Translations under genes and position numbers: made by a program
Part shown: positions 1-64,000 of the stretch, in pieces
Position numbering within the stretch: the first letter of the stretch is position 1
Layout of the letters: the number at the start of each line of letters is the position of its first letter
Notes under the pieces: generated by a model
What the model was told of the DNA's origin: nothing
Seen by the model: the letters and a program-made list of their open reading frames with translations, nothing else
The model's database searches: none
Source of the DNA: a virus
Length of the DNA: 64,000 nt
Virus record (IMG/VR): IMGVR_UViG_3300045941_000223
Span: 1 to 64,000 of that record
Direction: 5' to 3' (one strand)

Positions 1-200
1 CCGGGGGGGGGGATGTGGGAAATTTGATAGTTGCAAGTGAAACTTGACGCGGCGGCGGCCTAAAGTTGGTTCCCTTTTGAAAATTCGAAATTCGGTAATA
101 AAATCAATGGCTTGGATGTGAACCCCACTTCACAGTGGGCAGCGCCCACCTGAGCAATATCAATGGGTTACGACCCCCCGGAAGAATATTCTCTTTTAGA
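1..200. promoter_or_regulatory. Probable packaging (cos-like) region with two IHF consensus sites
   Basis: Non-coding, relatively AT-rich, just upstream of terS. WATCAANNNNTTR matches at 102-114 (AATCAATGGCTTG) and 158-170 (TATCAATGGGTTA). G-run at the window start. Confidence 0.55.
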
Positions 201-214
201 GGCATGGAGATACC

Positions 215-652
215 GTGGACATACAGCATGGAAAGCGCTCTTCAGCGGCACACGGCGTGGTTGCAGTGGTGGTTCCCGGCCAGAGACCGGAGCCTCCGGA
301 GGGTTTGAGCCCGGAAGAGGCGGCTGAATGGCGGGCGATCGTGGCTCGAATGCCTTCGGACTGGTTCACCCGGGAGACGCACGGGTTGCTGGAAAACTAC
401 GTGAAGGTCACGTGTAATTTGCGGTGGGTTAACAGCTACATAACCGACTTTAGGTCGAAGCCGATGACCGGGCCGCGGGTTCTCCATCTGACCCGGATGC
501 TTCGGCTGCAGACCGGTCAGGCTGGGATGCTGGCGACGCTGGCGACCAAGCTGCGGATCACCAAGCAGACCCCGGATACCGCCCGGTCGGGTGAGAAGAA
601 CCGGGTTCACGGTCAGGCTCCCGAGCGGCCGTGGGCCAGCCGGGTGGCCTGA
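215..652 (+). CDS. terS: Terminase small subunit (P27-like)
   Basis: PEPPEGLSPEEAAEWRAIV...LATKLRITKQ pattern of P27-type small terminases; upstream of the large subunit; GGAG RBS. Confidence 0.8.
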   Translation: MDIQHGKRSSAAHGVVAVVVPGQRPEPPEGLSPEEAAEWRAIVARMPSDWFTRETHGLLENYVKVTCNLRWVNSYITDFRSKPMTGPRVLHLTRMLRLQTGQAGMLATLATKLRITKQTPDTARSGEKNRVHGQAPERPWASRVA

Positions 653-750
653 TGTGTGGTGGCAGGCTTGGACGACGCCCGAGATGGTCAGGGAACGGAC
701 GACGAAGCGGGCCCGGGTGGCGGCCGACGGTCTGATCCGGTCCCTGCCGC

Positions 751-975
751 ATGTTCGCGACTGGCTTCACCAGCACCGTGATGACCCCGCTGTTCACCGT
801 GCTGATCTTGGTCGCGGGGGTGAGCTTCGGGCTGGCGCTGGCGATGGCGATCCTGATCCAGCGACGGGAGGCCGAGCCACCGATGACTCCCGCGTCGGCG
901 TGGACGTGGATCATCATCGCCGGGATCTGTCTCGGCGGGGCGATCCTTGAGGCAATGCGGGCGGCGACGCAGTGA
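751..975 (+). CDS. Small membrane protein
   Basis: Two hydrophobic segments; coupled to the next ORF. Confidence 0.5.
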   Translation: MFATGFTSTVMTPLFTVLILVAGVSFGLALAMAILIQRREAEPPMTPASAWTWIIIAGICLGGAILEAMRAATQ

Positions 976-1175
976 CCTATTCCCCTGATCCCGAGTACGA
1001 GCTGGTCGAGTACAAGCCGACCAAGCGTGGGCGGCAGTGCGGCAAGTGCTGGATGAAGTTCGACTACAACGTCAACTACGGCTTCTACTGCCAGCAGGTC
1101 GATTGCCCGATGGGGTACGCCGGAAGCCGGTCGCCCGGGACAACGGCGGGTGCGACCGTGATCAGCCAATCATGA
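972..1175 (+). CDS. Small Cys-containing hypothetical protein
   Basis: CGKC...CQQVDC; GTGA/ATGA overlaps with neighbours. Confidence 0.55.
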   Translation: MTYSPDPEYELVEYKPTKRGRQCGKCWMKFDYNVNYGFYCQQVDCPMGYAGSRSPGTTAGATVISQS

Positions 1176-1363
1176 TCAGCAAATCAATGTCGGGCGAAGA
1201 GCTGGCCGCGATCGACGGCGGGCACTTCTACTGCGGCATCGTCCTCATGGACGGCAAGGTGATCGAGACCCCGCCGATCGTCGCCTACATGCGCGGCTGG
1301 AGCAGGGAACGCGTGACCAGCTACTGCCGACGCAAGGGCTGGAAATTCGGTGAGCGCACCTGA
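1172..1363 (+). CDS. Hypothetical protein
   Basis: MISKSMSG...GWSRERVTSYCRRKGW; coupled start. Confidence 0.55.
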   Translation: MISKSMSGEELAAIDGGHFYCGIVLMDGKVIETPPIVAYMRGWSRERVTSYCRRKGWKFGERT

Positions 1364-1628
1364 CACCGTCGAGATCGAGGTCGAGCTGGACCGCCGGGCA
1401 GGTGGTCCGATCTTCGAGTACGTCGTCCGTTTCCGCGGATCGGGCAAGCTGCTGTGCCGATCGGTGCTGCCGTTCTTCGGTGCGTGCCGGGCGCTGGCCG
1501 AGCAGGGTTACCCGCCGTCCACCCGGGTGGAGATGTGGCGGCCGGGCATGCGGCATTGGGATCTCGCCGGTCACATCGGCGGGGCCGAGTGGTTCCCCAA
1601 CAAACCGGAGCTGCCGTTCGTACCATGA
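1350..1628 (+). CDS. Hypothetical protein
   Basis: ORF overlapping the terL start (ATGA). Confidence 0.55.
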   Translation: MSAPDTVEIEVELDRRAGGPIFEYVVRFRGSGKLLCRSVLPFFGACRALAEQGYPPSTRVEMWRPGMRHWDLAGHIGGAEWFPNKPELPFVP

Positions 1629-3139
1629 GCGAAGCCGAGAAAGTCGCGAAGTGGATTGGGGACTACTGCTACGTTCCTGAAGGTCGCTTCTTGGGCCAGC
1701 AGGTCAAGCTGCAGGACTGGCAAATTGATCTGCTTGTCGAGATTTACGACCGGCCGGGCGGTTGCCGCCGGGCGATCCTTTCCATCCCGCGCAAGAACGG
1801 CAAGACCGCGTTCTCGGCGTTCCTTCTGCTGGCCCACCTGATGGGCCCGCGCATGGTGCCGAACTCGCAGCTCTACTCGGCGGCGCAATCGCGCGAGCAG
1901 GCGGCGCTGATCTTCTCGCTGGCCTCGAAGATGTGCCGGATGAACCCGCGGCTGAACGAAGTCGTGGTGATCCGCGATTCGCTCAAGGAGCTGTTCGTTC
2001 CGGAGGTCGGCGTCAAATACAAGGCGCTCTCGGCCGAAGCCTCCACCGCCTACGGCCTGTCGCCGGTGTTCATCGTCCATGACGAGCTGGGGCAGGTCCG
2101 CGGACCCCGCTCGGCGCTGTACGAAGCGCTGGAGACCTCGACCGGCGCGCAAGAGAATCCGTTGTCGCTGGTGATCTCCACGCAGGCACCGAACGACGGC
2201 GATCTCTTGTCCATCCTGATCGACGACGCGCTCGCCGGGAACGATGCGCGCACGTTCTGCCAGCTCTATACCGCGCCGCTCAATGCCGACCCGTTCGCGA
2301 TCGAAACCATTCGCATGTGCAATCCGGCGCTCGGCACCTTTCAGAACGAGCAGGAAGTGCTGGCGATGGCCGCCGACGCCAAGCGCATGCGGGCGCGCGA
2401 GCCGGAATTCCGCAACCTCGTCCTCAATCAGCGAGTCGAGGCGCTGGCGCAATTCGTCAGCCCGTCCGACTGGAAACTGTGCGACGCCGAGCCGGTCGAG
2501 CTGGACGACACCATGCCGATCTACGCCGGGCTCGATCTCTCGGAGGTCTCCGATCTCACCGCGCTGGTTTTGATCGGCAAGGTCGGCAAGGTCTGGCAGG
2601 TGTGGCCGACGTTCTGGCTTCCGGAAGTCGGGCTCGCCGACAAGGCCCGCGCCGATCACATCCCGTACGACCTCTGGCACCAGCAGGGCTTCCTGAAGAC
2701 CACGCCCGGGCGCGCGATCAGTTACGAGCACGTCGCGCACGATCTCCGAAAAATCTGCGACTCGTATCGAGTCAAAAAGATCGGCTTCGATCGCTGGAAC
2801 TACAAGCACCTGAAGCCGTGGTTGCTGCACGCTGGCTTCGTCGAGGACAAGCTCGAAGAGCAGTGGGTCGAGTTCGGGCAGGGAACGCAGAGCATGTCGC
2901 CCGCGTTGCGTGATCTGGAAAGCCTGATCGCCAATGCGGAGCTGGCACACGGCAACAACCCGGTGCTGACCATGTGCGCGATGAACTCGGTGGTCGAGGG
3001 CAAGGACAAGGCCAACCGCAAGCTCTCCAAGTCGCGATCGACCGGCCGCATCGACGGCATGGTGGCGCTCGCCATGGCGGTCGGCGTGGTGCCGGTCGCC
3101 GACAAGGCGGGCGTCGATATCGCGGCGCTGATCGGATGA
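1625..3139 (+). CDS. terL: Terminase large subunit
   Basis: Walker A IPRKNGKT, Walker B FIVHDE, ISTQ coupling motif, nuclease GLDLS...FDRWN...IDG; likely start ATG 1625. Confidence 0.95.
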   Translation: MSEAEKVAKWIGDYCYVPEGRFLGQQVKLQDWQIDLLVEIYDRPGGCRRAILSIPRKNGKTAFSAFLLLAHLMGPRMVPNSQLYSAAQSREQAALIFSLASKMCRMNPRLNEVVVIRDSLKELFVPEVGVKYKALSAEASTAYGLSPVFIVHDELGQVRGPRSALYEALETSTGAQENPLSLVISTQAPNDGDLLSILIDDALAGNDARTFCQLYTAPLNADPFAIETIRMCNPALGTFQNEQEVLAMAADAKRMRAREPEFRNLVLNQRVEALAQFVSPSDWKLCDAEPVELDDTMPIYAGLDLSEVSDLTALVLIGKVGKVWQVWPTFWLPEVGLADKARADHIPYDLWHQQGFLKTTPGRAISYEHVAHDLRKICDSYRVKKIGFDRWNYKHLKPWLLHAGFVEDKLEEQWVEFGQGTQSMSPALRDLESLIANAELAHGNNPVLTMCAMNSVVEGKDKANRKLSKSRSTGRIDGMVALAMAVGVVPVADKAGVDIAALIG

Positions 3140-3249
3140 AAATCGCCGCGGTGCGATAAATTTATGAAGGTGCTCAAGCCGATCGTCACGCTGATCGGAG
3201 CTGCGTTGCTCACCATGCTGGTGTTGTTCATCTTGCTGGGAGTACGGCC

Positions 3250-3465
3250 ATGATCACGGCACTGATACAATTGGTAATCTATCTGATCGTCCTTGGCGTG
3301 GTCGCGTGGTTGCTGGTCTACCTGATCGATCACGTGCCGATGCTGCAGCCGTTCGCGCAGGTGGCGCGCACCATCATCATGGTGGTCTGCGTGCTGATCG
3401 CCATCCTTCTCCTTCTGCAATTCGTCGGCCTGATCGACGGCGGGGCCCGCTTCCCGCGCCTCTGA
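3250..3465 (+). CDS. Two-TM membrane protein (holin-like candidate)
   Basis: Two long hydrophobic helices, 71 aa. Confidence 0.6.
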   Translation: MITALIQLVIYLIVLGVVAWLLVYLIDHVPMLQPFAQVARTIIMVVCVLIAILLLLQFVGLIDGGARFPRL

Positions 3466-3531
3466 GTCGCGGGTAATTCCCAAGGGCGAGTACCCGCGGC
3501 TGGCACCAGCGCCCGATATCATGCGTCCGGA

Positions 3532-3939
3532 ATGACGGCGACCCAAATTCCGCTCAAGCAGGATTTCACCGTCTACGGCGGCGACGGCGTCTCCTATCTG
3601 TTCACCTTCCTGCAGTCCGGCAGCGTACCGATGGCGCTCGAAGGAACGTGGCTGGCGCAGGTGCGCGACAAACCATCGCCGCTCGGCAAGGTGATCTGCA
3701 CGTTCGAGATCGACGGCAGCGAGATGGCCAACGGCAAGCTCTATCTCTCGCTCAGCGGTGAATCGACCAGCTACATCGCCGCCATCGGCCGCGCCTATTG
3801 GGATCTCGAACAGATCATGCCCGACAGCCACCCCCGCACGTGGTACAGCGGCATGATCTGGGGCAAGGCCGGGATCAGCCGGGTCGAGCCGGTACCGACC
3901 CGGATCGGTGCGGTACCGCCACGCCTCCGGAGAGCGTGA
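3532..3939 (+). CDS. Virion accessory protein (Ig-like/BppU-like adaptor)
   Basis: GD...F....L.G.W.AQVR...G.L.LSL....T...YWDLE pattern resembles baseplate-upper-like domains. Confidence 0.55.
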   Translation: MTATQIPLKQDFTVYGGDGVSYLFTFLQSGSVPMALEGTWLAQVRDKPSPLGKVICTFEIDGSEMANGKLYLSLSGESTSYIAAIGRAYWDLEQIMPDSHPRTWYSGMIWGKAGISRVEPVPTRIGAVPPRLRRA

Positions 3940-4412
3940 TGCCCACCGCCACCATCGAAGTCATCACCAACGTCGTCACCACCGGACCGCAAGGACCGCG
4001 CGGACCAGCCGGGCCGCAAGGTCCGCCCGGTCCGCCCGGCCCAGCCGCATCCAACGGTGTGCTTTCGGCGCAATATTCCGCCAAGGTGACGACGACGGAG
4101 GCGGAATATCCCGGCGACGGCAAGGTTGTCTGGAATACAGCGGCGCAAGGCGACGCCACCGAGATTTACATCTCGCAAAAGACAAGCGGCAACACCGATA
4201 TCAGTCACGCGCTTGCGGCTGTGCAAGCTGGCCAGCAATTGACGATACAGCGCAAAACCGACGCGGAAATCATCGCGCGCTACACGGTCAATGCCGTCAG
4301 CGATCACGGCACATGGTTTACCTTCAGCGTATTGCCGGGAAGCAATTCGGGATTGCCTTTCGGCGGCGGCGACGCGCTGATCATTGCTCTGAGCGCACAA
4401 CCGATCGCGTGA
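3939..4412 (+). CDS. Short collagen-repeat fibre-like protein
   Basis: MPTATIEV...GPQGPRGPAGPQGPPGPPGP followed by a beta-rich domain. Confidence 0.65.
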   Translation: MPTATIEVITNVVTTGPQGPRGPAGPQGPPGPPGPAASNGVLSAQYSAKVTTTEAEYPGDGKVVWNTAAQGDATEIYISQKTSGNTDISHALAAVQAGQQLTIQRKTDAEIIARYTVNAVSDHGTWFTFSVLPGSNSGLPFGGGDALIIALSAQPIA

Positions 4413-4416
4413 CGCC

Positions 4417-4923
4417 GTGCGATCATCTCTCCCGACACCATCACCCGCGCCCAGCTCGCTCGCGCAGATTCGCGCCGAGCAGGCCAAGGAGCTGGAGAAT
4501 GCCGCCGTGCGCGACAAGCTCTATGCGTACACGCTCGCCGAGGTCGGCGGGCAGGGCGATCAGGCACGACAGGCGTTCATGGAAACCATCCTGAACCGCG
4601 CCGCCTCGCGCGGGCAGTCGATCAGCAAGACCTTGTCCGGCAGCTACTTCCCGAAGGCGACCCACAACAAGGCGGCGCGCGGCGTCACCGACAAGCAGCG
4701 CGCCGAGCTGCAGCCGCTGCTCGATGACGTTCTCGCCGGAAGCAACATCACCGACTACGCCACCGGCAACGCGTCCGGGCCCGAGTACGCATTCGGCAGC
4801 AGCGGATACTTCGGGCAGGGCAAGGGTCGCGGCGTCACCGCGGGCTTCGGCGGCGAGGTCTTCGGTGTCGAAGAGGTCGATGTGGCGTGGGCCGAGCGCG
4901 TCTCTGAAAGCGACGTGGCGTGA
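4417..4923 (+). CDS. Cell-wall hydrolase-like protein (SleB/Hydrolase_2-like)
   Basis: TLAEVGGQGDQARQAFMETILNRA resembles the catalytic Glu...NR signature. Confidence 0.5.
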   Translation: MRSSLPTPSPAPSSLAQIRAEQAKELENAAVRDKLYAYTLAEVGGQGDQARQAFMETILNRAASRGQSISKTLSGSYFPKATHNKAARGVTDKQRAELQPLLDDVLAGSNITDYATGNASGPEYAFGSSGYFGQGKGRGVTAGFGGEVFGVEEVDVAWAERVSESDVA

Positions 4924-5990
4924 TCTTCTGGATCGCTCCCGAGTACGGCAATATGTGCATCGACAACTGCTCGCTGAGCGCGCTCGATCTGTCGTCGATC
5001 GATCCCACCATCCGCATGGTGCAGTGGCAGGAAAATGCCGGGCGCATCGAACGCAAAACCGGTCCGGCATTGCGCGAGGTCTTTCTCGATCCGATACCCT
5101 ATCTGCCGTCGTTCGACCTGTTCATCACCACGCTGAACGGGCAAGCGCCGCCGATCACGCTCGATCAGGCCAAGAAGATCAAGATCGATCTCAATCGCGC
5201 CATCTTCGACGCCAAGCGACAGGCACCGATCGAATATCTCGCGAAGACATGGGACGCGACCGACGACGAAGTGACCGCGATGAATAGCGAGCTGTCGATG
5301 GTCTCGGCACTGAGCGGCGGCGGCTCTGCGACCGATATCATCACGCTGTCCAACAACCTGAACCAACTCGCCTTCGAAGTTAACAGCCGCGTGGTCGCGC
5401 CCGGCAACAATGCCGATGGCAACATCTGCCAGCAGGTGAACTTCAATGTACGGGGCGCGGTCAATACCATCGTCGATCAGGCGAATTATTCGCTCGCCTA
5501 CAACAAGTCGCTGGTGATCGGCGCGGTCAATGCCGACGTGGTGACGCCGCTCAAGGACAACACCTTCCCGAAGATCCAAGGAAAGTTCGATGCGTACGAA
5601 ACCCGGTTCGAAGCGGCGAGCTGGCCCGGCGGCGTGCCCGGCGACTATCCACCCGATCCGCCCAACATCACGCCGATCAACGACGGGGTATATATTCCGA
5701 GCGGAATCACACAGCTTGCCGCCGCGCTGAGCGCCCCGCCCGGCATGACCAACGTCACCGTACCGGCAGGCGGCGGCGATCCGGCTGATACGACCATCGA
5801 GTGGTATGCGCTCGGCGAGCTGACGCCCACCGTGCTCACGGTCGTGGAGTTCTCCGGGCTGATCAACACCATCAGCGCGCGACGGGCAGTGCTGGCGCAG
5901 ACGCAGCGCACCAAGCGCGCGGAAATTCTCGCATGCAGCACAGTCGCACAAGTAATCGCCATCGACCTCGCCAGCGGCTGGCCGACGTAA
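4920..5990 (+). CDS. Tail-fibre-associated protein
   Basis: N-terminal IRMVQWQENAGRIE and C-terminal AEILACSTVAQVIAIDLASGWP resemble tail-fibre assembly proteins. Confidence 0.55.
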   Translation: MIFWIAPEYGNMCIDNCSLSALDLSSIDPTIRMVQWQENAGRIERKTGPALREVFLDPIPYLPSFDLFITTLNGQAPPITLDQAKKIKIDLNRAIFDAKRQAPIEYLAKTWDATDDEVTAMNSELSMVSALSGGGSATDIITLSNNLNQLAFEVNSRVVAPGNNADGNICQQVNFNVRGAVNTIVDQANYSLAYNKSLVIGAVNADVVTPLKDNTFPKIQGKFDAYETRFEAASWPGGVPGDYPPDPPNITPINDGVYIPSGITQLAAALSAPPGMTNVTVPAGGGDPADTTIEWYALGELTPTVLTVVEFSGLINTISARRAVLAQTQRTKRAEILACSTVAQVIAIDLASGWPT

Positions 5991-6009
5991 GGCGGCGGCG
6001 GCGCTACCT

Positions 6010-7962
6010 GTGCGATCGGCACTGGCCCGGACTGCGGGTCAGATTGAGACCACACTGTTGCACGCTCCGAACAGAAATCTCTGGAAGATAGCCAGCGCGC
6101 AGGCGCTGGCGAGGCTCGATCGTCCGCAGCAATGGGCGGTCGCGCAGGCGAAGGCGAAGAAGATCCTTGGCATCTCGCTGCTCGGTCCTGACGTGGTCGA
6201 GTTGCGGGAGTTCGATCCCAACCAGCCACGCGACGAGCACGGCCGCTGGACGGACACCGGGGCAGGCGACGGTGGCGGGCTCGCCGAAGACACGCCCGGG
6301 GGATACGAGCCCGAGCTAGATCCGGAAGTCGTCAACGTCGGCGGCGACAAGTGGAACAAGGACACCGCCGTCCATCTGGAGCGCGAGTACCAGATGGCCA
6401 AGCCGAAGCTCAGCAAGATCGAGAGCGAGGCGGTCGGCAAGTATCCACGGGGCAAGCCGCCATCGCAGCTTCTGGAGTGGAGCGAGCTGAGCAAGGACGA
6501 CCGAGAAGATGTCAAGAACCAATGGATGGAGAAGCAGGTTCCGTTCTACCACAAGAACGAGGTCGGTCACTGGAAGGCAAATGACGGGGTCAGCGACGCC
6601 AAGGACAAGGTGACCGACGACTTCAACGACCGGACGACGATGATTTGGGCCGCAAAGGCGATCAACGAGTATTTCGAGGAAATGGAATCGAAGCTGACCG
6701 AGCAGGCCGACCGACCTTCCGACAGCGCCGAGGTTCAGGCAGCGCTGCACGCCGAGATCCCGTTCGAGGCCGCACAGCTTCTCGATGCCGTCCGTCTGGA
6801 ATATGACCGGGACGCCGACGACCCGGCAATCACCGTCAAATGGGACGACAGCAAATTGCAGGAACCGGCGTACGGTCCAAAGCCGGGCGCTCTGTTTGAT
6901 CCAGATCAGCAACGATTGCCCGGCATCGAAGAGCCGAAGAAGCCGGATATGTCCAAGCTGCTGACCGATAAATACCGCAAGGATCTGGCCGCGCAGATCG
7001 AGCTTGCGGCATTTGAGGAAGTCAAGGATGTGCGCGATGCGATGGAGCCGCCGGAATATCTGCTGGATGCCGCAAAGGAGGCCGCCGACGCCGATTGGGA
7101 AGGCTTGAGCGATAACAGCAAGTTGTCCTACGCCCAAAACTTCGCCGCGGACGAAGAGACGAGGAACCCGCCGGTGCCATGGGTCCGGGCGGTTCCGGAG
7201 AGCTACGATCCGCTCAATGAGACGGTCGGGTTGGACTACAAAGATACGCAAGGCATGGCGCGGCACATGAGCATCGAGCGGGCCGCCGATCTGCTGATCG
7301 AGCGCGACATAGTCAACCCGGCCAATCGCATCGATATCGTCAAGCGCATCGCCTCCATCGATCGCAAGCTGTGGGAAGATTGGAAATCAAGCTCGACCAC
7401 TCAAAACGGCAAGCTGCTGCAGATCGCGGTCGCGGATGAATTGAACGGCCGTCTCAATATGAAGACGCGCGACACCATGAATCAAATGGAGACGAAGACC
7501 TACGCCAACAAGCAATTCAAAGAGATCGGCGGCTACGCGGGCGTGCGCGCCTACGTGCGCGCGAAGTGGGAAACCACGCAATTCATGCTCGACAAGGCCG
7601 ATGTCAAGGAGCTGAGCCTGTACCGCTCCATCGATCTCGACATGGATACTCTCGGTCCGCATCTGACGAAGTCGAAAGAGATCGGTGGCCATCATTACCT
7701 GCCGAGCATCGCGGTCCAGCGCAACGGTGCGGCTTCGACCACCATCGACAGCAAGGTGGCCAACGATTGGGGCGACGGGCAGACGCGCGTCGTGCTCCGC
7801 GCGCTGGTGCCGCGCACCGCGGCGGTGTCGGTCCCGGCCTACGGCGTGAACATCCAGAGCGAGCATGAGGTCGTGATCGCAGGCACCGCGTGGAAGGGCT
7901 GGGACGCGTGGCACCGTCGCGCCCCGAGCCTTCTTGAGATCGAGCTGCAGCGGGCCGCCTGA
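6010..7962 (+). CDS. PRD-GRWT-tagged effector 1: C-terminal R-S-E ADP-ribosyltransferase-like
   Basis: FDPNQPRDEHGRWTD at 6211; LYRS...ASTT...SEHEVV motifs at about 7618-7875. Confidence 0.75.
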   Translation: MRSALARTAGQIETTLLHAPNRNLWKIASAQALARLDRPQQWAVAQAKAKKILGISLLGPDVVELREFDPNQPRDEHGRWTDTGAGDGGGLAEDTPGGYEPELDPEVVNVGGDKWNKDTAVHLEREYQMAKPKLSKIESEAVGKYPRGKPPSQLLEWSELSKDDREDVKNQWMEKQVPFYHKNEVGHWKANDGVSDAKDKVTDDFNDRTTMIWAAKAINEYFEEMESKLTEQADRPSDSAEVQAALHAEIPFEAAQLLDAVRLEYDRDADDPAITVKWDDSKLQEPAYGPKPGALFDPDQQRLPGIEEPKKPDMSKLLTDKYRKDLAAQIELAAFEEVKDVRDAMEPPEYLLDAAKEAADADWEGLSDNSKLSYAQNFAADEETRNPPVPWVRAVPESYDPLNETVGLDYKDTQGMARHMSIERAADLLIERDIVNPANRIDIVKRIASIDRKLWEDWKSSSTTQNGKLLQIAVADELNGRLNMKTRDTMNQMETKTYANKQFKEIGGYAGVRAYVRAKWETTQFMLDKADVKELSLYRSIDLDMDTLGPHLTKSKEIGGHHYLPSIAVQRNGAASTTIDSKVANDWGDGQTRVVLRALVPRTAAVSVPAYGVNIQSEHEVVIAGTAWKGWDAWHRRAPSLLEIELQRAA

Positions 7963-9443
7963 TGGTCGAGACTCTGAAGGTCGATATTCTGCAGACGGAG
8001 CTGGAGCAGAATCTGCCCTACTGGCTCGATCCGTCGCAGAAGAACGCCGAGCGGCACGCCGAGATCCGCGCCAAGCACCGGCAGCGATGGCTCGACGAGC
8101 AGAAGCGCGAGAAAGGCTGGAAGCGGGCCAAGCAGGACGCGTGGTTGCTGCTCCGCAAGTATGACGAAAGCGAGCACCCGCGGGACGAACGCGGACGCTG
8201 GACCGATGCAGGCGGCGGTGACGGTGGTAAGCCCGACGTTGGCACCGGCTCCGAGAAGTCCAAGGGCGACTGCATGTCGGCCGCCTACAAATGGATCAAG
8301 GAGCATCCGGAGGAAACGCTGGTCCACGGCATGGTCACCAGCGACGGCAAGCGCTTCCCGCACGCGTGGGGTGAGGACAATGACGGCAACGTCCACGAGG
8401 TCAGCAACGGACAGAACGTGGTCGTGCCGCGGGCCGAGTACTACGAGCGCTTCGAGGTCAAGCCGGACGATCCCGCCGAGTATCACCGCTACACGCACAC
8501 CGAGGCGCTGGTCCAGTCGGTGCGGGCAGGGCATTATGGCCCATGGGATATCAGCGAGGAAACGGTCGATCTCGATCGGCTCGAAGAGAGCACCGGCGGC
8601 GGCTACCGCAAGCCCGGCAAGAAGCCCAGCGATCTATCGGATTTTCTCGGCAAGGAACGGGTGCAGATTTCCGACAATGTGGACGATCCTCACAACCTGA
8701 TCAAGAATTGGAACAAGTACATCGGCATGGACCCGGAAGAGTTCGCCGATAGTTTTTTCGGCGCGAGGTACAAGCCGCAAATGACGGTCAGCTACGGTGC
8801 GGGTCAAATCTATGTCGATGCCTTGCTGCAGAATCCAAGGACCGGAGAACATCTCGCATCGGTGTCGCGGTTTATCAACGGTCCGAAGAACCGGGCCACC
8901 GCATCGTTCTTCGAGGTTGACTCGGCTCAGCAGGGCAAGGGCATCGGCAAGCAGGTGACCGCCAGTAACGTGAAAATGTACGCAGACCTTGGCATCACCG
9001 AGGTTCACGCACGCTGCAACATCAATGTAGGCGGATATGCGTGGGCGAAGTACGGCTACGTGCCACGCGATCGAGAGGCATGGGAGGAATTGGCCGATAA
9101 GGTTCAGGAAAAGCTCGAAAACATGGACGAAGATGATGTCTCGGACCAAGAGCGCGAAACGATCATCGAGCTAATCGACAATCCAGATCCCAAGGCGGTG
9201 TGGGCGATTGCTGATTCCGAGGTCGGCAAGGAGCTGCTGACCGACACCGAGTGGGACGGCGTGCTCGACCTGACCGACAAGGAAGTGCTCGAACGGCTGA
9301 ACGCCTACATCGGCACCAACATCAAGCCGGTGAAACCGAAGCCTTTCGACGACGAAGACGACGATGATGATTTCGACCGGCCGGTGACGGTCAGGCCGGG
9401 CGATGAAGATGATGATGACGATGACGATCGCATCGACCCATAA
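7962..9443 (+). CDS. PRD-GRWT-tagged effector 2: Cys-His peptidase/transglutaminase-like + GNAT
   Basis: YDESEHPRDERGRWTD at 8160; GDC...LVHG...HAW; QQGKGIG acetyl-CoA motif and VGGYAWAKYGY; acidic tail. Confidence 0.75.
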   Translation: MVETLKVDILQTELEQNLPYWLDPSQKNAERHAEIRAKHRQRWLDEQKREKGWKRAKQDAWLLLRKYDESEHPRDERGRWTDAGGGDGGKPDVGTGSEKSKGDCMSAAYKWIKEHPEETLVHGMVTSDGKRFPHAWGEDNDGNVHEVSNGQNVVVPRAEYYERFEVKPDDPAEYHRYTHTEALVQSVRAGHYGPWDISEETVDLDRLEESTGGGYRKPGKKPSDLSDFLGKERVQISDNVDDPHNLIKNWNKYIGMDPEEFADSFFGARYKPQMTVSYGAGQIYVDALLQNPRTGEHLASVSRFINGPKNRATASFFEVDSAQQGKGIGKQVTASNVKMYADLGITEVHARCNINVGGYAWAKYGYVPRDREAWEELADKVQEKLENMDEDDVSDQERETIIELIDNPDPKAVWAIADSEVGKELLTDTEWDGVLDLTDKEVLERLNAYIGTNIKPVKPKPFDDEDDDDDFDRPVTVRPGDEDDDDDDDRIDP

Positions 9444-11232
9444 GACCGGTGAGCTGTTCTACGTCGATGACGCAGGCGAGCGGCAGGACGCTTCGCTGCA
9501 TCAGGAAATCCTCGACGAAGGCGATCATCTCCGCGCGCTCGCGGTCTCGCGCAAGGTCATGCGGCGGCTCGGGCTCGATCCCGACGTGCTGCTCAAGCAG
9601 AAGGCATTCGATCCGTCGCAGCCGCGCGACGAGCACGGGCGATGGACCGATACCGGCGGGTCGGACGACAGCCTCGCCGAAGATACGATCGGCGGCTACG
9701 ACCGCATCCCCGGGCTTCCGCCCGGCACCAAGATCCGCGATCCGAGTGACAGCATCGCCACCGCGCTCAATCGCGACGCGTTCGATATGACCGCCGAGAA
9801 GAAAGAGCGCGGACCGTTCGACGACGGCGACACCTACCATCTGACCATCACGTCGAAGCTCGCTCCCGGCATCGAGCCATTCGAATCTCGGCCGGGCCAG
9901 ACCCGCTACTATGATCCCCGGCTGGCGCGTCTGGAAACCATCGACGCCGGGACAATCATAGAGAGGACTTATGCGAGACCGAAAGACACAGACGCGACGG
10001 AAATCCAGCCGCTCGAAGGCGAGAAAATCATCTATCGCGGCATCTCGGCGGAAGAGTACCAAGCGATCCTCGAAACCGGCAAAGTCTCGTCGAAGGGCGA
10101 ATACAACATCGGTGAGGACCAGCGAGGACTGACCTACTGGACGACAAAGCCCAACACGGCGGCGTCCTACGCCAGCGGCTTCGCTCCATGGCAATTCGCG
10201 CCAACCTTCACCAAGCCCGCCTACGTGATCGCCGCCCGCATGCCGGAAGAAACCCGCGAGGTTCCCGGCACCGGCGAGAACGAGGTCGGCGTCGCCCGCC
10301 CGATCGAGCGGAGCGAGCTGCTGGCGGTGTGGCGGGGCGATGTCTACTCGCACACGCCGGGCGAGATCGATCTGAAGCAGATCGGCTCTTCCGATACCTA
10401 CCGGATGGGCTCGGCCTCACATCCGAACAGCCCCGTGGTCTGGAGCCGGGAAGATCAGGGTCTCGCCGAGGACACGGTTGGCTATGCCAACCCTGCCGAA
10501 GAGACCACCGAGAAGGCCACGGTCGGCGGCCGGACCTACCCGGTGCGCGACAACAAGAACCACGTGATTGATACCTCCCGCATGCGCGGGGCGGCGATCG
10601 TCTATGACGACAACACGGTGTCGATCCTGCACGTCACCGACACCCCGGAGCGGGTCGAGCAAGGGCTGAACGATGCGCCCGAGGATCTGACCACCGCCTT
10701 CGGCAACGTCGGCGACGATCTCGGCGCTGGCTTCTACGGTTCCGCAGTGCCGCAAATCTGGATGTCACGATCGGCGGGCAAGTGGGACTTCCTGTCGAGC
10801 ATGACCAGCGCGCAGAAGCAGGACTACGTGACCTACCTGCGCGGCAAGATCGAACAGCAGCGCTCGGTGAAGTACATCACCGCCAACGAGTACGAGCGCG
10901 CGGTCCGCGATCTCGGATACTTCGAGAGCGGGCAGACCGACTACATCACATGGTCCGCCGAGCAGCCCTACAACATCGAGTCGTGGAAGCCCGAGACGCT
11001 GGCCACGCTCGGCATCACCCCCGGCAAGCAGCCCGAGGTCATGGACATTCGCCTGCGGGGGAGGTTCGTCGATCTCACGGCCGGGGGCTTCCGGCAGTCC
11101 GACGTGGAAGAGCTGCAGAAGCGCGGGTACGACGGTGCCTACGTGCAGGGCTCATTCTCGTACACCCCGCAATTCGTGATCTGGAACAAGGCGGCGATCA
11201 CCGAGATCAAGCGCTCCAAGCATGCCCGTTGA
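9421..11232 (+). CDS. PRD-GRWT-tagged effector 3: two ADP-ribosyltransferase-like domains
   Basis: FDPSQPRDEHGRWTD at 9607; IYRGIS...YWTT...A..YA...ENEVGV; second domain HVT...LGAGFY...GYDG...QFVIWN (ART-PolyVal-like). Start uncertain (9403-9421). Confidence 0.65.
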   Translation: MTIASTHKTGELFYVDDAGERQDASLHQEILDEGDHLRALAVSRKVMRRLGLDPDVLLKQKAFDPSQPRDEHGRWTDTGGSDDSLAEDTIGGYDRIPGLPPGTKIRDPSDSIATALNRDAFDMTAEKKERGPFDDGDTYHLTITSKLAPGIEPFESRPGQTRYYDPRLARLETIDAGTIIERTYARPKDTDATEIQPLEGEKIIYRGISAEEYQAILETGKVSSKGEYNIGEDQRGLTYWTTKPNTAASYASGFAPWQFAPTFTKPAYVIAARMPEETREVPGTGENEVGVARPIERSELLAVWRGDVYSHTPGEIDLKQIGSSDTYRMGSASHPNSPVVWSREDQGLAEDTVGYANPAEETTEKATVGGRTYPVRDNKNHVIDTSRMRGAAIVYDDNTVSILHVTDTPERVEQGLNDAPEDLTTAFGNVGDDLGAGFYGSAVPQIWMSRSAGKWDFLSSMTSAQKQDYVTYLRGKIEQQRSVKYITANEYERAVRDLGYFESGQTDYITWSAEQPYNIESWKPETLATLGITPGKQPEVMDIRLRGRFVDLTAGGFRQSDVEELQKRGYDGAYVQGSFSYTPQFVIWNKAAITEIKRSKHAR

Positions 11233-13027
11233 TCCGCACCCGCAAGAGACCCGTACCGATTTCATGAACCGGTGCTGCTTCGAAACCGGTCGCGCCGAGC
11301 CCGGGTGGAGCAACGACGCCGTGGCGGCGGCCTGCTTCAGCGCATGGGGGCGCTCGCGCGCCAACAAGCAGGCGGCATGGCAAAACGCTCGGGGAAGGGC
11401 CATATCTACCCTGCGGTTCGACCCGAACCAGCCGAGAGACGAATATGGCCGATGGACCGACGCAGGCGGATCAGGACTTGCTGAAGGACTTGACGAAGGA
11501 AGACCGGGAGCTGGTGCTGTCCACGGTGAAAAATCACCCCGGCCTTTCGATCGAAGAAGCCCTACGGATGTTGAAAGCAGCCGGAATGTAGTCGCGGTCT
11601 GGACCCGCGGCAGTCACACATTCCATGAGCTGAACGCTGACGGTGCCGGGCGCTTCAGCGTCGCCATCCAATCGGCCAAACATTCCAATCCGTACGGGGC
11701 GTCGGTCCACGCCTACCCGACCAGAGCCTACGAGTACATGCGGACGTTCGTGTCGCCGAACGGCGACTACGGCTTCGCCCTCAAGGGCGACGATATCGTC
11801 TCGCTGTTCAAGAACCCGAACTCGGATCAGCCCGGTGTGGCTGGCGCGGCGATCGACCTCGCCGTACAGCAAGGCGGCCGACGCGCCGACGCATTCGATA
11901 CCGTCCTGCCGGACCTCTACGCCAAGCACGGCCTGCGGGTGGTCGCGCGCCTCGCGTGGGACGACAAGGAAGCACCGCCCGGCTGGGACAAGAAGACCTA
12001 CCAGAAGTTCAACAACGGCGAGCCGGACGTGGTGTTCATGGTCTACGACCCGGCCTCGACGACCTATACCGCTGGGCAGGGCGAGCGGGTGGACGAGTAC
12101 GACGACGGCAAGGCGACGCAGGACCGGGAGCTGGAGGCGATCGACGCCGCCAAGCCACCGGAACCGCCGCCGCCACCGAGACCGGAGCAGCCGCGGTTTG
12201 GATTCGGGGAGGCCGATCCCAAGCTGGAGATCAACCGGCAGATATCGGCCGATTACGTGCTGCGAGAAGGCAGGCGCACCGACACCGAGCACCTGCGCTG
12301 GATCGATCTGGCCACCGGCGAGCTGTCACCGGAGATCGAGGAAGGTACCGAAAAGGAAGTCGGCTTCGGGCCCGAGCTGGGAAAGGCGCTGGACGATCCG
12401 TCCCGCGCGATCGAGGTTGATCACAATCACCCGAACTCCAGCCCGCTCTCGGTGCAGGATCTGGCCATTCTCAGCACCAAGCCGGGATGTTACGGCGTGC
12501 GGGCGCTCGGCCACGACGGCAGCATCTATGCCGCCAGCCGACCAGCGAGGCATGACATTCGTGGCGCATTCAAGAAGGCGAGGGGGGCGCAGTACACCGA
12601 CGCCGACGAGTTTCTGGTCGATGAGATCACGTCGGAAAAGATGGAGCCGGATCGGGGTACGAAGATTTTCTTCCATGCCGTCAGCGATGCGCTCGGACGC
12701 AACGGCTGGTTCGATTACGGCTTCCGCCTCGCGCCCGATCTCCAGCGCGATATCGATCGGCTGAGCAAGGAGTACAACGCACTGGTCGCCGACATGCAGA
12801 AACGCGCCGGGCCGCCGCCGACGTTCGCAGGCAGATCGATCGATATCGATTGGGAGAAGTACCCGGTGCCGAATGCCTTCATCGATCCGCCCGGCGAGTA
12901 CGAGCCGCTGGACGAGTGGATCAGCTATCGGAAGGAACTCGACGAGCTGAGCCATCTCCCCGGCATCGAGCCGTTCAAGCAGGAAGCCGACGAAATCATC
13001 GAGCGCAAGCGGAGGCAGCAGAAATGA
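11222..13027 (+). CDS. PRD-GRWT-tagged effector 4: capsid-like N-domain + GNAT-like + JAB/MPN
   Basis: FDPNQPRDEYGRWTD at 11417; DIVSLF...GGRRADAFDTVLPDLYAKHGL; HNHPNSSPLSVQD JAB motif at about 12422. Confidence 0.7.
   Translation: MPVDPHPQETRTDFMNRCCFETGRAEPGWSNDAVAAACFSAWGRSRANKQAAWQNARGRAISTLRFDPNQPRDEYGRWTDAGGSGLAEGLDEGRPGAGAVHGEKSPRPFDRRSPTDVESSRNVVAVWTRGSHTFHELNADGAGRFSVAIQSAKHSNPYGASVHAYPTRAYEYMRTFVSPNGDYGFALKGDDIVSLFKNPNSDQPGVAGAAIDLAVQQGGRRADAFDTVLPDLYAKHGLRVVARLAWDDKEAPPGWDKKTYQKFNNGEPDVVFMVYDPASTTYTAGQGERVDEYDDGKATQDRELEAIDAAKPPEPPPPPRPEQPRFGFGEADPKLEINRQISADYVLREGRRTDTEHLRWIDLATGELSPEIEEGTEKEVGFGPELGKALDDPSRAIEVDHNHPNSSPLSVQDLAILSTKPGCYGVRALGHDGSIYAASRPARHDIRGAFKKARGAQYTDADEFLVDEITSEKMEPDRGTKIFFHAVSDALGRNGWFDYGFRLAPDLQRDIDRLSKEYNALVADMQKRAGPPPTFAGRSIDIDWEKYPVPNAFIDPPGEYEPLDEWISYRKELDELSHLPGIEPFKQEADEIIERKRRQQK
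11445..11591 (+). CDS. Overprinted 48-aa ORF nested in effector 4 (+1 frame)
   Basis: MADGPTQADQDLLKDLTKEDRELVLSTVKNHPGLSIEEALRMLKAAGM*; GAGAG upstream; helical pattern. Confidence 0.55.
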   Translation: MADGPTQADQDLLKDLTKEDRELVLSTVKNHPGLSIEEALRMLKAAGM

Positions 13028-14136
13028 CCGCCACCGTCGATGGACGCCCGGCCACGCTGGCCTACTTCAAGGGCGAGTTCGATCCGGCGAGCGAGGCCGA
13101 CGCCACCTTGGTGCAAATCACCTTCATGGACGCCCGCGGCGGATCGCACTTCTACGTGCCCGATCCCGCCAAGCGCGAAGCCGAGAAGCGATCGATCCAA
13201 TGGAAGCGGGCCAAGGCCAGAGCGCAGGTGTTGCTGCGCGAGTTCGACGAGAGCAAGCATCCGCGCGACGAGCGCGGACGCTGGACGGACGGCGGGGGCG
13301 GCGACGACAGTCTCGCCGAGGACACCGAGAGCGGGTACGGGAAGAACCCGACCGCCACCGAGATTTACGAGAGCTACAAAACGCCGACGATGGAAGAAGT
13401 GCGGGCGCGGCTGAGCCCGCGTGATATCGAAGAGATCGATCAGGCCAAGCGCGATATGGAAGGTCGCATTCCGACCATGGCGCAATTCAAGCAACCGGAC
13501 GGCAAGTACACTCCGGAACGCGTGGCAGTGCACGCCGACATTATCAAGAACAAGATGAAGCTGTTCAGCCCGGAGAACATTGCCAAGTACACGCCACCAG
13601 CAGGCGAGAAGCCATTGGTGACGCTGGTCGGTGGGCGACCAGCCAGCGGCAAAACCACGTCGCTACCGGCTGAAATTATGGAATCGAGCCTATATATATC
13701 CGCAGACGACGTGCAGGAACATTTGCCCGGATACGAGCCCCGGCTGGCTGGCCTGTTCAACGGCGAGGCGCAAGAGATTGGCGATCGTATCGAAGAGATG
13801 GCCCGCGAGCTGAAGATCAACGTCATCTTCGATTCGACTATGAAGACGCAAAAAACCGCCGCCGGGCGGCTTGCGGCCTACCAGCAGGCGGGTTACGAGG
13901 CGGACGGGTACTTCGTCAGCACGTCGCCGATCGAATCGGCCGTGCGGACGGTCGGCCGGTTCCGGCACAAGAAGGGCGACTACAGCGGGCGGTTCGTGCC
14001 GCCGGAAGTGACGATCGCCAGCACGACCAACGAGAAGACATTCGACTCGCTGAAGTCGGAGTTCCGGAGCTGGAAATTGTTTGATAACAACGGGGACAAG
14101 CTCAAGCTGGTCGCCGAAGGTGGAAAAGGGAAGTAG
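13024..14136 (+). CDS. PRD-GRWT-tagged effector 5: zeta-toxin-like P-loop kinase
   Basis: FDESKHPRDERGRWTD at 13243; GGRPASGKTT, ISADD, NVIFDSTM, GRFVP motifs. Confidence 0.8.
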   Translation: MTATVDGRPATLAYFKGEFDPASEADATLVQITFMDARGGSHFYVPDPAKREAEKRSIQWKRAKARAQVLLREFDESKHPRDERGRWTDGGGGDDSLAEDTESGYGKNPTATEIYESYKTPTMEEVRARLSPRDIEEIDQAKRDMEGRIPTMAQFKQPDGKYTPERVAVHADIIKNKMKLFSPENIAKYTPPAGEKPLVTLVGGRPASGKTTSLPAEIMESSLYISADDVQEHLPGYEPRLAGLFNGEAQEIGDRIEEMARELKINVIFDSTMKTQKTAAGRLAAYQQAGYEADGYFVSTSPIESAVRTVGRFRHKKGDYSGRFVPPEVTIASTTNEKTFDSLKSEFRSWKLFDNNGDKLKLVAEGGKGK

Positions 14137-14139
14137 GCC

Positions 14140-14319
14140 ATGAAGCCATTGCCAAAGCGCACCGACCGCGGGCCGCTCATCGTCGAGACGCCAGCCGGTC
14201 CGCTCTACGCGGACGACACCTATGGCGAGGGATTTAACCCTCCGAAGCCGGATGATCCGTTGATGCAGGCGATCAGGCAGGGGATCGCCGAGGACAAGGC
14301 CAAGGCCGGGAAGTCCTAG
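14140..14319 (+). CDS. Small protein downstream of the zeta-like gene (candidate antitoxin)
   Basis: 59-aa ORF MKPLPKRTDRGPL...AGKS*, 3 nt after the zeta-like stop; below the ORF-track cutoff. Confidence 0.5.
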   Translation: MKPLPKRTDRGPLIVETPAGPLYADDTYGEGFNPPKPDDPLMQAIRQGIAEDKAKAGKS

Positions 14320-14519
14320 GCCGCGTTGGCCGTGGTTTCGGTCTCTTTGCTCTCCCAGCAGGCCAGATGACCGTTCCATCGGATCGTATGGTTACCGAAC
14401 ATCACGCGGACCTCGCGCAAGGTCAGGTTGGCGGGAACCAACCCCATCAGCGTGCCGTTCGCTCCGACGACTTTAACGAGCCGGGCCGTCACCGGTCCGT
14501 CTCTGATCAGGCGGGTCAT
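14316..14519 (-). CDS. Hypothetical protein
   Basis: Strong GGAGG RBS, directly downstream of a repeat promoter. Confidence 0.6.
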   Translation of the reverse strand: MTRLIRDGPVTARLVKVVGANGTLMGLVPANLTLREVRVMFGNHTIRWNGHLACWESKETETTANAA

Positions 14520-14543
14520 TAGTCTTACCTCCCTTCCAATACT

Positions 14544-14573
14544 AATATAGGGCGTAATGGCCTACATTTCAAG
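14544..14573 (-). promoter_or_regulatory. Sigma70-type promoter with TAGG-N9-CCTA operator
   Basis: CTTGAAA-N17-TATATT on the - strand; dyad 14548-14564. Confidence 0.8.
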
Positions 14574-14831
14574 ATGCCGCTCGTAATCCATCCTCGCCAC
14601 GTCTTCCGGCGAATGCTTCTTGCGCACCATCAGCCGCAGCAGCATGGCGGTGGCGCGCGGGATCGGGGCCTCGCCCAGCGCCCAGCGCCGCGACGTGCGC
14701 GGGCCGACGCCGATGAACCTGCCCGCCTGAACTTGATTCAGGTCGAGCGCGTCGATCGCTTCTCGGTACTGTTCTTTGGTCATGACGCGCTTCGCGGTCT
14801 TCTTCTTGGTAGCGGTCTTGCGCTTGGCCAT
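14562..14831 (-). CDS. Xre/Cro-like HTH regulator
   Basis: LDLNQVQAGRFIGVGPRTSRRWALGEAPIP helix-turn-helix; flanked by operator copies. Confidence 0.85.
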   Translation of the reverse strand: MAKRKTATKKKTAKRVMTKEQYREAIDALDLNQVQAGRFIGVGPRTSRRWALGEAPIPRATAMLLRLMVRKKHSPEDVARMDYERHLEM

Positions 14832-14854
14832 GGGAACCTCCGCATCTGCGGCAA

Positions 14855-14884
14855 CTCCTAGGACGTAATGGCCTAGCTCGCAAG
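14855..14884 (-). promoter_or_regulatory. Promoter/operator copy upstream of the HTH gene
   Basis: CTTGCGA-N17-TAGGAG (weak -10); dyad 14859-14875. Confidence 0.7.
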
Positions 14885-15478
14885 AGCCTGCTCAGGGTTG
14901 TGAACACATCGCCGGACGAGTTCCTGATGCAAGAGATCGGACATATCCCAGCTCCCGCCGTTGATCCGGCGATCGGTCGCTCGGTCGATGTAGGGGCCGA
15001 ACCCGCTGGAATGCAGCAGCTTGAACTCGGCAGGGTTAACGCCGTGCCTGCGGCAGGCGGCCTCGAACGCCCGGCGGCCGAACTCTTCGGAGTACTTCCG
15101 GTCGGTAAATACATAGTCGGAGCCGAACCGGACCTTCTCGGCCCTGAACGAAGGCTGCAGCTCCGATCGGGACTCGACCATGCCCATGGAACTCGCGGTG
15201 CCCTTGGTCTCGGCGAACGTCGCCGAACCGTCCGGCATCAGCCATGCGTACTTCGAGTACTTCAGGTCGATCATGCCGTCGAAGCCGCCACCGGCGTAAG
15301 CGTTGGTGACCGCCTCGACCATCTTGGTGGTCGGGCCGTCCGTCCAGCCGACTCGGATCGAGGCTCCACCGGAGTAGGTGTGCGATCGGACCGAGAATTT
15401 GACGCCCGGGAATGCCTTCTTCAGGGCGACCCGGATCAGCTTGGCAGTCTCGGCGCAGCTCAGGTAGCGGGTAGTCAT
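14873..15478 (-). CDS. LPD29-like domain protein
   Basis: YLSCAETAKLIRVALKKAFPGVKFSVRS..YSGGASIRVGWTDGPT. Confidence 0.75.
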   Translation of the reverse strand: MTTRYLSCAETAKLIRVALKKAFPGVKFSVRSHTYSGGASIRVGWTDGPTTKMVEAVTNAYAGGGFDGMIDLKYSKYAWLMPDGSATFAETKGTASSMGMVESRSELQPSFRAEKVRFGSDYVFTDRKYSEEFGRRAFEAACRRHGVNPAEFKLLHSSGFGPYIDRATDRRINGGSWDMSDLLHQELVRRCVHNPEQALAS

Positions 15479-15660
15479 TTCGTTCCTTTCGTCATGGTGA
15501 AGGGATAGGCCAGCGCGGTCAGGTAACCGTCGCGGGCAGCGAGGATGGCAGCACCAGCATCGGTTATGTCGAGAGCGCAGGCATCGCACCGCTCGATCGC
15601 TTCGCGGCCATCGGCTCGCTCGACAATCAGGTAGCGCTTGTCGTGGCAGGTATCGCACAT
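15475..15660 (-). CDS. Small Zn-finger-like protein
   Basis: CDTC...IERCDAC. Confidence 0.55.
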   Translation of the reverse strand: MCDTCHDKRYLIVERADGREAIERCDACALDITDAGAAILAARDGYLTALAYPFTMTKGTK

Positions 15661-15674
15661 CAGATGATCTCCCT

Positions 15675-15893
15675 TCACTCTTCGTTCGCGCCCCAATCGC
15701 AGCCGTGCTCTTTCGCCTTCTTGGCGGCGAAGCGATCGGCGGCGCGGCGGGCTTCGGCGTAGTCGCGGTAGGCGTCGCCCTCGACGCCCCACTCGAACTC
15801 GCCCTGATCGAAGATGTCGTTGCCTTCGTCGTCGAGCCCGTAGACGTGGATCTGGCGCTGCAGGCGGTTCACATCGACGTAGACATAGGTCAT
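15675..15893 (-). CDS. Hypothetical protein
   Basis: MTYVYVDV..., GAGAGG RBS. Confidence 0.55.
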   Translation of the reverse strand: MTYVYVDVNRLQRQIHVYGLDDEGNDIFDQGEFEWGVEGDAYRDYAEARRAADRFAAKKAKEHGCDWGANEE

Positions 15894-15907
15894 GTCAGTC
15901 CTCTCGC

Positions 15908-16069
15908 TTAAAACCGGATCTCGAAGTCGATCTCGCCGTTGCGTTCCGGCGTCTTCTCCGGAGGCGGCACCGGGATCGGGAGGTAGAGCGGCAGTCGCCG
16001 TTCCTCGAACTCGCGGTCTTCGCGCTCGCGGCGGCGGCGCAGCTCTTCGATCATCCAACCGGGCAACAT
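15908..16069 (-). CDS. Hypothetical protein
   Basis: MLPGWMIEELRRRRERE...; coupled to the upstream ORF. Confidence 0.55.
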   Translation of the reverse strand: MLPGWMIEELRRRREREDREFEERRLPLYLPIPVPPPEKTPERNGEIDFEIRF

Positions 16070-16200
16070 CAGTAGACCTCCGTTCCGGGCACCAGCCACT
16101 TGCTGCCGCCCCAATAGTCCACGACGAACAGACCAAACTCGGTGTATTCGAGGTAGATCCAGAGCTTCTTCTTCAGCTCTGCCTTCCAGATAGTCTTCAT
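16069..16200 (-). CDS. Small hypothetical protein
   Basis: MKTIWKAELKKK...; start uncertain. Confidence 0.45.
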   Translation of the reverse strand: MKTIWKAELKKKLWIYLEYTEFGLFVVDYWGGSKWLVPGTEVY

Positions 16201-16330
16201 GGTTCTTTCCAGATGTGCGGGGCTCGGGAGGTTCGTGCCTCCCGTCCCCATCTTGGACGCGGCGGTTCGCCCCGCGCCTGCGGGAAGGATGGTTCCGACT
16301 TCGGTCTTGGCCATTTCTCCCTCCACCATA

Positions 16331-16368
16331 CATATAGGGCGTAATGGCCTATAGGGCAAGGGGGCCTA
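16331..16368 (-). promoter_or_regulatory. Promoter with two abutting TAGG-N9-CCTA boxes
   Basis: Boxes at 16335-16351 and 16352-16368; CTTGCCC-N17-TATATG. Confidence 0.8.
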
Positions 16369-16647
16369 CGGACTATCTTGGACGTGCATGGCAATATGTT
16401 CCAATTCCGCAATTATCTTGTGAATAACGGTCAGCCGGGCACGATGCTCGGCAAGCGCTTCGTTGATGGCCGTTGGTCCGGACGGGTAGTAGTCGCGCCC
16501 GTTGGGCGCGCTGGCGGCTATCGCCTTCTCGGCCTCGCGAAGGGCGTGGATCGCGGCGATGTAGCCGTTGAAGAGATCGTCCCGGTGCGTGCCGTTCAGG
16601 TGGACGACCGGCAGGGTTAAGGCGTGCAGCGAGTTTCTAATCAGCAT
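16366..16647 (-). CDS. Hypothetical phage protein
   Basis: PVVHLNGT...PNGRDYYP. Confidence 0.65.
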   Translation of the reverse strand: MLIRNSLHALTLPVVHLNGTHRDDLFNGYIAAIHALREAEKAIAASAPNGRDYYPSGPTAINEALAEHRARLTVIHKIIAELEHIAMHVQDSP

Positions 16648-16828
16648 CGATCGGCTCGTCGCTCCAGTAATTGGGGTCGGTCAGCACGTCCGGCCGGTAA
16701 CCGGCCATCTTGCGCTTGTGGCAGACCACGCAGGTCCGGCAGAGCGGAATCCCGCGGGCGTCGTATGCCCATGTGGACGGTCGGCCAGAGCCGCAGGGGC
16801 AGGGGCTGGCTCGGTAGCGGTCGGTCAT
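16637..16828 (-). CDS. Small Zn-binding protein
   Basis: CPCGSG...DARGIPLCRTCVVC. Confidence 0.65.
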   Translation of the reverse strand: MTDRYRASPCPCGSGRPSTWAYDARGIPLCRTCVVCHKRKMAGYRPDVLTDPNYWSDEPIDAD

Positions 16829-17061
16829 GCTTTCCACCTTCTCTTTGTCAGCTCTTGCGCCTGATCGAGCAGGCCGCGTTCCTTCAGCAGGAAGTAGGGC
16901 AACTTCTCGATTTCGTGGAGCGGCAGCGCGGCGAGCGGCTTGCCTGCATCGAAGTAGCAGCGCGGATGCGCGTAGTGCCGGGTGCCGTACTTGACCAGCT
17001 CGTCGGACGGCACCATCGGCCCCTTGCAGAACCGGCAGCTATTCCAGCGCTCGCGCCACAT
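16825..17061 (-). CDS. Small Zn-finger-like protein
   Basis: CRFC...KYGTRHYAHPRC. Confidence 0.6.
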   Translation of the reverse strand: MWRERWNSCRFCKGPMVPSDELVKYGTRHYAHPRCYFDAGKPLAALPLHEIEKLPYFLLKERGLLDQAQELTKRRWKA

Positions 17062-17064
17062 CGC

Positions 17065-17250
17065 TCAGTACTCCGACGTTCCGTCCGCGTATTCCTTGCG
17101 GACCAGCACGTGCAACGCCTCGATCTCGTCGTCGCTGTACTTGTTGGTCATCCACGCCAGAGCTTCAGCGAGATGCTTGATGCCCTCGCGCACCACCCGC
17201 TCGCCTTCGTATCCGGCGTTCTCGACCACGGTGTAGGTCTTTGGTTTCAT
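17065..17250 (-). CDS. Hypothetical protein
   Basis: GGAGG RBS; part of a coupled run. Confidence 0.6.
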   Translation of the reverse strand: MKPKTYTVVENAGYEGERVVREGIKHLAEALAWMTNKYSDDEIEALHVLVRKEYADGTSEY

Positions 17251-17262
17251 CCATCCCTCCGT

Positions 17263-17658
17263 TCAGAAGCTGAAGTCGTGGTACTTGGCGCGCTCGCCGA
17301 TCCGCAGGCCGTAGCCTCCGGTCTTGACCAGCCGCCCGGTCTTCTCATTGCGGGCGACTTCGTCCCACATGCCGTGCTTGTTCATCTTGAACAGGTGGAC
17401 GCGGCCGTTCTCGTTGGGCTCGAACAGGTAGGTCTGGCTCTCGCTGAACCCGTTCTTGTCGGTCCGGGTGGCGTTGTCCTCGCGCACCGTGAGCACCGTC
17501 GCGCCGCGCTCGCGGGCGATGCCGATCACCGTGCCGGGGTAGCGGTCGGTCCAAGACAGCATGGTCGCGCCCATGCCGACCGTTGCGTCGGGCTGGCCCT
17601 TCACCGCGCGGGCCAGAACGTGGTTCGTCAAAGAGCCGGTCTGTGTTCCGAGTTTCAT
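17263..17658 (-). CDS. Hypothetical phage protein
   Basis: VGMGAT...WTDRYP...YHDFSF. Confidence 0.7.
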   Translation of the reverse strand: MKLGTQTGSLTNHVLARAVKGQPDATVGMGATMLSWTDRYPGTVIGIARERGATVLTVREDNATRTDKNGFSESQTYLFEPNENGRVHLFKMNKHGMWDEVARNEKTGRLVKTGGYGLRIGERAKYHDFSF

Positions 17659-17673
17659 CGCTTCCTTCTCCCT

Positions 17674-18471
17674 TCACTCTGCAGCAAGGTCTGCGGTCTT
17701 CACCCGCATGACCACCGTCTGCTTCTCGCCGTTGTATTCGCCGTGCTCTTTCACGGTGGCAGTCAGCAGGAACTTCTCGCCCTTCTCGGCGTGGAACCGG
17801 GGGGTCTTGCTCACGATCGCGTTCCCGGCGGCGTCGCGCATGGTCACGATCCAGACCGTTTCCTCGCTATTGCGGAACCCGAACGCGGCCCGCGCGTAGC
17901 TCGCGACCCGCTCGACCGTGACCGCGGCGGTGATCCGCTCGCCGACCTTGCCGACGTGGCCGCTCGCGGCCTTGACGGCGTCTTCGGTGGCGATCCGCTC
18001 GATCGCGGCGGCGAGCGCGGCAGCCTGCTTCTCGGTCAGCTCGGCCTTCTCATGCGCCTTGCGCAGCACGTCGGCGATGAATTCGTTCCGGCCCTTGAAG
18101 GCTTCCGCCTTGGCCAGCAGCTCGCCGTAGGTTTCGAGGAAGCCCGCCCGCTTAGCGTCGGCTTCCGCGGCGGCGGCGGCGGCCAGCTCGGCGGCGACCG
18201 CGGCCTTCTTCGCCGCCCGCTTCGCGGCGGTGGCGTTCAGCTTGGCCAGCTCGGCTTCGGTGTAGAGCCGGACGGTTTCGAGACCCTTGTGGCCGGTGCC
18301 GCCGCAGCCGTAGCAGGTCCAGCCGGTGGCCGCCCAAACGTCGGCACCGCCAGCGCCACCGCAGCGGTGGCAGGTCCGGTGCCTCTGAAAGGCGGGCTTA
18401 CCCTTGCCGGTGAGGTAAACGGCACCGCCGTGGGCGGTGCCAGCTCGGGTGAACAGGGCGGCGGTGGTCAT
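17674..18471 (-). CDS. Zn-finger + OB-fold-like protein
   Basis: CHRCGG...CYGCGGTG; C-terminal HVGKVGER...ATVKEHGEYNGEKQTVVMRV. Confidence 0.7.
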   Translation of the reverse strand: MTTAALFTRAGTAHGGAVYLTGKGKPAFQRHRTCHRCGGAGGADVWAATGWTCYGCGGTGHKGLETVRLYTEAELAKLNATAAKRAAKKAAVAAELAAAAAAEADAKRAGFLETYGELLAKAEAFKGRNEFIADVLRKAHEKAELTEKQAAALAAAIERIATEDAVKAASGHVGKVGERITAAVTVERVASYARAAFGFRNSEETVWIVTMRDAAGNAIVSKTPRFHAEKGEKFLLTATVKEHGEYNGEKQTVVMRVKTADLAAE

Positions 18472-18486
18472 TTTCCCTCCACCCCT

Positions 18487-18516
18487 TATATAGGGCGTAA
18501 TGGCCTATCCCGCAAG
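18487..18516 (-). promoter_or_regulatory. Promoter/operator copy
   Basis: CTTGCGG-N17-TATATA; dyad 18491-18507. Confidence 0.8.
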
Positions 18517-18524
18517 GGGTGCTT

Positions 18525-18833
18525 TCACTCTACTTTCTCGAAGCCGAACCGGGCAACCTTCCAGACTTCCCGGGTGGCAAGGTCGATCGCCACGTCGCCG
18601 ACCGACATGCTGGTATGCCGCAACCCGAGCGCCTTGATCATGCCGAAGGCTTCGCCGTTGGGCGACCAGCGCTCGCCCTGCATCTCGACGAACACCGCTT
18701 CGAGGTTGTCCGCTTCGATCTCGCGCAGGCGGATGTGGGTCTTACCGAGATCGGCCGCGATCGGCTTGCCGAGCCCGCAGATGCCGTCGCGGAAGTGCTC
18801 GGGCCGCATGTACCAGACTTCGAACTTGCGCAT
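18525..18833 (-). CDS. YodL-like domain protein
   Basis: HTSMSVGDV...GFEKV signature. Confidence 0.65.
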   Translation of the reverse strand: MRKFEVWYMRPEHFRDGICGLGKPIAADLGKTHIRLREIEADNLEAVFVEMQGERWSPNGEAFGMIKALGLRHTSMSVGDVAIDLATREVWKVARFGFEKVE

Positions 18834-18836
18834 CGC

Positions 18837-19166
18837 TCAGTACTCCGCTGCCAGCATGATGGTCAGCACCCGGCCCGTGACCTTGGGATCGGCAGGGTCT
18901 TCGCTGCCGTACTCGAATGCCTTGTCGTAGTAGTCGATCTTGAAGAACGCCTTCTCGCCGTTGACCTCGATCGCGCCGAAGTCGTGCTCGCCGTACGGGT
19001 CGTCGCCGTCCGTGAAGTCCTTGAACTCGCGCACCTTGGTCAGGAAGTCCTCGCGCTTGTCGTGGTCGCGGATGCCTTCGGTGAGAACCACCCGGCCGAG
19101 CTGCGGCAGGAACGTGCCGCGCAACAGGTCGTTCAATTCGCGGATCTTGGCAGTCTTGTCGGTCAT
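18837..19166 (-). CDS. DUF3768-family protein
   Basis: IRELNDLLR...DPYGEHDFG...FFKIDYYD...RVLTIMLAAEY. Confidence 0.85.
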   Translation of the reverse strand: MTDKTAKIRELNDLLRGTFLPQLGRVVLTEGIRDHDKREDFLTKVREFKDFTDGDDPYGEHDFGAIEVNGEKAFFKIDYYDKAFEYGSEDPADPKVTGRVLTIMLAAEY

Positions 19167-19354
19167 CGGTCACCTTTCTTGATGGCGTCTTGCCGTTCAG
19201 TTTCGAGTCGGAACATGCGGGCGTTCAGGCTGTATGCCTCGCCGCTGAGCCCGCCGTTGAAGCAGGACGTTCGCCTGATGCCCTTGGCGCGCATCTCGGC
19301 GCGGGTCTCGCGTAGCTCTCGGTTGATCTCTTTGAGCGTGCGGTTGCCGAACAC
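19163..19354 (-). CDS. Hypothetical protein
   Basis: Coupled ORF with RBS. Confidence 0.55.
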   Translation of the reverse strand: MFGNRTLKEINRELRETRAEMRAKGIRRTSCFNGGLSGEAYSLNARMFRLETERQDAIKKGDR

Positions 19355-19403
19355 GTCGTGTCCTTTCAGGTGTGACCGCCGGGCGAACCCGGCGGCCGGT
19401 GGT

Positions 19404-19847
19404 TCAGTCCATCCGAGATCCGGCGTAGGCTTTGACGCCCAGCTCGGTGGTCAGCACTTCCGCCATCGCGCGGGCGGCGGCTTCCTTCCGCTCCAGCGAC
19501 TGACCGAAGTCAGAGATCCAGATATCGACGCCGCCGCGGTAGGCCGCCCGGGCCAGCTTGTTCTTGACCAGCCACTTGGCGAAGCTCGACGTGCCGGGAT
19601 AGACCGTTACCCACGCGAACCCGCAGACCCCTTCCGCTTCGTACCAGCGGTTGCCGCCCTCGACCGGCTTCCCGGCGAGATCGGCGTCGAACACGACCAT
19701 GGCGCGGGGCTTGGCGGCCTCGCCCGCGGCCTTGGCGGCGGCGGCGGCCTTGGCGTAGGCGGCCTCGAAGGCGGCGTAGCGGGCCTTGCGGGCCTTGGTT
19801 TCCGCGGCGATCTTCTCGCGGAGCGAACCATATTCAACGGCAGTCAT
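19404..19847 (-). CDS. Hypothetical phage protein
   Basis: GVCGFAWV...QSLERKEAAARAMA...SRMD. Confidence 0.7.
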   Translation of the reverse strand: MTAVEYGSLREKIAAETKARKARYAAFEAAYAKAAAAAKAAGEAAKPRAMVVFDADLAGKPVEGGNRWYEAEGVCGFAWVTVYPGTSSFAKWLVKNKLARAAYRGGVDIWISDFGQSLERKEAAARAMAEVLTTELGVKAYAGSRMD

Positions 19848-19923
19848 TCGTCCTTCCCTTTCCGGAGAGCCGGGCGTGTCACGCGGTGGCCACCGCCATC
19901 CGGCTCTCCCTCTCTCCACTACT

Positions 19924-19961
19924 TATATAGGGCGTGGTGGCCTATAGGGCAAGGGGGCCTA
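19924..19961 (-). promoter_or_regulatory. Promoter with two abutting TAGG-N9-CCTA boxes
   Basis: Boxes at 19928-19944 and 19945-19961; nearly identical to 16332-16368. Confidence 0.8.
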
Positions 19962-20531
19962 TCCGGTGACGACCAACAAATTTTCGCGGGCTCGGGCGGT
20001 CAGCCGGTAGAGCACGTAGTCGTTCCGGAACAGAACCTTCCGGCCACGCTTCACGACCGTGAAGGTGTCGATCTTCGCCCCGTTGCGGAACTCCATCGGC
20101 GCGGGGAGCTTGACGACCATCCCGGCCCGGAGCTTGGGGGCGGCCTTGCGCCGGTCGATGTTGGCCCGGCAGCGAGCGCGCCAGTCGCGTGCGTACTTGG
20201 CACCGTCGCCCTTGGCGTCGTCGGCGATCGGCGACAAGAAATCGAGGACCGCGGCGGGCGCGGTGCTCTCGACCGGGCCCATGAACTCGTCCATGTCCTT
20301 CCAGCCGAAGTTGTAGTCGCCCTTGGCCCACTTGGTCAGGAGCACCAGCGCGACCCGAACCTTGCCGTTGGCGTCCGGCACCAGCCGGGCTTCCTTCTCG
20401 GCATCAAGCTCGATGACGGCGTAGAACACCCCGGCCTTGGTGGCCGTGGCCTTGAACTTCATCCCGAACTCGCGCTCGAACCAGTCGGCGGTGGTCACGC
20501 CCTTCGGGCGGTAGGTATACGTCCAACCCAT
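19959..20531 (-). CDS. DUF6927-like protein
   Basis: MGW...FYA...FGWKDMDEFMGP...A.DWRARC. Confidence 0.7.
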   Translation of the reverse strand: MGWTYTYRPKGVTTADWFEREFGMKFKATATKAGVFYAVIELDAEKEARLVPDANGKVRVALVLLTKWAKGDYNFGWKDMDEFMGPVESTAPAAVLDFLSPIADDAKGDGAKYARDWRARCRANIDRRKAAPKLRAGMVVKLPAPMEFRNGAKIDTFTVVKRGRKVLFRNDYVLYRLTARARENLLVVTG

Positions 20532-20547
20532 CAGCTTGCTTCCTTCC

Positions 20548-20763
20548 TCACATGAGCACCCGGTTCCCAGCCACCTTGGCGGTGGCGAGCGGGATCAGCG
20601 CAGCGACCGAGAAATTGACCATGGCGCGGTGCTTGGTTCTGACCCGCTTTGCGTGAGCAACCGCCGCGGCGTCCTTGGCGGTTGCGAACTTCCAGATGTC
20701 GCCGTTGGCGTCCTTGAGCCAACCAGCAACACCACCGATGACCGTCCAGATTCCGAAGAACAT
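20548..20763 (-). CDS. Hypothetical protein
   Basis: MFFGIWTVIGG...; the frame is open further upstream to 20973. Confidence 0.5.
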   Translation of the reverse strand: MFFGIWTVIGGVAGWLKDANGDIWKFATAKDAAAVAHAKRVRTKHRAMVNFSVAALIPLATAKVAGNRVLM

Positions 20764-20977
20764 CGCTCTTGGGCCGCGGGCCGGGGGCTCAAATCGGCAG
20801 TCGGACCGGTCTCGTAGCGGGGGCTCTAGATCCCGCGTTCCTGCCGCTGCCGTCAGACGGAGGGGAGGTTGTGTGGCCCGGTGCGTAGGCAATCCCGTCT
20901 CCCCGGACCCCAAGCACGCATCCTCAGTCCGTTCCGCAATCTCTTCCGGCCTTTCCGGCTTCCCTCCTTCCACTACT

Positions 20978-21023
20978 TATATAGGCCATGGTGGCCTACT
21001 TTCAAGTAGGGCGTGGGAGCCTA
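20978..21023 (-). promoter_or_regulatory. Leftward promoter plus two operator boxes at the divergence with the capsid gene
   Basis: CTTGAAA-N17-TATATA; dyads at 20982-20998 and 21007-21023. Confidence 0.8.
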
Positions 21024-21048
21024 GCGGAAATAAAAGTAGGAGAGTTCC

Positions 21049-23304
21049 ATGCCGATGAAGCCAAAGGATGGCGAGAGCCGATCGGATTTTCTCAGCCGCT
21101 GCGTCCCCGAGATGATGGGTGACGGGAAGCGCGAGAAGGATCAGGCGGTCGCAGCCTGCATCAGCATGTACGGGCAGAAGGGATACCTCGAAGCGGGCGG
21201 GCACTGTGAGCCAGAGCCCGGCGAGGACTACAACGATTTCATCGAACGCTGCATCGATGAAGGTGGCGACGAAGAAGAGTGCCACCTGATCTGGGAAGAC
21301 GAGGGCGAGAAGTCCGCCAGCGGCCGTCGCCTCAAGCACAAGACGCACGCGTCGCCGAGCGAGAGCGGGATGATGTTCATCCTGAGCGACGACACGCCCG
21401 ATCGGATGGGCGACGTGATCGTGGCCGAGGGCTGGGATCTTACGAACTTTCGAAAAAATCCCGTGGCTCTCTTCAATCACAATCCGGATTTTGTGATCGG
21501 CATGTGGAAGTCGTTGTGGATCGAAGGCAATTCTCTGCGCGGGCATCTGCAGCTCGCGCCCGAGGGAACCTCCGCTCGCATCGACGAGATCCGCAAGCTG
21601 GTCGATGCAGGAATCTTGCGTGCCACTTCGGTCGGCTTCCGTCCGATCGACAGTGAACCGCGCAAGTCGTCGGAGCCGATGGGCGGCATCACCTACAAGC
21701 GTTGCGAGCTGATCGAGACCTCACTGGTCGCGGTGCCAGCCAACCCCAACGCTCTGGCGGTCGCCAAGTCACTCCGCGTTTCGTCCGGGACGATCGATCT
21801 CGTTTTTGCCAAGCACGGCAAGGGAAACGGGAACGCTCGCCGGGGCGCTCACGGCAAGCACGCCGACACGTCTCGAAGTGGAAAGTCCAAAGCCATGACT
21901 ACACTGGCGCAACGCGTCACAGACGCACAGGCCCGGTTGCTGAACTTGCGTGACCAGCTCACCGAGCATCTGAAGTCCGTCGATGACACTGCCGTCACCG
22001 ACGAGCAGATCACGCTCACCAACGAACTCAATGCCAAGATCACGCAGGAAGAGAAGGGGCTTGGCGCTCTGCGTGACGCCGAAGCGAGGCTGGCCAGCGC
22101 GGCCAACAACGCCAGCGGCGGCGGCGACGGCGGTAACGGTGGCGGCACCGTCGTGAAGAATGGCGGCAGCGTCGATACCGCCAAGCGGCCGTTCGGCCTG
22201 CCGGTGCGCAAGATGGACCCGCTCGAATATCTCGTTCGCGCGGGCACCGTGCGCTATATGTCGAAGGTCACCGGCGACAGCATCGACGTTTGCCGACAGA
22301 AGATTTACGGCAACGACGAAGCCACCAAGGTGATCGTCGATTACTGCGCCAAGGCGGCAAGCGCTCCAGCGTTGACCACGGTTGCGGGCTGGGCGGCCGA
22401 GCTGGTCCAGCAGGTCAACGCGTCGTTCATGGAAACCCTGCAGCCGCAGGCGGTGTTTCCGCAGTTGTCGGCACTCGGCATGTCGCTGAGCTTCGGGCGC
22501 AACGGTCGCATCGCCGTTCCGACTCGGGCGGCGACGCCGACCATCGCGGGATCGTTCGTCGGTGAAGGTCAGCCGATCCCGGTCCGTCAGGCCGCATTCT
22601 CGTCGGTGCTCTTGACCCCCAAGAAAATGGCCGTGATCACCAGTTGGTCCAGAGAGATTGACGAGCATTCGGTGCCCGCGATCGAGGGCTTGCTGCGCAA
22701 CGCGATCCAAGAGGACACCGCGGTGTCGATCGACTCGGTGCTGCTCGACAGCAACGCGGCGACCGCCATCCGTCCGGCTGGCATTCGCAACGGCGTGGTC
22801 GGTCTCACGCCGACCGCGGGCGGCGGGTTCGCCGCACTGGTGGGCGATATCAAGCAGCTCACCGGCGCACTGCTGACGGCCACCAACGGCAACATCCGCA
22901 ACATGGCCTTCATCATGAACCCGCAGCAGGCGCTGAGCATCAGCCTGATCCAGCCACCAGTCCCGGGCGGGCTGTTCCCGTTTGCCGACGAAGTGGCGGC
23001 CGGGCGGTTGCGCGGTGCCAAGCTGATCACGTCCGGCACCGTGCCGGTCTCCACCGTGATCTGCATCGACGCTGCGGACTTCGTGGTGGTCGGAGGCGAA
23101 GCCCCTCGCTTCGAGATCAGCGATCAGGCGACGCTTCATATGGAGGATACGACTCCGCTGCCGATCGTCGCGGGCACCACCGCTGCCGATCCGACGCGTT
23201 CGTTGTGGCAGACGGATTCGCTCGCTCTGAGGCTCATCCTTCCTCTGAATTGGGCTCTCAGGCGCACCGGCACCGTCTCTTGGCTCACCGCGGTCACGTG
23301 GTGA
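21049..23304 (+). CDS. Prohead protease (HK97/S78-like) fused to major capsid protein
   Basis: DRMGDVI...NPVALFNH...SVGF...ETSLVAVPANPNA; coiled-coil delta-like region; HK97-fold motifs FVGEGQPIP, LTPKKMAVI, SLWQTDSLALR. Confidence 0.93.
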   Translation: MPMKPKDGESRSDFLSRCVPEMMGDGKREKDQAVAACISMYGQKGYLEAGGHCEPEPGEDYNDFIERCIDEGGDEEECHLIWEDEGEKSASGRRLKHKTHASPSESGMMFILSDDTPDRMGDVIVAEGWDLTNFRKNPVALFNHNPDFVIGMWKSLWIEGNSLRGHLQLAPEGTSARIDEIRKLVDAGILRATSVGFRPIDSEPRKSSEPMGGITYKRCELIETSLVAVPANPNALAVAKSLRVSSGTIDLVFAKHGKGNGNARRGAHGKHADTSRSGKSKAMTTLAQRVTDAQARLLNLRDQLTEHLKSVDDTAVTDEQITLTNELNAKITQEEKGLGALRDAEARLASAANNASGGGDGGNGGGTVVKNGGSVDTAKRPFGLPVRKMDPLEYLVRAGTVRYMSKVTGDSIDVCRQKIYGNDEATKVIVDYCAKAASAPALTTVAGWAAELVQQVNASFMETLQPQAVFPQLSALGMSLSFGRNGRIAVPTRAATPTIAGSFVGEGQPIPVRQAAFSSVLLTPKKMAVITSWSREIDEHSVPAIEGLLRNAIQEDTAVSIDSVLLDSNAATAIRPAGIRNGVVGLTPTAGGGFAALVGDIKQLTGALLTATNGNIRNMAFIMNPQQALSISLIQPPVPGGLFPFADEVAAGRLRGAKLITSGTVPVSTVICIDAADFVVVGGEAPRFEISDQATLHMEDTTPLPIVAGTTAADPTRSLWQTDSLALRLILPLNWALRRTGTVSWLTAVTW

Positions 23305-23415
23305 TTTGGCAAACGGTTTGGCAAACGGAACATTTTGTTCGCGTTTGTTCGCTTTGCGTACAGCTCCGTGTGCCAAATCTGATCTGAACTTCGAACGATC
23401 GGAAAGGAGATCATC

Positions 23416-23700
23416 ATGGCCGATCAAGCAGAGACCGCGGCGAGGAAAGTCATCGCGGAAAACAAGGCAGCCCGCACAGCGGCGGTGAAGGAGGGCAACC
23501 CGGCAGAGGGGAGCACGCCGACGCCGACGCAGGAAGAGAACGATCTCGCCAAGCTCGGCGTGGTCGTTGATCCGAAGGCCGACGACGGTTCCGGACCGGA
23601 GATGCAGATGCAGATGGTCCGGCGGACAGTCGAGGCCAAGCCAGCGCAGGCTGGCTACGCCACCCGCAGCGTCGCACCAGCTTCAAAGCCGAAGGAATGA
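23416..23700 (+). CDS. Hypothetical head-associated protein
   Basis: PTPTQEENDLAKLG; AGGAG RBS. Confidence 0.7.
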   Translation: MADQAETAARKVIAENKAARTAAVKEGNPAEGSTPTPTQEENDLAKLGVVVDPKADDGSGPEMQMQMVRRTVEAKPAQAGYATRSVAPASKPKE

Positions 23701-25157
23701 GCAGAGTTCGTAGGCTCATATCTCGTCTCGGCGGCGCGTTGGTTCAGCGCGCCGCCGAAGGCGAATATCGCCCCGGTCCGTACCATCTTCCGGTCACGGG
23801 CGGCTGGCTCAGCGCCGAGGCCGGTCAGTACTGGAATTGGTGGCAGAACGGATACGATGTCGAAAGCCGATCGAGTCAGTCGGCCATGGTCGAGGCGTGC
23901 GTCTCGGCCTACGCACAGACCGTTGCAATGTGCCCGGGGGATCACTGGCGCGCGAACACCAAGGGCGGACGCGACCGGATCATCAACTCGTCGCTCTCGC
24001 GCGTGCTGCGCAAGCCGAACTACTACCAGAGCATGAGCGACTTCATGCTCAATGCCACCCGCTCGCTCTATCTCGACGGCAATGCCTATGCGCTGGCGGT
24101 GCGCAATGATCGCTACGAGATCGTCGAATTGCACCTGATGGACCCGCGCCAGTCCACTCCGATGGTCGCGCGCCAGACCGGCGATGTGTTCTATCGCTTG
24201 GGCGGCAATGACGTGATCGATTACCGGCTCGGCTATCAGCTCGGTTACGAAGAGACGCTGGTGCCGATGCGCGACGTGCTGCACATCCGGCTGCACAGCG
24301 GCAAACGGCATCCGCGCCCGTTGTTGGGCGAGTCGCCATTGACTGCGGCGCTGGCCGATCTGGCGGCATCGTCGGCGATCCTCGATCAGCAGATCCAGTT
24401 CTACATGAACCAAGCGCGGCCGAGCGCCGTGCTGTCCACCGATCTGGTGCTCTCGCCCGAGCAGACGGCGGCGCTGCGGGATCGCTGGAACGAGCAGGCC
24501 AAGGGGCTGTGCTCCGGTGGCGTTCCGATCCTGACCGCCGGGCTGAAGGTGCAGCCGTGGGGGCAGAGCCCGAAGGACTCCGAGCTGGCGGAAGTGATGA
24601 AGCTGACCGATCAGAAGATCGCGCTCGCCTTCCGCGTTCCGTTGCAGATCCTTGGGCTCGGCGGACCGGCATCGTCCACCGAGATGATGATGCAATCGTG
24701 GATCGCCACCGGTCTCGGCTTTGCGCTGAACCACATCGAGGAATCATTCGGCCTGCTGTTCGAGTTGCGCGGTCAGCCCGACGAGTACGTGGAGTTCGAT
24801 ACCGCAGCATTGCTGCGCACCGCCTTCAAGGATCGCATCGACGCGCTGGTGCGCGGTGTGCAGGGCGGCGTCATGGCTCCGAACGAGGCCCGAAATCTCG
24901 AAGGCTACGATTCCGTACCGCATGGATCGGAGCCGAGAGTGCAGCAGCAGGTTGTCCCGCTTTCGGCTGCGGCAGCAATTCCTGCCGCGCCGCCGTCACC
25001 CGGACAGCCGTCGTCTGCTGCGCAGAAGATCACCGAAGAGAAGCCCGAACCCAAGCCCGAGCCGAAACCGGCGAAGGACTATGCAAATGACCTCCAACGG
25101 GAAATCCGAAACATTCGGTCAGCCGCCGAGCGAATCGCACGCCGACGTACTGCTTGA
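23697..25157 (+). CDS. Portal protein (HK97 family)
   Basis: VEACVSAYAQTVA, GNAYA, VLHIR, GESPL, IALAFRVP, PNEARNLEG. Confidence 0.93.
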   Translation: MSRVRRLISRLGGALVQRAAEGEYRPGPYHLPVTGGWLSAEAGQYWNWWQNGYDVESRSSQSAMVEACVSAYAQTVAMCPGDHWRANTKGGRDRIINSSLSRVLRKPNYYQSMSDFMLNATRSLYLDGNAYALAVRNDRYEIVELHLMDPRQSTPMVARQTGDVFYRLGGNDVIDYRLGYQLGYEETLVPMRDVLHIRLHSGKRHPRPLLGESPLTAALADLAASSAILDQQIQFYMNQARPSAVLSTDLVLSPEQTAALRDRWNEQAKGLCSGGVPILTAGLKVQPWGQSPKDSELAEVMKLTDQKIALAFRVPLQILGLGGPASSTEMMMQSWIATGLGFALNHIEESFGLLFELRGQPDEYVEFDTAALLRTAFKDRIDALVRGVQGGVMAPNEARNLEGYDSVPHGSEPRVQQQVVPLSAAAAIPAAPPSPGQPSSAAQKITEEKPEPKPEPKPAKDYANDLQREIRNIRSAAERIARRRTA

Positions 25158-26682
25158 TGCGTGGCGCGAGGCGCTGGCTGGCATCCTCGAAGAAGAGCGG
25201 CGCGAGTGGCGTCGCGAACGCGAGCTGATCGAAGAGCAGTCGCGGCGGATGATCGCCGAGCTGCGCATTGAATTCACCGCCCTGCATTCGAACTTCGTCA
25301 GCGGCGTCACCGAGCTGATGAAGTCGGTGCGCGACGGTATCGATGGACAACCGGGGGCGGCAGGTGCGGAAGGTCCGGCAGGACCGGAAGGACCGGCGGG
25401 AGCTGCGGGGGAGAGGGGCCCGGCTGGCGAGCGCGGCGACGCTGGCCCGCCGGGTCTTCCCGGCGAGAAAGGCGACAAGGGTGAGCCCGGCGAGATCGGT
25501 GAGCAGGGAGAGCCCGGTGAGTGGGGTGAGAAGGGCGAGCCCGGCGCAACCGGCGAGAAGGGATTGCCCGGTGAGAAGGGCGAGCGTGGCGACAAGGGCG
25601 AGCGCGGCGACAAGGGCGATCGTGGCGACCCCGGGCCGCAGGGTCTGGTCGGCCTGATCGGCGCAGTCGGCGAGCGCGGCGAGCGCGGTGACAGAGGCGA
25701 GAAGGGCGAACTCGGTCCGCAGGGCGTGCGCGGCGAGCGCGGCGAGAAGGGTGAGAAAGGCGAGAAGGGTGTGCAAGGTGCGCCCGGTATGCCCGGGGTG
25801 CGCGGCGACAAAGGCGAGCGCGGCGAGAAGGGTCTGCCCGGCGACAAGGGCGAGAATGGTCTGAACGGCGTCGGCGAGAAGGGCGAGCGCGGCGAACGTG
25901 GCGAGAAGGGCGAGCGCGGCGATATCGGTGCGCAGGGCCCGGTCGGACTGATCGGCACCAAGGGTGATCCGGGTGAGCGTGGCGAGAAGGGCGAGAAAGG
26001 CGACCGTGGCGATGTCGGTCTGCAGGGCCTGATCGGTCCGATCGGCACCAAGGGCGACAAGGGCGAGCGCGGCGAGAAGGGTGATCCGGGCCCGCGTGGT
26101 GAGCATGGCCAGCGCGGTGAGAAGGGTGAGCGTGGCGAGCAGGGCATCCGCGGCGAGCGCGGCGAGCTGCCGCCGGTGCGCGAATTCAAGTCCGGGCAGG
26201 TGACCTATCGCGGCGAGTGCATCACGCACGCGGGCGCGACGTGGCAGGCTCGCAAGGATACCGGTGCCTGTCCGCCGCATGCCGACTTCGTCTGTCTGGC
26301 ACTGGCCGGGCTCGACGGCGCGAGCCCCGAGATCCGCGGCACCTATTCCGATGAGATCGCCGACTACAAGCGGCTCGATATCGTGGTGCTCAATGGCGGC
26401 TCGTTCATCGCCCGCAAGGATCGCCCCGGGCCGTGCCCGGGTCCGGACTGGCAACTGATTGCCCGGCAGGGCCAGCGTGGCGACAGGGGCGAGAAGGGCG
26501 AGCGCGGTCAGGTCGGACCGGTCGGCGCGATGGGCGTGGCCGGGAAGGATGCCCCGGCCGTCACCGGCTGGCAGCTCGACCGCAAGACCTTCACCGCCAC
26601 CCCGGTGATGAGCGACGGCAGCCCCGGACCGCGGCTGGAGCTGCGGGCGCTGTTCGAGGAATTCGAGACCGAGATCCGATGA
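25081..26682 (+). CDS. Collagen-like (Gly-X-Y) virion protein
   Basis: About 270 aa of G-X-Y triplets (25336-26166) plus C-terminal repeats; N-terminal coiled coil. Confidence 0.85.
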   Translation: MQMTSNGKSETFGQPPSESHADVLLDAWREALAGILEEERREWRRERELIEEQSRRMIAELRIEFTALHSNFVSGVTELMKSVRDGIDGQPGAAGAEGPAGPEGPAGAAGERGPAGERGDAGPPGLPGEKGDKGEPGEIGEQGEPGEWGEKGEPGATGEKGLPGEKGERGDKGERGDKGDRGDPGPQGLVGLIGAVGERGERGDRGEKGELGPQGVRGERGEKGEKGEKGVQGAPGMPGVRGDKGERGEKGLPGDKGENGLNGVGEKGERGERGEKGERGDIGAQGPVGLIGTKGDPGERGEKGEKGDRGDVGLQGLIGPIGTKGDKGERGEKGDPGPRGEHGQRGEKGERGEQGIRGERGELPPVREFKSGQVTYRGECITHAGATWQARKDTGACPPHADFVCLALAGLDGASPEIRGTYSDEIADYKRLDIVVLNGGSFIARKDRPGPCPGPDWQLIARQGQRGDRGEKGERGQVGPVGAMGVAGKDAPAVTGWQLDRKTFTATPVMSDGSPGPRLELRALFEEFETEIR

Positions 26683-26812
26683 CAATCCCGTTGGGTCGTG
26701 GGCGGCTGAACATCCGGCGCGAGACCGCGACCGTGATGTTCTCCGAACGGTATGGGCTGGTACCGAGCATCGTCGTTCTCGGCTTCCGGTTCACTTGGCG
26801 AAAGAAGCGCTG

Positions 26813-27466
26813 ATGGCCGACGTAACCGTCAAGATCCTGCAGGCGGCCAGCTCCTACGCGTTCATGACGCTGGAAGAGGCCAAGACCTTTCTCGGCATTC
26901 CGGCGGTCGATACCAGCGGCGACGCCCAGCTCCAGATGCTGATCGACCAGCAGTCGGCGTGGCTCGCCACCGAGGCCAACCGGCAATTCGCCTACGAGCA
27001 CGTGCGCGAGACGTGGCGCTGGATCGATTGCCCGCCGCAGAGCCCGCGCATCTATCTCACGCACTGGCCGGTCAAGGAGGACGATATCGAGAGCGTCGAG
27101 TCGCCGGAAGGCGTGGTGCTCGATCCCAGCATGTACGAGATCGAGGAAGAGAGCGGCAAGATCACCATCCTCGACGGCATGTGGGAATCGCCGACCGTTA
27201 TCACCTATTGGGGCGGATATCTGCTGCCGATCGAGGCCCCGGCGGCACTCAAGCAAGCGCTCGGCATCGCGCTGCGCAGCGCCCGCACCGAAGCCGCGCA
27301 GGCCGCGGTCGCCGGTATCCGCTCGCTCAGCCACAAGGAAGCGCGGGTGATGTTCTTCGACCCGAACGCCCGTGGCGGCAGTGGGGCGACCGGCGGCGGC
27401 TTGACCACGCAGCAGATGAGTTCAGTGAAGAGCCTGCTCAGCCACTACATGCGGTATCCGGTCTGA
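26813..27466 (+). CDS. Head-tail connector (gp6-like)
   Basis: MTLEEAKTFLGI...D..L..LI; ITYWGGY..P.ALKQA; LLSHY. Confidence 0.75.
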   Translation: MADVTVKILQAASSYAFMTLEEAKTFLGIPAVDTSGDAQLQMLIDQQSAWLATEANRQFAYEHVRETWRWIDCPPQSPRIYLTHWPVKEDDIESVESPEGVVLDPSMYEIEEESGKITILDGMWESPTVITYWGGYLLPIEAPAALKQALGIALRSARTEAAQAAVAGIRSLSHKEARVMFFDPNARGGSGATGGGLTTQQMSSVKSLLSHYMRYPV

Positions 27467-27927
27467 TGGCTGACGGCATCCCGGTCCCGGGCATTCTGAT
27501 CGTGGTCGATAACGCTCCGGTCGGCGAGCAGGTCACCGACCTGATCAACTACCTGAACTATGAATTGCCGGAAGGCATCGTGCGCGAAATGCGGACGTGG
27601 GAAACCGAGGACATGAACCGGCAGTATCCGAACTCGGAAATGTTGGCCGGGCAGGAAGCCTCAGTCCCGGTCCTGACGCCGCGGATGGCGAGCGTCGGTC
27701 ATGGGGAAACGGGAGGCGGGGATTTCGTTCCGCCCCGCCAATATCAGACGCGCGTCTGGCCGCGCTCGCGCAAGGACTTATTGCGGGCCCGCGGCAGCAA
27801 GTTCCGCCCACGTGTCCGCCAGCGCGTTGGCATACGCCGACCGATCCTGCGACCGCAGATGTGGGACATGCTGGTCGATCGCATGCGGACATTGCTCAGC
27901 AAGACGATTGATCTCGCATGGCGGTAG
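27466..27927 (+). CDS. Neck/tail-completion hypothetical protein
   Basis: Coupled TGATG start; RPILRP motif; position. Confidence 0.55.
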   Translation: MADGIPVPGILIVVDNAPVGEQVTDLINYLNYELPEGIVREMRTWETEDMNRQYPNSEMLAGQEASVPVLTPRMASVGHGETGGGDFVPPRQYQTRVWPRSRKDLLRARGSKFRPRVRQRVGIRRPILRPQMWDMLVDRMRTLLSKTIDLAWR

Positions 27928-28280
27928 ATTTCGGAACGCTGATCTATGCGCCCAATTTCGATATGTGGGCGATCCCGGTGACGTTCTATCCGATCGTCTC
28001 GATCCCACTGCAGGGCAGCTACGCCGCCCGCGGGATCTTCGACACCCGGCAGCTCGACGTGCTGGCGCTCGACGGATCGATCGTGTCGGAGCAGCGCACC
28101 ATCCTCGATATCCTGAACTCGGAATTCTCCGTCATCCCGATGCAGGGCGACCGAGTCGATATCCCGACCGACAGTAATCACCAAGTCCACGGCATGTTCG
28201 AGATCACCGACGCGTCCTACAACGCAGGCGGCGAAACCACGCTCACGCTGAAGGAAGTGATGGTTCGCCAGTCGCCGTGA
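27918..28280 (+). CDS. Head-tail joining protein (FII-like)
   Basis: ARGIFD...P.QGDRV...GGETTLTL. Confidence 0.7.
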   Translation: MAVDFGTLIYAPNFDMWAIPVTFYPIVSIPLQGSYAARGIFDTRQLDVLALDGSIVSEQRTILDILNSEFSVIPMQGDRVDIPTDSNHQVHGMFEITDASYNAGGETTLTLKEVMVRQSP

Positions 28281-28981
28281 GCATCAGCGACGATCAGAGC
28301 TACACGTTGATTCTGCGCGACGTGTTGTTCGCCAAGGTCGCGGTGTTGCCGCCGTTCGCCACCTTCACCAAGCGGCGCACCAAGATGGTGCCGGTGCAGC
28401 CGCATCTGCTGCCCTATCTCGGGGTCTACATCATCGACGAGAGCATGGTGCCGGACGGCGACTTCAACGCCGGGAACATCCGCTTCAATCACACCGCGCG
28501 CATCGGCTTCTCGGTGATCATGGCCAACAATGATCAGGTCGTTCTCGAAACCAAACTGGATGCTGCTTTTTGGGCGATCATGAATGGTGTCTGGAAAGAC
28601 CCGTGGCTCACCAACATGCTCGACACCACGCGCTACGGGCAGACGCATCCGAGCAATCCCGACAACACCCGGCTTGAAGGCGTCACCCGCGGCAGTCGCA
28701 AGCACGTATTCGGCAACGCCGGTCTGAACAACGAGATGCCGATCGGCGAGCTGCAGTACGACGTTTCGATCTTCTACCGGACCATCTTTGCGCCGGTGAT
28801 CACCGACGATCTGCTCTTGATCCACGTCGAAACCGCGTTCCCGTCCGGCGGCACGCCCGACGAGATCGCCGCGGTCCAGCAGGTCATCGCCAAGTACGAG
28901 TTCTCTCCGATCGGCACCGATTCCGTGGCGCTGGTGGCGGTCGAGCAACCTGACAGCGCCGCGTTCTCAGGCAGCACATAG
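28277..28981 (+). CDS. Tail terminator-like protein
   Basis: LPYLGVY; position before the sheath. Confidence 0.55.
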   Translation: MSISDDQSYTLILRDVLFAKVAVLPPFATFTKRRTKMVPVQPHLLPYLGVYIIDESMVPDGDFNAGNIRFNHTARIGFSVIMANNDQVVLETKLDAAFWAIMNGVWKDPWLTNMLDTTRYGQTHPSNPDNTRLEGVTRGSRKHVFGNAGLNNEMPIGELQYDVSIFYRTIFAPVITDDLLLIHVETAFPSGGTPDEIAAVQQVIAKYEFSPIGTDSVALVAVEQPDSAAFSGST

Positions 28982-28992
28982 GAGGCAGCGTC

Positions 28993-29292
28993 ATGCCCGA
29001 GCAGGCACAGGACGAGCACAGCAAGATGGTGCGCGAACGTGAAGTCCGTCGTCGCGAGCGGCTGAAGGAGATGACCCGGGTGAGCCAGATTCAGCGGGTG
29101 AAGGTCATCCCGGCCACCGACGAAATCCGCAAGTACGTGAAGCATCCGACCGGCATCAAGTTCGGCAAGTCGGGACCGGCGGAATGGCCGATGGACGGCT
29201 TCACCCGAAAACGGATTCGGGAGGGCGCGGTCAAGCTCGAAGGCGAACCGGCGAAGGCAGCGGCCGAGAAGCGTGCGCCGCGCGCCAGCTAA
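28993..29292 (+). CDS. Small pre-sheath protein (DUF2635/Mu gp38-like)
   Basis: WPMDGFTRKRIREGAV; position. Confidence 0.6.
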   Translation: MPEQAQDEHSKMVREREVRRRERLKEMTRVSQIQRVKVIPATDEIRKYVKHPTGIKFGKSGPAEWPMDGFTRKRIREGAVKLEGEPAKAAAEKRAPRAS

Positions 29293-29332
29293 ACGGAACG
29301 GGAAACAAGCACGAATAGAACAGGAGGCATGA

Positions 29333-30943
29333 ATGCCTATCTCATTTGCTCAGATCCCACAGGAAATCAAAGTCCCGCTCTATTGGGTCGAGGTCGATCC
29401 GAGCAAGGCGGGGCTTCCGACCATCCGCCAGCCCGCGCTCTTGGTCGGCTCGATGCTCTCGACCGGCACGGCACCGCCGAACCAGCCGATTGCGATCGGC
29501 ACGCAGGCGCAGGCCGACGACCGCTTCGGACAAGGCTCCGAGCTGGCCAATATGTTCAAGAGCTTCTTCCACAACCAGTTCTCCGGAGAGGTATGGGGAG
29601 CTGGCGTTCCCGAGACCTCGCTGGGTGCCGGTACGCTTCAAGCGGCGAGTGGAACGATCGTCGTCACCGCGCCGCCGACCGCAGCCGGAACGATCCACTT
29701 GTACGTCGCGGGTGAGCACATCCCGATCAACTGCGGTCCGTCAGACACGATCGATGCCATCGCAGCCTTCATCGCGGAAGCGATCAACGACGATCTCAAT
29801 CTGCCGGTGTCGGCGACTGTCGCGACTGCGACGGTGACGGTGACGTGCCTGTGGAAGGGCATCACCGGCAACGATATCTCGCTGATGCTGAACTACTTCG
29901 GTGCGATCGGCGGACAGGAAGGTCCGCAGGGGCTGGTGCTCACCATGCCTGCGACTGGCTACCTCACTGGTGGCAACGGCGTTCCGGATTGGAACCCCGG
30001 ACCACCCCCGGCCGATCCCACCGTGATCGACAATATGGGCGAGCAGGAATTCGAGTATGTCGCGCTCGCGTGGACCGACACCGAAACGCTGCAGGCGTGG
30101 GATCTGGAGTACGGCTTCACCGACAACGGCCGGTGGGGCTGGCGTCGTCAGCTCTTCGGCCACATCTTCACGGCCAAGCGTGGCCTCTACTCCGATCTGA
30201 TTACGTGGGGCTTGAACCCTGCGATGGGCCGTAACTCGGGCGTGATCTCGACGATGGCGGTCGAGACGAAGAGCCCGACGCCGGTGTACGAGTGGGCCGC
30301 GGCTTACACCGCCAAGGCACAGCGTGCGCTGATCAACGACCCGGCGCGACCGCTGCAAACGCTGTCGCTCACTGCCGTCAAGCCTGCACCGTTGCACGAC
30401 CGGTTCAGCTTCGTGGAGCTGAACTCGCTCGCGGGCAGCGGGTTCGCAATTCAGAAGGCGGGATCGGACGGCTATCCGATGATCGCCCGGGAGCAGACGA
30501 CGTACCAATGGAACTTGTACGGTCAGGGCGACGACGCCTACGAGCTGGTCACCACGTTGGCCACCTTGGCGAAGCTGCTACGCAATCAGCGGCACGCAAT
30601 CACCACCAAGTTCCCGCGACACAAATTGGCCAACGATGGCACTAGATTTGGGCCCGGCCAAGCAATCGTGACGCCGGGAATAATCAAGGGCGAGTTGATC
30701 GCACAGTATAGGCAGGACGAATACAATGGTCTTGTAGAAGATACACGCAATTTCAAGCGTCATCTTCTGGTGGAAAGAGACCCGAATAACCCCAACCGGG
30801 TAAATGTACTGTATCCGCCTGACTTGATCAACCAGCTCCGGATCTTCGCGGTGCTGGCGCAATTCCGCCTGCAGTACGACCGCGGCATCGATGTCGAGAT
30901 CATCGGCCCGCTGACTTCGACCGCGATCACCGGTCGGCTCTAA
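29333..30943 (+). CDS. Tail sheath protein (Mu gpL-like)
   Basis: IPQEIKVPLYWVEVD, FGQGSELA, DPARPLQTL, FPRHKLANDG, PPDLINQLRIFA. Confidence 0.95.
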   Translation: MPISFAQIPQEIKVPLYWVEVDPSKAGLPTIRQPALLVGSMLSTGTAPPNQPIAIGTQAQADDRFGQGSELANMFKSFFHNQFSGEVWGAGVPETSLGAGTLQAASGTIVVTAPPTAAGTIHLYVAGEHIPINCGPSDTIDAIAAFIAEAINDDLNLPVSATVATATVTVTCLWKGITGNDISLMLNYFGAIGGQEGPQGLVLTMPATGYLTGGNGVPDWNPGPPPADPTVIDNMGEQEFEYVALAWTDTETLQAWDLEYGFTDNGRWGWRRQLFGHIFTAKRGLYSDLITWGLNPAMGRNSGVISTMAVETKSPTPVYEWAAAYTAKAQRALINDPARPLQTLSLTAVKPAPLHDRFSFVELNSLAGSGFAIQKAGSDGYPMIAREQTTYQWNLYGQGDDAYELVTTLATLAKLLRNQRHAITTKFPRHKLANDGTRFGPGQAIVTPGIIKGELIAQYRQDEYNGLVEDTRNFKRHLLVERDPNNPNRVNVLYPPDLINQLRIFAVLAQFRLQYDRGIDVEIIGPLTSTAITGRL

Positions 30944-31001
30944 GTTTTCCGGTCATCGGAAAACTTCCCTCACCACTCAAATACTGTCGGAGTAACGAAC
31001 C

Positions 31002-31388
31002 ATGGCACAGAGATTTGCCGGGATCGCCTTCCTGTTCGTGGACGGCGTCCAACTTGCACTTCGCGGCAACTTCACCGTGAGCCCGTCGCCGATCGAGCGC
31101 ACTATGATCGCCGGTCAGGACCGGGTTCACGGCTATCAGGAATTGCCGCGCGTGCCCTACATCGAGGGCGACGTTTCCACGGTGCCCGAGCTGAACATCG
31201 AAGACCTCGATGGACAGACCGACGTGACCGTGATCGCGCAGCTCGCCAACAACAAGCAGTACACGCTGTTCGGCGGGACGTGCAAAGCCGCACTCGAAGC
31301 CAACACCCGCGACGGGCAGATGCGCGTGCGCTGGGAAGGCTTGATCTGCGACGAGATCGACCTAGGCCCGACCGCGGGCGCGGCGTAA
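31002..31388 (+). CDS. Tail tube protein (Mu gpM-like)
   Basis: AGIAFLFVDG...GQDRVHGYQELP..PYIEG. Confidence 0.9.
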   Translation: MAQRFAGIAFLFVDGVQLALRGNFTVSPSPIERTMIAGQDRVHGYQELPRVPYIEGDVSTVPELNIEDLDGQTDVTVIAQLANNKQYTLFGGTCKAALEANTRDGQMRVRWEGLICDEIDLGPTAGAA

Positions 31389-31398
31389 AGGAGGCGTC

Positions 31399-31800
31399 AT
31401 GAACAAGCCGCAACCACGCGAGGGCTTCGTCGCCGACGAGCCGACGCAGGTCGATCTGCAGACACTGGAGCGGGAGCCGGTCATCGAGCCGCTTCCCGCA
31501 GAAGTGTGGCCGGTCAAGGTCAAGCTGATGCACCGCGCCATTCGCAACAACAGTGGCGAGGAAACCCGCGAGCTTTCGTTCCGCGAGCCGACCGGCGGCG
31601 ATATCAATCGCTACGGCAACCCGGTGCGGGTCAATCAGGAAGGCGACGTGGTCATCGACGAGCGCAAGATGACCACCATCATGGCCGCCCTGTCGGGCGT
31701 GCTGCAACCGCTCATCGAACGCATGGACCCGCGCGACTGGAATTCGTGCGCGTATCGGTTACGCGGTTTTTTTCTTCCAGATCCACAGGCGTGGCTCTAG
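31399..31800 (+). CDS. Tail assembly chaperone
   Basis: LSFREPTGGD...MDPRDW; position; ends in a slippery GGTTTTTTT. Confidence 0.85.
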   Translation: MNKPQPREGFVADEPTQVDLQTLEREPVIEPLPAEVWPVKVKLMHRAIRNNSGEETRELSFREPTGGDINRYGNPVRVNQEGDVVIDERKMTTIMAALSGVLQPLIERMDPRDWNSCAYRLRGFFLPDPQAWL

Positions 31801-31970
31801 ACGACGAGAACATCATTATCGACTGCTATCGTCTAGCGCGCTGGTATCACCAGCCTCCGGATCTTTTCCTGAACATGCCTGTGAGTACGGTGCGGCTGCA
31901 CTTGCTGCGCACGATCCAGCTCGCGCGGATCATGCGACGCGAGGCAGCGGACAGCGAAGACAATGCCTGA
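31765..31970 (+). CDS. -1 frameshift extension of the tail assembly chaperone (G-T type)
   Basis: GGTTTTTTT at 31765-31773; the -1 frame is open to 31970 (LARWYHQPPDLFLNMP). Confidence 0.75.
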
Positions 31971-34860
31971 ATTCCAAGAGCTGAAGATCACCGTCTCGCT
32001 GCAGGACAATCTCAGCGCCGTGCTGGCTGAGATCAAGAAGCACATTGCCGAAATGCAGCATGTCAAGGGACATGACAAGCTGGGCGAGGAAGCGAGGAAG
32101 ACCGGCGAGCAAGTGAAGAGCCTGACGCATCACACCGGTCTGCTGGGGTTTGCGCTCGGCTACGCAACCAACGTGATCTGGGGCGCGCTCGATGAATTCA
32201 AAAAGAAGGCGGTGGATCTGGTCGCTAATACCAGCAAGTTGCGGAGCTGGGCCGAGGGCATGTCCGACTTTGCGCAACTGGCCAGACGACTTGGCGTGCA
32301 TCAGGGCGAGTTCAAGGCCGTGCATGATCAACTGATCCTGCAAGGCTTCACGTCGCCGCAGGCTAAGGAATTCATGGCGCAGATGGCCAGCATAACGGAC
32401 AAGATCAAATACAGTCCGCAATTCAACGAGATCAGAACGAAGATGCTCTCGTTCGCTGGCACGAACGTGGAGCTGTTCAACAAGCTGAAGGACTTGCTCG
32501 ACGAGTACGAGATCGCTGACACCTACGAGAAAAAAGCCAACGTCATCATCCGGTCGGTGCAAGCGGTCCGCGACAATCTCTTGAAACAGCCGGGCATGGC
32601 CCCGGAAACGGCAGCGAGAGCAGCGAGGGTATTCGCCGAGCAGGCGTGGGGTGTTGGTCCAGAAGTGGTCGGCATGAGCAGGCTGCTCGTCGAGCACTCC
32701 AGAGAGTATCTGGACAACATGGGGCGGATGGTCGTCGAAGCCGAGAAATACATGAAGGTGATGCACAATCTGGAGTACCAGACGCAACGGATCTCCGATG
32801 TGTTCATGCGCCTCAAATTGGCGATCTTCGTGATACCCGAGGAATGGAATGCCAAAGCCTACGAGAAGACGGCCGATCTGCTGGAATGGCTCACGTTGGA
32901 GCTATCACCAGAGGAAAGAAAGAAGCTCGAAGAGCGGTTCGGTGAGAAGTTGCGCGAGCGCACGCAGCAGCAGCGACCGCAGCGACCACCGGGGGCACCG
33001 CGCGGTGGGATGCCGTGGCGCTTCATGGGACTCGCCGACGAGAATAAGAAGCTGATCGAGCTGCACGATCAGGTGAAGGAGAGCGCCGACTACTTTCAGA
33101 TCATAACCAACGATCCGCGCCGCAGGGCACTCGGTCTGCTGTCAACACAGATGGGCGGGCTGGGCGCTGGGCTCGGCGGCGGCGACGGCTTCGGCGGCGG
33201 TGGCGGTGGCGGTGGTGGCCGCACCGGCACCGGAGCTGGCGCTGGCTATGGTGGCGGTGGACCACCGACGCCGCACTCGGGGGCCGCGCCGGGGAGCCGC
33301 GAGCAGGCATCGTCCGGCGGCGCTTCTGGTGGCGGGACGCCGTACTACTATGGCGGCAAGGTCACGATCGGCGACAAAGAATTCAATTATGGCACCGGCG
33401 GCGGTGGGCGCGGTGCACTCCCGTACGGGACTTACTCGGTCAACATCGGCACCGGCGACATTGGGCCGCTCGGCAGATCACGGCTCGGCTCGGTCGCTAC
33501 CATCGGCGGCTTGGGCGGCGTCGTCAACGACCCGCGCTATCCGGGCGCACCGCGACAAGGGATTCAGATTCACGCATCAAGCAGCCAAGACCTCGATCGA
33601 TTGTATACCGCCGGATGTTTCGCGGTGCCGAAGTCGCAGTGGCCAGCCTTCAAGCAAGCGCTCTTGGAGGAATCCAAGAAGGGGCCATTGTCGATAAATC
33701 TTGATCGAAGCGGGAGCGCGAGGATCGGGCCGACTTCGAGTATCACGGCTGCGAACCAGAAAGGTCACAATGCGCCGCAGGGCGGCGCGGAGGGCGAAAG
33801 CGATCCGATGGTTCTGCCGTGGAATTCATCCCATCCCGGTGGCGGTGCCTCTTGGGAGGCGCGGCAGACGCCACGCTACTATCGCGGCAAGGTCACGATC
33901 GGCGGGAAGGAGTTCGACTACGGCACCGGTAACATTGGTCGTGGCGCTGTTCCATGGGGAACCTACCCGATCAATATCGGTGCCAATGACATTGGGCGGA
34001 AGGGTAGGAAACTTGGCTCGGTTGCGACTCTCGGAGGTTTGAACGGGATCATCAACGACCCACGCTATCCCGGTGCACCGCGGACCGGAGTTCAGATCCA
34101 CGCGTCAAGCAGCGCAACTCTCGATCGATTGTATAGCGAGGGATGCTTTGCGGTGGCGCGGGCACAGTGGCCAGACTTCAAAGCCGCGCTCTTGGAAGAG
34201 GCGAAGAAAGGGCCATTGTCGATCAATCTTGATCCGAGCGGGCGCGCGATCATCGGCGAAACTTCGGAAGTTACGGCTCAGGCCAGTCGCAGTGGTGGGT
34301 TCGACGAAGGTGGTACGACCGGGCTTGAATTGTCCCGCGCTGGTCCACGCGGCATCTCAGCACGCGCGTCCGAGATTGCATCAGAACGTCAGCAGATGGC
34401 GGCGACCCGCTTCATGGCGAGCGAGGGCGGAAGCGGGACATACACTCCGTCACCCGAGCAGCAGCAACGCATGCAGAAAATCAGCGATGTCCTGCCGCGC
34501 TCGGCCAACGTGATCGATCTGAGACCGTATTCAAATGTCACCAATCCATTTCTACGCAAAGGTCTGATGGCGCGCGGAGGATGGAGCACCGAAGAGCGGC
34601 TACGCGCCGATTTTGAAAGAAGGATGGCCAAAGAGCACGAAGAGATGGCCGAAGAGATGCGGCGTGAGCTGGACCGCGACATGGGCACCGAGATCGACGG
34701 CGGCGAGGTTGAGGCTGGTGGCAATGTCGATGTTGAGATCCCGCCGGGTGTTGGCGCACCTGCGTCGCAGAACCTGTTCTCTCCGGTGCCGTTGAACCGG
34801 CAGACCATGATGGATCAGACGCCGAGAGGGCGGCCTTCACAGATTCCCGAGGCTGAATAG
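31963..34860 (+). CDS. Tape-measure-like protein 1 with two tandem L,D-transpeptidase/Tlde1-like domains
   Basis: Helical N-half; Gly linker; duplicated domain with G(I/V)QIHASS...LY(T/S).GCFAV. Confidence 0.75.
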   Translation: MPEFQELKITVSLQDNLSAVLAEIKKHIAEMQHVKGHDKLGEEARKTGEQVKSLTHHTGLLGFALGYATNVIWGALDEFKKKAVDLVANTSKLRSWAEGMSDFAQLARRLGVHQGEFKAVHDQLILQGFTSPQAKEFMAQMASITDKIKYSPQFNEIRTKMLSFAGTNVELFNKLKDLLDEYEIADTYEKKANVIIRSVQAVRDNLLKQPGMAPETAARAARVFAEQAWGVGPEVVGMSRLLVEHSREYLDNMGRMVVEAEKYMKVMHNLEYQTQRISDVFMRLKLAIFVIPEEWNAKAYEKTADLLEWLTLELSPEERKKLEERFGEKLRERTQQQRPQRPPGAPRGGMPWRFMGLADENKKLIELHDQVKESADYFQIITNDPRRRALGLLSTQMGGLGAGLGGGDGFGGGGGGGGGRTGTGAGAGYGGGGPPTPHSGAAPGSREQASSGGASGGGTPYYYGGKVTIGDKEFNYGTGGGGRGALPYGTYSVNIGTGDIGPLGRSRLGSVATIGGLGGVVNDPRYPGAPRQGIQIHASSSQDLDRLYTAGCFAVPKSQWPAFKQALLEESKKGPLSINLDRSGSARIGPTSSITAANQKGHNAPQGGAEGESDPMVLPWNSSHPGGGASWEARQTPRYYRGKVTIGGKEFDYGTGNIGRGAVPWGTYPINIGANDIGRKGRKLGSVATLGGLNGIINDPRYPGAPRTGVQIHASSSATLDRLYSEGCFAVARAQWPDFKAALLEEAKKGPLSINLDPSGRAIIGETSEVTAQASRSGGFDEGGTTGLELSRAGPRGISARASEIASERQQMAATRFMASEGGSGTYTPSPEQQQRMQKISDVLPRSANVIDLRPYSNVTNPFLRKGLMARGGWSTEERLRADFERRMAKEHEEMAEEMRRELDRDMGTEIDGGEVEAGGNVDVEIPPGVGAPASQNLFSPVPLNRQTMMDQTPRGRPSQIPEAE

Positions 34861-37782
34861 TTGCCTGAATTCGAAGAGCTGCGGATTTCTGTCCAACTGG
34901 TCGATAACGCATCGCCCGGGTTGGTCCGGCTGCGGTCGGAGATCGCATCGTTGGCATCGGGTGAAGTCCTGAAGAAGCAGGATTCGTTCGGCAAGTCGTG
35001 GGCGGATCTCGGCACCAAGGTCAAGGATTTCGCCGAGAACGCCAAGTCGCTGGGCACCGAGTTGCGTACGCTGGGTGTTCGCTTTGCTCTGCCGGTGGTC
35101 GGGCTCACCTTGCTCGCCCGCTGGATCATCAATACCAGAGAAGCGGCGTCGGCATTTGCCTCCGAGCTGTCCGGCATCGCTCGCACCGCCCGTTCGGTCG
35201 GAATGGATTCGGTCCATTTCAAGACTCTGACCGACAACCTCCAGCGTTTGGGATTGTCGCTGGAGACCTCGCAGAAAGCCGCTGCCGGATTCGCCGAAGC
35301 GCGCGGCAAGCTCATGGAAAGGGGCAACGAGCTTCACCAACAACTGATGGAGATGACCAAGGGTATTCCCGGCGCAACGCACAACATGCGGCAGTTCATC
35401 GAAACCTTCATCAGCATGTCCGACCGCCCGGAAGCGTTCAACATGATGATGGAGTCCGGGCTGAGCATCCGCAAAAAAATCGAGGATCAATTCGGCTCAG
35501 AGGCGGCGGCAAGATTCCATCGTCAATTCCTCGACTTTCTGACCGGCGGCATGGGGGCGGCGATAGCCGGGCTCGATCCCTCCGGAAGAATCAAGCCGCT
35601 GACCGAAGCTCAAAAAAAGGCGCAGGAAGAAGCCTTCAAAAACTCCCAAAAGATTTCGCAGGCCAACAAGGAGACGGAAGCCGCTGCAAAGCGAGCGGAA
35701 GAGGTCGCGCTGAGATTGGCGGTCGATGTTTGGGCCCCGCTCATCACTGGCATGAACACCGGGCTGGAAAAGGTCGCCAATCTGGTCGAGCGGATTGACC
35801 GGGTGGTTCGCAACTGGAAATGGCTCGGCGGCGGCGGCAATGAGGGCAGGCCCGATGAGGGCAAGCCGGTACGGTTCATGAGTGCTGGCATGGGGGAGCC
35901 GCTGCCGGATGTCGGTGGCAACGAGATCCCCGGCGGTACCGGACCCGGCACGTTGTTCGACGCGCTGAAAGAGTACCGCGATCTCGGGCGCTCGCGGATC
36001 GAGGATCGACGCACCGGCATGGGCGCACCGGCAGGCGAGCAGGGCGATGTGACCCAGCAGCTCACCGAGCAATTCAGGCGCTTGAACGAGTACCTGATGC
36101 TGCTGGTGCCACAGGGCAAAGGGCTCGGCCTGCTCTCGACGGAGATGGGCGGGCTCGGCAAAGGCTTCGGCACCGGCGGTGGTGTTGCTTCGCCGATGGG
36201 CGGCGGCGGTGGTGGGTTTGGTGGCGGCGGTGGCGGCGGCGGCGGTGGCGGGTTTGGCGGCGGCGGCGGCGGCGGCGGTGGTGGAGGCGGTGGAGGCGGC
36301 GGCGGTGGGCGTCCACCCGGGGCGCTCGATCCGAGCCACTTCGTCGATCCAGCGAAGCCCAGCGCGGTGGGCGTCACCGAACCGCAGAAAGGCGTGTTCG
36401 GCTTTGATCCGACCACCGGTCAGCCGCTGGCGATCGATCCCGGGACGTTAGCGCCGAAGCCGCCTGCTGGAAGCGTGACCCAACCACCGAAGGGCGGCGG
36501 CGGTGGTGGCGGTGGTGAGGGTATGCGCCGCGGTGACGCGCCTCCCGGTACGGACGCGCCGGGTATTTACAACAAGCTGCTCACAGCATTTCAGAATTCG
36601 AAATTGGTCGGCGTCGTGCCGCCTGATGGTGCGCGGTTTGGGATCACGACAGGATCTGCCGAAGAGTGGGCGCGGTTCGCTACTTCAATTGCCAACGAGG
36701 AGTCGAGTTTCAAGCCGTGGACTAAGAACGAGTACGGGGAGCGCTCCTATGGAATCTTCCAGTACGATCACTCGCAAGTGCCGGGAGGAAATGCATTCAA
36801 TGTAGATGCGTCGATTAGTGCGTTTGTCAGGGATGCTGAAACTTCGGTGAGAGAAGGAGGCATTCGCGATGCTCGCGGTGGCAAGGGCGGCAGAAGTCTA
36901 CTGGCTCGGCGGTTTTCGACTATTGGCAACCATCCCGAGCGCGCAATAAGAAGTTTGCCATTGGCTGGACGTGTGGGCGTAACGGCAACAGGCGGCCGTG
37001 GCCCCGTCACCGCTGATCCAGCCAAGCCGTTCCCGTGGACACCATCGACTGCAGGCGGCGCTGGCGGCGGTGATGTCATCAATCGCGATATCAGTCATCT
37101 CTCGCAAGGTCAGGCCAACGTCGGAGCATTCAATCAAGCTGTGAAGGGGCTGGTCGTTCATCACACTTCCGGTCGCGGGACGCCCGAAGGTGTCGCGACG
37201 ACGTTTCAGCAGCGCGGCTACCCAGCGCAATTCATCATCGATCGCGAGGGCAACATTGTCCGCTATCTGCCGGAAGGTGCGAGCGGCGCGCATGTCAAAC
37301 CCGGACAGGGCATTGGCAAGGGACTCGGCAATTGGAATTTGGAGGGCGTCGAGGTCATCGCAAGAAACGAAAAAGATGTTTTGCCAATTCAGCGCGAGGC
37401 CGTTGCCCGTCTGCTTGCCGAACGTGCTGCAAGGCACGGCTACGATCCCAAAACAGGTGTTTTCGGTCACGGCGAAATAAATCCGCACAAGGAACGCAAC
37501 GAAGGCTCGACTGCCCAAATGATTCGGGAAGGCAAGATAGCCATTCCGGATCGCGCGGTGCTCGATCGTGCGCAAGGCCGTGAGATCACTTCCAAGGTCA
37601 ACGCCACCGGCAAATTGGATGTTACCGTGCGCGCTCCGAAACGGACGCGCGTCGGCGTCAAGGGCTCTGGCGTGTTCGCCAAGACCGAGCTGGACCGTCA
37701 GACGACAATGCCAACGACACCACGTCAGAGCGCTCGCCAGAGCGAGAACGCTTCCATGGCAGAGCCAGAGTGGCAGGAGTGA
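34861..37782 (+). CDS. Tape-measure-like protein 2 with lysozyme/SLT-like and amidase_2 domains
   Basis: TTG start; paralogous N and C termini; EESSF...YGIFQY; LVVHHT...FIIDREG...GAHV...GVEV...FGHGE. Confidence 0.75.
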   Translation: MPEFEELRISVQLVDNASPGLVRLRSEIASLASGEVLKKQDSFGKSWADLGTKVKDFAENAKSLGTELRTLGVRFALPVVGLTLLARWIINTREAASAFASELSGIARTARSVGMDSVHFKTLTDNLQRLGLSLETSQKAAAGFAEARGKLMERGNELHQQLMEMTKGIPGATHNMRQFIETFISMSDRPEAFNMMMESGLSIRKKIEDQFGSEAAARFHRQFLDFLTGGMGAAIAGLDPSGRIKPLTEAQKKAQEEAFKNSQKISQANKETEAAAKRAEEVALRLAVDVWAPLITGMNTGLEKVANLVERIDRVVRNWKWLGGGGNEGRPDEGKPVRFMSAGMGEPLPDVGGNEIPGGTGPGTLFDALKEYRDLGRSRIEDRRTGMGAPAGEQGDVTQQLTEQFRRLNEYLMLLVPQGKGLGLLSTEMGGLGKGFGTGGGVASPMGGGGGGFGGGGGGGGGGGFGGGGGGGGGGGGGGGGGGRPPGALDPSHFVDPAKPSAVGVTEPQKGVFGFDPTTGQPLAIDPGTLAPKPPAGSVTQPPKGGGGGGGGEGMRRGDAPPGTDAPGIYNKLLTAFQNSKLVGVVPPDGARFGITTGSAEEWARFATSIANEESSFKPWTKNEYGERSYGIFQYDHSQVPGGNAFNVDASISAFVRDAETSVREGGIRDARGGKGGRSLLARRFSTIGNHPERAIRSLPLAGRVGVTATGGRGPVTADPAKPFPWTPSTAGGAGGGDVINRDISHLSQGQANVGAFNQAVKGLVVHHTSGRGTPEGVATTFQQRGYPAQFIIDREGNIVRYLPEGASGAHVKPGQGIGKGLGNWNLEGVEVIARNEKDVLPIQREAVARLLAERAARHGYDPKTGVFGHGEINPHKERNEGSTAQMIREGKIAIPDRAVLDRAQGREITSKVNATGKLDVTVRAPKRTRVGVKGSGVFAKTELDRQTTMPTTPRQSARQSENASMAEPEWQE

Positions 37783-37785
37783 TGC

Positions 37786-38433
37786 ATGGCCACCATCATT
37801 GAAGCTGGCAGGGGCCGTGGGCCGCATCGTCTTAAATCCTATTGGCGCGACAAGCTGGTACCGGCACATTTCCGCGGCGCGATGTTCCATGTCGAAGCTG
37901 GCGGCAAGTCGTCCGGAAGAAGAACCGTCGTCCATGAATTCCCCAAGCGCAACGTCCCTTATGCGGAGGACATGGGTAGGCGTGCAGTCGAGTGGAGTGT
38001 GCGCGGCTATCTGATCTGCTTCGTCGATGACACCGAAAGCGAACTCTACCGGCGAGACTACACGCTCCAGCGCGAGAAGGTGATCGCTGCGCTGGAGCAG
38101 GACGGGTATGGCCCGCTGCAGCTTCCGCTGCTGCCGCCGATGACGGTGATGTGCCAGCGCTACCGCGTCACCGAGGAAGAAAAGCTCGGCGGCTATTGCG
38201 TGTTCGACATGGAGTTCGTCGAGTTCGGCAAGCCGCCGCTCGCCGGGCCGCCGATGAGCGACGCGCAGCTCAAGGCGCAATCCGATGCACTGAAGGCGCG
38301 GACCATCCAAGCGCTCGCCAACTACGACACCGAGCTGCTGGGCCGCAAGACGACGCCGACCCCTGCGGGTCCGAGCGTGCCGATCTCGGAGATCATTCCG
38401 ATCGGGCCAACGATCCCCGGTCCCGGTCCCTAA
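37786..38433 (+). CDS. Mu gpN-like DNA circularisation protein, N-terminal part
   Basis: WRDKLVPAHFRG..F...GRRTVVHEFP...EDMGR. Confidence 0.85.
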   Translation: MATIIEAGRGRGPHRLKSYWRDKLVPAHFRGAMFHVEAGGKSSGRRTVVHEFPKRNVPYAEDMGRRAVEWSVRGYLICFVDDTESELYRRDYTLQREKVIAALEQDGYGPLQLPLLPPMTVMCQRYRVTEEEKLGGYCVFDMEFVEFGKPPLAGPPMSDAQLKAQSDALKARTIQALANYDTELLGRKTTPTPAGPSVPISEIIPIGPTIPGPGP

Positions 38434-38489
38434 AGCTCGTCCTTCCTTCGCATCTTTTCATCTCTGGCCACACAACATGGGAGGTCACC

Positions 38490-38867
38490 ATGGCCGTCAA
38501 CTATTCAACCACGCTCAAAGGCAACCGCATGCAGGCGGTGCTCGACGAGATCGACTCGCACGCGAGCCCCGCCATCCTGCAGATCCTGCAGAGCCCCAGC
38601 ACCGTGCTGGCGGTCATCACCTTGTCCGATCCGTCGTTCACCCGTTCTGGCTCGGTGCTCACCATGGCGGGCACACCACGATCCGACACATCGGCCGACG
38701 CCAGCGGCACCGCCAATCTTGCCAAGATCCTCAAGGGCGATGGGACCAGCGTGGTGGTTGACGGGCTCACGGTCGGCACTGCCGCGAGCGATATCATCCT
38801 GAACAGCACAACGATCACGGCGGGCCAAACCATTACCATCACGTCGGGAACGATCACTCACGCCTGA
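38490..38867 (+). CDS. Small virion structural protein
   Basis: MAVNYSTTLK...ADASGTA...GLTVG...ITITSGTITHA; GGAGG RBS. Confidence 0.7.
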   Translation: MAVNYSTTLKGNRMQAVLDEIDSHASPAILQILQSPSTVLAVITLSDPSFTRSGSVLTMAGTPRSDTSADASGTANLAKILKGDGTSVVVDGLTVGTAASDIILNSTTITAGQTITITSGTITHA

Positions 38868-38883
38868 TCGAGGCCCCTGAGCC

Positions 38884-40881
38884 ATGGCTCACATCCTCGC
38901 GGATCGCGTCCGCGACACCACCACGACGAACGGCGTCGGTGCCGTCACGGTCAGCGGCACCGCGCCGATACGTCATCGCACGTTCAGTGCTGTGGCCACG
39001 GCTGATGGCGACACGTTCCCGTACGTGATCGTCCATCGGACTGCGAACGAGTGGGAAACTGGTCTCGCGACCCGCGTGTCGGCCAACGTCTACGCCCGCA
39101 CCATTATCTATGCGCCGAACCCCGGCACGCCGGTGGACTTTTCGTCGGGCGACAAGGACATGGCGCTGGTCTTCACTTCCAACCCGACGCACGCCAACAC
39201 CATCGAACTCGGCCACCCGACCGACACGACGCTTGCGCGAAGTGCCGCCGGTAGGGTGTCGGTCGAGGGCTTGGACTTGCTGATCGGCAGCGATATCGCT
39301 GGCAAGGCCGATCTGGCGTCACCGGTCTTCACCGGCGATCCGCGGGCCCCGACGCCTGCGACGGCCGACAACGACACGAGCGTTGCGACCACTGCATTTG
39401 TGAAGGCGCAGGGGTATCTCGTCTCCAGCGACATTACGGGGAAGGCCGATCTCGCCAGCCCGATATTCACTGGCGATCCGAAAGCGCCCACGCCGACGAC
39501 GGCGGACAACGACACGAGCATCGCGACCACCGCCTTCGTCAAGGCGCAAGGCTATTTGGTGTCGAGTGATCTGACGCCCTATGCGTTGGACACTGACTTG
39601 GCAAACTACCAGCCGCTCGATGCAGAGCTGACGGCGGTCGCCGGATTGTCATCGAACGGCCTGATGGCGAGGACGGGAGCCGGTACCGCTGCCGCGCGCT
39701 CGATCGCTGGACCGGCGGCAGGCATCACGGTCTCCAATGCGGATGGCGTCAGCGGCAACCCGACGCTGGCACTGGCCAACGATCTCGCGGCGTTGGAGGC
39801 GCTGGCGGGAACGAACACGATCTACTACCGGTCGGGAGCGGATGCGTGGAGCGCCGTGACCATCGGCGGCAACATGACGTTCGCGGGAGGCGTACTGAAC
39901 TCGACCGCCGGTGGCGGTGGAGCGCCAACGAATGCTCAGTATGTTGTGCTGGCGCTCGATGCGACGCTGACTGATGAGCGGTTGTTGGCGTTCGGCACCG
40001 GGATATCGCTGACGGACGGTGGAGCTGGTGCCAGCGCCACCATCAACCTCGATGCCGATCTGGTGTCGTGGGCGGGCATCACGCGCGCAGCCGGTTTCGA
40101 CACATTCGTGGCGACGCCGTCGTCCGCCAATCTTGCGGCTTTGGTCACCGGCGAGACCGGCACCGGAGCGCTGATGTTCGGCACGTCGCCGGTGATCACC
40201 ACCGACATTACGATCCCGAATACCGGGCTGCATCTATTCGACACGGATGCCTCGCATGACCTGATCGTCAAGCCGGGCTCGAATCTAACCGCTGATCGCA
40301 CGTTCACGGTTGTCACTGGCGATGTTGATCGCACGTTGACGCTCACCGGCAACGTCACTTCGAATCAGGATGTATCGACGACTGGCACTCCGACGTTCGC
40401 GTCGATCACGTTGTCAAACGGTCAGATTGTCTTTCCGGCATCACAGGTCGCGAGCGCGGGCGCGAACACGCTCGACGACTATGAAGAAGGGACATGGACG
40501 CCGACCGTCACGTTTGCGACCCAAGGCGATAGGAGCATCGCAAGCCCAGGAATCGTCGGCTGGTACGTCAAGGTCGGCGGAATGGTGATGGCCGGTGGTC
40601 AGGTGTCCGGCACAATGAATTACACAACGTCGGGTGGAAACATACGCCTGCAGACCTTCCCGTTCACGCCGAGCCAGACGGCGATCGGAACGATCTTGAA
40701 CGGCGGGATGACGATCACCGGCTACACGCACGTCCAACTGATGCTGCAGGGGAGCAACACATACGCAGAATTTTATGCAAGCGATCCGGCGAACAATAAG
40801 GCCATCACGCCGTGCTCAGTTACGAACTTGCCGAACGGCAGGGCCTTCGATTTCAGATGGACCATGACCTACAGGGTGTGA
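38884..40881 (+). CDS. Fibre-like virion protein
   Basis: ADRVRDTTTT.G.G start; 2x KADLASP.FTGDP.APTP.TADNDTS.ATTAFV; LDDYEEGTWTP. Confidence 0.8.
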   Translation: MAHILADRVRDTTTTNGVGAVTVSGTAPIRHRTFSAVATADGDTFPYVIVHRTANEWETGLATRVSANVYARTIIYAPNPGTPVDFSSGDKDMALVFTSNPTHANTIELGHPTDTTLARSAAGRVSVEGLDLLIGSDIAGKADLASPVFTGDPRAPTPATADNDTSVATTAFVKAQGYLVSSDITGKADLASPIFTGDPKAPTPTTADNDTSIATTAFVKAQGYLVSSDLTPYALDTDLANYQPLDAELTAVAGLSSNGLMARTGAGTAAARSIAGPAAGITVSNADGVSGNPTLALANDLAALEALAGTNTIYYRSGADAWSAVTIGGNMTFAGGVLNSTAGGGGAPTNAQYVVLALDATLTDERLLAFGTGISLTDGGAGASATINLDADLVSWAGITRAAGFDTFVATPSSANLAALVTGETGTGALMFGTSPVITTDITIPNTGLHLFDTDASHDLIVKPGSNLTADRTFTVVTGDVDRTLTLTGNVTSNQDVSTTGTPTFASITLSNGQIVFPASQVASAGANTLDDYEEGTWTPTVTFATQGDRSIASPGIVGWYVKVGGMVMAGGQVSGTMNYTTSGGNIRLQTFPFTPSQTAIGTILNGGMTITGYTHVQLMLQGSNTYAEFYASDPANNKAITPCSVTNLPNGRAFDFRWTMTYRV

Positions 40882-40884
40882 GCG

Positions 40885-41208
40885 ATGGAAAAGTTGACGC
40901 TGATCGGGCAGATCGAGTTGACGGCCAATGCCGTCCAAGTCCGGTTGCATCTGACGATTATGGATGGCGAGAACAAATTGAGCGAACAGTACCACCGGTT
41001 CGCTCTTGACAGCGAAGCAGACGTGCAGGGCACCTATGATTCGGTCAACGCGCATCTCCAATCAATGGGCTGGTCGCCAATGTCGGCGGCGCAGATGACT
41101 GAGATTTCTAACGTCTATACGAATTGGCAGGAGAGTTTGGTTGCGGCTGGTGTGGAAGCGCAGAGGGCGACGGCGCAGACAACGGTGAAGTCGAAGACGA
41201 AGCGTTAA
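40885..41208 (+). CDS. Fibre-associated small protein
   Basis: VQVR...YHR pattern following a YEEGTWTP-type fibre. Confidence 0.6.
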   Translation: MEKLTLIGQIELTANAVQVRLHLTIMDGENKLSEQYHRFALDSEADVQGTYDSVNAHLQSMGWSPMSAAQMTEISNVYTNWQESLVAAGVEAQRATAQTTVKSKTKR

Positions 41209-41219
41209 AAGAACGCTCG

Positions 41220-44200
41220 ATGTCAATCACCGATCTCGGTTCGCTCGGCGCGACCGGCAGCACCGGCAACAATCAGGCTTCGCTTGCGCTTACGACGACG
41301 CAGGCGTGCTCGGTCGGCGATCTCGTCGTCGTTGTCGTCGCGGTTGATAACCGACTCGGTACTACACCGGCTGACGACGACGAAGTGTCGGGTGTCGCCG
41401 ACAATGCGGTCGGTAGTGAGAACGTATGGTCGAAGGCGGTCGGCTGGAGCTACGGCGGCGCGAGCCCGGCGGTGCAGGGCGGCGCGGCGGTCGCGATCTG
41501 GTATTCGGTCCTCAAAACCGCGCTCCCGACCGGGCGGACGATCACCGCGAGCTTTACCAGCAGCGGCACGTCCGATGCGACCGGCCTGACGGCGCGACGG
41601 TTCGGGACTGGCGGCCCGATCGGGGTCGTTGCCACCAACACCGGCGTTGTCAGTGCTGGACAGCCCGGATCGCTCGACGCGACGACTCCGAACCTTGAAC
41701 ACCTTCGCGTCCGCGGTATTGCGGGCGAGGTCGGCAACAACACATCGCTGACGCCGACCACCAACTGGACAGCATGGGCAAATGGCAACAGCGCAACATC
41801 CGGCACGATCGCCGAGATGTGTGCCCGGGCGGAAAGCCGGATCGTCACCGGCACCAGCGGGGCGTCGAACCCGACTTGGGTCGCGTGCGACATTGCCAAC
41901 GCCTACGTCGCTTTCCAAGAGATCATCAGTGGCGACCTAGATGCAACCGATGACCAAGATGTTGCGTCCTTCGACGGTGAGGTCACGACGCCAGCGGTCG
42001 AGGGCGACCTTGCCGCGACCGACGATCCGGACACTGCTTCGTTCGCTGGCGAAAGCATCTTCAATGCCGTTCTCGGCGCAACCGATGATCCCGACACTGC
42101 CGAGTTCGATGGCGATGTCACCAGCCCCATTGTTCTCGCCGAGACCGCCGACGATCTCGGCATTGCAACCACGGCTATCGCGGTCGCAGCAATTGCCAGC
42201 GAGAGCGGCGGCGGGATTCTCGCGGCGCTGGCAGCGACCGATGCGCCGGACACTGCTTCGTTCGCAGGCGACGTTACGGCGGGTATCATCGATGGCACGC
42301 TGGCGGCGACTGACGCTCCCGATGTTGCCGCTCTCAATGGATCGGCTGCATGGAATGCAGTGCTGGCGGCCAGCGAAGCGCCGGACGTGGTCGCATTCTC
42401 TGGCCAGAGCGTTGCACAAGGAACGCTGGCGGCCACCGATGCTCCGGACGTTGCCGCCTTCTCCGGAACAGCAGTCAACAATGGCACACTGGCCGCGACC
42501 GAGCAGGCGGACACCGCAGCTCTTGCCGGATCGGTTTATTGGGCCGCAACACTGGCGGCAACTGAGCAGGCGCTGGACACCGCGGCCTTCTCAGGCGGCA
42601 TTGTGGCCACTGGTACGCTGGCGGCGAGCGACGTGCTCGATACCGCGGCGCTGTCCGCAAGCGTGTATTTCTCATGCTCGCTGGCCGTCACCGAGGCACC
42701 TGACACTGCCGCATTCGCCGGGAACGCTGAATGGCGGGCGGTACTGGCGGCGACTGAAGCGCTGGATGTTGCGGCTCTGGCCGGAAAGGTCGAGTGGATT
42801 GCAACACTGGCGGCCACCGAGACCGCGCTCGATACCGCCGCCTTTGTCGGTCAGAGCGTTGCGCAAGGAATACTGGCCGCTACTGAGCAGGTGCTGGATA
42901 CCGCGGCCTTTACCGGCCAGAGCGTCGCACAAGGAACGCTCGCCGCTACGGAACAGTACGACGTTGCCGCCTTCTCCGGAACAGCGGTTGCCACCGGCAC
43001 ACTGGCCGCAACCGAAGCCATCGATCAGGCGTCCTTCATCGGCGAGGGCGTGGCGCTTGAGAGCAGCGGCACCCTCGCTGCGGTCGAACAGGCAGACGGT
43101 GCGGCGCTTGCCGGGCAGATCGAGTGGCTGGCGACGCTGGTTGCATCCGATACGCCGGATGTTGCAGCTCTGGCCGGTTCCGTTGCATGGAACGCCACGC
43201 TGGCGGCGACCGAGGCGCTGGATGTTGCGGCTCTGGCTGGCACCGTCCACTGGACGGCGACCCTCGCGGCCACCGAGACCGCGCTCGATACCGCCGCGCT
43301 TGCTGGTTCTGTCTATTGGGGTCTGACGCTCGCCGCCAGCGAGGCGGCCGATACGCTCTTCATGACCGCCGACGTTGTCTCGCCCGGCGGCATACTGAAT
43401 GTAGTCGAGGCGGCGGACACCGCGGCGGGCACCGGCAGCGTCTACTGGCCGGGCCACCTGCAGGTCACAGAGGCACCGGACACTGCCGCATTCTCTGGAA
43501 CGATCGTCGCCACCGGCACCCTCGCCGCCACCGAGGCTGTGGACAGCGCAGCCTTCTCGGGCACGATCGTTGCGACCGGTGTGCTGGCGGCCACCGATGC
43601 TCCCGATGTCGTGGCGTTCACCAGCACGGCGGTTGCGACTGGTGCTCTCGCTGCCACCGACGCGCCGGACGTGGCGGCGTTCTCTGGAAAGGCGGTCGCC
43701 ACCGGCACATTGGCGGCCACCGACGCCCCCGACGTTGCCGCGTTTTCCGGCACGATCGTCGCTACCGGTACGCTGGCCGCAAGCGAGGCGATCGATACCG
43801 CTGCCTTCGTCGGCAATCTCGTCCCGATCTCGACCGGTGTGCTGGCGGCAACCGACGCGCCCGATCAGGCGGCCTTCAGCGGGTTGGCGCTCGATGTCCT
43901 CACCGGCACGCTGGCTGCGACCGAAGCTCGGGACGTTGCCGCGTTCTCCGAATCCCCGCCGCTGCCCGGCATCCTGCAGGCCAGCGAAGCGCCGGACGGC
44001 ATCTTCATCGTCGGTCACATCGATATCCTCGAACCGATCGAGTGGACGCACATGGTCAAGAGCCAAGCACAGGAAGCAGCCCGCATCGTGCAGCGGGCCT
44101 TGCGCGAGCTGCTGTGGGTTTCGCCCACCCGCGGGCGGCCGGGATCGGACCTTCGGACGCAATGCGGCGACGTGATCACCCACGCCGCGCTGCTGATCCA

Positions 44201-44720
44201 GAAGAACCTGATCGGCGAGCCGCTGGCCGAATGCTTCGATCTGGCGGTCACCGCTGGCATCACGCAAAAGAAGCTCGCGCACGTGCGCAAGACGGTGGTG
44301 GCCGACACGGCGGTCAGCGTCGGTGCAGTCACCGTGAAGCACCATCTGACGTGGATGATCATGGCGGCCGAGTGCCGGGTGATCGCCGACATGCGGTTCT
44401 TCAGCCGCGAGGACGCGGTCAAGCTGAAGGACGATATGAACGCCGCCTTCAACGAGGCCGAGATCATCGCCGCCGACCAGATGGACGAAGCGAGCTACAT
44501 GGCGCTGGTCAAGCTGCACGCGGCACTCACCTTCCACCTGATCGAGACCGCGCGGCCCTTGCCGCGAGTGGTGGCGTGGCGGTTCGGCAAGCCGATGTCC
44601 ACCCGCATCGTCGCTCAGCGGCTGTACTACGACGCCGCCCGCGCCGACGAGCTGCGGCGTGAGAACAAGGTCGTCCACCCCGCATTCATGCGCAACTACG
44701 GAAGAGGCTTGTCGCTGTAA
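41220..44720 (+). CDS. Long repeat protein fused to a Mu gpN-like C-terminal domain
   Basis: About 30 repeats of about 21 aa, GTLAAT(D/E)APD(V/T)AAFSG; C-terminal IVAQRLYYDAARADELRRENKVVHPAFM. Confidence 0.75.
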   Translation: MSITDLGSLGATGSTGNNQASLALTTTQACSVGDLVVVVVAVDNRLGTTPADDDEVSGVADNAVGSENVWSKAVGWSYGGASPAVQGGAAVAIWYSVLKTALPTGRTITASFTSSGTSDATGLTARRFGTGGPIGVVATNTGVVSAGQPGSLDATTPNLEHLRVRGIAGEVGNNTSLTPTTNWTAWANGNSATSGTIAEMCARAESRIVTGTSGASNPTWVACDIANAYVAFQEIISGDLDATDDQDVASFDGEVTTPAVEGDLAATDDPDTASFAGESIFNAVLGATDDPDTAEFDGDVTSPIVLAETADDLGIATTAIAVAAIASESGGGILAALAATDAPDTASFAGDVTAGIIDGTLAATDAPDVAALNGSAAWNAVLAASEAPDVVAFSGQSVAQGTLAATDAPDVAAFSGTAVNNGTLAATEQADTAALAGSVYWAATLAATEQALDTAAFSGGIVATGTLAASDVLDTAALSASVYFSCSLAVTEAPDTAAFAGNAEWRAVLAATEALDVAALAGKVEWIATLAATETALDTAAFVGQSVAQGILAATEQVLDTAAFTGQSVAQGTLAATEQYDVAAFSGTAVATGTLAATEAIDQASFIGEGVALESSGTLAAVEQADGAALAGQIEWLATLVASDTPDVAALAGSVAWNATLAATEALDVAALAGTVHWTATLAATETALDTAALAGSVYWGLTLAASEAADTLFMTADVVSPGGILNVVEAADTAAGTGSVYWPGHLQVTEAPDTAAFSGTIVATGTLAATEAVDSAAFSGTIVATGVLAATDAPDVVAFTSTAVATGALAATDAPDVAAFSGKAVATGTLAATDAPDVAAFSGTIVATGTLAASEAIDTAAFVGNLVPISTGVLAATDAPDQAAFSGLALDVLTGTLAATEARDVAAFSESPPLPGILQASEAPDGIFIVGHIDILEPIEWTHMVKSQAQEAARIVQRALRELLWVSPTRGRPGSDLRTQCGDVITHAALLIQKNLIGEPLAECFDLAVTAGITQKKLAHVRKTVVADTAVSVGAVTVKHHLTWMIMAAECRVIADMRFFSREDAVKLKDDMNAAFNEAEIIAADQMDEASYMALVKLHAALTFHLIETARPLPRVVAWRFGKPMSTRIVAQRLYYDAARADELRRENKVVHPAFMRNYGRGLSL
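41930..44010 (+). repeat. Coding tandem repeats (about 63-70 bp unit)
   Basis: Recurrent ctggcggccaccga...gacgttgccgccttctccgg units. Confidence 0.85.
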
Positions 44721-46111
44721 TGTCCGATTTCAGGCTCGATCTCGACGAGGTCGTCGTCACCGGCGACGATCCGTCGCGTCTGCAGGACGAAGGCACGCCC
44801 GGCAACCCGCGGCAGCAAACGTCGTCGTCCATACCCAACAGCAGCGGCAGAGCAGAAGGCATTGGCGGCCAGCAGGATTGGCCGAGCCGCGATGAAGTGG
44901 CGGTGCTCGAAGTCAACAATGTCAGGTATGAAAATTGGACTTCGGTGTGGGTGCAGCACCGCATGATGGAATGGTGGCCGCTTTTCCGGTTCACGTGCGC
45001 TGAATATTCGCCGGTGCCACCAGCGTGGCCGCAACTGCAATTCAAGCCGGGCGACACCTGCAAGATTTGGCTCGGCGGCTACTTGGCGTTGGCAGGCCGC
45101 ATCCTTGTCCGGCAGACGGCCTACGACGCCGACAATCATCAGGTGCTGCTGATCGGAGTAGGTCACCAGTGGTGTGGCTCGCGTGCTTCGATCATTCACA
45201 AGGATGGCAATTTCGACAACAAGGATTTCATGACGATCGCGAACGAAGTATTCGCCCCGTTCGGCAGCAAGTTCATTCCGAGAGGCCAGCCGGATATGGA
45301 GCCATACGAGGAAGCGCAAGCGGGCCGGGGCGAAGTGACCGCTGACTTCATTGAACGGCTCGCTCGCTTCCGCGATGTGATCCTAGGTGTCGATCCAAAC
45401 GACCCCGCCGGTAAAAACTACGTGGCGTTCTGGCCGCATATCCAGAAGAGCGACATTGGGTTGATCGAGGGCGAGAACATTCTGCGCTGCCAGTGCACCA
45501 TCAAGATCAACGATATGTTCAATCCGTACTACGCCGAAGGCGGGAGCAACGGTAACGACGAGAAGAACGGCAGGAAGGCGTCCGAGATGGGAGCCCGCGC
45601 CGATGGCGTGCTGCCATGCTATTCGCCCCTGCTCATTCCGGCCGAGATGCCGGTAGCGAACGATGGCCAGCTCCAGAAGCGCGTCAACCAAGAGCGGGAT
45701 CTTCGCGACTACGCGATCTTCGAAGCCAACGTGACCGTCGCCGGATGGCTGCGCAATCGCGCCACCGGACTGTGGAAGGCCGGTGACTACGTCTACGTCT
45801 GGTCGCCGATGGCGATGATCGACCAGCTCATGGGCATCAAGACCGTCACGTTCTCGCAGGACACCAACGCCGGTACGACCACCACGCTGGAGCTGGTGCA
45901 GCCGGGCCTTCTGAACAATCAGATTGCCGCCGACCCCGGCAAGACCGGAGTGCGAAAGCCCGGCACTTCGACCGGCACCACCAACGATCCAGCGCCGCCG
46001 ACGCCGATCGAGCCGGTCCCGGCACCGAACCAGCCCGATCCAAACCAGCCGCTGCCCGGCGAGAGCATACCGGGCACGCCCGGCATCGGCGGTATGGGCG
46101 GCGCTCCATAA
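44720..46111 (+). CDS. Baseplate hub (Mu gpP/gp44-like)
   Basis: YENWTSVWV, KPGDTC.I, LIEGENIL, VTVAGW..GLW. Confidence 0.85.
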   Translation: MSDFRLDLDEVVVTGDDPSRLQDEGTPGNPRQQTSSSIPNSSGRAEGIGGQQDWPSRDEVAVLEVNNVRYENWTSVWVQHRMMEWWPLFRFTCAEYSPVPPAWPQLQFKPGDTCKIWLGGYLALAGRILVRQTAYDADNHQVLLIGVGHQWCGSRASIIHKDGNFDNKDFMTIANEVFAPFGSKFIPRGQPDMEPYEEAQAGRGEVTADFIERLARFRDVILGVDPNDPAGKNYVAFWPHIQKSDIGLIEGENILRCQCTIKINDMFNPYYAEGGSNGNDEKNGRKASEMGARADGVLPCYSPLLIPAEMPVANDGQLQKRVNQERDLRDYAIFEANVTVAGWLRNRATGLWKAGDYVYVWSPMAMIDQLMGIKTVTFSQDTNAGTTTTLELVQPGLLNNQIAADPGKTGVRKPGTSTGTTNDPAPPTPIEPVPAPNQPDPNQPLPGESIPGTPGIGGMGGAP

Positions 46112-46127
46112 ACCCAACGGAGGCAGC

Positions 46128-46976
46128 ATGTTTCGACAGACCCCATTGACCAGCGGTTTCTACGCCTACAACGGCGGCGGCGCGCGGTGCCTGATCGACA
46201 CCGCCGACGATGGCCATTTCATGCAGGAGTCGAAAAGCACATTCATGCGCGGCGAGCAGCGATCGAAGATCGAGTCGCCGCAGAACTACGGCTTCACGTC
46301 GGTGGTCGCCAAGGCCACCAAGGACAAGCAGGGCCGGATCACCGGCAGCGCCGAAGGCTTCGTCTCGTTTATGGGCAGCAGTCGGTCGTTCCCGGTGATC
46401 ACCGTGATGGACGATCGGCGGCATCGCCTGCGCGATCTCAAGGAAGGCGACGTGGCGCTCTTCCGCGGCAAGGACGATCAGAACCAGATTCACCTGAACG
46501 AGGACGGCGGCTTCTGGTCGAACCGCAACGACCGCAAGACCCGCATCCAGATGGTCAAGAAAAAAGAGAAACAGGAACAGGGCGGCCCACAAAGCCAGCC
46601 AACCGTGAGCGCGCTTGCCAATGGTGGCGGTGGCGGCGGCAGCGGTGGTGGCGGCAGCAGCAGCGGTGGCCAGAGCGAGAGCGAGGACTTCCAGCAGGAA
46701 AAGCTCGAAGGCCAGCAGGCGCAGTACAAGGAAGAATCGAAGACCTACCTCGAACTCGACGGCGACAACAACATTCTGGCCAAGCGCGGCGAGGGGCACC
46801 AGAAGACCGAGGACAACAAGATCCAAGGCTACTGGAAGGACGAGACCCACTCCTATCAGGTCACCGACAGGCACATCCACATTCGCTTCAAGCAATTCCG
46901 GGTGTGGATCGACGAGACCGGCATCTGGAGCACGATCCCGATCCAAGTGAAGCAAGACCCGATGGACCATGCCTGA
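46128..46976 (+). CDS. Baseplate spike (Mu gp45-like)
   Basis: QNYGFTS, DDRRHRLRDLKEGDVAL. Confidence 0.85.
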   Translation: MFRQTPLTSGFYAYNGGGARCLIDTADDGHFMQESKSTFMRGEQRSKIESPQNYGFTSVVAKATKDKQGRITGSAEGFVSFMGSSRSFPVITVMDDRRHRLRDLKEGDVALFRGKDDQNQIHLNEDGGFWSNRNDRKTRIQMVKKKEKQEQGGPQSQPTVSALANGGGGGGSGGGGSSSGGQSESEDFQQEKLEGQQAQYKEESKTYLELDGDNNILAKRGEGHQKTEDNKIQGYWKDETHSYQVTDRHIHIRFKQFRVWIDETGIWSTIPIQVKQDPMDHA

Positions 46977-47472
46977 CATTCGGTTCGTTCAGTCGGGAAC
47001 CTTCCCGACCGTCACCGCGGTCAGCGTCGATTGGCTGCTGCTCGGCGACGGCTCACTCGACGAGACCGAGGCGCTGGCCACCGCGGTGATCGTGGCGCTC
47101 GGCACCGACCGGCTGGCCGAGCCCGGCGAACGCCTGCCAGATCCGGACTCGGTCGATCGGCGCGGCTGGTGGGGCGACCTCGACGCCGAGCAGATATGGG
47201 ACGGCTGGCCGATCGGCTCGCGGCTGTGGCTGCTCATGCGCGAGAAGATCACCGGGGCGGAAGCCTACCAAGGCGCGACCATCACCCGGGTCGAGCACTA
47301 CATCCGCGAAGCGCTGCAGCCGTTCATCGATCGCCGCGTCGCCTCGCAGTTGGAAGTGCGCGTCACGCGCGTCAATCAGGAACGCATCGACGCACTGATC
47401 CGGATGTACCGCGGTCCGGATATCGAGATCGAGCTGCGCTATCAGATCCTGTGGGAAGACATAATGGAATGA
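46969..47472 (+). CDS. Baseplate protein (Mu gp46-like)
   Basis: LATAVIVALGTDR...RRGWWGD...GSRLWLL.REK. Confidence 0.9.
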   Translation: MPDIRFVQSGTFPTVTAVSVDWLLLGDGSLDETEALATAVIVALGTDRLAEPGERLPDPDSVDRRGWWGDLDAEQIWDGWPIGSRLWLLMREKITGAEAYQGATITRVEHYIREALQPFIDRRVASQLEVRVTRVNQERIDALIRMYRGPDIEIELRYQILWEDIME

Positions 47473-47478
47473 TCGGCC

Positions 47479-48567
47479 ATGCCATGGGCAACCCCAACTC
47501 TTACCCAAGTTCGTGAGCTGGTTCGTGACCAGATCCGCGGATCGTTGCCGGGCGCTGACGCAGCGATCCCGAACTCGGTGCTGCGCGTCATGTCCGACAA
47601 TCAGGGCGCGCTCTGCCACTTGGTTTTGCAGTACATCGACTGGCTGTCGCTGCAGCTCTTGCCTGACACCGCCGAGACCGAATGGCTCGATCGGCACGGC
47701 GATATCTGGCTGGTCAATTCCGATGGCAGTACCGGCCGCAAGGTCGCCACCTTGGCGCAAGGGACCGCCACCTTCACCAGCATCGACGGCGGCATCATCG
47801 TTCCGGCCGGGACGCGGCTGATCCACGGCAACGTCGAGTACGAGACCATCCAAGAGTTTGTGGTGGCGTCGGGTCAGGTGCCGACCCCGGGCGAGATCCG
47901 CGCGCTCGATCCCGGGGTCATCGGCAACCTCGTCCCCGGCGATTCGCTGGCGATCTCCACCACCGTCGCCGGGGTGGACGGCACCGCGGTGGCGATCGAT
48001 GTGGACGGCGGCGTCGATGAAGAGAGCGACGACGACCTGCGCATCCGGGTTCTGGAGCGCATCCGCCAGCCGCCGCAGGGCGGTGCCGCGCACGACTACG
48101 TGCGATGGGCGAAGGCGGTGCCGGGCGTCACCCGCGCGTGGTGCGAGCCGCTGGAGATGGGAATCGGCACCGTCACCGTGCGCTTCATGATGGACGAGCT
48201 GCGCGCCGACAACGACGGCTTCCCGTTCGAGAGCGATTGCGAGACGGTCGCAGAGTACATCGACACGCAGCGTCCGGTGGCCGTGAAGGACTTCTTCGTC
48301 GTGGCACCGCTCAAACAGCGCATCGACATTCTGATCAACAACCTTAATCCGAGCACCGACGCGGTGAAGGCCGAGATCAAGAACTCGATCGAGCAGATGC
48401 TGTTCGACAAGGCCAAGCCCGGCCAGACGATCTACGCGGCATGGAAATACTGCGCGATCATGGAATCGCCCAACGTGGTGTCGTTCTCATTCCCAACATC
48501 GGCCGATGACGTGATGCCGAGCCCCGGGCACATGGCCGTGCTCGGCGATATCGTCTATGGCACATAA
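47479..48567 (+). CDS. Baseplate J-like (Mu gp47)
   Basis: LPDTAETEWLDRH, GGVDEESDDDLR.R, PPQGGAAHDYVRWA. Confidence 0.93.
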   Translation: MPWATPTLTQVRELVRDQIRGSLPGADAAIPNSVLRVMSDNQGALCHLVLQYIDWLSLQLLPDTAETEWLDRHGDIWLVNSDGSTGRKVATLAQGTATFTSIDGGIIVPAGTRLIHGNVEYETIQEFVVASGQVPTPGEIRALDPGVIGNLVPGDSLAISTTVAGVDGTAVAIDVDGGVDEESDDDLRIRVLERIRQPPQGGAAHDYVRWAKAVPGVTRAWCEPLEMGIGTVTVRFMMDELRADNDGFPFESDCETVAEYIDTQRPVAVKDFFVVAPLKQRIDILINNLNPSTDAVKAEIKNSIEQMLFDKAKPGQTIYAAWKYCAIMESPNVVSFSFPTSADDVMPSPGHMAVLGDIVYGT

Positions 48568-49291
48568 CCAGACGCCAGTCGTCATTGAGCGCGATCGGCA
48601 CATCCGTCGCTACGGCGAGGACTACACCGACGCATTCGTCGATCTTCTGCCGCGCGGCAAGATATGGTCCCGCTCGCCCGGCTCGACCATCTACGGCGTC
48701 TGCCGCGGCCTCGCGTGGTTTTGGGAATATGTCGATGGCCGCGCCGCCGACCTTCTGGAACGCGAGAGCGATCCGCGTCTGACCACCGAGCTGCTTCCCG
48801 AGTGGGAGCGCGCATGGGGCCTGCCCGATCCATGCTTCCCGTCCACCACCGATATCGAATCGCGTCGCAAGATGCTCGTCATGGTGATGACGTGGCTCGG
48901 CGGCCAGTCGCGCGAATACTACAAGAAGGTGATGGAGTGGGTCGGCTACGAGGATATCGAGATCGCGGACTTCGGCGAGTACGCGCCGTTCATGGCCGGG
49001 ATCTCGCAGGTAGGCGACACGCGGCCGACGCAAGATCCGACCAAGAACCAGAATTTCCGCTGGTACATCGGCCCGCCCGAGCAGCGTTTCTACTGGTACA
49101 TCCGCCCCGGCACGGTTGGCCTGCGATGGTTCCGCGCGGGCTCGGGACAGGCGGGCGTCGATCATCACCTTGAGTTCGCCGTTCCCGAAGAGTTGGAGTG
49201 CCTGCTCAATCGGTGGAAGCCCGCACACACCGACCTCATCATGGACTTCTCGCAGATGGCGTTCGGTGGACCCATGCAGGGTACGCCGTAG
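48557..49291 (+). CDS. Baseplate protein (Mu gp48/YmfQ-like)
   Basis: LLPRG..W, ELLPEWERAWGLPD.C, LECLLNRWKPAHT. Confidence 0.9.
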   Translation: MAHNQTPVVIERDRHIRRYGEDYTDAFVDLLPRGKIWSRSPGSTIYGVCRGLAWFWEYVDGRAADLLERESDPRLTTELLPEWERAWGLPDPCFPSTTDIESRRKMLVMVMTWLGGQSREYYKKVMEWVGYEDIEIADFGEYAPFMAGISQVGDTRPTQDPTKNQNFRWYIGPPEQRFYWYIRPGTVGLRWFRAGSGQAGVDHHLEFAVPEELECLLNRWKPAHTDLIMDFSQMAFGGPMQGTP

Positions 49292-49389
49292 CGGGAGCCC
49301 GGCATCTGATCATTGGGTTTCATCGGTCCTGACCGTTCCGGCGAACGGCTGGCTGTAAATCTAAACCTATCAACGACGGGACTGAAGCC

Positions 49390-51099
49390 ATGAAATACGT
49401 GCAGCCCTACGGCATCTCCGATCCGAACGCGCCCTACATCAATGGCGACCCGTCGATCGGACGGCAGGGCAGCATTCCGCCTGCTGCCGCGTTCGAGCAC
49501 CCGATGCGCGAGCTGGTGGCGATCATCACCAGAAGTTTCGTCACGCCCAGCGATACCGATCTCGAACAGGTGGCGAAATCGATCCGCTCGCAGCGGATGA
49601 ATTATGCGGAGGATACCGGGTCGGCCAACACCATCTCATGCTCGTTCGCTCCACCGATCACCAGCTACACGGTCGGCCTGCCGCTGCGCGTCAAGATCAA
49701 GGTCACCAACACTGGCGCGGTCACCATCAATGCCGGTGCCGGGAGCGCGCAGGTCAAGCGTCCGAATGGATCGCAGCTCTCGGCTGGCGATCTCACCGCT
49801 GGCGGTCTGGCCGAGCTGGTCTACGACGGCACCAGCTTCATCCTGATCAATTTCGGCGGCACCGGCGGCGCTGGCACCACCAATAACTACTTCGTCTACA
49901 TTCCGTACGCGGTCGATTCCGGTGCGGCGAACACCGTGACGGTCAGCTATTCACCACCCGCCGGTGCGCCAGCAATCTCGCTGGCCGCCGGTCTGGCGAT
50001 CCTGATCAAGATCAACAACACCAACACCGGGCCGACCACGCTCAATATCAACGGCTTGGGTGCGAGGCCGGTGTTCGCGCAGGGTGGCGGGGCGCTGCTG
50101 CCATCCGATGTGGTAGCAGGCGATACCTGCTTGTTCATCTACGACGGCACGCAATTCTGGATCTCTCCCAACATCACGATCACCGCGAATTGCACGATCA
50201 ACGTCGCCAACAATACCGACCTCGACAACGCCTTCAGAAATCTCGGCCGCAAGCGCATTCCGCCGAACATCACGGTGACGATCAAGCTCGCTGGCGCGGC
50301 AGCCCCAAACCCGAAAATCTTCACGCCGTTCACGACATATCACACCAATGCCGATCGCATCGTAGTCGAAGGCACGATGAACGGGGCGGTGCCGACCAAG
50401 AATGACTTCTACAAGACCGGCAATCCGAGCGACACCAGCAACAATCTCGCGATGCTGCGCGGTCGCTACGGCACCGAGATCCAGTTCACCAACGCGGCGT
50501 CAATCCTGACCGGCGGGTCCGGACTGGTGGCAATCAATCACACCGGCCCCGGCAAGATCACCATCAAGAATATTCTGATCACCGGCGCGAATTCCTATGG
50601 CGGCATATCTGGCACGCTCGGTGCGATCGGTCCGGAGCATGGCTGCGGCATGATCTGCGACGGCGTCAGCGTGTGGGGCGGTGGCTACAATGCGTTCGCG
50701 GTTGCGCAGGGCACTCTCGACTGCAGCAAATGCTTTTCGGCCAACAGTTGGGGCAGCGGCTTCTACTGCTACGGCGGCAGCACAATGTCGCTCTACGATT
50801 GTGGGGCGTACGGCAATGCGCAGGACGGGATGCAGTCCGGTGTCGGCTCGATGCTCTATCTCTACCAGAACAACGAGAGCATGAGGAATCTCTGGAATGG
50901 ACTGTCGGCGTGGGCAGGTAGCACCGCACTGCTGAAGAACCAAAATGGCGTCATCAACAACAGTGGTTCTTATTTCGATATCAACGCGACCGACATTTCT
51001 TCCATCACCATCAACAGCTCGGTCGGCAACACGTGGACCACAACGACTCCAGCGACCGGCGTGGTCGGCAATTTCGGGTCGCTGATCCGAATTTACTAG
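49390..51099 (+). CDS. Tail fibre/spike with beta-helix-like C-terminus
   Basis: MKY..PYG..DPNAPYINGDP; repeated YA.D.G.AN...NTG..T.N modules; pectate-lyase-like repeats. Confidence 0.8.
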   Translation: MKYVQPYGISDPNAPYINGDPSIGRQGSIPPAAAFEHPMRELVAIITRSFVTPSDTDLEQVAKSIRSQRMNYAEDTGSANTISCSFAPPITSYTVGLPLRVKIKVTNTGAVTINAGAGSAQVKRPNGSQLSAGDLTAGGLAELVYDGTSFILINFGGTGGAGTTNNYFVYIPYAVDSGAANTVTVSYSPPAGAPAISLAAGLAILIKINNTNTGPTTLNINGLGARPVFAQGGGALLPSDVVAGDTCLFIYDGTQFWISPNITITANCTINVANNTDLDNAFRNLGRKRIPPNITVTIKLAGAAAPNPKIFTPFTTYHTNADRIVVEGTMNGAVPTKNDFYKTGNPSDTSNNLAMLRGRYGTEIQFTNAASILTGGSGLVAINHTGPGKITIKNILITGANSYGGISGTLGAIGPEHGCGMICDGVSVWGGGYNAFAVAQGTLDCSKCFSANSWGSGFYCYGGSTMSLYDCGAYGNAQDGMQSGVGSMLYLYQNNESMRNLWNGLSAWAGSTALLKNQNGVINNSGSYFDINATDISSITINSSVGNTWTTTTPATGVVGNFGSLIRIY

Positions 51100-51108
51100 G
51101 AGAGTGGC

Positions 51109-51399
51109 ATGAAAGTGTACGTCTACGCTGCGACGATCACCGATATCAATCCGCGAGTAGGCGCAACCTATCCGCTGGGAGCCGTCGTTCCGGACGACGC
51201 TCACGGTATAGGAATGACCGTGCTTTACGTTGCGGATCAGGCGGTGTTCGTCAAACCGCTGGAGATGGGGTCCGGCACAGAAGGGCGAATGTTCTTGGTC
51301 GAAAACTGGCGGGATTTCGAGCTGGAGCCGCCGGTGCAGCAACAATTCAAGAAGAAAGCGGCACCGGTGCCAGAGGCCGAGGCGTCGTCCGAGGACTAA
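51109..51399 (+). CDS. Hypothetical protein
   Basis: AGGAG RBS. Confidence 0.6.
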   Translation: MKVYVYAATITDINPRVGATYPLGAVVPDDAHGIGMTVLYVADQAVFVKPLEMGSGTEGRMFLVENWRDFELEPPVQQQFKKKAAPVPEAEASSED

Positions 51400-51402
51400 C
51401 GA

Positions 51403-51828
51403 ATGTCCAACCTGCTCGCCATGCCGTTGTGCTCGCTGGTGATCGAGACCGGCAACAACGAGGACTGGATCGACAGCATCAAGTTCGTGATCGATGTCGA
51501 TGAAGATCCACAACCACAGCTCGATCTTACCGGGATCGATTTCGAGATGGAGGTTCGTCGCACGCCGGACGACGTGGAAGTGATCCTCGCCGCCTCGACC
51601 GCCAACGGCACGCTGATGATCGGCGACGCGCCCGATACCGGCTTCCTGATCATTCAGGTTCCCTTAGCCGACATGAAGGACAAGAAGGCCGGGAAGTACG
51701 TCGCCGATATCGTCGGCATGGACGGCGAGTTCACCCGCGCGGTCGCGCAGATCGAGCTGGTCATTCTCGAAGGGGTTACCAAGAAGCCGGTGAACAAGCG
51801 CATTGTCGTGCAAGGACCGGAAACATGA
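51403..51828 (+). CDS. Virion adaptor-like protein (Ig-like)
   Basis: LDLTGIDFEMEVR...G.YVADIV; resembles 3532..3939 in type. Confidence 0.6.
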   Translation: MSNLLAMPLCSLVIETGNNEDWIDSIKFVIDVDEDPQPQLDLTGIDFEMEVRRTPDDVEVILAASTANGTLMIGDAPDTGFLIIQVPLADMKDKKAGKYVADIVGMDGEFTRAVAQIELVILEGVTKKPVNKRIVVQGPET

Positions 51829-53291
51829 CGATCCTCAGTATCGCGACTGTTTCCCGCAACCCGGCGGTTGCCGGTGACGGTCTGCTGGTGCCGTCAGCTA
51901 TTGGCGTTGCCGCGCCGTACGGCACGCCCGGGCCAATGGTAGGAGGTACCAGCACCACGCCGGTCATGGTCGAGATCGGGGCCAAAGCATTCATCATCAA
52001 TGAACTCGGCCGGGTGTTTGTCGTCGGCCAGCGGGTGCGCGCCAGCGCGGTCGGCGTTAGCGATGTCTGGATGGAAGGCGTCGTCACCGAATGGCTCAGC
52101 AACGAGCGGCGGCTGACGATCGATGTCGATCTCATGTTTGGCGCTGGCGAATATGCCGAGTGGGCGATCGGGGTCACCGGCGAGCCGGGGCATATCGGAG
52201 CAACCGGGCCGACCGGACCGCAGGGCGCAACGGGACCGCAGGGACCAATCGGCCCAACCGGGCCATCCGGGTTCAACGGAGGGACGATCACCGGCGATCT
52301 GACGATCGACAAGGCAACGCCGCGAATCTCGCTGCAAGCGCCGTTCGGCGGTGGGCAAAATCAGAGCCGAGGAATCCGGGGCCGCGATGCCACCGGGCTC
52401 AATCGCTGGATCGTTCAATTCGGCGATGCCGCGGTCGAGAGCGGCGGGAATACTGGATCTGACTTCACCATCAATCGCTACACCGATGCCGGGGCACCAC
52501 TCGGCCTCGATGTCATGAAGGTGGTGCGCAGCACCGGCGCGATCACCTTCAACTACCCGGTCACGATCACCGGGGCGGTCACTGTCGGCGGGCAGCTCCA
52601 CGCATCCGCAGGACCGATCACGCTCAATCAGGCCGCGGCATCGTCGCCACAACTGACGACCAACTGCTTCGGGCTGCAAGTCGCTGGCACCACCGCGCCG
52701 TTTTCCTACCAGATGCGCTTCAACGATTGGGGCCTGCAGTGGGTCATCGGCACCGGCAGGCTGGAGTACTTCGATTACGCCGGGGCAATCCTGTTCAGCG
52801 TCAACGCCAGCGGCGTCCTCGCGGTCTCCGGTGACGGCGTGAAGCCGGGTGGCGGAAGCTGGTCGGCTCCTTCCGACGAGCGCGTCAAGACCGTCACCGG
52901 CGAATACCAGCACGGCATGGTCGAGCTGCGGGAGCTGCAGCCGGTCGTCTACACGTACAAGGGCAACGACACGCTCGAAATCCCGCAGGGCGAAGTGCCG
53001 TACAAAAATTCGCCCAACTATCAACCAGCCGTGGCAGGCAGGGAATTCGTCGGTCTGATTGCGCAGGATACCGAGCAGGCGCTTCCCGAGCTGGTCAGGA
53101 AAATATCTGGCTACATCGACGGCGCACTGATCGGCGACCTGCGGGTCATGGACACCACGCCGCTGATCTTCGCGCTCTTGAATGCCGTCAAGGAGCTGGA
53201 CGCGCGGGTGCAGGGGCTGGAGAGCGGCACTGCACCGGAAGCGACGGAAGCAACCGCACCGGAAACGAAGAAGGCCAAGAAGAAGAGGTAG
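51825..53291 (+). CDS. Tail fibre with C-terminal intramolecular chaperone (S74-like)
   Basis: Short collagen stretch; SDERVK cleavage motif, L.PV.Y.Y, GLIAQD, LLNAVKELDARV. Confidence 0.85.
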   Translation: MTILSIATVSRNPAVAGDGLLVPSAIGVAAPYGTPGPMVGGTSTTPVMVEIGAKAFIINELGRVFVVGQRVRASAVGVSDVWMEGVVTEWLSNERRLTIDVDLMFGAGEYAEWAIGVTGEPGHIGATGPTGPQGATGPQGPIGPTGPSGFNGGTITGDLTIDKATPRISLQAPFGGGQNQSRGIRGRDATGLNRWIVQFGDAAVESGGNTGSDFTINRYTDAGAPLGLDVMKVVRSTGAITFNYPVTITGAVTVGGQLHASAGPITLNQAAASSPQLTTNCFGLQVAGTTAPFSYQMRFNDWGLQWVIGTGRLEYFDYAGAILFSVNASGVLAVSGDGVKPGGGSWSAPSDERVKTVTGEYQHGMVELRELQPVVYTYKGNDTLEIPQGEVPYKNSPNYQPAVAGREFVGLIAQDTEQALPELVRKISGYIDGALIGDLRVMDTTPLIFALLNAVKELDARVQGLESGTAPEATEATAPETKKAKKKR

Positions 53292-53544
53292 GCCATGGCT
53301 TGCCGAGCCTGTGAGGAAACGCGCCGGGTGATCGCCAGCGTCTGGCGGCGGATCAACGTCCGGCGGCAACAGAAGACGCGTCCGCCGGTGCCGACGCGCG
53401 CCAAGCCGACCACGGTCAACGTGCGGCCTCGCCGCTGGCCGCCGCGCTAAACAAGCATCGACACATTGAACCATTTGGTGACCAGCGTGCGCCAAGCGCG
53501 TGCGATCAGGAACGTCTTCCTCACGATCGTCTCGGCCACGGCCA

Positions 53545-53873
53545 TGATGTTCACGTGGGTCGTCGTCAATGAGGTCGATGCTGAACAGCAATCACTGACG
53601 CCGCTGACCACCTTCCCGAAGATCAAGATGCCGACCTGCATCAGCGCCCCGATGCGTGACAAGGTTCGCGGCCTGACCCTCGACGGGCTCGATCAAGCGC
53701 TCAAGAACCGGATGGACAAGCTGTTCGACAGTTGGATGAAGGACGACGCCGATCAGCCGCGGCGCGCACAGCGCGGGCTGGACCAAGCGATCCGCGCCTA
53801 CGTCGGGTCTCGCTACTTGATGTCCGCATGGGACCCGCCGATTTGCCCGGACATGCACGGAGAAAGTCAATGA
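53545..53873 (+). CDS. Hypothetical membrane-anchored protein
   Basis: Hydrophobic N-terminus; start uncertain (53466 or later). Confidence 0.5.
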
Positions 53874-54166
53874 GCGAGGATCGATCGCCAAACACTCTGG
53901 TCGGAGCCGCAGGGCAGACTGCAAGCGAGGTTGTGCAAGGCTTGGGTCAGCAGCCGGTTCTGCTCGGCCTGATAGTCCTGAACATCATCTTCATCGCGAC
54001 AGGTGGTTGGTTCCTGCATGAGCTGCGGGCAGGAGCCGGTCAGCGGATGGATATGCTCATTGAACGCTGCTTGCCGAAGAGCGTCAGCAGCACCGAGATC
54101 CCATTGCCGATCCCCAAGCCGCCTGAAATCGCGTCCGCGCCGCTGCCGCCGGTACCAACGGAGTGA
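53870..54166 (+). CDS. Single-TM protein (holin/lysis candidate)
   Basis: QPVLLGLIVLNIIFIATGGWFL; upstream of the endolysins. Confidence 0.55.
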   Translation: MSEDRSPNTLVGAAGQTASEVVQGLGQQPVLLGLIVLNIIFIATGGWFLHELRAGAGQRMDMLIERCLPKSVSSTEIPLPIPKPPEIASAPLPPVPTE

Positions 54167-54169
54167 TCT

Positions 54170-55096
54170 ATGGCGTCGAAACGCAAGCCGCCCAAGCGCA
54201 AGCCTAAACCGAAAACCAAACCGAGGGAGGCGCAAGCCATGCCCGTATCGAGATTAGGACACTTGCCGAAGTTGAAGGTGCCCGCTTCGAGCACGCCACC
54301 GTGGCTATCGACCATGAGGGCGATCAGCGGATGGACCGAAGTGCCCGGCGAAGCCGACAACCCGAAGATCGTCGGTATGGCCGAGTCGATCGCACAGAAT
54401 TTTCCAGAGATGGAGTCGTACTGCGATCAGTACCAGCACGACTCGACTCCGTGGTGCGGTCTGACCGTCGCCTATTGCATGTCGGAGAACGATATCCGGC
54501 CGGTGTTCGGCCCGACCGACACCGATAAATTCCTTTGGGCGCAGGCGTGGATCGATTGGGGCTTCCCGATCGAGCCGACGCCGGGCTGCGTGATGATCTT
54601 CACGAGAGAAGGCGGCGGCCACGTCACGCTGCTGGAAGAGATCACCAGCTCGGGCGCGTGGAAGTGCCGCGGCGGAAACCAAAGCGACATGGTGAACGTC
54701 GCAACGTACACGTCCGGTCTGCTCGGCGCGGTCTGGCCGCCCGGCTACCGGCCGCCGGTGCCGGTCAAGCCGCCGATGCTCGAAAAGGGTGATACCGGAC
54801 GGTGGGTCGGGATTGCGCAGAAGCTGCTCAATGCCAACGGCGCAACGCCGGTGCTCGACGTGGACAGTGACTTCGGTCCGGCGACCGACACCGCCACCCG
54901 CGAGTTCCAGCGTGAAAGCGATCTCACCGTCGATGGGGTCATCGGTCCGGATACGTGGAAGGCGTTGGCCGCGGGCGTGATCCTGCCGCCCGACCCGGAC
55001 ACGGTCACCGCCGAAGAGGTCGTCAGCGAGATCATGACGGCGATCGAGCCGGTGATGACCGAGATTTTGAACAAGTACACGTTCACGATGGAGTAG
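54170..55096 (+). CDS. Endolysin 1: TIGR02594/CHAP-like Cys-His domain + PG-binding domain
   Basis: PPWL, PWCG, GGGHV, GGNQSD; VDSDFGPAT..A.REFQ....VDGVIGPDTW. Confidence 0.88.
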   Translation: MASKRKPPKRKPKPKTKPREAQAMPVSRLGHLPKLKVPASSTPPWLSTMRAISGWTEVPGEADNPKIVGMAESIAQNFPEMESYCDQYQHDSTPWCGLTVAYCMSENDIRPVFGPTDTDKFLWAQAWIDWGFPIEPTPGCVMIFTREGGGHVTLLEEITSSGAWKCRGGNQSDMVNVATYTSGLLGAVWPPGYRPPVPVKPPMLEKGDTGRWVGIAQKLLNANGATPVLDVDSDFGPATDTATREFQRESDLTVDGVIGPDTWKALAAGVILPPDPDTVTAEEVVSEIMTAIEPVMTEILNKYTFTME

Positions 55097-55100
55097 TCCG

Positions 55101-55874
55101 ATGGCAACGATCAATCGAAGAGTGCTCGATATCAGCCACCACAATTCGATCAGCGATTACGACGCCATCAAGGACGCCGGGATCATCGGCATCATCCACA
55201 AGGCGACGGAGAGCGATCACTTCATCGACGACGACTACGAGCCGCGCCGCAAGGAGTTCATCAAGCGTGGATTCCTGTGGGGCGCGTACCACTTCCTGCG
55301 GCCCGGGAACATGGTCGAGCAGGCGCGCTTCTTCCTCGACGTGGCGGGCAGCGATCCGTCGTATCTCTACTGCCCGGACCATGAGGACGACGGCGTCAGC
55401 CTGTCGGATCTCAAGGAGTTCTGCAGAGAGATCGAAAGATTGACCGGCCGCACCGGCGCGCTCTACAGCGGCCACGTCATCAAGGAACAGCTCTCGGGCA
55501 GGGACGACTATCTCGCCACGTGGCGGCTGTGGCTCTGCCACTACTCCAACACCCCGAGCTGGCCGACCTCGACGTGGCCGCAATGGTATTTGTGGCAGTA
55601 CGGCGACGGGACTGCCGGGCCACCGCCGCAGGGCTGTCCCGGCGTCACTGGCGGCGTTGATGTCAACTCATGGAACGGCACCGACGACGAGCTGCGATCG
55701 AGCTGGTCGGGCGGCGGCGGGGTGCCGATCGACCCGACAGTCCCGGTGCCGACCGAGGTCGTGCTCGAACAGCTCACCACGCAGATGCGGCCGGACATGG
55801 TCAGCGCCTTGAAGCCGTACAACATCAAGCGCAACGAGCCGCCGCCTGCGGAGCCGTACCATGGCGACTCGTGA
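55101..55874 (+). CDS. Endolysin 2: GH25 lysozyme
   Basis: LDISHHN, HKATE, GAYHF, DHE, LWQY, VDVN. Confidence 0.92.
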   Translation: MATINRRVLDISHHNSISDYDAIKDAGIIGIIHKATESDHFIDDDYEPRRKEFIKRGFLWGAYHFLRPGNMVEQARFFLDVAGSDPSYLYCPDHEDDGVSLSDLKEFCREIERLTGRTGALYSGHVIKEQLSGRDDYLATWRLWLCHYSNTPSWPTSTWPQWYLWQYGDGTAGPPPQGCPGVTGGVDVNSWNGTDDELRSSWSGGGGVPIDPTVPVPTEVVLEQLTTQMRPDMVSALKPYNIKRNEPPPAEPYHGDS

Positions 55875-56058
55875 CGCTCTGCGCGAAGGGCTCGATCTCG
55901 GCCTGAAGAACTACGTCGCCAAGCTGGCGGAAGTGCTGATCACCAGCACCGGGGCCGACGACGGCGAGCTGGTGGAGCACTTCAAGAGCGGACTGGATAA
56001 AGCGATCCGCCGCCACGCGAAGGCGGCGGCGGCGCTCGACGAGATGGACGGTCTTTAG
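55861..56058 (+). CDS. Hypothetical protein
   Basis: Last gene of the rightward operon. Confidence 0.5.
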   Translation: MATRDALREGLDLGLKNYVAKLAEVLITSTGADDGELVEHFKSGLDKAIRRHAKAAAALDEMDGL

Positions 56059-56073
56059 ACCGTTCTAAGGAGC

Positions 56074-56274
56074 CTACTCCCCACCTTGCCCCGGGCGGTT
56101 CCCGGGGCTTTTGTTTTTCCGGTGGGCGAAGATGTGAGAGAGTCTTTTCGGGACAACGACCAGACTGTTGCAGAGTTCACAGCACCGCTTGCCGGGCTTC
56201 ACCGGATCGGCGTTGTGGCCATATCCCTCATAGGTCTCGCGGCAGATCACGCAGCGTTTCGGTTTTTCGGTCAT
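56074..56274 (-). CDS. Small Zn-finger protein
   Basis: CVIC...GHNADPV...CCELCN..VVP.R. Confidence 0.65.
   Translation of the reverse strand: MTEKPKRCVICRETYEGYGHNADPVKPGKRCCELCNSLVVVPKRLSHIFAHRKNKSPGNRPGQGGE
56088..56118 (+). terminator. Intrinsic terminator of the late operon
   Basis: GCCCCGGG-CGGTT-CCCGGGGC followed by TTTTGTTTTT. Confidence 0.85.
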
Positions 56275-56507
56275 GAGGTCACCAGCGTCAGAACGTAGGG
56301 CTCATTTTCGTCGAAGCGCTGGATGATCGCCAGCGCGTAGGGGCGGTTGGCGTGCCACAGCGAGCGCACCGACAGCCCGCACGCCCAGCCGCCGGGCTCG
56401 AACTTTGAGCGGTTCGGTCGATGGTGCTCGGCGGCGACCCGTTCGAGCCAGTCGTAGGAAGCCTCGACCGCTTCGTGGAGTTCGGCATACTCATGCTGCT
56501 CGATCAC
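56271..56507 (-). CDS. Hypothetical protein
   Basis: Coupled GTGA overlaps. Confidence 0.5.
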   Translation of the reverse strand: MIEQHEYAELHEAVEASYDWLERVAAEHHRPNRSKFEPGGWACGLSVRSLWHANRPYALAIIQRFDENEPYVLTLVTS

Positions 56508-57012
56508 GCCCCGGCCTCCATCGGCTCCCCATCGCGCCAACGCTCGACCGAGATCCACGGCCGGGCCGCCTTGATCAGCATGGTGCCGCTGATGTGCTGG
56601 ACCAGCCCGTAGCCGGTGGTGTGCATCAGGGCGAACCATGGGGCCTTCTCGTCGCTGGCGATCTCGATCACGTGCAGGCCGTGGCCGTTGCCGACCGGCG
56701 CGAACCTCCCCTTGGACGACGCCAGATGCGGGCAGGTCTGCAGCGCGTATACCGCGCATTCGCGATGCATCGGCGGGTCGATGAACAGTCCGTTCTCGAC
56801 GCACAGCGGGCCGCCGACGAAGTGGATGTGCTTTGCCCAGCCGCTCGCCGCACATGCCGCACAGCCGGTTGCGGATGCACTTGGCCAGCCGTTCCTGATC
56901 CGACCGTGCGGAAGTCCGGCACCCCGTCCTTGTCCACCAAGGTGACGAAGGTGATCGGGTAGCCGCGCCGATCGCGCGGGCGGGCGAGCATGCGAGCCGG
57001 GATCTCGGTCAC
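56504..57012 (-). pseudogene. Conserved-looking Cys-rich protein broken by two +1 insertions
   Basis: Removing one base at 56900-56901 and one at 56832-56834 gives PDFRTVDQERLAKCIRNRLCGMCGERLGKHIHFVGGPLC...HRECAVYALQTCPHL. Confidence 0.7.
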
Positions 57013-57254
57013 GCGGTCTCCAGCTCGTCCAGTATCCGATTGGTCGCCCACGTCTTGCACTCGCGCACGGTATCGAATGTGAGCCTGCCGTGCCCGCCCT
57101 GTACGCCCCGCAGGCGGTCGCGCACCGAGTAGGTGTCAGGGTAGACCGTGCTCCGGTAGTTCGGGCTGATCTCGAAGCGCCCTTCCACGCTTCGCCAGTA
57201 TCCACGTTCGTCCGCGACAGCGCCCGGAGCGAGGTTGATCCATTTCAGCTTCAA
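57009..57254 (-). CDS. Hypothetical protein
   Basis: GGAGG RBS; coupled. Confidence 0.55.
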   Translation of the reverse strand: MKLKWINLAPGAVADERGYWRSVEGRFEISPNYRSTVYPDTYSVRDRLRGVQGGHGRLTFDTVRECKTWATNRILDELETA

Positions 57255-57445
57255 GCGTTACCTCCCTTCGTCCGTTCGAGCATGTCGTTGGTCTCTTTGG
57301 TGATCCTCTCCATCACCGGGCCGTGCTTGCCGCACCATCCATCGCGGACCGCCCGGCGTCTGCACTGCTTGCCGTTGTTGAACATCGCGCAGCAGCGCTT
57401 GACGCCTTCCGCTTCCAGCTCGCGCCATGTCTTCTTCTCGGTCAT
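57251..57445 (-). CDS. Small Zn-binding protein
   Basis: RCCA....GKQCRR...WCGKH. Confidence 0.6.
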   Translation of the reverse strand: MTEKKTWRELEAEGVKRCCAMFNNGKQCRRRAVRDGWCGKHGPVMERITKETNDMLERTKGGNA

Positions 57446-57957
57446 GCCGCTTCCTTTCCCTCTCCGTAGACCGCCAGTGCCCGCGCCCGCAGCTCGGCGT
57501 CGCCGCGCGTCATGACCGCCAGCAGCTCGGCCTTCTCGGGCAGGAAGACCGCGGCGAAGCCGGGGTCGTGCTCGACGATGTCCTTGGCGTTGTCGAGCAG
57601 GTCGGCGTACTTGATGGTGTGGGCGGCGGCGTCGGCACCGGCGAGGTTCATCAGGTCGAGCCGCTTCCGCCGCGCCCGGTTGCCGTCAACCCCGGTCTTC
57701 GAGATCCTGGTCAGCCAGAGCACCAGATTGGCCACCCGGTTGCCGAAGCCGTGAACCAGCTCGGCGTAGGTGACGTTGGTGTCTTCGAGGGTGTCGTGCA
57801 GGAAGGCGGCGGCGACCATCTCGGCGTCGTCGGTCCGCTCGGCGACCAGCCCGGCCACCCGGATCAGGTGGTTCACGTAGGGCTCTTCGGTGTACTTCCG
57901 GACGTGTCCCGCGTGGGCTTCCGTCGCGAACCGAAGTGCTCTGTTTACGAGGTCCAT
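57442..57957 (-). CDS. HD-domain (p)ppGpp hydrolase-like protein (SAH/MESH1-like)
   Basis: AHAGHVRK...PYVNH...LHDTLEDT...IKYADLLDN. Confidence 0.85.
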   Translation of the reverse strand: MDLVNRALRFATEAHAGHVRKYTEEPYVNHLIRVAGLVAERTDDAEMVAAAFLHDTLEDTNVTYAELVHGFGNRVANLVLWLTRISKTGVDGNRARRKRLDLMNLAGADAAAHTIKYADLLDNAKDIVEHDPGFAAVFLPEKAELLAVMTRGDAELRARALAVYGEGKEAA

Positions 57958-58073
57958 TTCACCACAACCAGAGTGCCATCGTGACGGCGGCAACGAACCA
58001 GAACGCATTGTCGAAGCCCGCAGCCGTCATCACAGCCACAGCCGTCTTTTTCATCGCTTCTCCCTCCACCCTA

Positions 58074-58102
58074 TATATAGGTCTTTATGGCCTACTTTCA
58101 AG
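58074..58102 (-). promoter_or_regulatory. Promoter/operator copy
   Basis: CTTGAAA-N17-TATATA; dyad 58078-58094. Confidence 0.8.
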
Positions 58103-58258
58103 GGGTGCTTTGGGACGCTCGCCGTACAGGGTGACGATCGCTCGGGCGATCTCCAGTGCGAGCTGGTCGCGCTTGGCCGGGTCGAACGGGACGACCACGG
58201 CGTGCAGGGTATCCTTGCCGTCTTGGACGGTGACGGTGAGGTAGACTTTCTCGGTCAC
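58085..58258 (-). CDS. Hypothetical protein
   Basis: Coupled ORF ending inside the operator. Confidence 0.5.
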   Translation of the reverse strand: MTEKVYLTVTVQDGKDTLHAVVVPFDPAKRDQLALEIARAIVTLYGERPKAPLESRP

Positions 58259-58683
58259 GGCTTCACCGTCAGCTTGCGGCACAGCTCTTCGTTCGGCCGA
58301 TCGCGACAGAACGTCACCAGTGCGTCTTCCACTTCCTTCCGGGTGATCCCTCGCGGATTCGGTTCTACGTCATCCAGCACGTCCGGACGCACGCGTGGGG
58401 GTGGCGGCGGGCGGCCACCCGGCCACCGGTACCACGGCGCGACCGAGTTCTGCCGCAGCTCGCGTTGCCAGAACCAGAACTCCGGGGGCGCGGGCATGAG
58501 ATCAGGCCAGCCCGGGCCCGGCGGCTGAACCCGCACGAACGGCACCGGCGGGCCGAGGTAGCCAGCCCGCGGTGCGTAGGTAAACATGCCGAACCGGCCG
58601 AGGTTGGGTCCGGGCTGGATTTGAGCCGTGGCGGCGGTCGAGCAGATCAGCGCCAGTGCGGCGGCGAACAGGTGACGGATCAT
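58255..58683 (-). CDS. Secreted Pro-rich hypothetical protein
   Basis: Signal-peptide-like MIRHLFAAALALICSTAATA-Q. Confidence 0.6.
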   Translation of the reverse strand: MIRHLFAAALALICSTAATAQIQPGPNLGRFGMFTYAPRAGYLGPPVPFVRVQPPGPGWPDLMPAPPEFWFWQRELRQNSVAPWYRWPGGRPPPPPRVRPDVLDDVEPNPRGITRKEVEDALVTFCRDRPNEELCRKLTVKP

Positions 58684-58777
58684 GATGCCAACCACATCAG
58701 CAAACAGATCGCTTCCGGCATCACGTTCCACATCAGCACGTAGAAAATATCGCCGATGGCGCGCAGGATCAGGCGGG

Positions 58778-59008
58778 TCATGCTTCGTCCATGGCGAAGT
58801 CGGTGGCCTGCTCCAGCGTCTTGAACGCCCGGCCGGTGCCCTCGACCGCGTACAGCGGGCCAAACCGGGAGCCCACGCGCCTGATCCGGCGGCCGTTGAC
58901 CACCGCGACCGCGGTGGACTTGAAGTGCTCTTCCTGCAGCCGGTTGTACTCTTGCGGCCCGACGCGATCGATCAGCGCAGCTCGGGCAACAGGATCGTTC
59001 CAATTCAC
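58778..59008 (-). CDS. Hypothetical protein
   Basis: Coupled run. Confidence 0.6.
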   Translation of the reverse strand: MNWNDPVARAALIDRVGPQEYNRLQEEHFKSTAVAVVNGRRIRRVGSRFGPLYAVEGTGRAFKTLEQATDFAMDEA

Positions 59009-59256
59009 GGTGTCTGCTCCAGCGCCGAGCGCACCTTTTCCTTGGCGGCTCGCAGGCCGATCATGCCAATTCGCGGGTACAGGGCGGCGGCCGGGTGCTC
59101 GCTGTGGAATTCGTAGTTCAGATATTTTCGATGATCGCAGCTAAAGGCCACAAGCTGTCCGATCTTCTCGCCATCCACATGCACATCGACGTAATCGGAC
59201 CAGCCGCGCCAGCCACTCTTGAACGGCTCGGACTTGCTGTAGGTGATCTTTTTCAT
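59005..59256 (-). CDS. Hypothetical protein
   Basis: Coupled run. Confidence 0.55.
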   Translation of the reverse strand: MKKITYSKSEPFKSGWRGWSDYVDVHVDGEKIGQLVAFSCDHRKYLNYEFHSEHPAAALYPRIGMIGLRAAKEKVRSALEQTP

Positions 59257-59573
59257 GCGCTTCCTTTCGTTGGCATGCGCTCGGCGAGCTTGCTGCGCCA
59301 TACGTCCAGCTCTTGCGCGATCAGATCCATGCGGCGCAGATCGGCGGTGGTCGGGTCTTCGCCGGGGTCGAGCATGTTCATGATGCTCGCAAAGGTGTGC
59401 TCGGCACCGGCCATGTAGGCCAGTCGCATCTCGGTGTACTGCACCAGCGGCGCATTCTTGGGGATGACGAAGTGGGCGAACGCCGCGAAGCCCGCCTCGA
59501 TCAGCTTGCCTTCGTCGGCCAGCTTCTTGGTCACACCGGTCGCGATCTCTTCAACCTGCTTCGTCTTGTCCAT
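59253..59573 (-). CDS. Hypothetical protein
   Basis: Q..EMRLAYMAGA..F...LDPGEDPT..DL.RM. Confidence 0.65.
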   Translation of the reverse strand: MDKTKQVEEIATGVTKKLADEGKLIEAGFAAFAHFVIPKNAPLVQYTEMRLAYMAGAEHTFASIMNMLDPGEDPTTADLRRMDLIAQELDVWRSKLAERMPTKGSA

Positions 59574-59619
59574 GGCACTCTCGAAAAGGTTGGGCGGCGG
59601 GGATCGCCGCCCCTGATGG

Positions 59620-59829
59620 TCATCGACCGTTGTTGGTCTTCTTGCGTGATGCGGCGCGCGGGGTCGGCGCGGACGCGACTGGTGCCGGTTGAATCGGCAT
59701 CTTCTGGTAGTAGTAGCCGTCCGGTCGCGACATGAGCCGCGGCTGGAGCCCGGGGTGGTCGTTGACGTACTGCGCCTCTGCGCCGGACACGGCGACAAGG
59801 ACGAAGGCGATGGTAGCAAGCAGTCTCAC
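59620..59829 (-). CDS. Small secreted protein
   Basis: Signal-peptide-like MRLLATIAFVLVAVSGAEA-Q. Confidence 0.55.
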   Translation of the reverse strand: MRLLATIAFVLVAVSGAEAQYVNDHPGLQPRLMSRPDGYYYQKMPIQPAPVASAPTPRAASRKKTNNGR

Positions 59830-59907
59830 TGTTCAGCTCTCCCTCTGGTTCCACCACGTTTTGAAGAACCGGCGTTGTCGCGGTGGCCGACAGGCCGGAT
59901 TGGTTGG

Positions 59908-60150
59908 TCATCTCGGCTTCAGGCTTGACGATCCGGTCTTGTTGCCCCGCGAGTCGTAGAAGGTGGTCGTCCCGCCGATCGTCGTTGCCGATCCTGTCTT
60001 GTTGCCGCGGGCATCGTAGACGTTGGTGGTGGTTCCGGCCGACGACGGCGACAGCGTGGTCGCCGACCCGGTCTTGTTGCCGCGGGCGTCGTAGAAGCTC
60101 TCGGCGTTGGCAGTGGCGACAAGGGCGAGCAGGAACAGCAGGGTCTTCAT
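59908..60150 (-). CDS. Small secreted repeat protein
   Basis: Signal peptide plus 3x YD(A/S)RGNKTGS. Confidence 0.7.
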   Translation of the reverse strand: MKTLLFLLALVATANAESFYDARGNKTGSATTLSPSSAGTTTNVYDARGNKTGSATTIGGTTTFYDSRGNKTGSSSLKPR

Positions 60151-60548
60151 TCGTCTTCATCCTCAAGGTTGTCAGTGCGTTTGAAATTGGCGAACGCCTT
60201 GATACGGCGGCCGACCGATTCCAGTTGCTTGAACGATGCCTCCCACAGAGTGACCTGATGGGCGACCTGCTCGGCGTGCTCGCGCAATGCCTGATTGGTC
60301 TCGATCAGGCCGATGATCAGCTTGTAGAGCACCGCGACTTCCGCTTCGGTCATCGCTCGCGGCTGCGCCAGCTTCAGTAACTCCGGGCGGTTGGTCAGCA
60401 TGCCCGGCAGCAGATCCTGCGGTACGGCCAGCGCCTCGACGAACTCGTTCCATGATTTCAGCCGGGTCTTGGCCGACAGCTCGGTGATTTGGTCATCCAG
60501 CCGCTCGGTCGCGGTCGGCGGGCGCATCTTGGTCAACGGTTCCGTCAT
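60147..60548 (-). CDS. Hypothetical coiled-coil protein
   Basis: ORF with RBS; coupled. Confidence 0.6.
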   Translation of the reverse strand: MTEPLTKMRPPTATERLDDQITELSAKTRLKSWNEFVEALAVPQDLLPGMLTNRPELLKLAQPRAMTEAEVAVLYKLIIGLIETNQALREHAEQVAHQVTLWEASFKQLESVGRRIKAFANFKRTDNLEDEDE

Positions 60549-60682
60549 CCCTCTTCCCTTCCTTCATGTCGCCGTAGCAGTCTTGCCAAATCTCCCGGCT
60601 GCGCCGTGATCGCTCTTCCCGGCTCAGCTTGCAGACGCGCATCTCTTCGGCCAGCGCGGCCATCATCACGTGATAGGACCGG

Positions 60683-61036
60683 TCACGCGCCGCCTTGCTC
60701 TGCAGCTTCTTCGGCATTCTTGTTGCCTCCACATTTCCAACACGCGACCCGCGTGGGCACAGTGTCCGGACCGATGAATGCGGTGCCAGCTATGCGCTGA
60801 AACCTACCGGCCCTGATCCAGCCGGTGCCGATGCACACGTCGCAGACGACCGGGCGCTCGTACAGCGGCTTGCCCATCTCGACCACGATCGCCTCGCGCG
60901 ACGGGCTCACGCCCTTGGCGTAGTGCTCCGCGGCCTCGCGGGTGATGAACGTCCCATGCGTGGCCATCACGTAATCGCCCGGGGTGTCTTCGTCCTTGCG
61001 ATCGTCGCGGCAGATGACGATGTAGCGGTAGGTCAC
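60683..61036 (-). CDS. Hypothetical protein with Zn-ribbon
   Basis: CDVCIGTG...CWKCGG. Confidence 0.55.
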   Translation of the reverse strand: MTYRYIVICRDDRKDEDTPGDYVMATHGTFITREAAEHYAKGVSPSREAIVVEMGKPLYERPVVCDVCIGTGWIRAGRFQRIAGTAFIGPDTVPTRVACWKCGGNKNAEEAAEQGGA

Positions 61037-61572
61037 GCTGCGCCTCTCTGTTCTCTGGCCATCTGCACCATTCGAAACACTTCAGCCGATGTTCTGCTCG
61101 GGATCGCCGTCCCGCGTTCTTCGACCCACTCGGGGGTCATCGGCGGGGCGAGCACCACCATGCCGTCATCGGTGCCCCAGCGCACGATCGTTCCGATTCC
61201 TTCGGCGGCCCGGCGGGTGATGAAGGCACGCACGGCATCGGTGCGCCACGCGTCGCGGTAATCCGGATCGACCCACATCTGCACCACTTCCACGACCGCG
61301 ACGCTCGCGCCGGTATCGTCGCGGCGGACTTCGATCGAGTCGGGAATCATGTCGATGACCACGTGCGACCGGTCGGGGCGCTGCTGGTCGTACGTATCGG
61401 CACCGGTCAGCCATCGGCAGGACCACAGCGCGCAGGGCTGCGGACGGCGGCGGTAGATCATGCAGCCCTTGCCGCGCCGCTGATGCTCGCAGCGGGTATT
61501 GGCACCCTTGCGCAGCTCGGGCAGCGGCATCAGCTTGCAACAGAGTTGGCAGTCGCCGCAGGCGCGGGTCAT
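61033..61572 (-). CDS. YkgJ-like Cys-cluster protein
   Basis: CGDCQLCC...CEH...C.IY..RP..C..W.C.W. Confidence 0.75.
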   Translation of the reverse strand: MTRACGDCQLCCKLMPLPELRKGANTRCEHQRRGKGCMIYRRRPQPCALWSCRWLTGADTYDQQRPDRSHVVIDMIPDSIEVRRDDTGASVAVVEVVQMWVDPDYRDAWRTDAVRAFITRRAAEGIGTIVRWGTDDGMVVLAPPMTPEWVEERGTAIPSRTSAEVFRMVQMAREQRGAA

Positions 61573-61841
61573 GTGATCACGAAATCCGGGTCCGGCGGGT
61601 TGTCGTTGTCGGCGAACCACTTCTTCTCGACCAAGAGATCGGTGGCCAGCTCGCAGGCTTCGGCGTAGTCCGGGTTGCATTCCTCGCCGCCGAGATAGGA
61701 CCAGCACGCCACGAACAGCGGCTCGAAGCCGACCTGCCAGCCGACGAGAACGGCGTGCGGCGGCATGTCCTTCAGCTCGCGTTCCGCCAGCGCGTCATCG
61801 ACGCAGTAGGCAACGTAGGGCAGGGCCTGCTCGCGGGTCAT
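61569..61841 (-). CDS. Hypothetical protein
   Basis: Coupled run. Confidence 0.55.
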   Translation of the reverse strand: MTREQALPYVAYCVDDALAERELKDMPPHAVLVGWQVGFEPLFVACWSYLGGEECNPDYAEACELATDLLVEKKWFADNDNPPDPDFVIT

Positions 61842-62044
61842 GGCGTCTCCAGCTTGCGCAAACGCTCGCCGAAGCGATTGTGCTGCTTGTGCATCGCGCG
61901 GACTTCATCGACCAGCCCGCGCAGAGTGTTGTCCTGCCGCAGCACCATCGCGGTCAGCACGTTGATATCGTCGCGGATAGCGTTGATCCCAGCGATGATC
62001 CGCTCATTCTGTTGCGCTAGAAATTCCAGACTGATCTCGGTCAT
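61838..62044 (-). CDS. Small coiled-coil protein
   Basis: MTEISLEFLAQQ.ERI...RLRKLE. Confidence 0.6.
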   Translation of the reverse strand: MTEISLEFLAQQNERIIAGINAIRDDINVLTAMVLRQDNTLRGLVDEVRAMHKQHNRFGERLRKLETP

Positions 62045-62241
62045 CGCATACCTCGATTGGTGCGGTACTTCGCGGCCCGGCGCTCGTTCTCGGTCGCCTT
62101 GTTGCCGATGGCGATCAGCATGTTGGTGACCGCCTCCGCGACCGTCTCTCCGCGGATGTAGGCGGCCTTCAGCGCCTTCTCGGCGATGCCGGATGTGGCC
62201 AGATCGGCCAGAACCGCTTCGCGCCATTCGTAGTAGGTCAT
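62041..62241 (-). CDS. Hypothetical protein
   Basis: GGAGG RBS directly after a repeat promoter. Confidence 0.6.
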   Translation of the reverse strand: MTYYEWREAVLADLATSGIAEKALKAAYIRGETVAEAVTNMLIAIGNKATENERRAAKYRTNRGMR

Positions 62242-62259
62242 GAAAGTTCCTCCATCCCT

Positions 62260-62289
62260 GATATAGGGCTTGGCGGCCTACGTTTCAAG
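62260..62289 (-). promoter_or_regulatory. Promoter/operator copy
   Basis: CTTGAAA-N17-TATATC; dyad 62264-62280. Confidence 0.8.
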
Positions 62290-62548
62290 GGGTGCTTTCG
62301 CCAAGCAGCTCGGCAACGTCGGCTGCAAACCGCGCCACACCGAGATCCAGCGGCGTCTTGGCGACTGGCGACAATTCGTTGAACACCTTGCGTCGCCGGT
62401 CTCGGTTCTCGCCCAAGGCCCGGCCAGCGATGAACCGGCGCAAGTCGGATGCAGCCAGCGTGCGGGAGATTTCGCCCTTTTCGAGCTGGTAGGCGACGAA
62501 GGTTACGGCGTCGCGAAATTCAAGATCGGAGAGTGGATTGATGTTCAT
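62285..62548 (-). CDS. Hypothetical protein
   Basis: Stop TGA lies in the -35 box. Confidence 0.55.
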   Translation of the reverse strand: MNINPLSDLEFRDAVTFVAYQLEKGEISRTLAASDLRRFIAGRALGENRDRRRKVFNELSPVAKTPLDLGVARFAADVAELLGESTP

Positions 62549-62750
62549 CCTGCACCTTCATGTCCTTCACGTCGGCGACCGCAGCGGCGAAGTCCGGCCG
62601 GATCGGTCCCTCGCGGGTCTTGGACCACGCCATGTATCCGTCGTTGCGGCAGAGAATCGCGTAGTCGATCTCGCCGCTCATGAGTTCGTGCGTGGTGGGG
62701 TTCAGCTTGAACCGGGTCTTCTTGGATATCTCTGAAAGCGGGTGCTTCAT
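62520..62750 (-). CDS. Hypothetical protein
   Basis: Coupled run. Confidence 0.5.
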   Translation of the reverse strand: MKHPLSEISKKTRFKLNPTTHELMSGEIDYAILCRNDGYMAWSKTREGPIRPDFAAAVADVKDMKVQDEHQSTLRS

Positions 62751-62932
62751 TCCACCGGTTCCTTCGGTGCTGCCGCGGAAATGTCCACGCCGTTGGCGTA
62801 CTCGGTCGCCAGATCGTGCAGGCGACTCAGAACTTCCCTGTCCTTTGCGTGCGGAAAATGATGGGCGGCCAAGCGCAGGAACAGCTTGAGATCCTGACCA
62901 AGGCGGCGCAATTCAATCTGTTCTGGCGTCAC
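62747..62932 (-). CDS. Hypothetical protein
   Basis: Coupled run. Confidence 0.5.
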   Translation of the reverse strand: MTPEQIELRRLGQDLKLFLRLAAHHFPHAKDREVLSRLHDLATEYANGVDISAAAPKEPVE

Positions 62933-63143
62933 GGATGAAATCCTTTCCGGTTGGCGTCAGCTTCAGTTGCCAGATGGTGCGGTGCCTGCCGCGCAGGGCG
63001 TCCGGCTCTATGTCAAGCTCGGCCTCGACGAGACCGCGTTCCCTCAGTCGCTTGATGGCCACGTGATATCGCCACTTGATGCGGCGCGTCGCATCCTCGC
63101 GACCGGCGAATCCGAACAGAAGGTTCCTTTCGGTTCTCGTCAC
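62913..63143 (-). CDS. Possible winged-helix protein
   Basis: IKRLRERGLVE...LKLTPTGK. Confidence 0.5.
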   Translation of the reverse strand: MTRTERNLLFGFAGREDATRRIKWRYHVAIKRLRERGLVEAELDIEPDALRGRHRTIWQLKLTPTGKDFIRDARTD

Positions 63144-63523
63144 GAATCAGGCTCCGGGTTAAGCTGCTCCAACTCGTTGCCATGCTCGGTCTCGGGCGAC
63201 TCGATCTCGTCGATGGTGTCGAGCGCGGTGGTGTCGTAGCTCTCCCAATCGCTCTTCCAGCTCTCGTAGTTCTGACCGGCGTCGCTCTCGGTCCACTTCT
63301 CCGATCGCTCGCCGATGTAGGTGTCCATCTCGCCGACGATCTCGTCGCGGAAGCTCTCGATATCGGAGACCACCGCGTTGTAGGTTTCGATCGCTGGGTT
63401 CAGTAGGTCGCTGATCATCGCGTTGACCTCGACCAGCTTCTTGTCGATATCGGCCGCGGCGATCGTCAGCCGGGCGACCAGATCCGCGCGGGTCTTTTCC
63501 TGTTCCTTGGTCAGCTTCTTCAT
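63140..63523 (-). CDS. Acidic helical hypothetical protein
   Basis: MKKLTKEQ...ERSEKWTESDAGQ.Y..W...W. Confidence 0.65.
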   Translation of the reverse strand: MKKLTKEQEKTRADLVARLTIAAADIDKKLVEVNAMISDLLNPAIETYNAVVSDIESFRDEIVGEMDTYIGERSEKWTESDAGQNYESWKSDWESYDTTALDTIDEIESPETEHGNELEQLNPEPDS

Positions 63524-63753
63524 CGGTGTTCCTCCATGAGCACGGCGATCGAGCGAAGTTGCTGGCCGATCAGCGCGGTGCCGCAATCGAAGGCGGCGGC
63601 CTGCATGAATGCGGCGACCAGCTCGGGGTGCTGCTTGGCAGTGCCGTTGCCGAATTGCACGTCGATCCGCTTGATGGCCTCGATCATGTAATGCTCGGCG
63701 GTCATGCAGGCTTGCTCCATGAGCATGTCGCCGGTCAGGCTGGTGTCGATCAT
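63520..63753 (-). CDS. Hypothetical protein
   Basis: ID..FG.G.A..HPELVAAFMQAAA.D. Confidence 0.65.
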   Translation of the reverse strand: MIDTSLTGDMLMEQACMTAEHYMIEAIKRIDVQFGNGTAKQHPELVAAFMQAAAFDCGTALIGQQLRSIAVLMEEHR

Positions 63754-64000
63754 CAGAACGGAACCTCGTCCTCTTCGATCGTGCGCAGGGGTCGCAGCTT
63801 GGCGGGCAGCGGTACCGGCACCGGGTCGCCGTTCTCGTCGTAGTCCCAAGCCTCGACGTGGCAGGCTTCGCCATCGGCGTTCATGGCACGGGCTTCGGCT
63901 TCAGCCGCCGCCAGCGTGGCGTACCACGTGCCGCCGCTGTGGCCGTCGTTGGTGACCACCAGCCAGAACCGGCCGTCCGGGCGCTCGTCGTCCTTACCGA
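63753..64000 (-). CDS. Hypothetical protein (5' end outside the window)
   Basis: Open frame ending EDEVPF. Confidence 0.5.
   Translation of the reverse strand, partial: GKDDERPDGRFWLVVTNDGHSGGTWYATLAAAEAEARAMNADGEACHVEAWDYDENGDPVPVPLPAKLRPLRTIEEDEVPF

Follow-up and report, generated by a model that had tools for sequence, protein, structure and literature searches.

Two adjacent genes in the tail module of a phage code for paralogous proteins of the tape-measure family (TMP1 and TMP2), which carry different peptidoglycan enzyme domains. On balance, we consider it probable that both function as tape-measure-family proteins in a single Mu-like contractile tail, and a mixed oligomer is the form that we favour. 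The tape measure, which determines the length of the tail and clears a path for the DNA, is usually treated as a homo-oligomer encoded by a single gene. The window (the whole stretch of DNA that was analysed, 64,000 nt) is from an uncultured, contractile-tailed phage of 77 kb, the host of which is probably a Bradyrhizobium-like soil bacterium.

Paralogous genes in a Mu-type tail module

29333..30943, + strand: tail sheath gene (phrog_165 tail sheath, 2e-148)
31002..31388, + strand: tail tube gene (phrog_185 tail tube, 1e-20)
31399..31800, + strand: tail assembly chaperone of the P2 gpE/Mu gp41 type (Phage_TAC_7, 36.7 bits vs a cut-off of 25; phrog_166)
31767..31970, + strand: slippery heptamer T TTT TTT (31767-31773, in the register of the chaperone frame, read from the sequence) and -1 frame extension
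31963..34860, + strand: TMP1 (ATG start, 965 aa), with N-module, hinge, Gly-rich linker, two LDT-fold His/Cys domains and C-terminal motif
31963..32967, + strand: TMP1 N-terminal tape-measure module, aa 1-~335
33148..33267, + strand: TMP1 Gly-rich linker, aa ~396-435, with the conserved hinge LGLLSTQMGGLG just before it
34633..34839, + strand: TMP1 C-terminal conserved motif, aa ~891-959
34846..34863, + strand: TMP1/TMP2 junction (GAGG, 8 nt, the TMP1 stop TAG and, directly after it, the TMP2 start TTG)
34861..37782, + strand: TMP2 (TTG start, 973 aa), with N-module, hinge, long poly-Gly, lysozyme-fold domain, Amidase_2 and C-terminal motif
34864..35829, + strand: TMP2 N-terminal tape-measure module, aa 2-323
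36145..36537, + strand: TMP2 Gly-rich region, aa ~429-559 (77% Gly in the first 56 aa)
37528..37731, + strand: TMP2 C-terminal conserved motif, aa 890-957
37786..38433, + strand: Mu gp43-like protein (DNA_circ_N, PF07157, 66.3 bits vs a cut-off of 21; phrog_184), directly 3' of TMP2
44720..46111, + strand: Mu GpP/gp44-like baseplate hub (Pfam GpP-like_1st, Gp44-like_2nd and GpP_4th; phrog_177)

The original prediction of two adjacent paralogues of 965 and 973 aa stands, and both ORFs are found exactly where it had placed them. It had described N-terminal, mid and C-terminal blocks as shared, and all three are confirmed. BLASTP aligns TMP1 residues 1-310 with TMP2 (22% identity, E 2e-13) and also the last ~60 aa of the two proteins (40% identity, E 1e-3). 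The two N-modules of the window are 22-24% identical to each other. The mid block, LGLLST(Q/E)MGGLG before the poly-Gly stretch, has a local alignment score of 73, which is reached in 0 of 1000 shuffles (mean 26.8, sd 4.6). Profiles built from relatives for the N-module (TMPN) and the C-terminal motif (TMPC) match both TMP1 (9e-85 and 7e-17) and TMP2 (1e-94 and 9e-25).

The genes follow the order of the Mu (gp42) and SfV/SfI/SfII modules: sheath, tube, frameshifted Phage_TAC_7 chaperone, tape measure, gp43 (DNA_circ_N) and gp44/GpP hub. The sheath shares 38-42% identity with its counterparts in SfV, SfI, SfII and other phages with Mu-type tails. The -1 frame ORF at the chaperone gene (31506..31970) ends with a TGA at 31968-31970, which overlaps the TMP1 start. 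From this canonical G/GT-type arrangement, we infer a -1 frameshift in the chaperone gene.

The assignment of both proteins to the tape-measure family is supported by position, homology and PHROG matches. TMP1 comes right after the chaperone with its frameshift extension, TMP2 follows TMP1 without a gap, and the pair lies between the tube and hub genes. TMP2 matches phrog_167 (2e-8), as well as phrog_58 and phrog_4704, and 11-13 of the 18 N-modules of the family match tape-measure or lytic-tail PHROGs. One relative (P0005) has a match to Pfam TMP_2 (1.4e-4, below the cut-off). The N-module of TMP1 has no direct PHROG or Pfam match, which counts against the favoured reading; TMP1 is tied to tape measures only via its homology to TMP2 and the match to the family profile. 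When compared with the PDB, the N-module profile matches coiled-coil and helical-bundle chains only, which is suggestive only.

The layout of the junction indicates that translation of TMP1 and TMP2 is coupled, with a GAGG of its own before the TTG of TMP2. In related pairs, gene 2 always begins at or adjoining the stop of gene 1, or overlaps it. Fusion of TMP1 and TMP2 (same frame, one TAG apart) by stop read-through or recoding is rejected: the junction stops of related pairs vary (TAA, TAG or TGA), a start of its own is present in every second gene, and five pairs (L015, L025, L026, L032 and L059) have a second gene that overlaps the first or lies in another frame.

Wall-enzyme domains of TMP1

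33328..33747, + strand: LDT-fold domain copy 1, aa 456-595, with His537 and Cys552 (AF2 model, pLDDT 91.4)
33853..34272, + strand: LDT-fold domain copy 2, aa 631-770, with His713 and Cys728

The two His/Cys copies have 140 aa each, are 71% identical as protein and 72% as DNA, and have the motif QIHASSS…GCFAV in common. They had been called L,D-transpeptidase (LDT)/Tlde1-like, and an LDT-like fold with aligned catalytic His and Cys bears this out. The best structural match of the modelled domain is Tlde1a (PDB 7UMA/7UO3; Z 7.3, rmsd 3.0 over 107 aa, 23% identity), and the L,D-carboxypeptidases Pgp2 (Z 7.2), Csd6 (6.6) and Bd1075 (6.5) also appear alike in fold, a Z under 8 being middling by the structure-alignment tool's own note. 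All of the top 19 VIA-align matches have the LDT fold (Z 7.3 to 4.0), and unrelated folds appear from Z 3.4. The top Foldseek matches are likewise all of the LDT fold, at weak E-values of 0.08-0.6. Across 28 family members, the domain has an invariant G96 and C97, and at least 90% of the members keep H82. The family profile aligns IH…GC with IH…HGC of Tlde1a and VH…GC of Csd6. The Z itself being middling, we assign the LDT fold because the match list is consistent and the catalytic motif is present.

Family models do not recognise this domain. Pfam YkuD (PF03734) and Tlde1_dom (PF10908) have no match in the whole 77-kb genome even at E 10, the isolated domains match no Pfam entry at E 10 and no NCBIfam family, and whole TMP1 likewise gives no match in Pfam or NCBIfam. 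GTDB genomes were scanned with two peptide patterns only, and no relative was found. The sequence family has about 250 clusters at 50% identity, mostly within tape measures, and the literature searched yielded no report of an LDT-fold domain within a tape measure. We regard the His/Cys domain as a candidate for a new class of virion-associated wall enzyme. It would probably act as an L,D-carboxy- or endopeptidase on meso-DAP-linked bonds.

Tlde1a is a Salmonella T6SS effector with L,D-carboxypeptidase and exchange transpeptidase activity (PMC9638812). The His…Gly-Cys motif is common to both, and as Tlde1a is injected by a contractile system into the periplasm of a rival, so the TMP1 domain may likewise be delivered by a contractile machine. 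Unlike Tlde1a, the TMP1 domain is not T6SS cargo; it is tandem-duplicated and sits in a tape measure.

Wall-enzyme domains of TMP2 and separate lysis genes

36526..37020, + strand: lysozyme-fold domain, aa 556-720, with Glu614-Ser615 and YGIFQY at 630 (AF2, pLDDT 84)
37114..37527, + strand: Amidase_2 domain, aa ~752-889 (PF01510, 1.1e-11)
54170-55096, + strand: PG_binding_1 protein, a separate lysis gene
55101-55874, + strand: GH25 muramidase, a separate lysis gene at the end of the late operon

The payload of TMP2 differs from that of TMP1, as had been claimed, and the call of a lysozyme/SLT-like domain followed by Amidase_2 proved right. The lysozyme-fold domain is closest to DslA (Bd0314, a Bdellovibrio lysozyme, PDB 6TA9; Z 13.3, rmsd 3.3 over 140 aa, 19% identity, Foldseek E 0.011), well above MltF (9.8); muramidases, insect lysozyme, phiKZ gp144 and MltC are found at Z 8-10. 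Glu614-Ser615 is invariant in 11 relatives, as are a G and a Q. These Glu-Ser and G..Q residues are shared with SLT/MltE lytic transglycosylases and lysozymes, whereas the match to Pfam SLT (PF01464) is below the threshold (13.4 bits vs a cut-off of 21.3, E 0.057). The profile of the domain aligns with the catalytic-Glu region of C-type lysozymes (E 0.007; W-E-S in human lysozyme), and the domain is predicted to be a glycan cutter.

Amidase_2 scores above the gathering cut-off (45.7 bits vs 26, aa 759-874), and its HHT (His767/768), GH (His869) and EG (Glu881) are invariant in six family members. The places of the zinc ligands (His, His, Cys/Asp) are what we take to be those of T7 lysozyme and AmpD; the third of these is presumably occupied by the invariant E-G (Glu881) and not by Cys or Asp. 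The domain is a predicted N-acetylmuramoyl-L-alanine amidase.

With the GH25 and PG-binding genes present, the TMP-borne enzymes are not the only muralytic enzymes of the phage. A GH25 endolysin is encoded elsewhere in the genome, and the TMP-borne enzymes are therefore taken to be entry rather than lysis enzymes.

Twin tape-measure genes in related phages

New here is that twin TMP genes, each with N-module and C-terminal motif, recur: they are present in uncultured phages of about seven diverged lineages and in a single prophage, that of Bradyrhizobium sp. SRL28. (A first word-indexed homologue search, in which Gly-rich words dominated, gave only 3 relatives.) There is about one TMP pair among the ~47 nearest named prophages, which agrees, as does the literature searched, with the statement in the original prediction that one tape measure is the norm.

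Often, one copy carries a predicted glycan cutter and its partner the His/Cys domain. In the L009, L016 and L025 types, the partner of the LDT-bearing copy has a Phage_lysozyme2 domain (1e-19 to 3e-20); in L043, it has a DslA-like domain. Other pairs have one copy with no recognised enzyme domain (L008 g1, L015 g2, L032 g1 and L026 g1). Single-gene relatives (P0004, L039 and L041) combine two or three of these domains in a single protein; therefore, two genes are not needed for delivering several enzymes, which counts against the favoured reading.

The near-equal lengths of TMP1 and TMP2 had been read as a shared length constraint. This argument is weak: paired copies do not in general have the same total length, and in relatives they differ by up to ~300 aa (787/1095, 782/1016 and 778/944 aa). 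What is roughly matched is only the stretch from the N-terminus to the Gly-rich linker, with 396/429 in the window; the corresponding values in relatives are 383/389, 387/391, 425/401, 385/356 and 360/399, with L059 (421/514) as the exception.

Both copies are under purifying selection (dN/dS 0.12-0.32 for each), and both survive divergence that saturates dS. The payloads of L025 and L009 are orthologous (68-69% identity). Their N-modules are 66% identical within a phage and only 39-42% between payload orthologues, and both chassis therefore follow the same tail. The N-modules are shown to evolve separately from the payloads. In L032, L026 and L025, the two paralogues group as sisters (tree support 100), and a single ancient duplication common to all pairs is not supported. 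The payload orthology shows that this sister grouping at least partly reflects homogenisation of N-modules or swapping of payloads, and not new duplication.

Comparison with known systems

Mu-type myophages have one tape-measure gene where this phage has two paralogues, and here each tape measure has folded wall enzymes after a poly-Gly linker. When TMP1 and TMP2 were compared by tblastn with 50,697 deposited phage records, there was no match at E 1e-5; among PDB sequences, phmmer with the full-length proteins picked up Gly-rich noise only. The literature searched holds no precedent for the twin-TMP arrangement.

Tape measures with embedded wall hydrolases are known: TM4 Tmp (motif 3), T5 Pb2, the phiIPLA35 TMP with a muramidase and phiCbK gp95 with CHAP (PMC1796659; PMC6116005; PMC3556154). 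In these, the tape measure doubles as a virion-associated lysin for entry, as is proposed for the phage analysed here. In the sources consulted, each of them is encoded by one gene and has one muralytic activity, unlike the up to three predicted kinds spread over two paralogues here. A single TMP with a CHAP domain was also seen in a related Bradyrhizobium prophage.

How the two proteins may assemble

TMP1 and TMP2 share a chassis, consisting of an N-terminal helical module (about 330-430 aa, opening with M-P-E-F-x-E-L), a conserved hinge, a flexible poly-Gly linker and, at the end, a C-terminal motif of ~60 aa. The slot between linker and C-terminal motif holds different predicted peptidoglycan enzymes on each chassis. 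The N-module may bind the chaperone and fill the tube lumen, and the C-terminal motif may dock on the baseplate hub, its likely partner. During infection, the tape measures would exit the tail before the DNA, and their enzymes would open the wall locally. The tube lumen is about 4 nm wide (estimated from known tails), and folded enzyme domains would crowd such a lumen, a point against the favoured reading. A mixed oligomer, with both proteins in every virion, would spread this bulky cargo across different chains.

It is tempting to go further and to propose that an obligate mixed oligomer of both paralogues, probably trimeric, forms in one tail, that splitting the cargo is a recurrent answer to the lack of lumen space, that gene conversion or co-adaptation keeps the N-modules matched, and that the LDT-fold domains are a new family of entry enzymes. 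We put this extended proposal forward tentatively and consider it possible, on the doubtful side. In the literature searched, a mixed tape measure has not been demonstrated for any phage, and to our knowledge the known tape measures are homotrimers; both points count against a mixed oligomer.

The low identity of the N-modules in the window argues against co-assembly and could also fit separate assemblies, and the often unequal total lengths of related pairs likewise count against the favoured reading. Both would fit tails that are each built on a homo-oligomer, of TMP1 alone or of TMP2 alone. A burst would then consist of two kinds of virion with different wall-opening tools, a form of bet-hedging on wall states, e.g. 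stationary-phase walls rich in 3-3 cross-links versus growing walls. Each paralogue has the full set of N-module, hinge, linker and C-terminal motif and could assemble alone, and the wall-hydrolase motif in the TM4 tape measure is reported to help on stationary-phase cells only (PMC1796659). However, tight translational coupling would result in a fixed ratio per cell and not in a switch, and no regulatory element choosing between TMP1 and TMP2 was seen. The likeness of N-modules within a phage fits alternative tails and co-assembly equally well and does not discriminate. We regard such alternative tails as rather unlikely.

That only one paralogue sets tail length, with the other being an ejected enzyme carrier that retains tape-measure ends solely for loading and docking, is improbable. 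Payload and chassis evolve separately, and the pairs in which one copy is without a recognised enzyme domain look as if the roles were separated; but in the L009, L016 and L025 types, as in the window, both copies bear enzymes, and within pairs the N-terminal parts up to the linker are mostly similar in length, as expected if both span the same lumen. We give hardly any credence to a redundant, decaying duplicate or to TMP2 being a lysis enzyme. Decay is rejected on the dN/dS values and the retention of both intact ORFs, pairs being kept across deep divergence. TMP2 has endolysin and amidase PHROG matches via its Amidase_2 domain, but it also has full tape-measure ends, and a role as endolysin is rejected in view of the GH25 and PG-binding genes at the end of the late operon.

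Implications

A family that repeatedly keeps two coupled tape measures, both under selection and with complementary predicted wall enzymes, raises the question of how tail length is read from two chains. It also raises the questions of how the enzyme cargo is packed in a narrow lumen and how the stoichiometry is set. The tail core may consist of two proteins or be chosen between them. The twin-TMP prophage of Bradyrhizobium sp. SRL28 is a cultured entry point. The His/Cys domain would parallel the T6SS effector Tlde1, which is likewise delivered by a contractile machine. If the obligate mixed oligomer is true, LDT-fold entry enzymes would suit walls that are rich in 3-3 cross-links or in DAP-tethered outer-membrane proteins, as in Hyphomicrobiales.

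Twin tape measure genes

The window encodes two adjacent, paralogous tape-measure-like proteins, TMP1 and TMP2. This twin arrangement is real, conserved and selected.

31963-34860, plus strand: TMP1, 965 aa
34861-37782, plus strand: TMP2, 973 aa, TTG start

The proteins share a chassis made up of an N-module, a hinge, a Gly-rich linker and a C-motif; enzyme domains (the payload) are located between linker and C-motif. BLASTP aligns residues 1-310 with 22% identity (E 2e-13) and the last 60 residues with 40% identity (E 1e-3). The hinge block preceding poly-Gly (...LGLLST(Q/E)MGGLG) scores 73 against a shuffle mean of 26.8, and none of 1000 shuffles reaches 73. The original prediction of paralogues sharing N-terminus, mid block and C-terminus is thus upheld. 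The N-module of TMP2 matches tape-measure PHROGs. That of TMP1 has no direct tape-measure PHROG match and is detected by the family profile (9e-85).

In TMP2, more than 30 glycines form a nearly uninterrupted run (aa ~446-483; window 36196-36310).

Genome setting

The window covers the first 64 kb of an IMG/VR virus record of 77,254 bp, which CheckV rates as complete. The late operon is on the plus strand (~21 to 56 kb of the window), in this order:

21049-23304, plus: capsid-protease fusion (751 aa), with the portal
24856-26682, plus: collagen-like protein (608 aa)
next, plus: sheath (phrog_165, 2e-148) and tube
next, plus: Phage_TAC_7 tail assembly chaperone (Pfam, above threshold), then TMP1 and TMP2
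from 37786, plus: Mu gp43-like protein (DNA_circ_N) and Mu GpP/gp44-like hub, then wedge proteins and fibres
54170-55874, plus: PG_binding_1 protein (308 aa) and GH25 muramidase (257 aa), candidate lysis genes closing the operon

The sheath shares 38-42% identity with its counterparts in SfV, SfI, SfII and similar phages, so the tail is assigned to the Mu type. Inside the chaperone gene, a T TTT TTT heptamer (31767-31773) is in register with the chaperone frame. The -1 frame from this heptamer ends at a TGA (31968-31970) that overlaps the ATG of TMP1. This layout is the classical one immediately preceding a tape measure gene, and a frameshift is presumed from it.

The 751-aa ORF combines a head maturation protease (phrog_80, aa 115-244) with a major head protein (phrog_617, aa 104-751), and its position upstream of the portal is an uncommon order. 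The 608-aa ORF has strong matches to collagen-like and tail-fibre PHROGs; it lies between the portal and presumed head-completion genes and, as listed, overlaps the end of the portal ORF. The Mu gp43-like protein is seemingly split (37786-38433 and 41124-44720). The 215-aa ORF at 37786-38433 matches the N-terminal half of phrog_184 and Pfam DNA_circ_N. For the C-terminal half (positions 261-401), the only match is to aa 997-1190, at the C-terminus of a 1198-aa ORF 2.7 kb downstream. Between the two parts are a 94-aa ORF, a 665-aa fibre-like ORF (38884-40881) and a 107-aa ORF.

Payload domains

Wall hydrolases embedded in tape measures are established for TM4, T5 Pb2, phiIPLA35 and phiCbK (PMC1796659; PMC6116005; PMC3556154). 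For phage G, one tape measure is described. Full-text literature searches for phages with two tape measures, or with a second or duplicated one, returned no report of paralogous pairs, and searches for tape measures with Tlde1 or YkuD returned none of the TMP1 payload domain described here.

The TMP1 payload is a 140-aa domain present twice, the two copies being 71% identical; its Gly-Cys is invariant and its His nearly so (hereafter the His/Cys domain). It is not detected by any Pfam or NCBIfam model, and the Pfam models YkuD and Tlde1_dom, when run on the whole small genome, have no match even at E 10. With phmmer, ~250 relatives were found among 1.84 billion representatives, most within proteins of 600-1400 aa. 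When a 28-member profile is compared with PDB sequences, there are only five matches (Csd6, Tlde1a twice and Pgp2 twice). Each is an enzyme with the L,D-transpeptidase (LDT) fold and aligns on the His...Gly-Cys motif, with weak E-values (0.013-0.6). The AlphaFold model (pLDDT 91.4) has Tlde1a as its best match (Z 7.3, rmsd 3.0 over 107 residues, 23% identity), followed by 18 further chains of the same fold, ahead of the first unrelated fold. Foldseek returns the identical list with weak scores. Based on these matches and the Pfam/NCBIfam negatives, the domain is taken to be a divergent, new family of sequences with the LDT fold; it lies outside Pfam YkuD and Tlde1_dom.

The family extends beyond tape measures, because P0109, P0119, P0123, P0049 and P0061, small proteins of 150-290 aa with N-termini resembling signal peptides or membrane anchors, also contain the domain. 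The signal-peptide-like N-terminal segments of P0109, P0119 and P0123 fit a periplasmic wall enzyme.

In TMP2, the first insert has invariant Glu-Ser and G..Q and aligns with the catalytic-Glu region of C-type lysozymes (E 0.007). The best match of its model (pLDDT 84) is the Bdellovibrio lysozyme DslA (Z 13.3 over 140 residues), with lytic transglycosylases and lysozymes following, well separated. The second insert is Amidase_2, exceeding the Pfam threshold, with HHT, GH and EG invariant. Both payload calls made from the window alone (L,D-transpeptidase/Tlde1-like in TMP1, lysozyme/SLT-like plus Amidase_2 in TMP2) are borne out.

Distribution of pairs, single genes and payloads

Using the His/Cys domain, 43 IMG/VR loci were found and scanned with profiles for the N-module, the C-motif and three payload domains. 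As these loci were selected for this domain, the proportion of pairs among them does not reflect how often pairs occur in phages. Wherever the flanking sequence is long enough, the sheath is closely related to that of the window, so the loci represent one tail lineage. Pairs in which each gene has an N-module and a C-motif occur in about seven lineages (close kin of the window; L008; the L009/L011/L016/L017/L021 group; L015 with L042/L043; L025; L026; L032). Single genes are found in L013, L029, L031, L035, L038, L039, L041 and L044, and single-gene tape measures often have two payload domains.

A frame change interrupts the tape measure in L030 (intact in L029), in L047 as compared to L042, and in the MAG loci L098 and L126. 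Such breaks may reflect slips in assembly or genuine variation in length.

An independent sample was picked by sheath similarity, with one genome per GTDB species. Closest to the window are prophages from Bradyrhizobium, Pseudolabrys and other Xanthobacteraceae (63-78% identity), which points to a host from the Hyphomicrobiales. Nearly all have one tape measure (740-970 aa), and the His/Cys domain is absent throughout this sample. The only pair is that of Bradyrhizobium sp. SRL28 (L059:12578-17604; locus L059 spans about 579763-601289 of NZ_JAHEAG010000001.1), with an 806-aa protein carrying a DslA-like domain and a 910-aa protein without a recognised enzyme. This is the sole named, cultured genome found to have a twin pair of this family and is thus a possible experimental system.

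In a Bradyrhizobium stylosanthis BR 446 prophage (L048:12581-15148), the single tape measure has CHAP (28 bits, cut-off 26) in the place of the other enzymes. Phage_lysozyme2 is found on the partner of the His/Cys-bearing copy in the L009, L016 and L025 types. Because payloads vary in this way (CHAP, Phage_lysozyme2, His/Cys, DslA-like), the family is a chassis on which wall enzymes can be exchanged. Paired genes often have the glycan cutter on one copy and the His/Cys domain on the other.

The near-equal lengths in the window (965/973) had been taken to fit a shared length constraint. This argument is weak, as other pairs are unequal (787/1095, 782/1016, 778/944 and 649/755). Lengths up to the Gly-rich linker are roughly equal in most pairs (396/429, 383/389, 387/391, 425/401, 385/356 and 360/399), with L059 as an exception (421/514). 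The more likely ruler of the tail in this family, if there is one, is the N-terminal part up to the linker together with the C-terminal anchor.

Retention of both copies

At all junctions, gene 2 starts on the stop codon of gene 1 or a few bases from it. The window has TAG TTG, with GAGG 8 nt upstream; other pairs have TAA ATG or TAATG. The junctions indicate translational coupling. Read-through of the gene 1 stop is rejected, since stop codons and frames differ among pairs and gene 2 has its own start at or near the stop. Between orthologues, dN/dS is 0.12-0.32 for both copies. L015 and L042/L043 have both retained the two copies despite saturated synonymous sites.

In the N-module tree, paralogues are sisters in L032, L026 and L025; L015/L042 share one older split, and the L009 group likewise shares one. 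The payload regions of L025 and L009 are orthologous (68-69% identity), with reversed gene order, while the L025 N-modules are 66% identical to each other and only 39-42% to those of their payload orthologues in L009. N-modules and payloads thus have separate histories, resulting either from gene conversion of N-modules or from payload swapping at the Gly-rich linker. By either route, both chassis of one phage remain fitted to the same tail.

Proposed mode of action

We propose that TMP1 and TMP2 load into the tail via common chaperone and hub contacts. Upon contraction, both would exit first, and their enzymes would open the wall locally. The lysozyme fold would act on glycan strands, the amidase on the MurNAc-L-Ala bond and the His/Cys domain on meso-DAP bonds, the latter proposed by analogy with Tlde1a, Csd6, Pgp2 and Bd1075. 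Of these, Tlde1a acts both as an L,D-carboxypeptidase and as an exchange transpeptidase (PMC9638812). A mixed TMP1/TMP2 oligomer may occupy each tail and is favoured over two kinds of tail, although the present results fit both. Rhizobiales walls are rich in 3-3 cross-links and DAP-tethered outer-membrane proteins, so that an enzyme cutting at meso-DAP would have a clear use.
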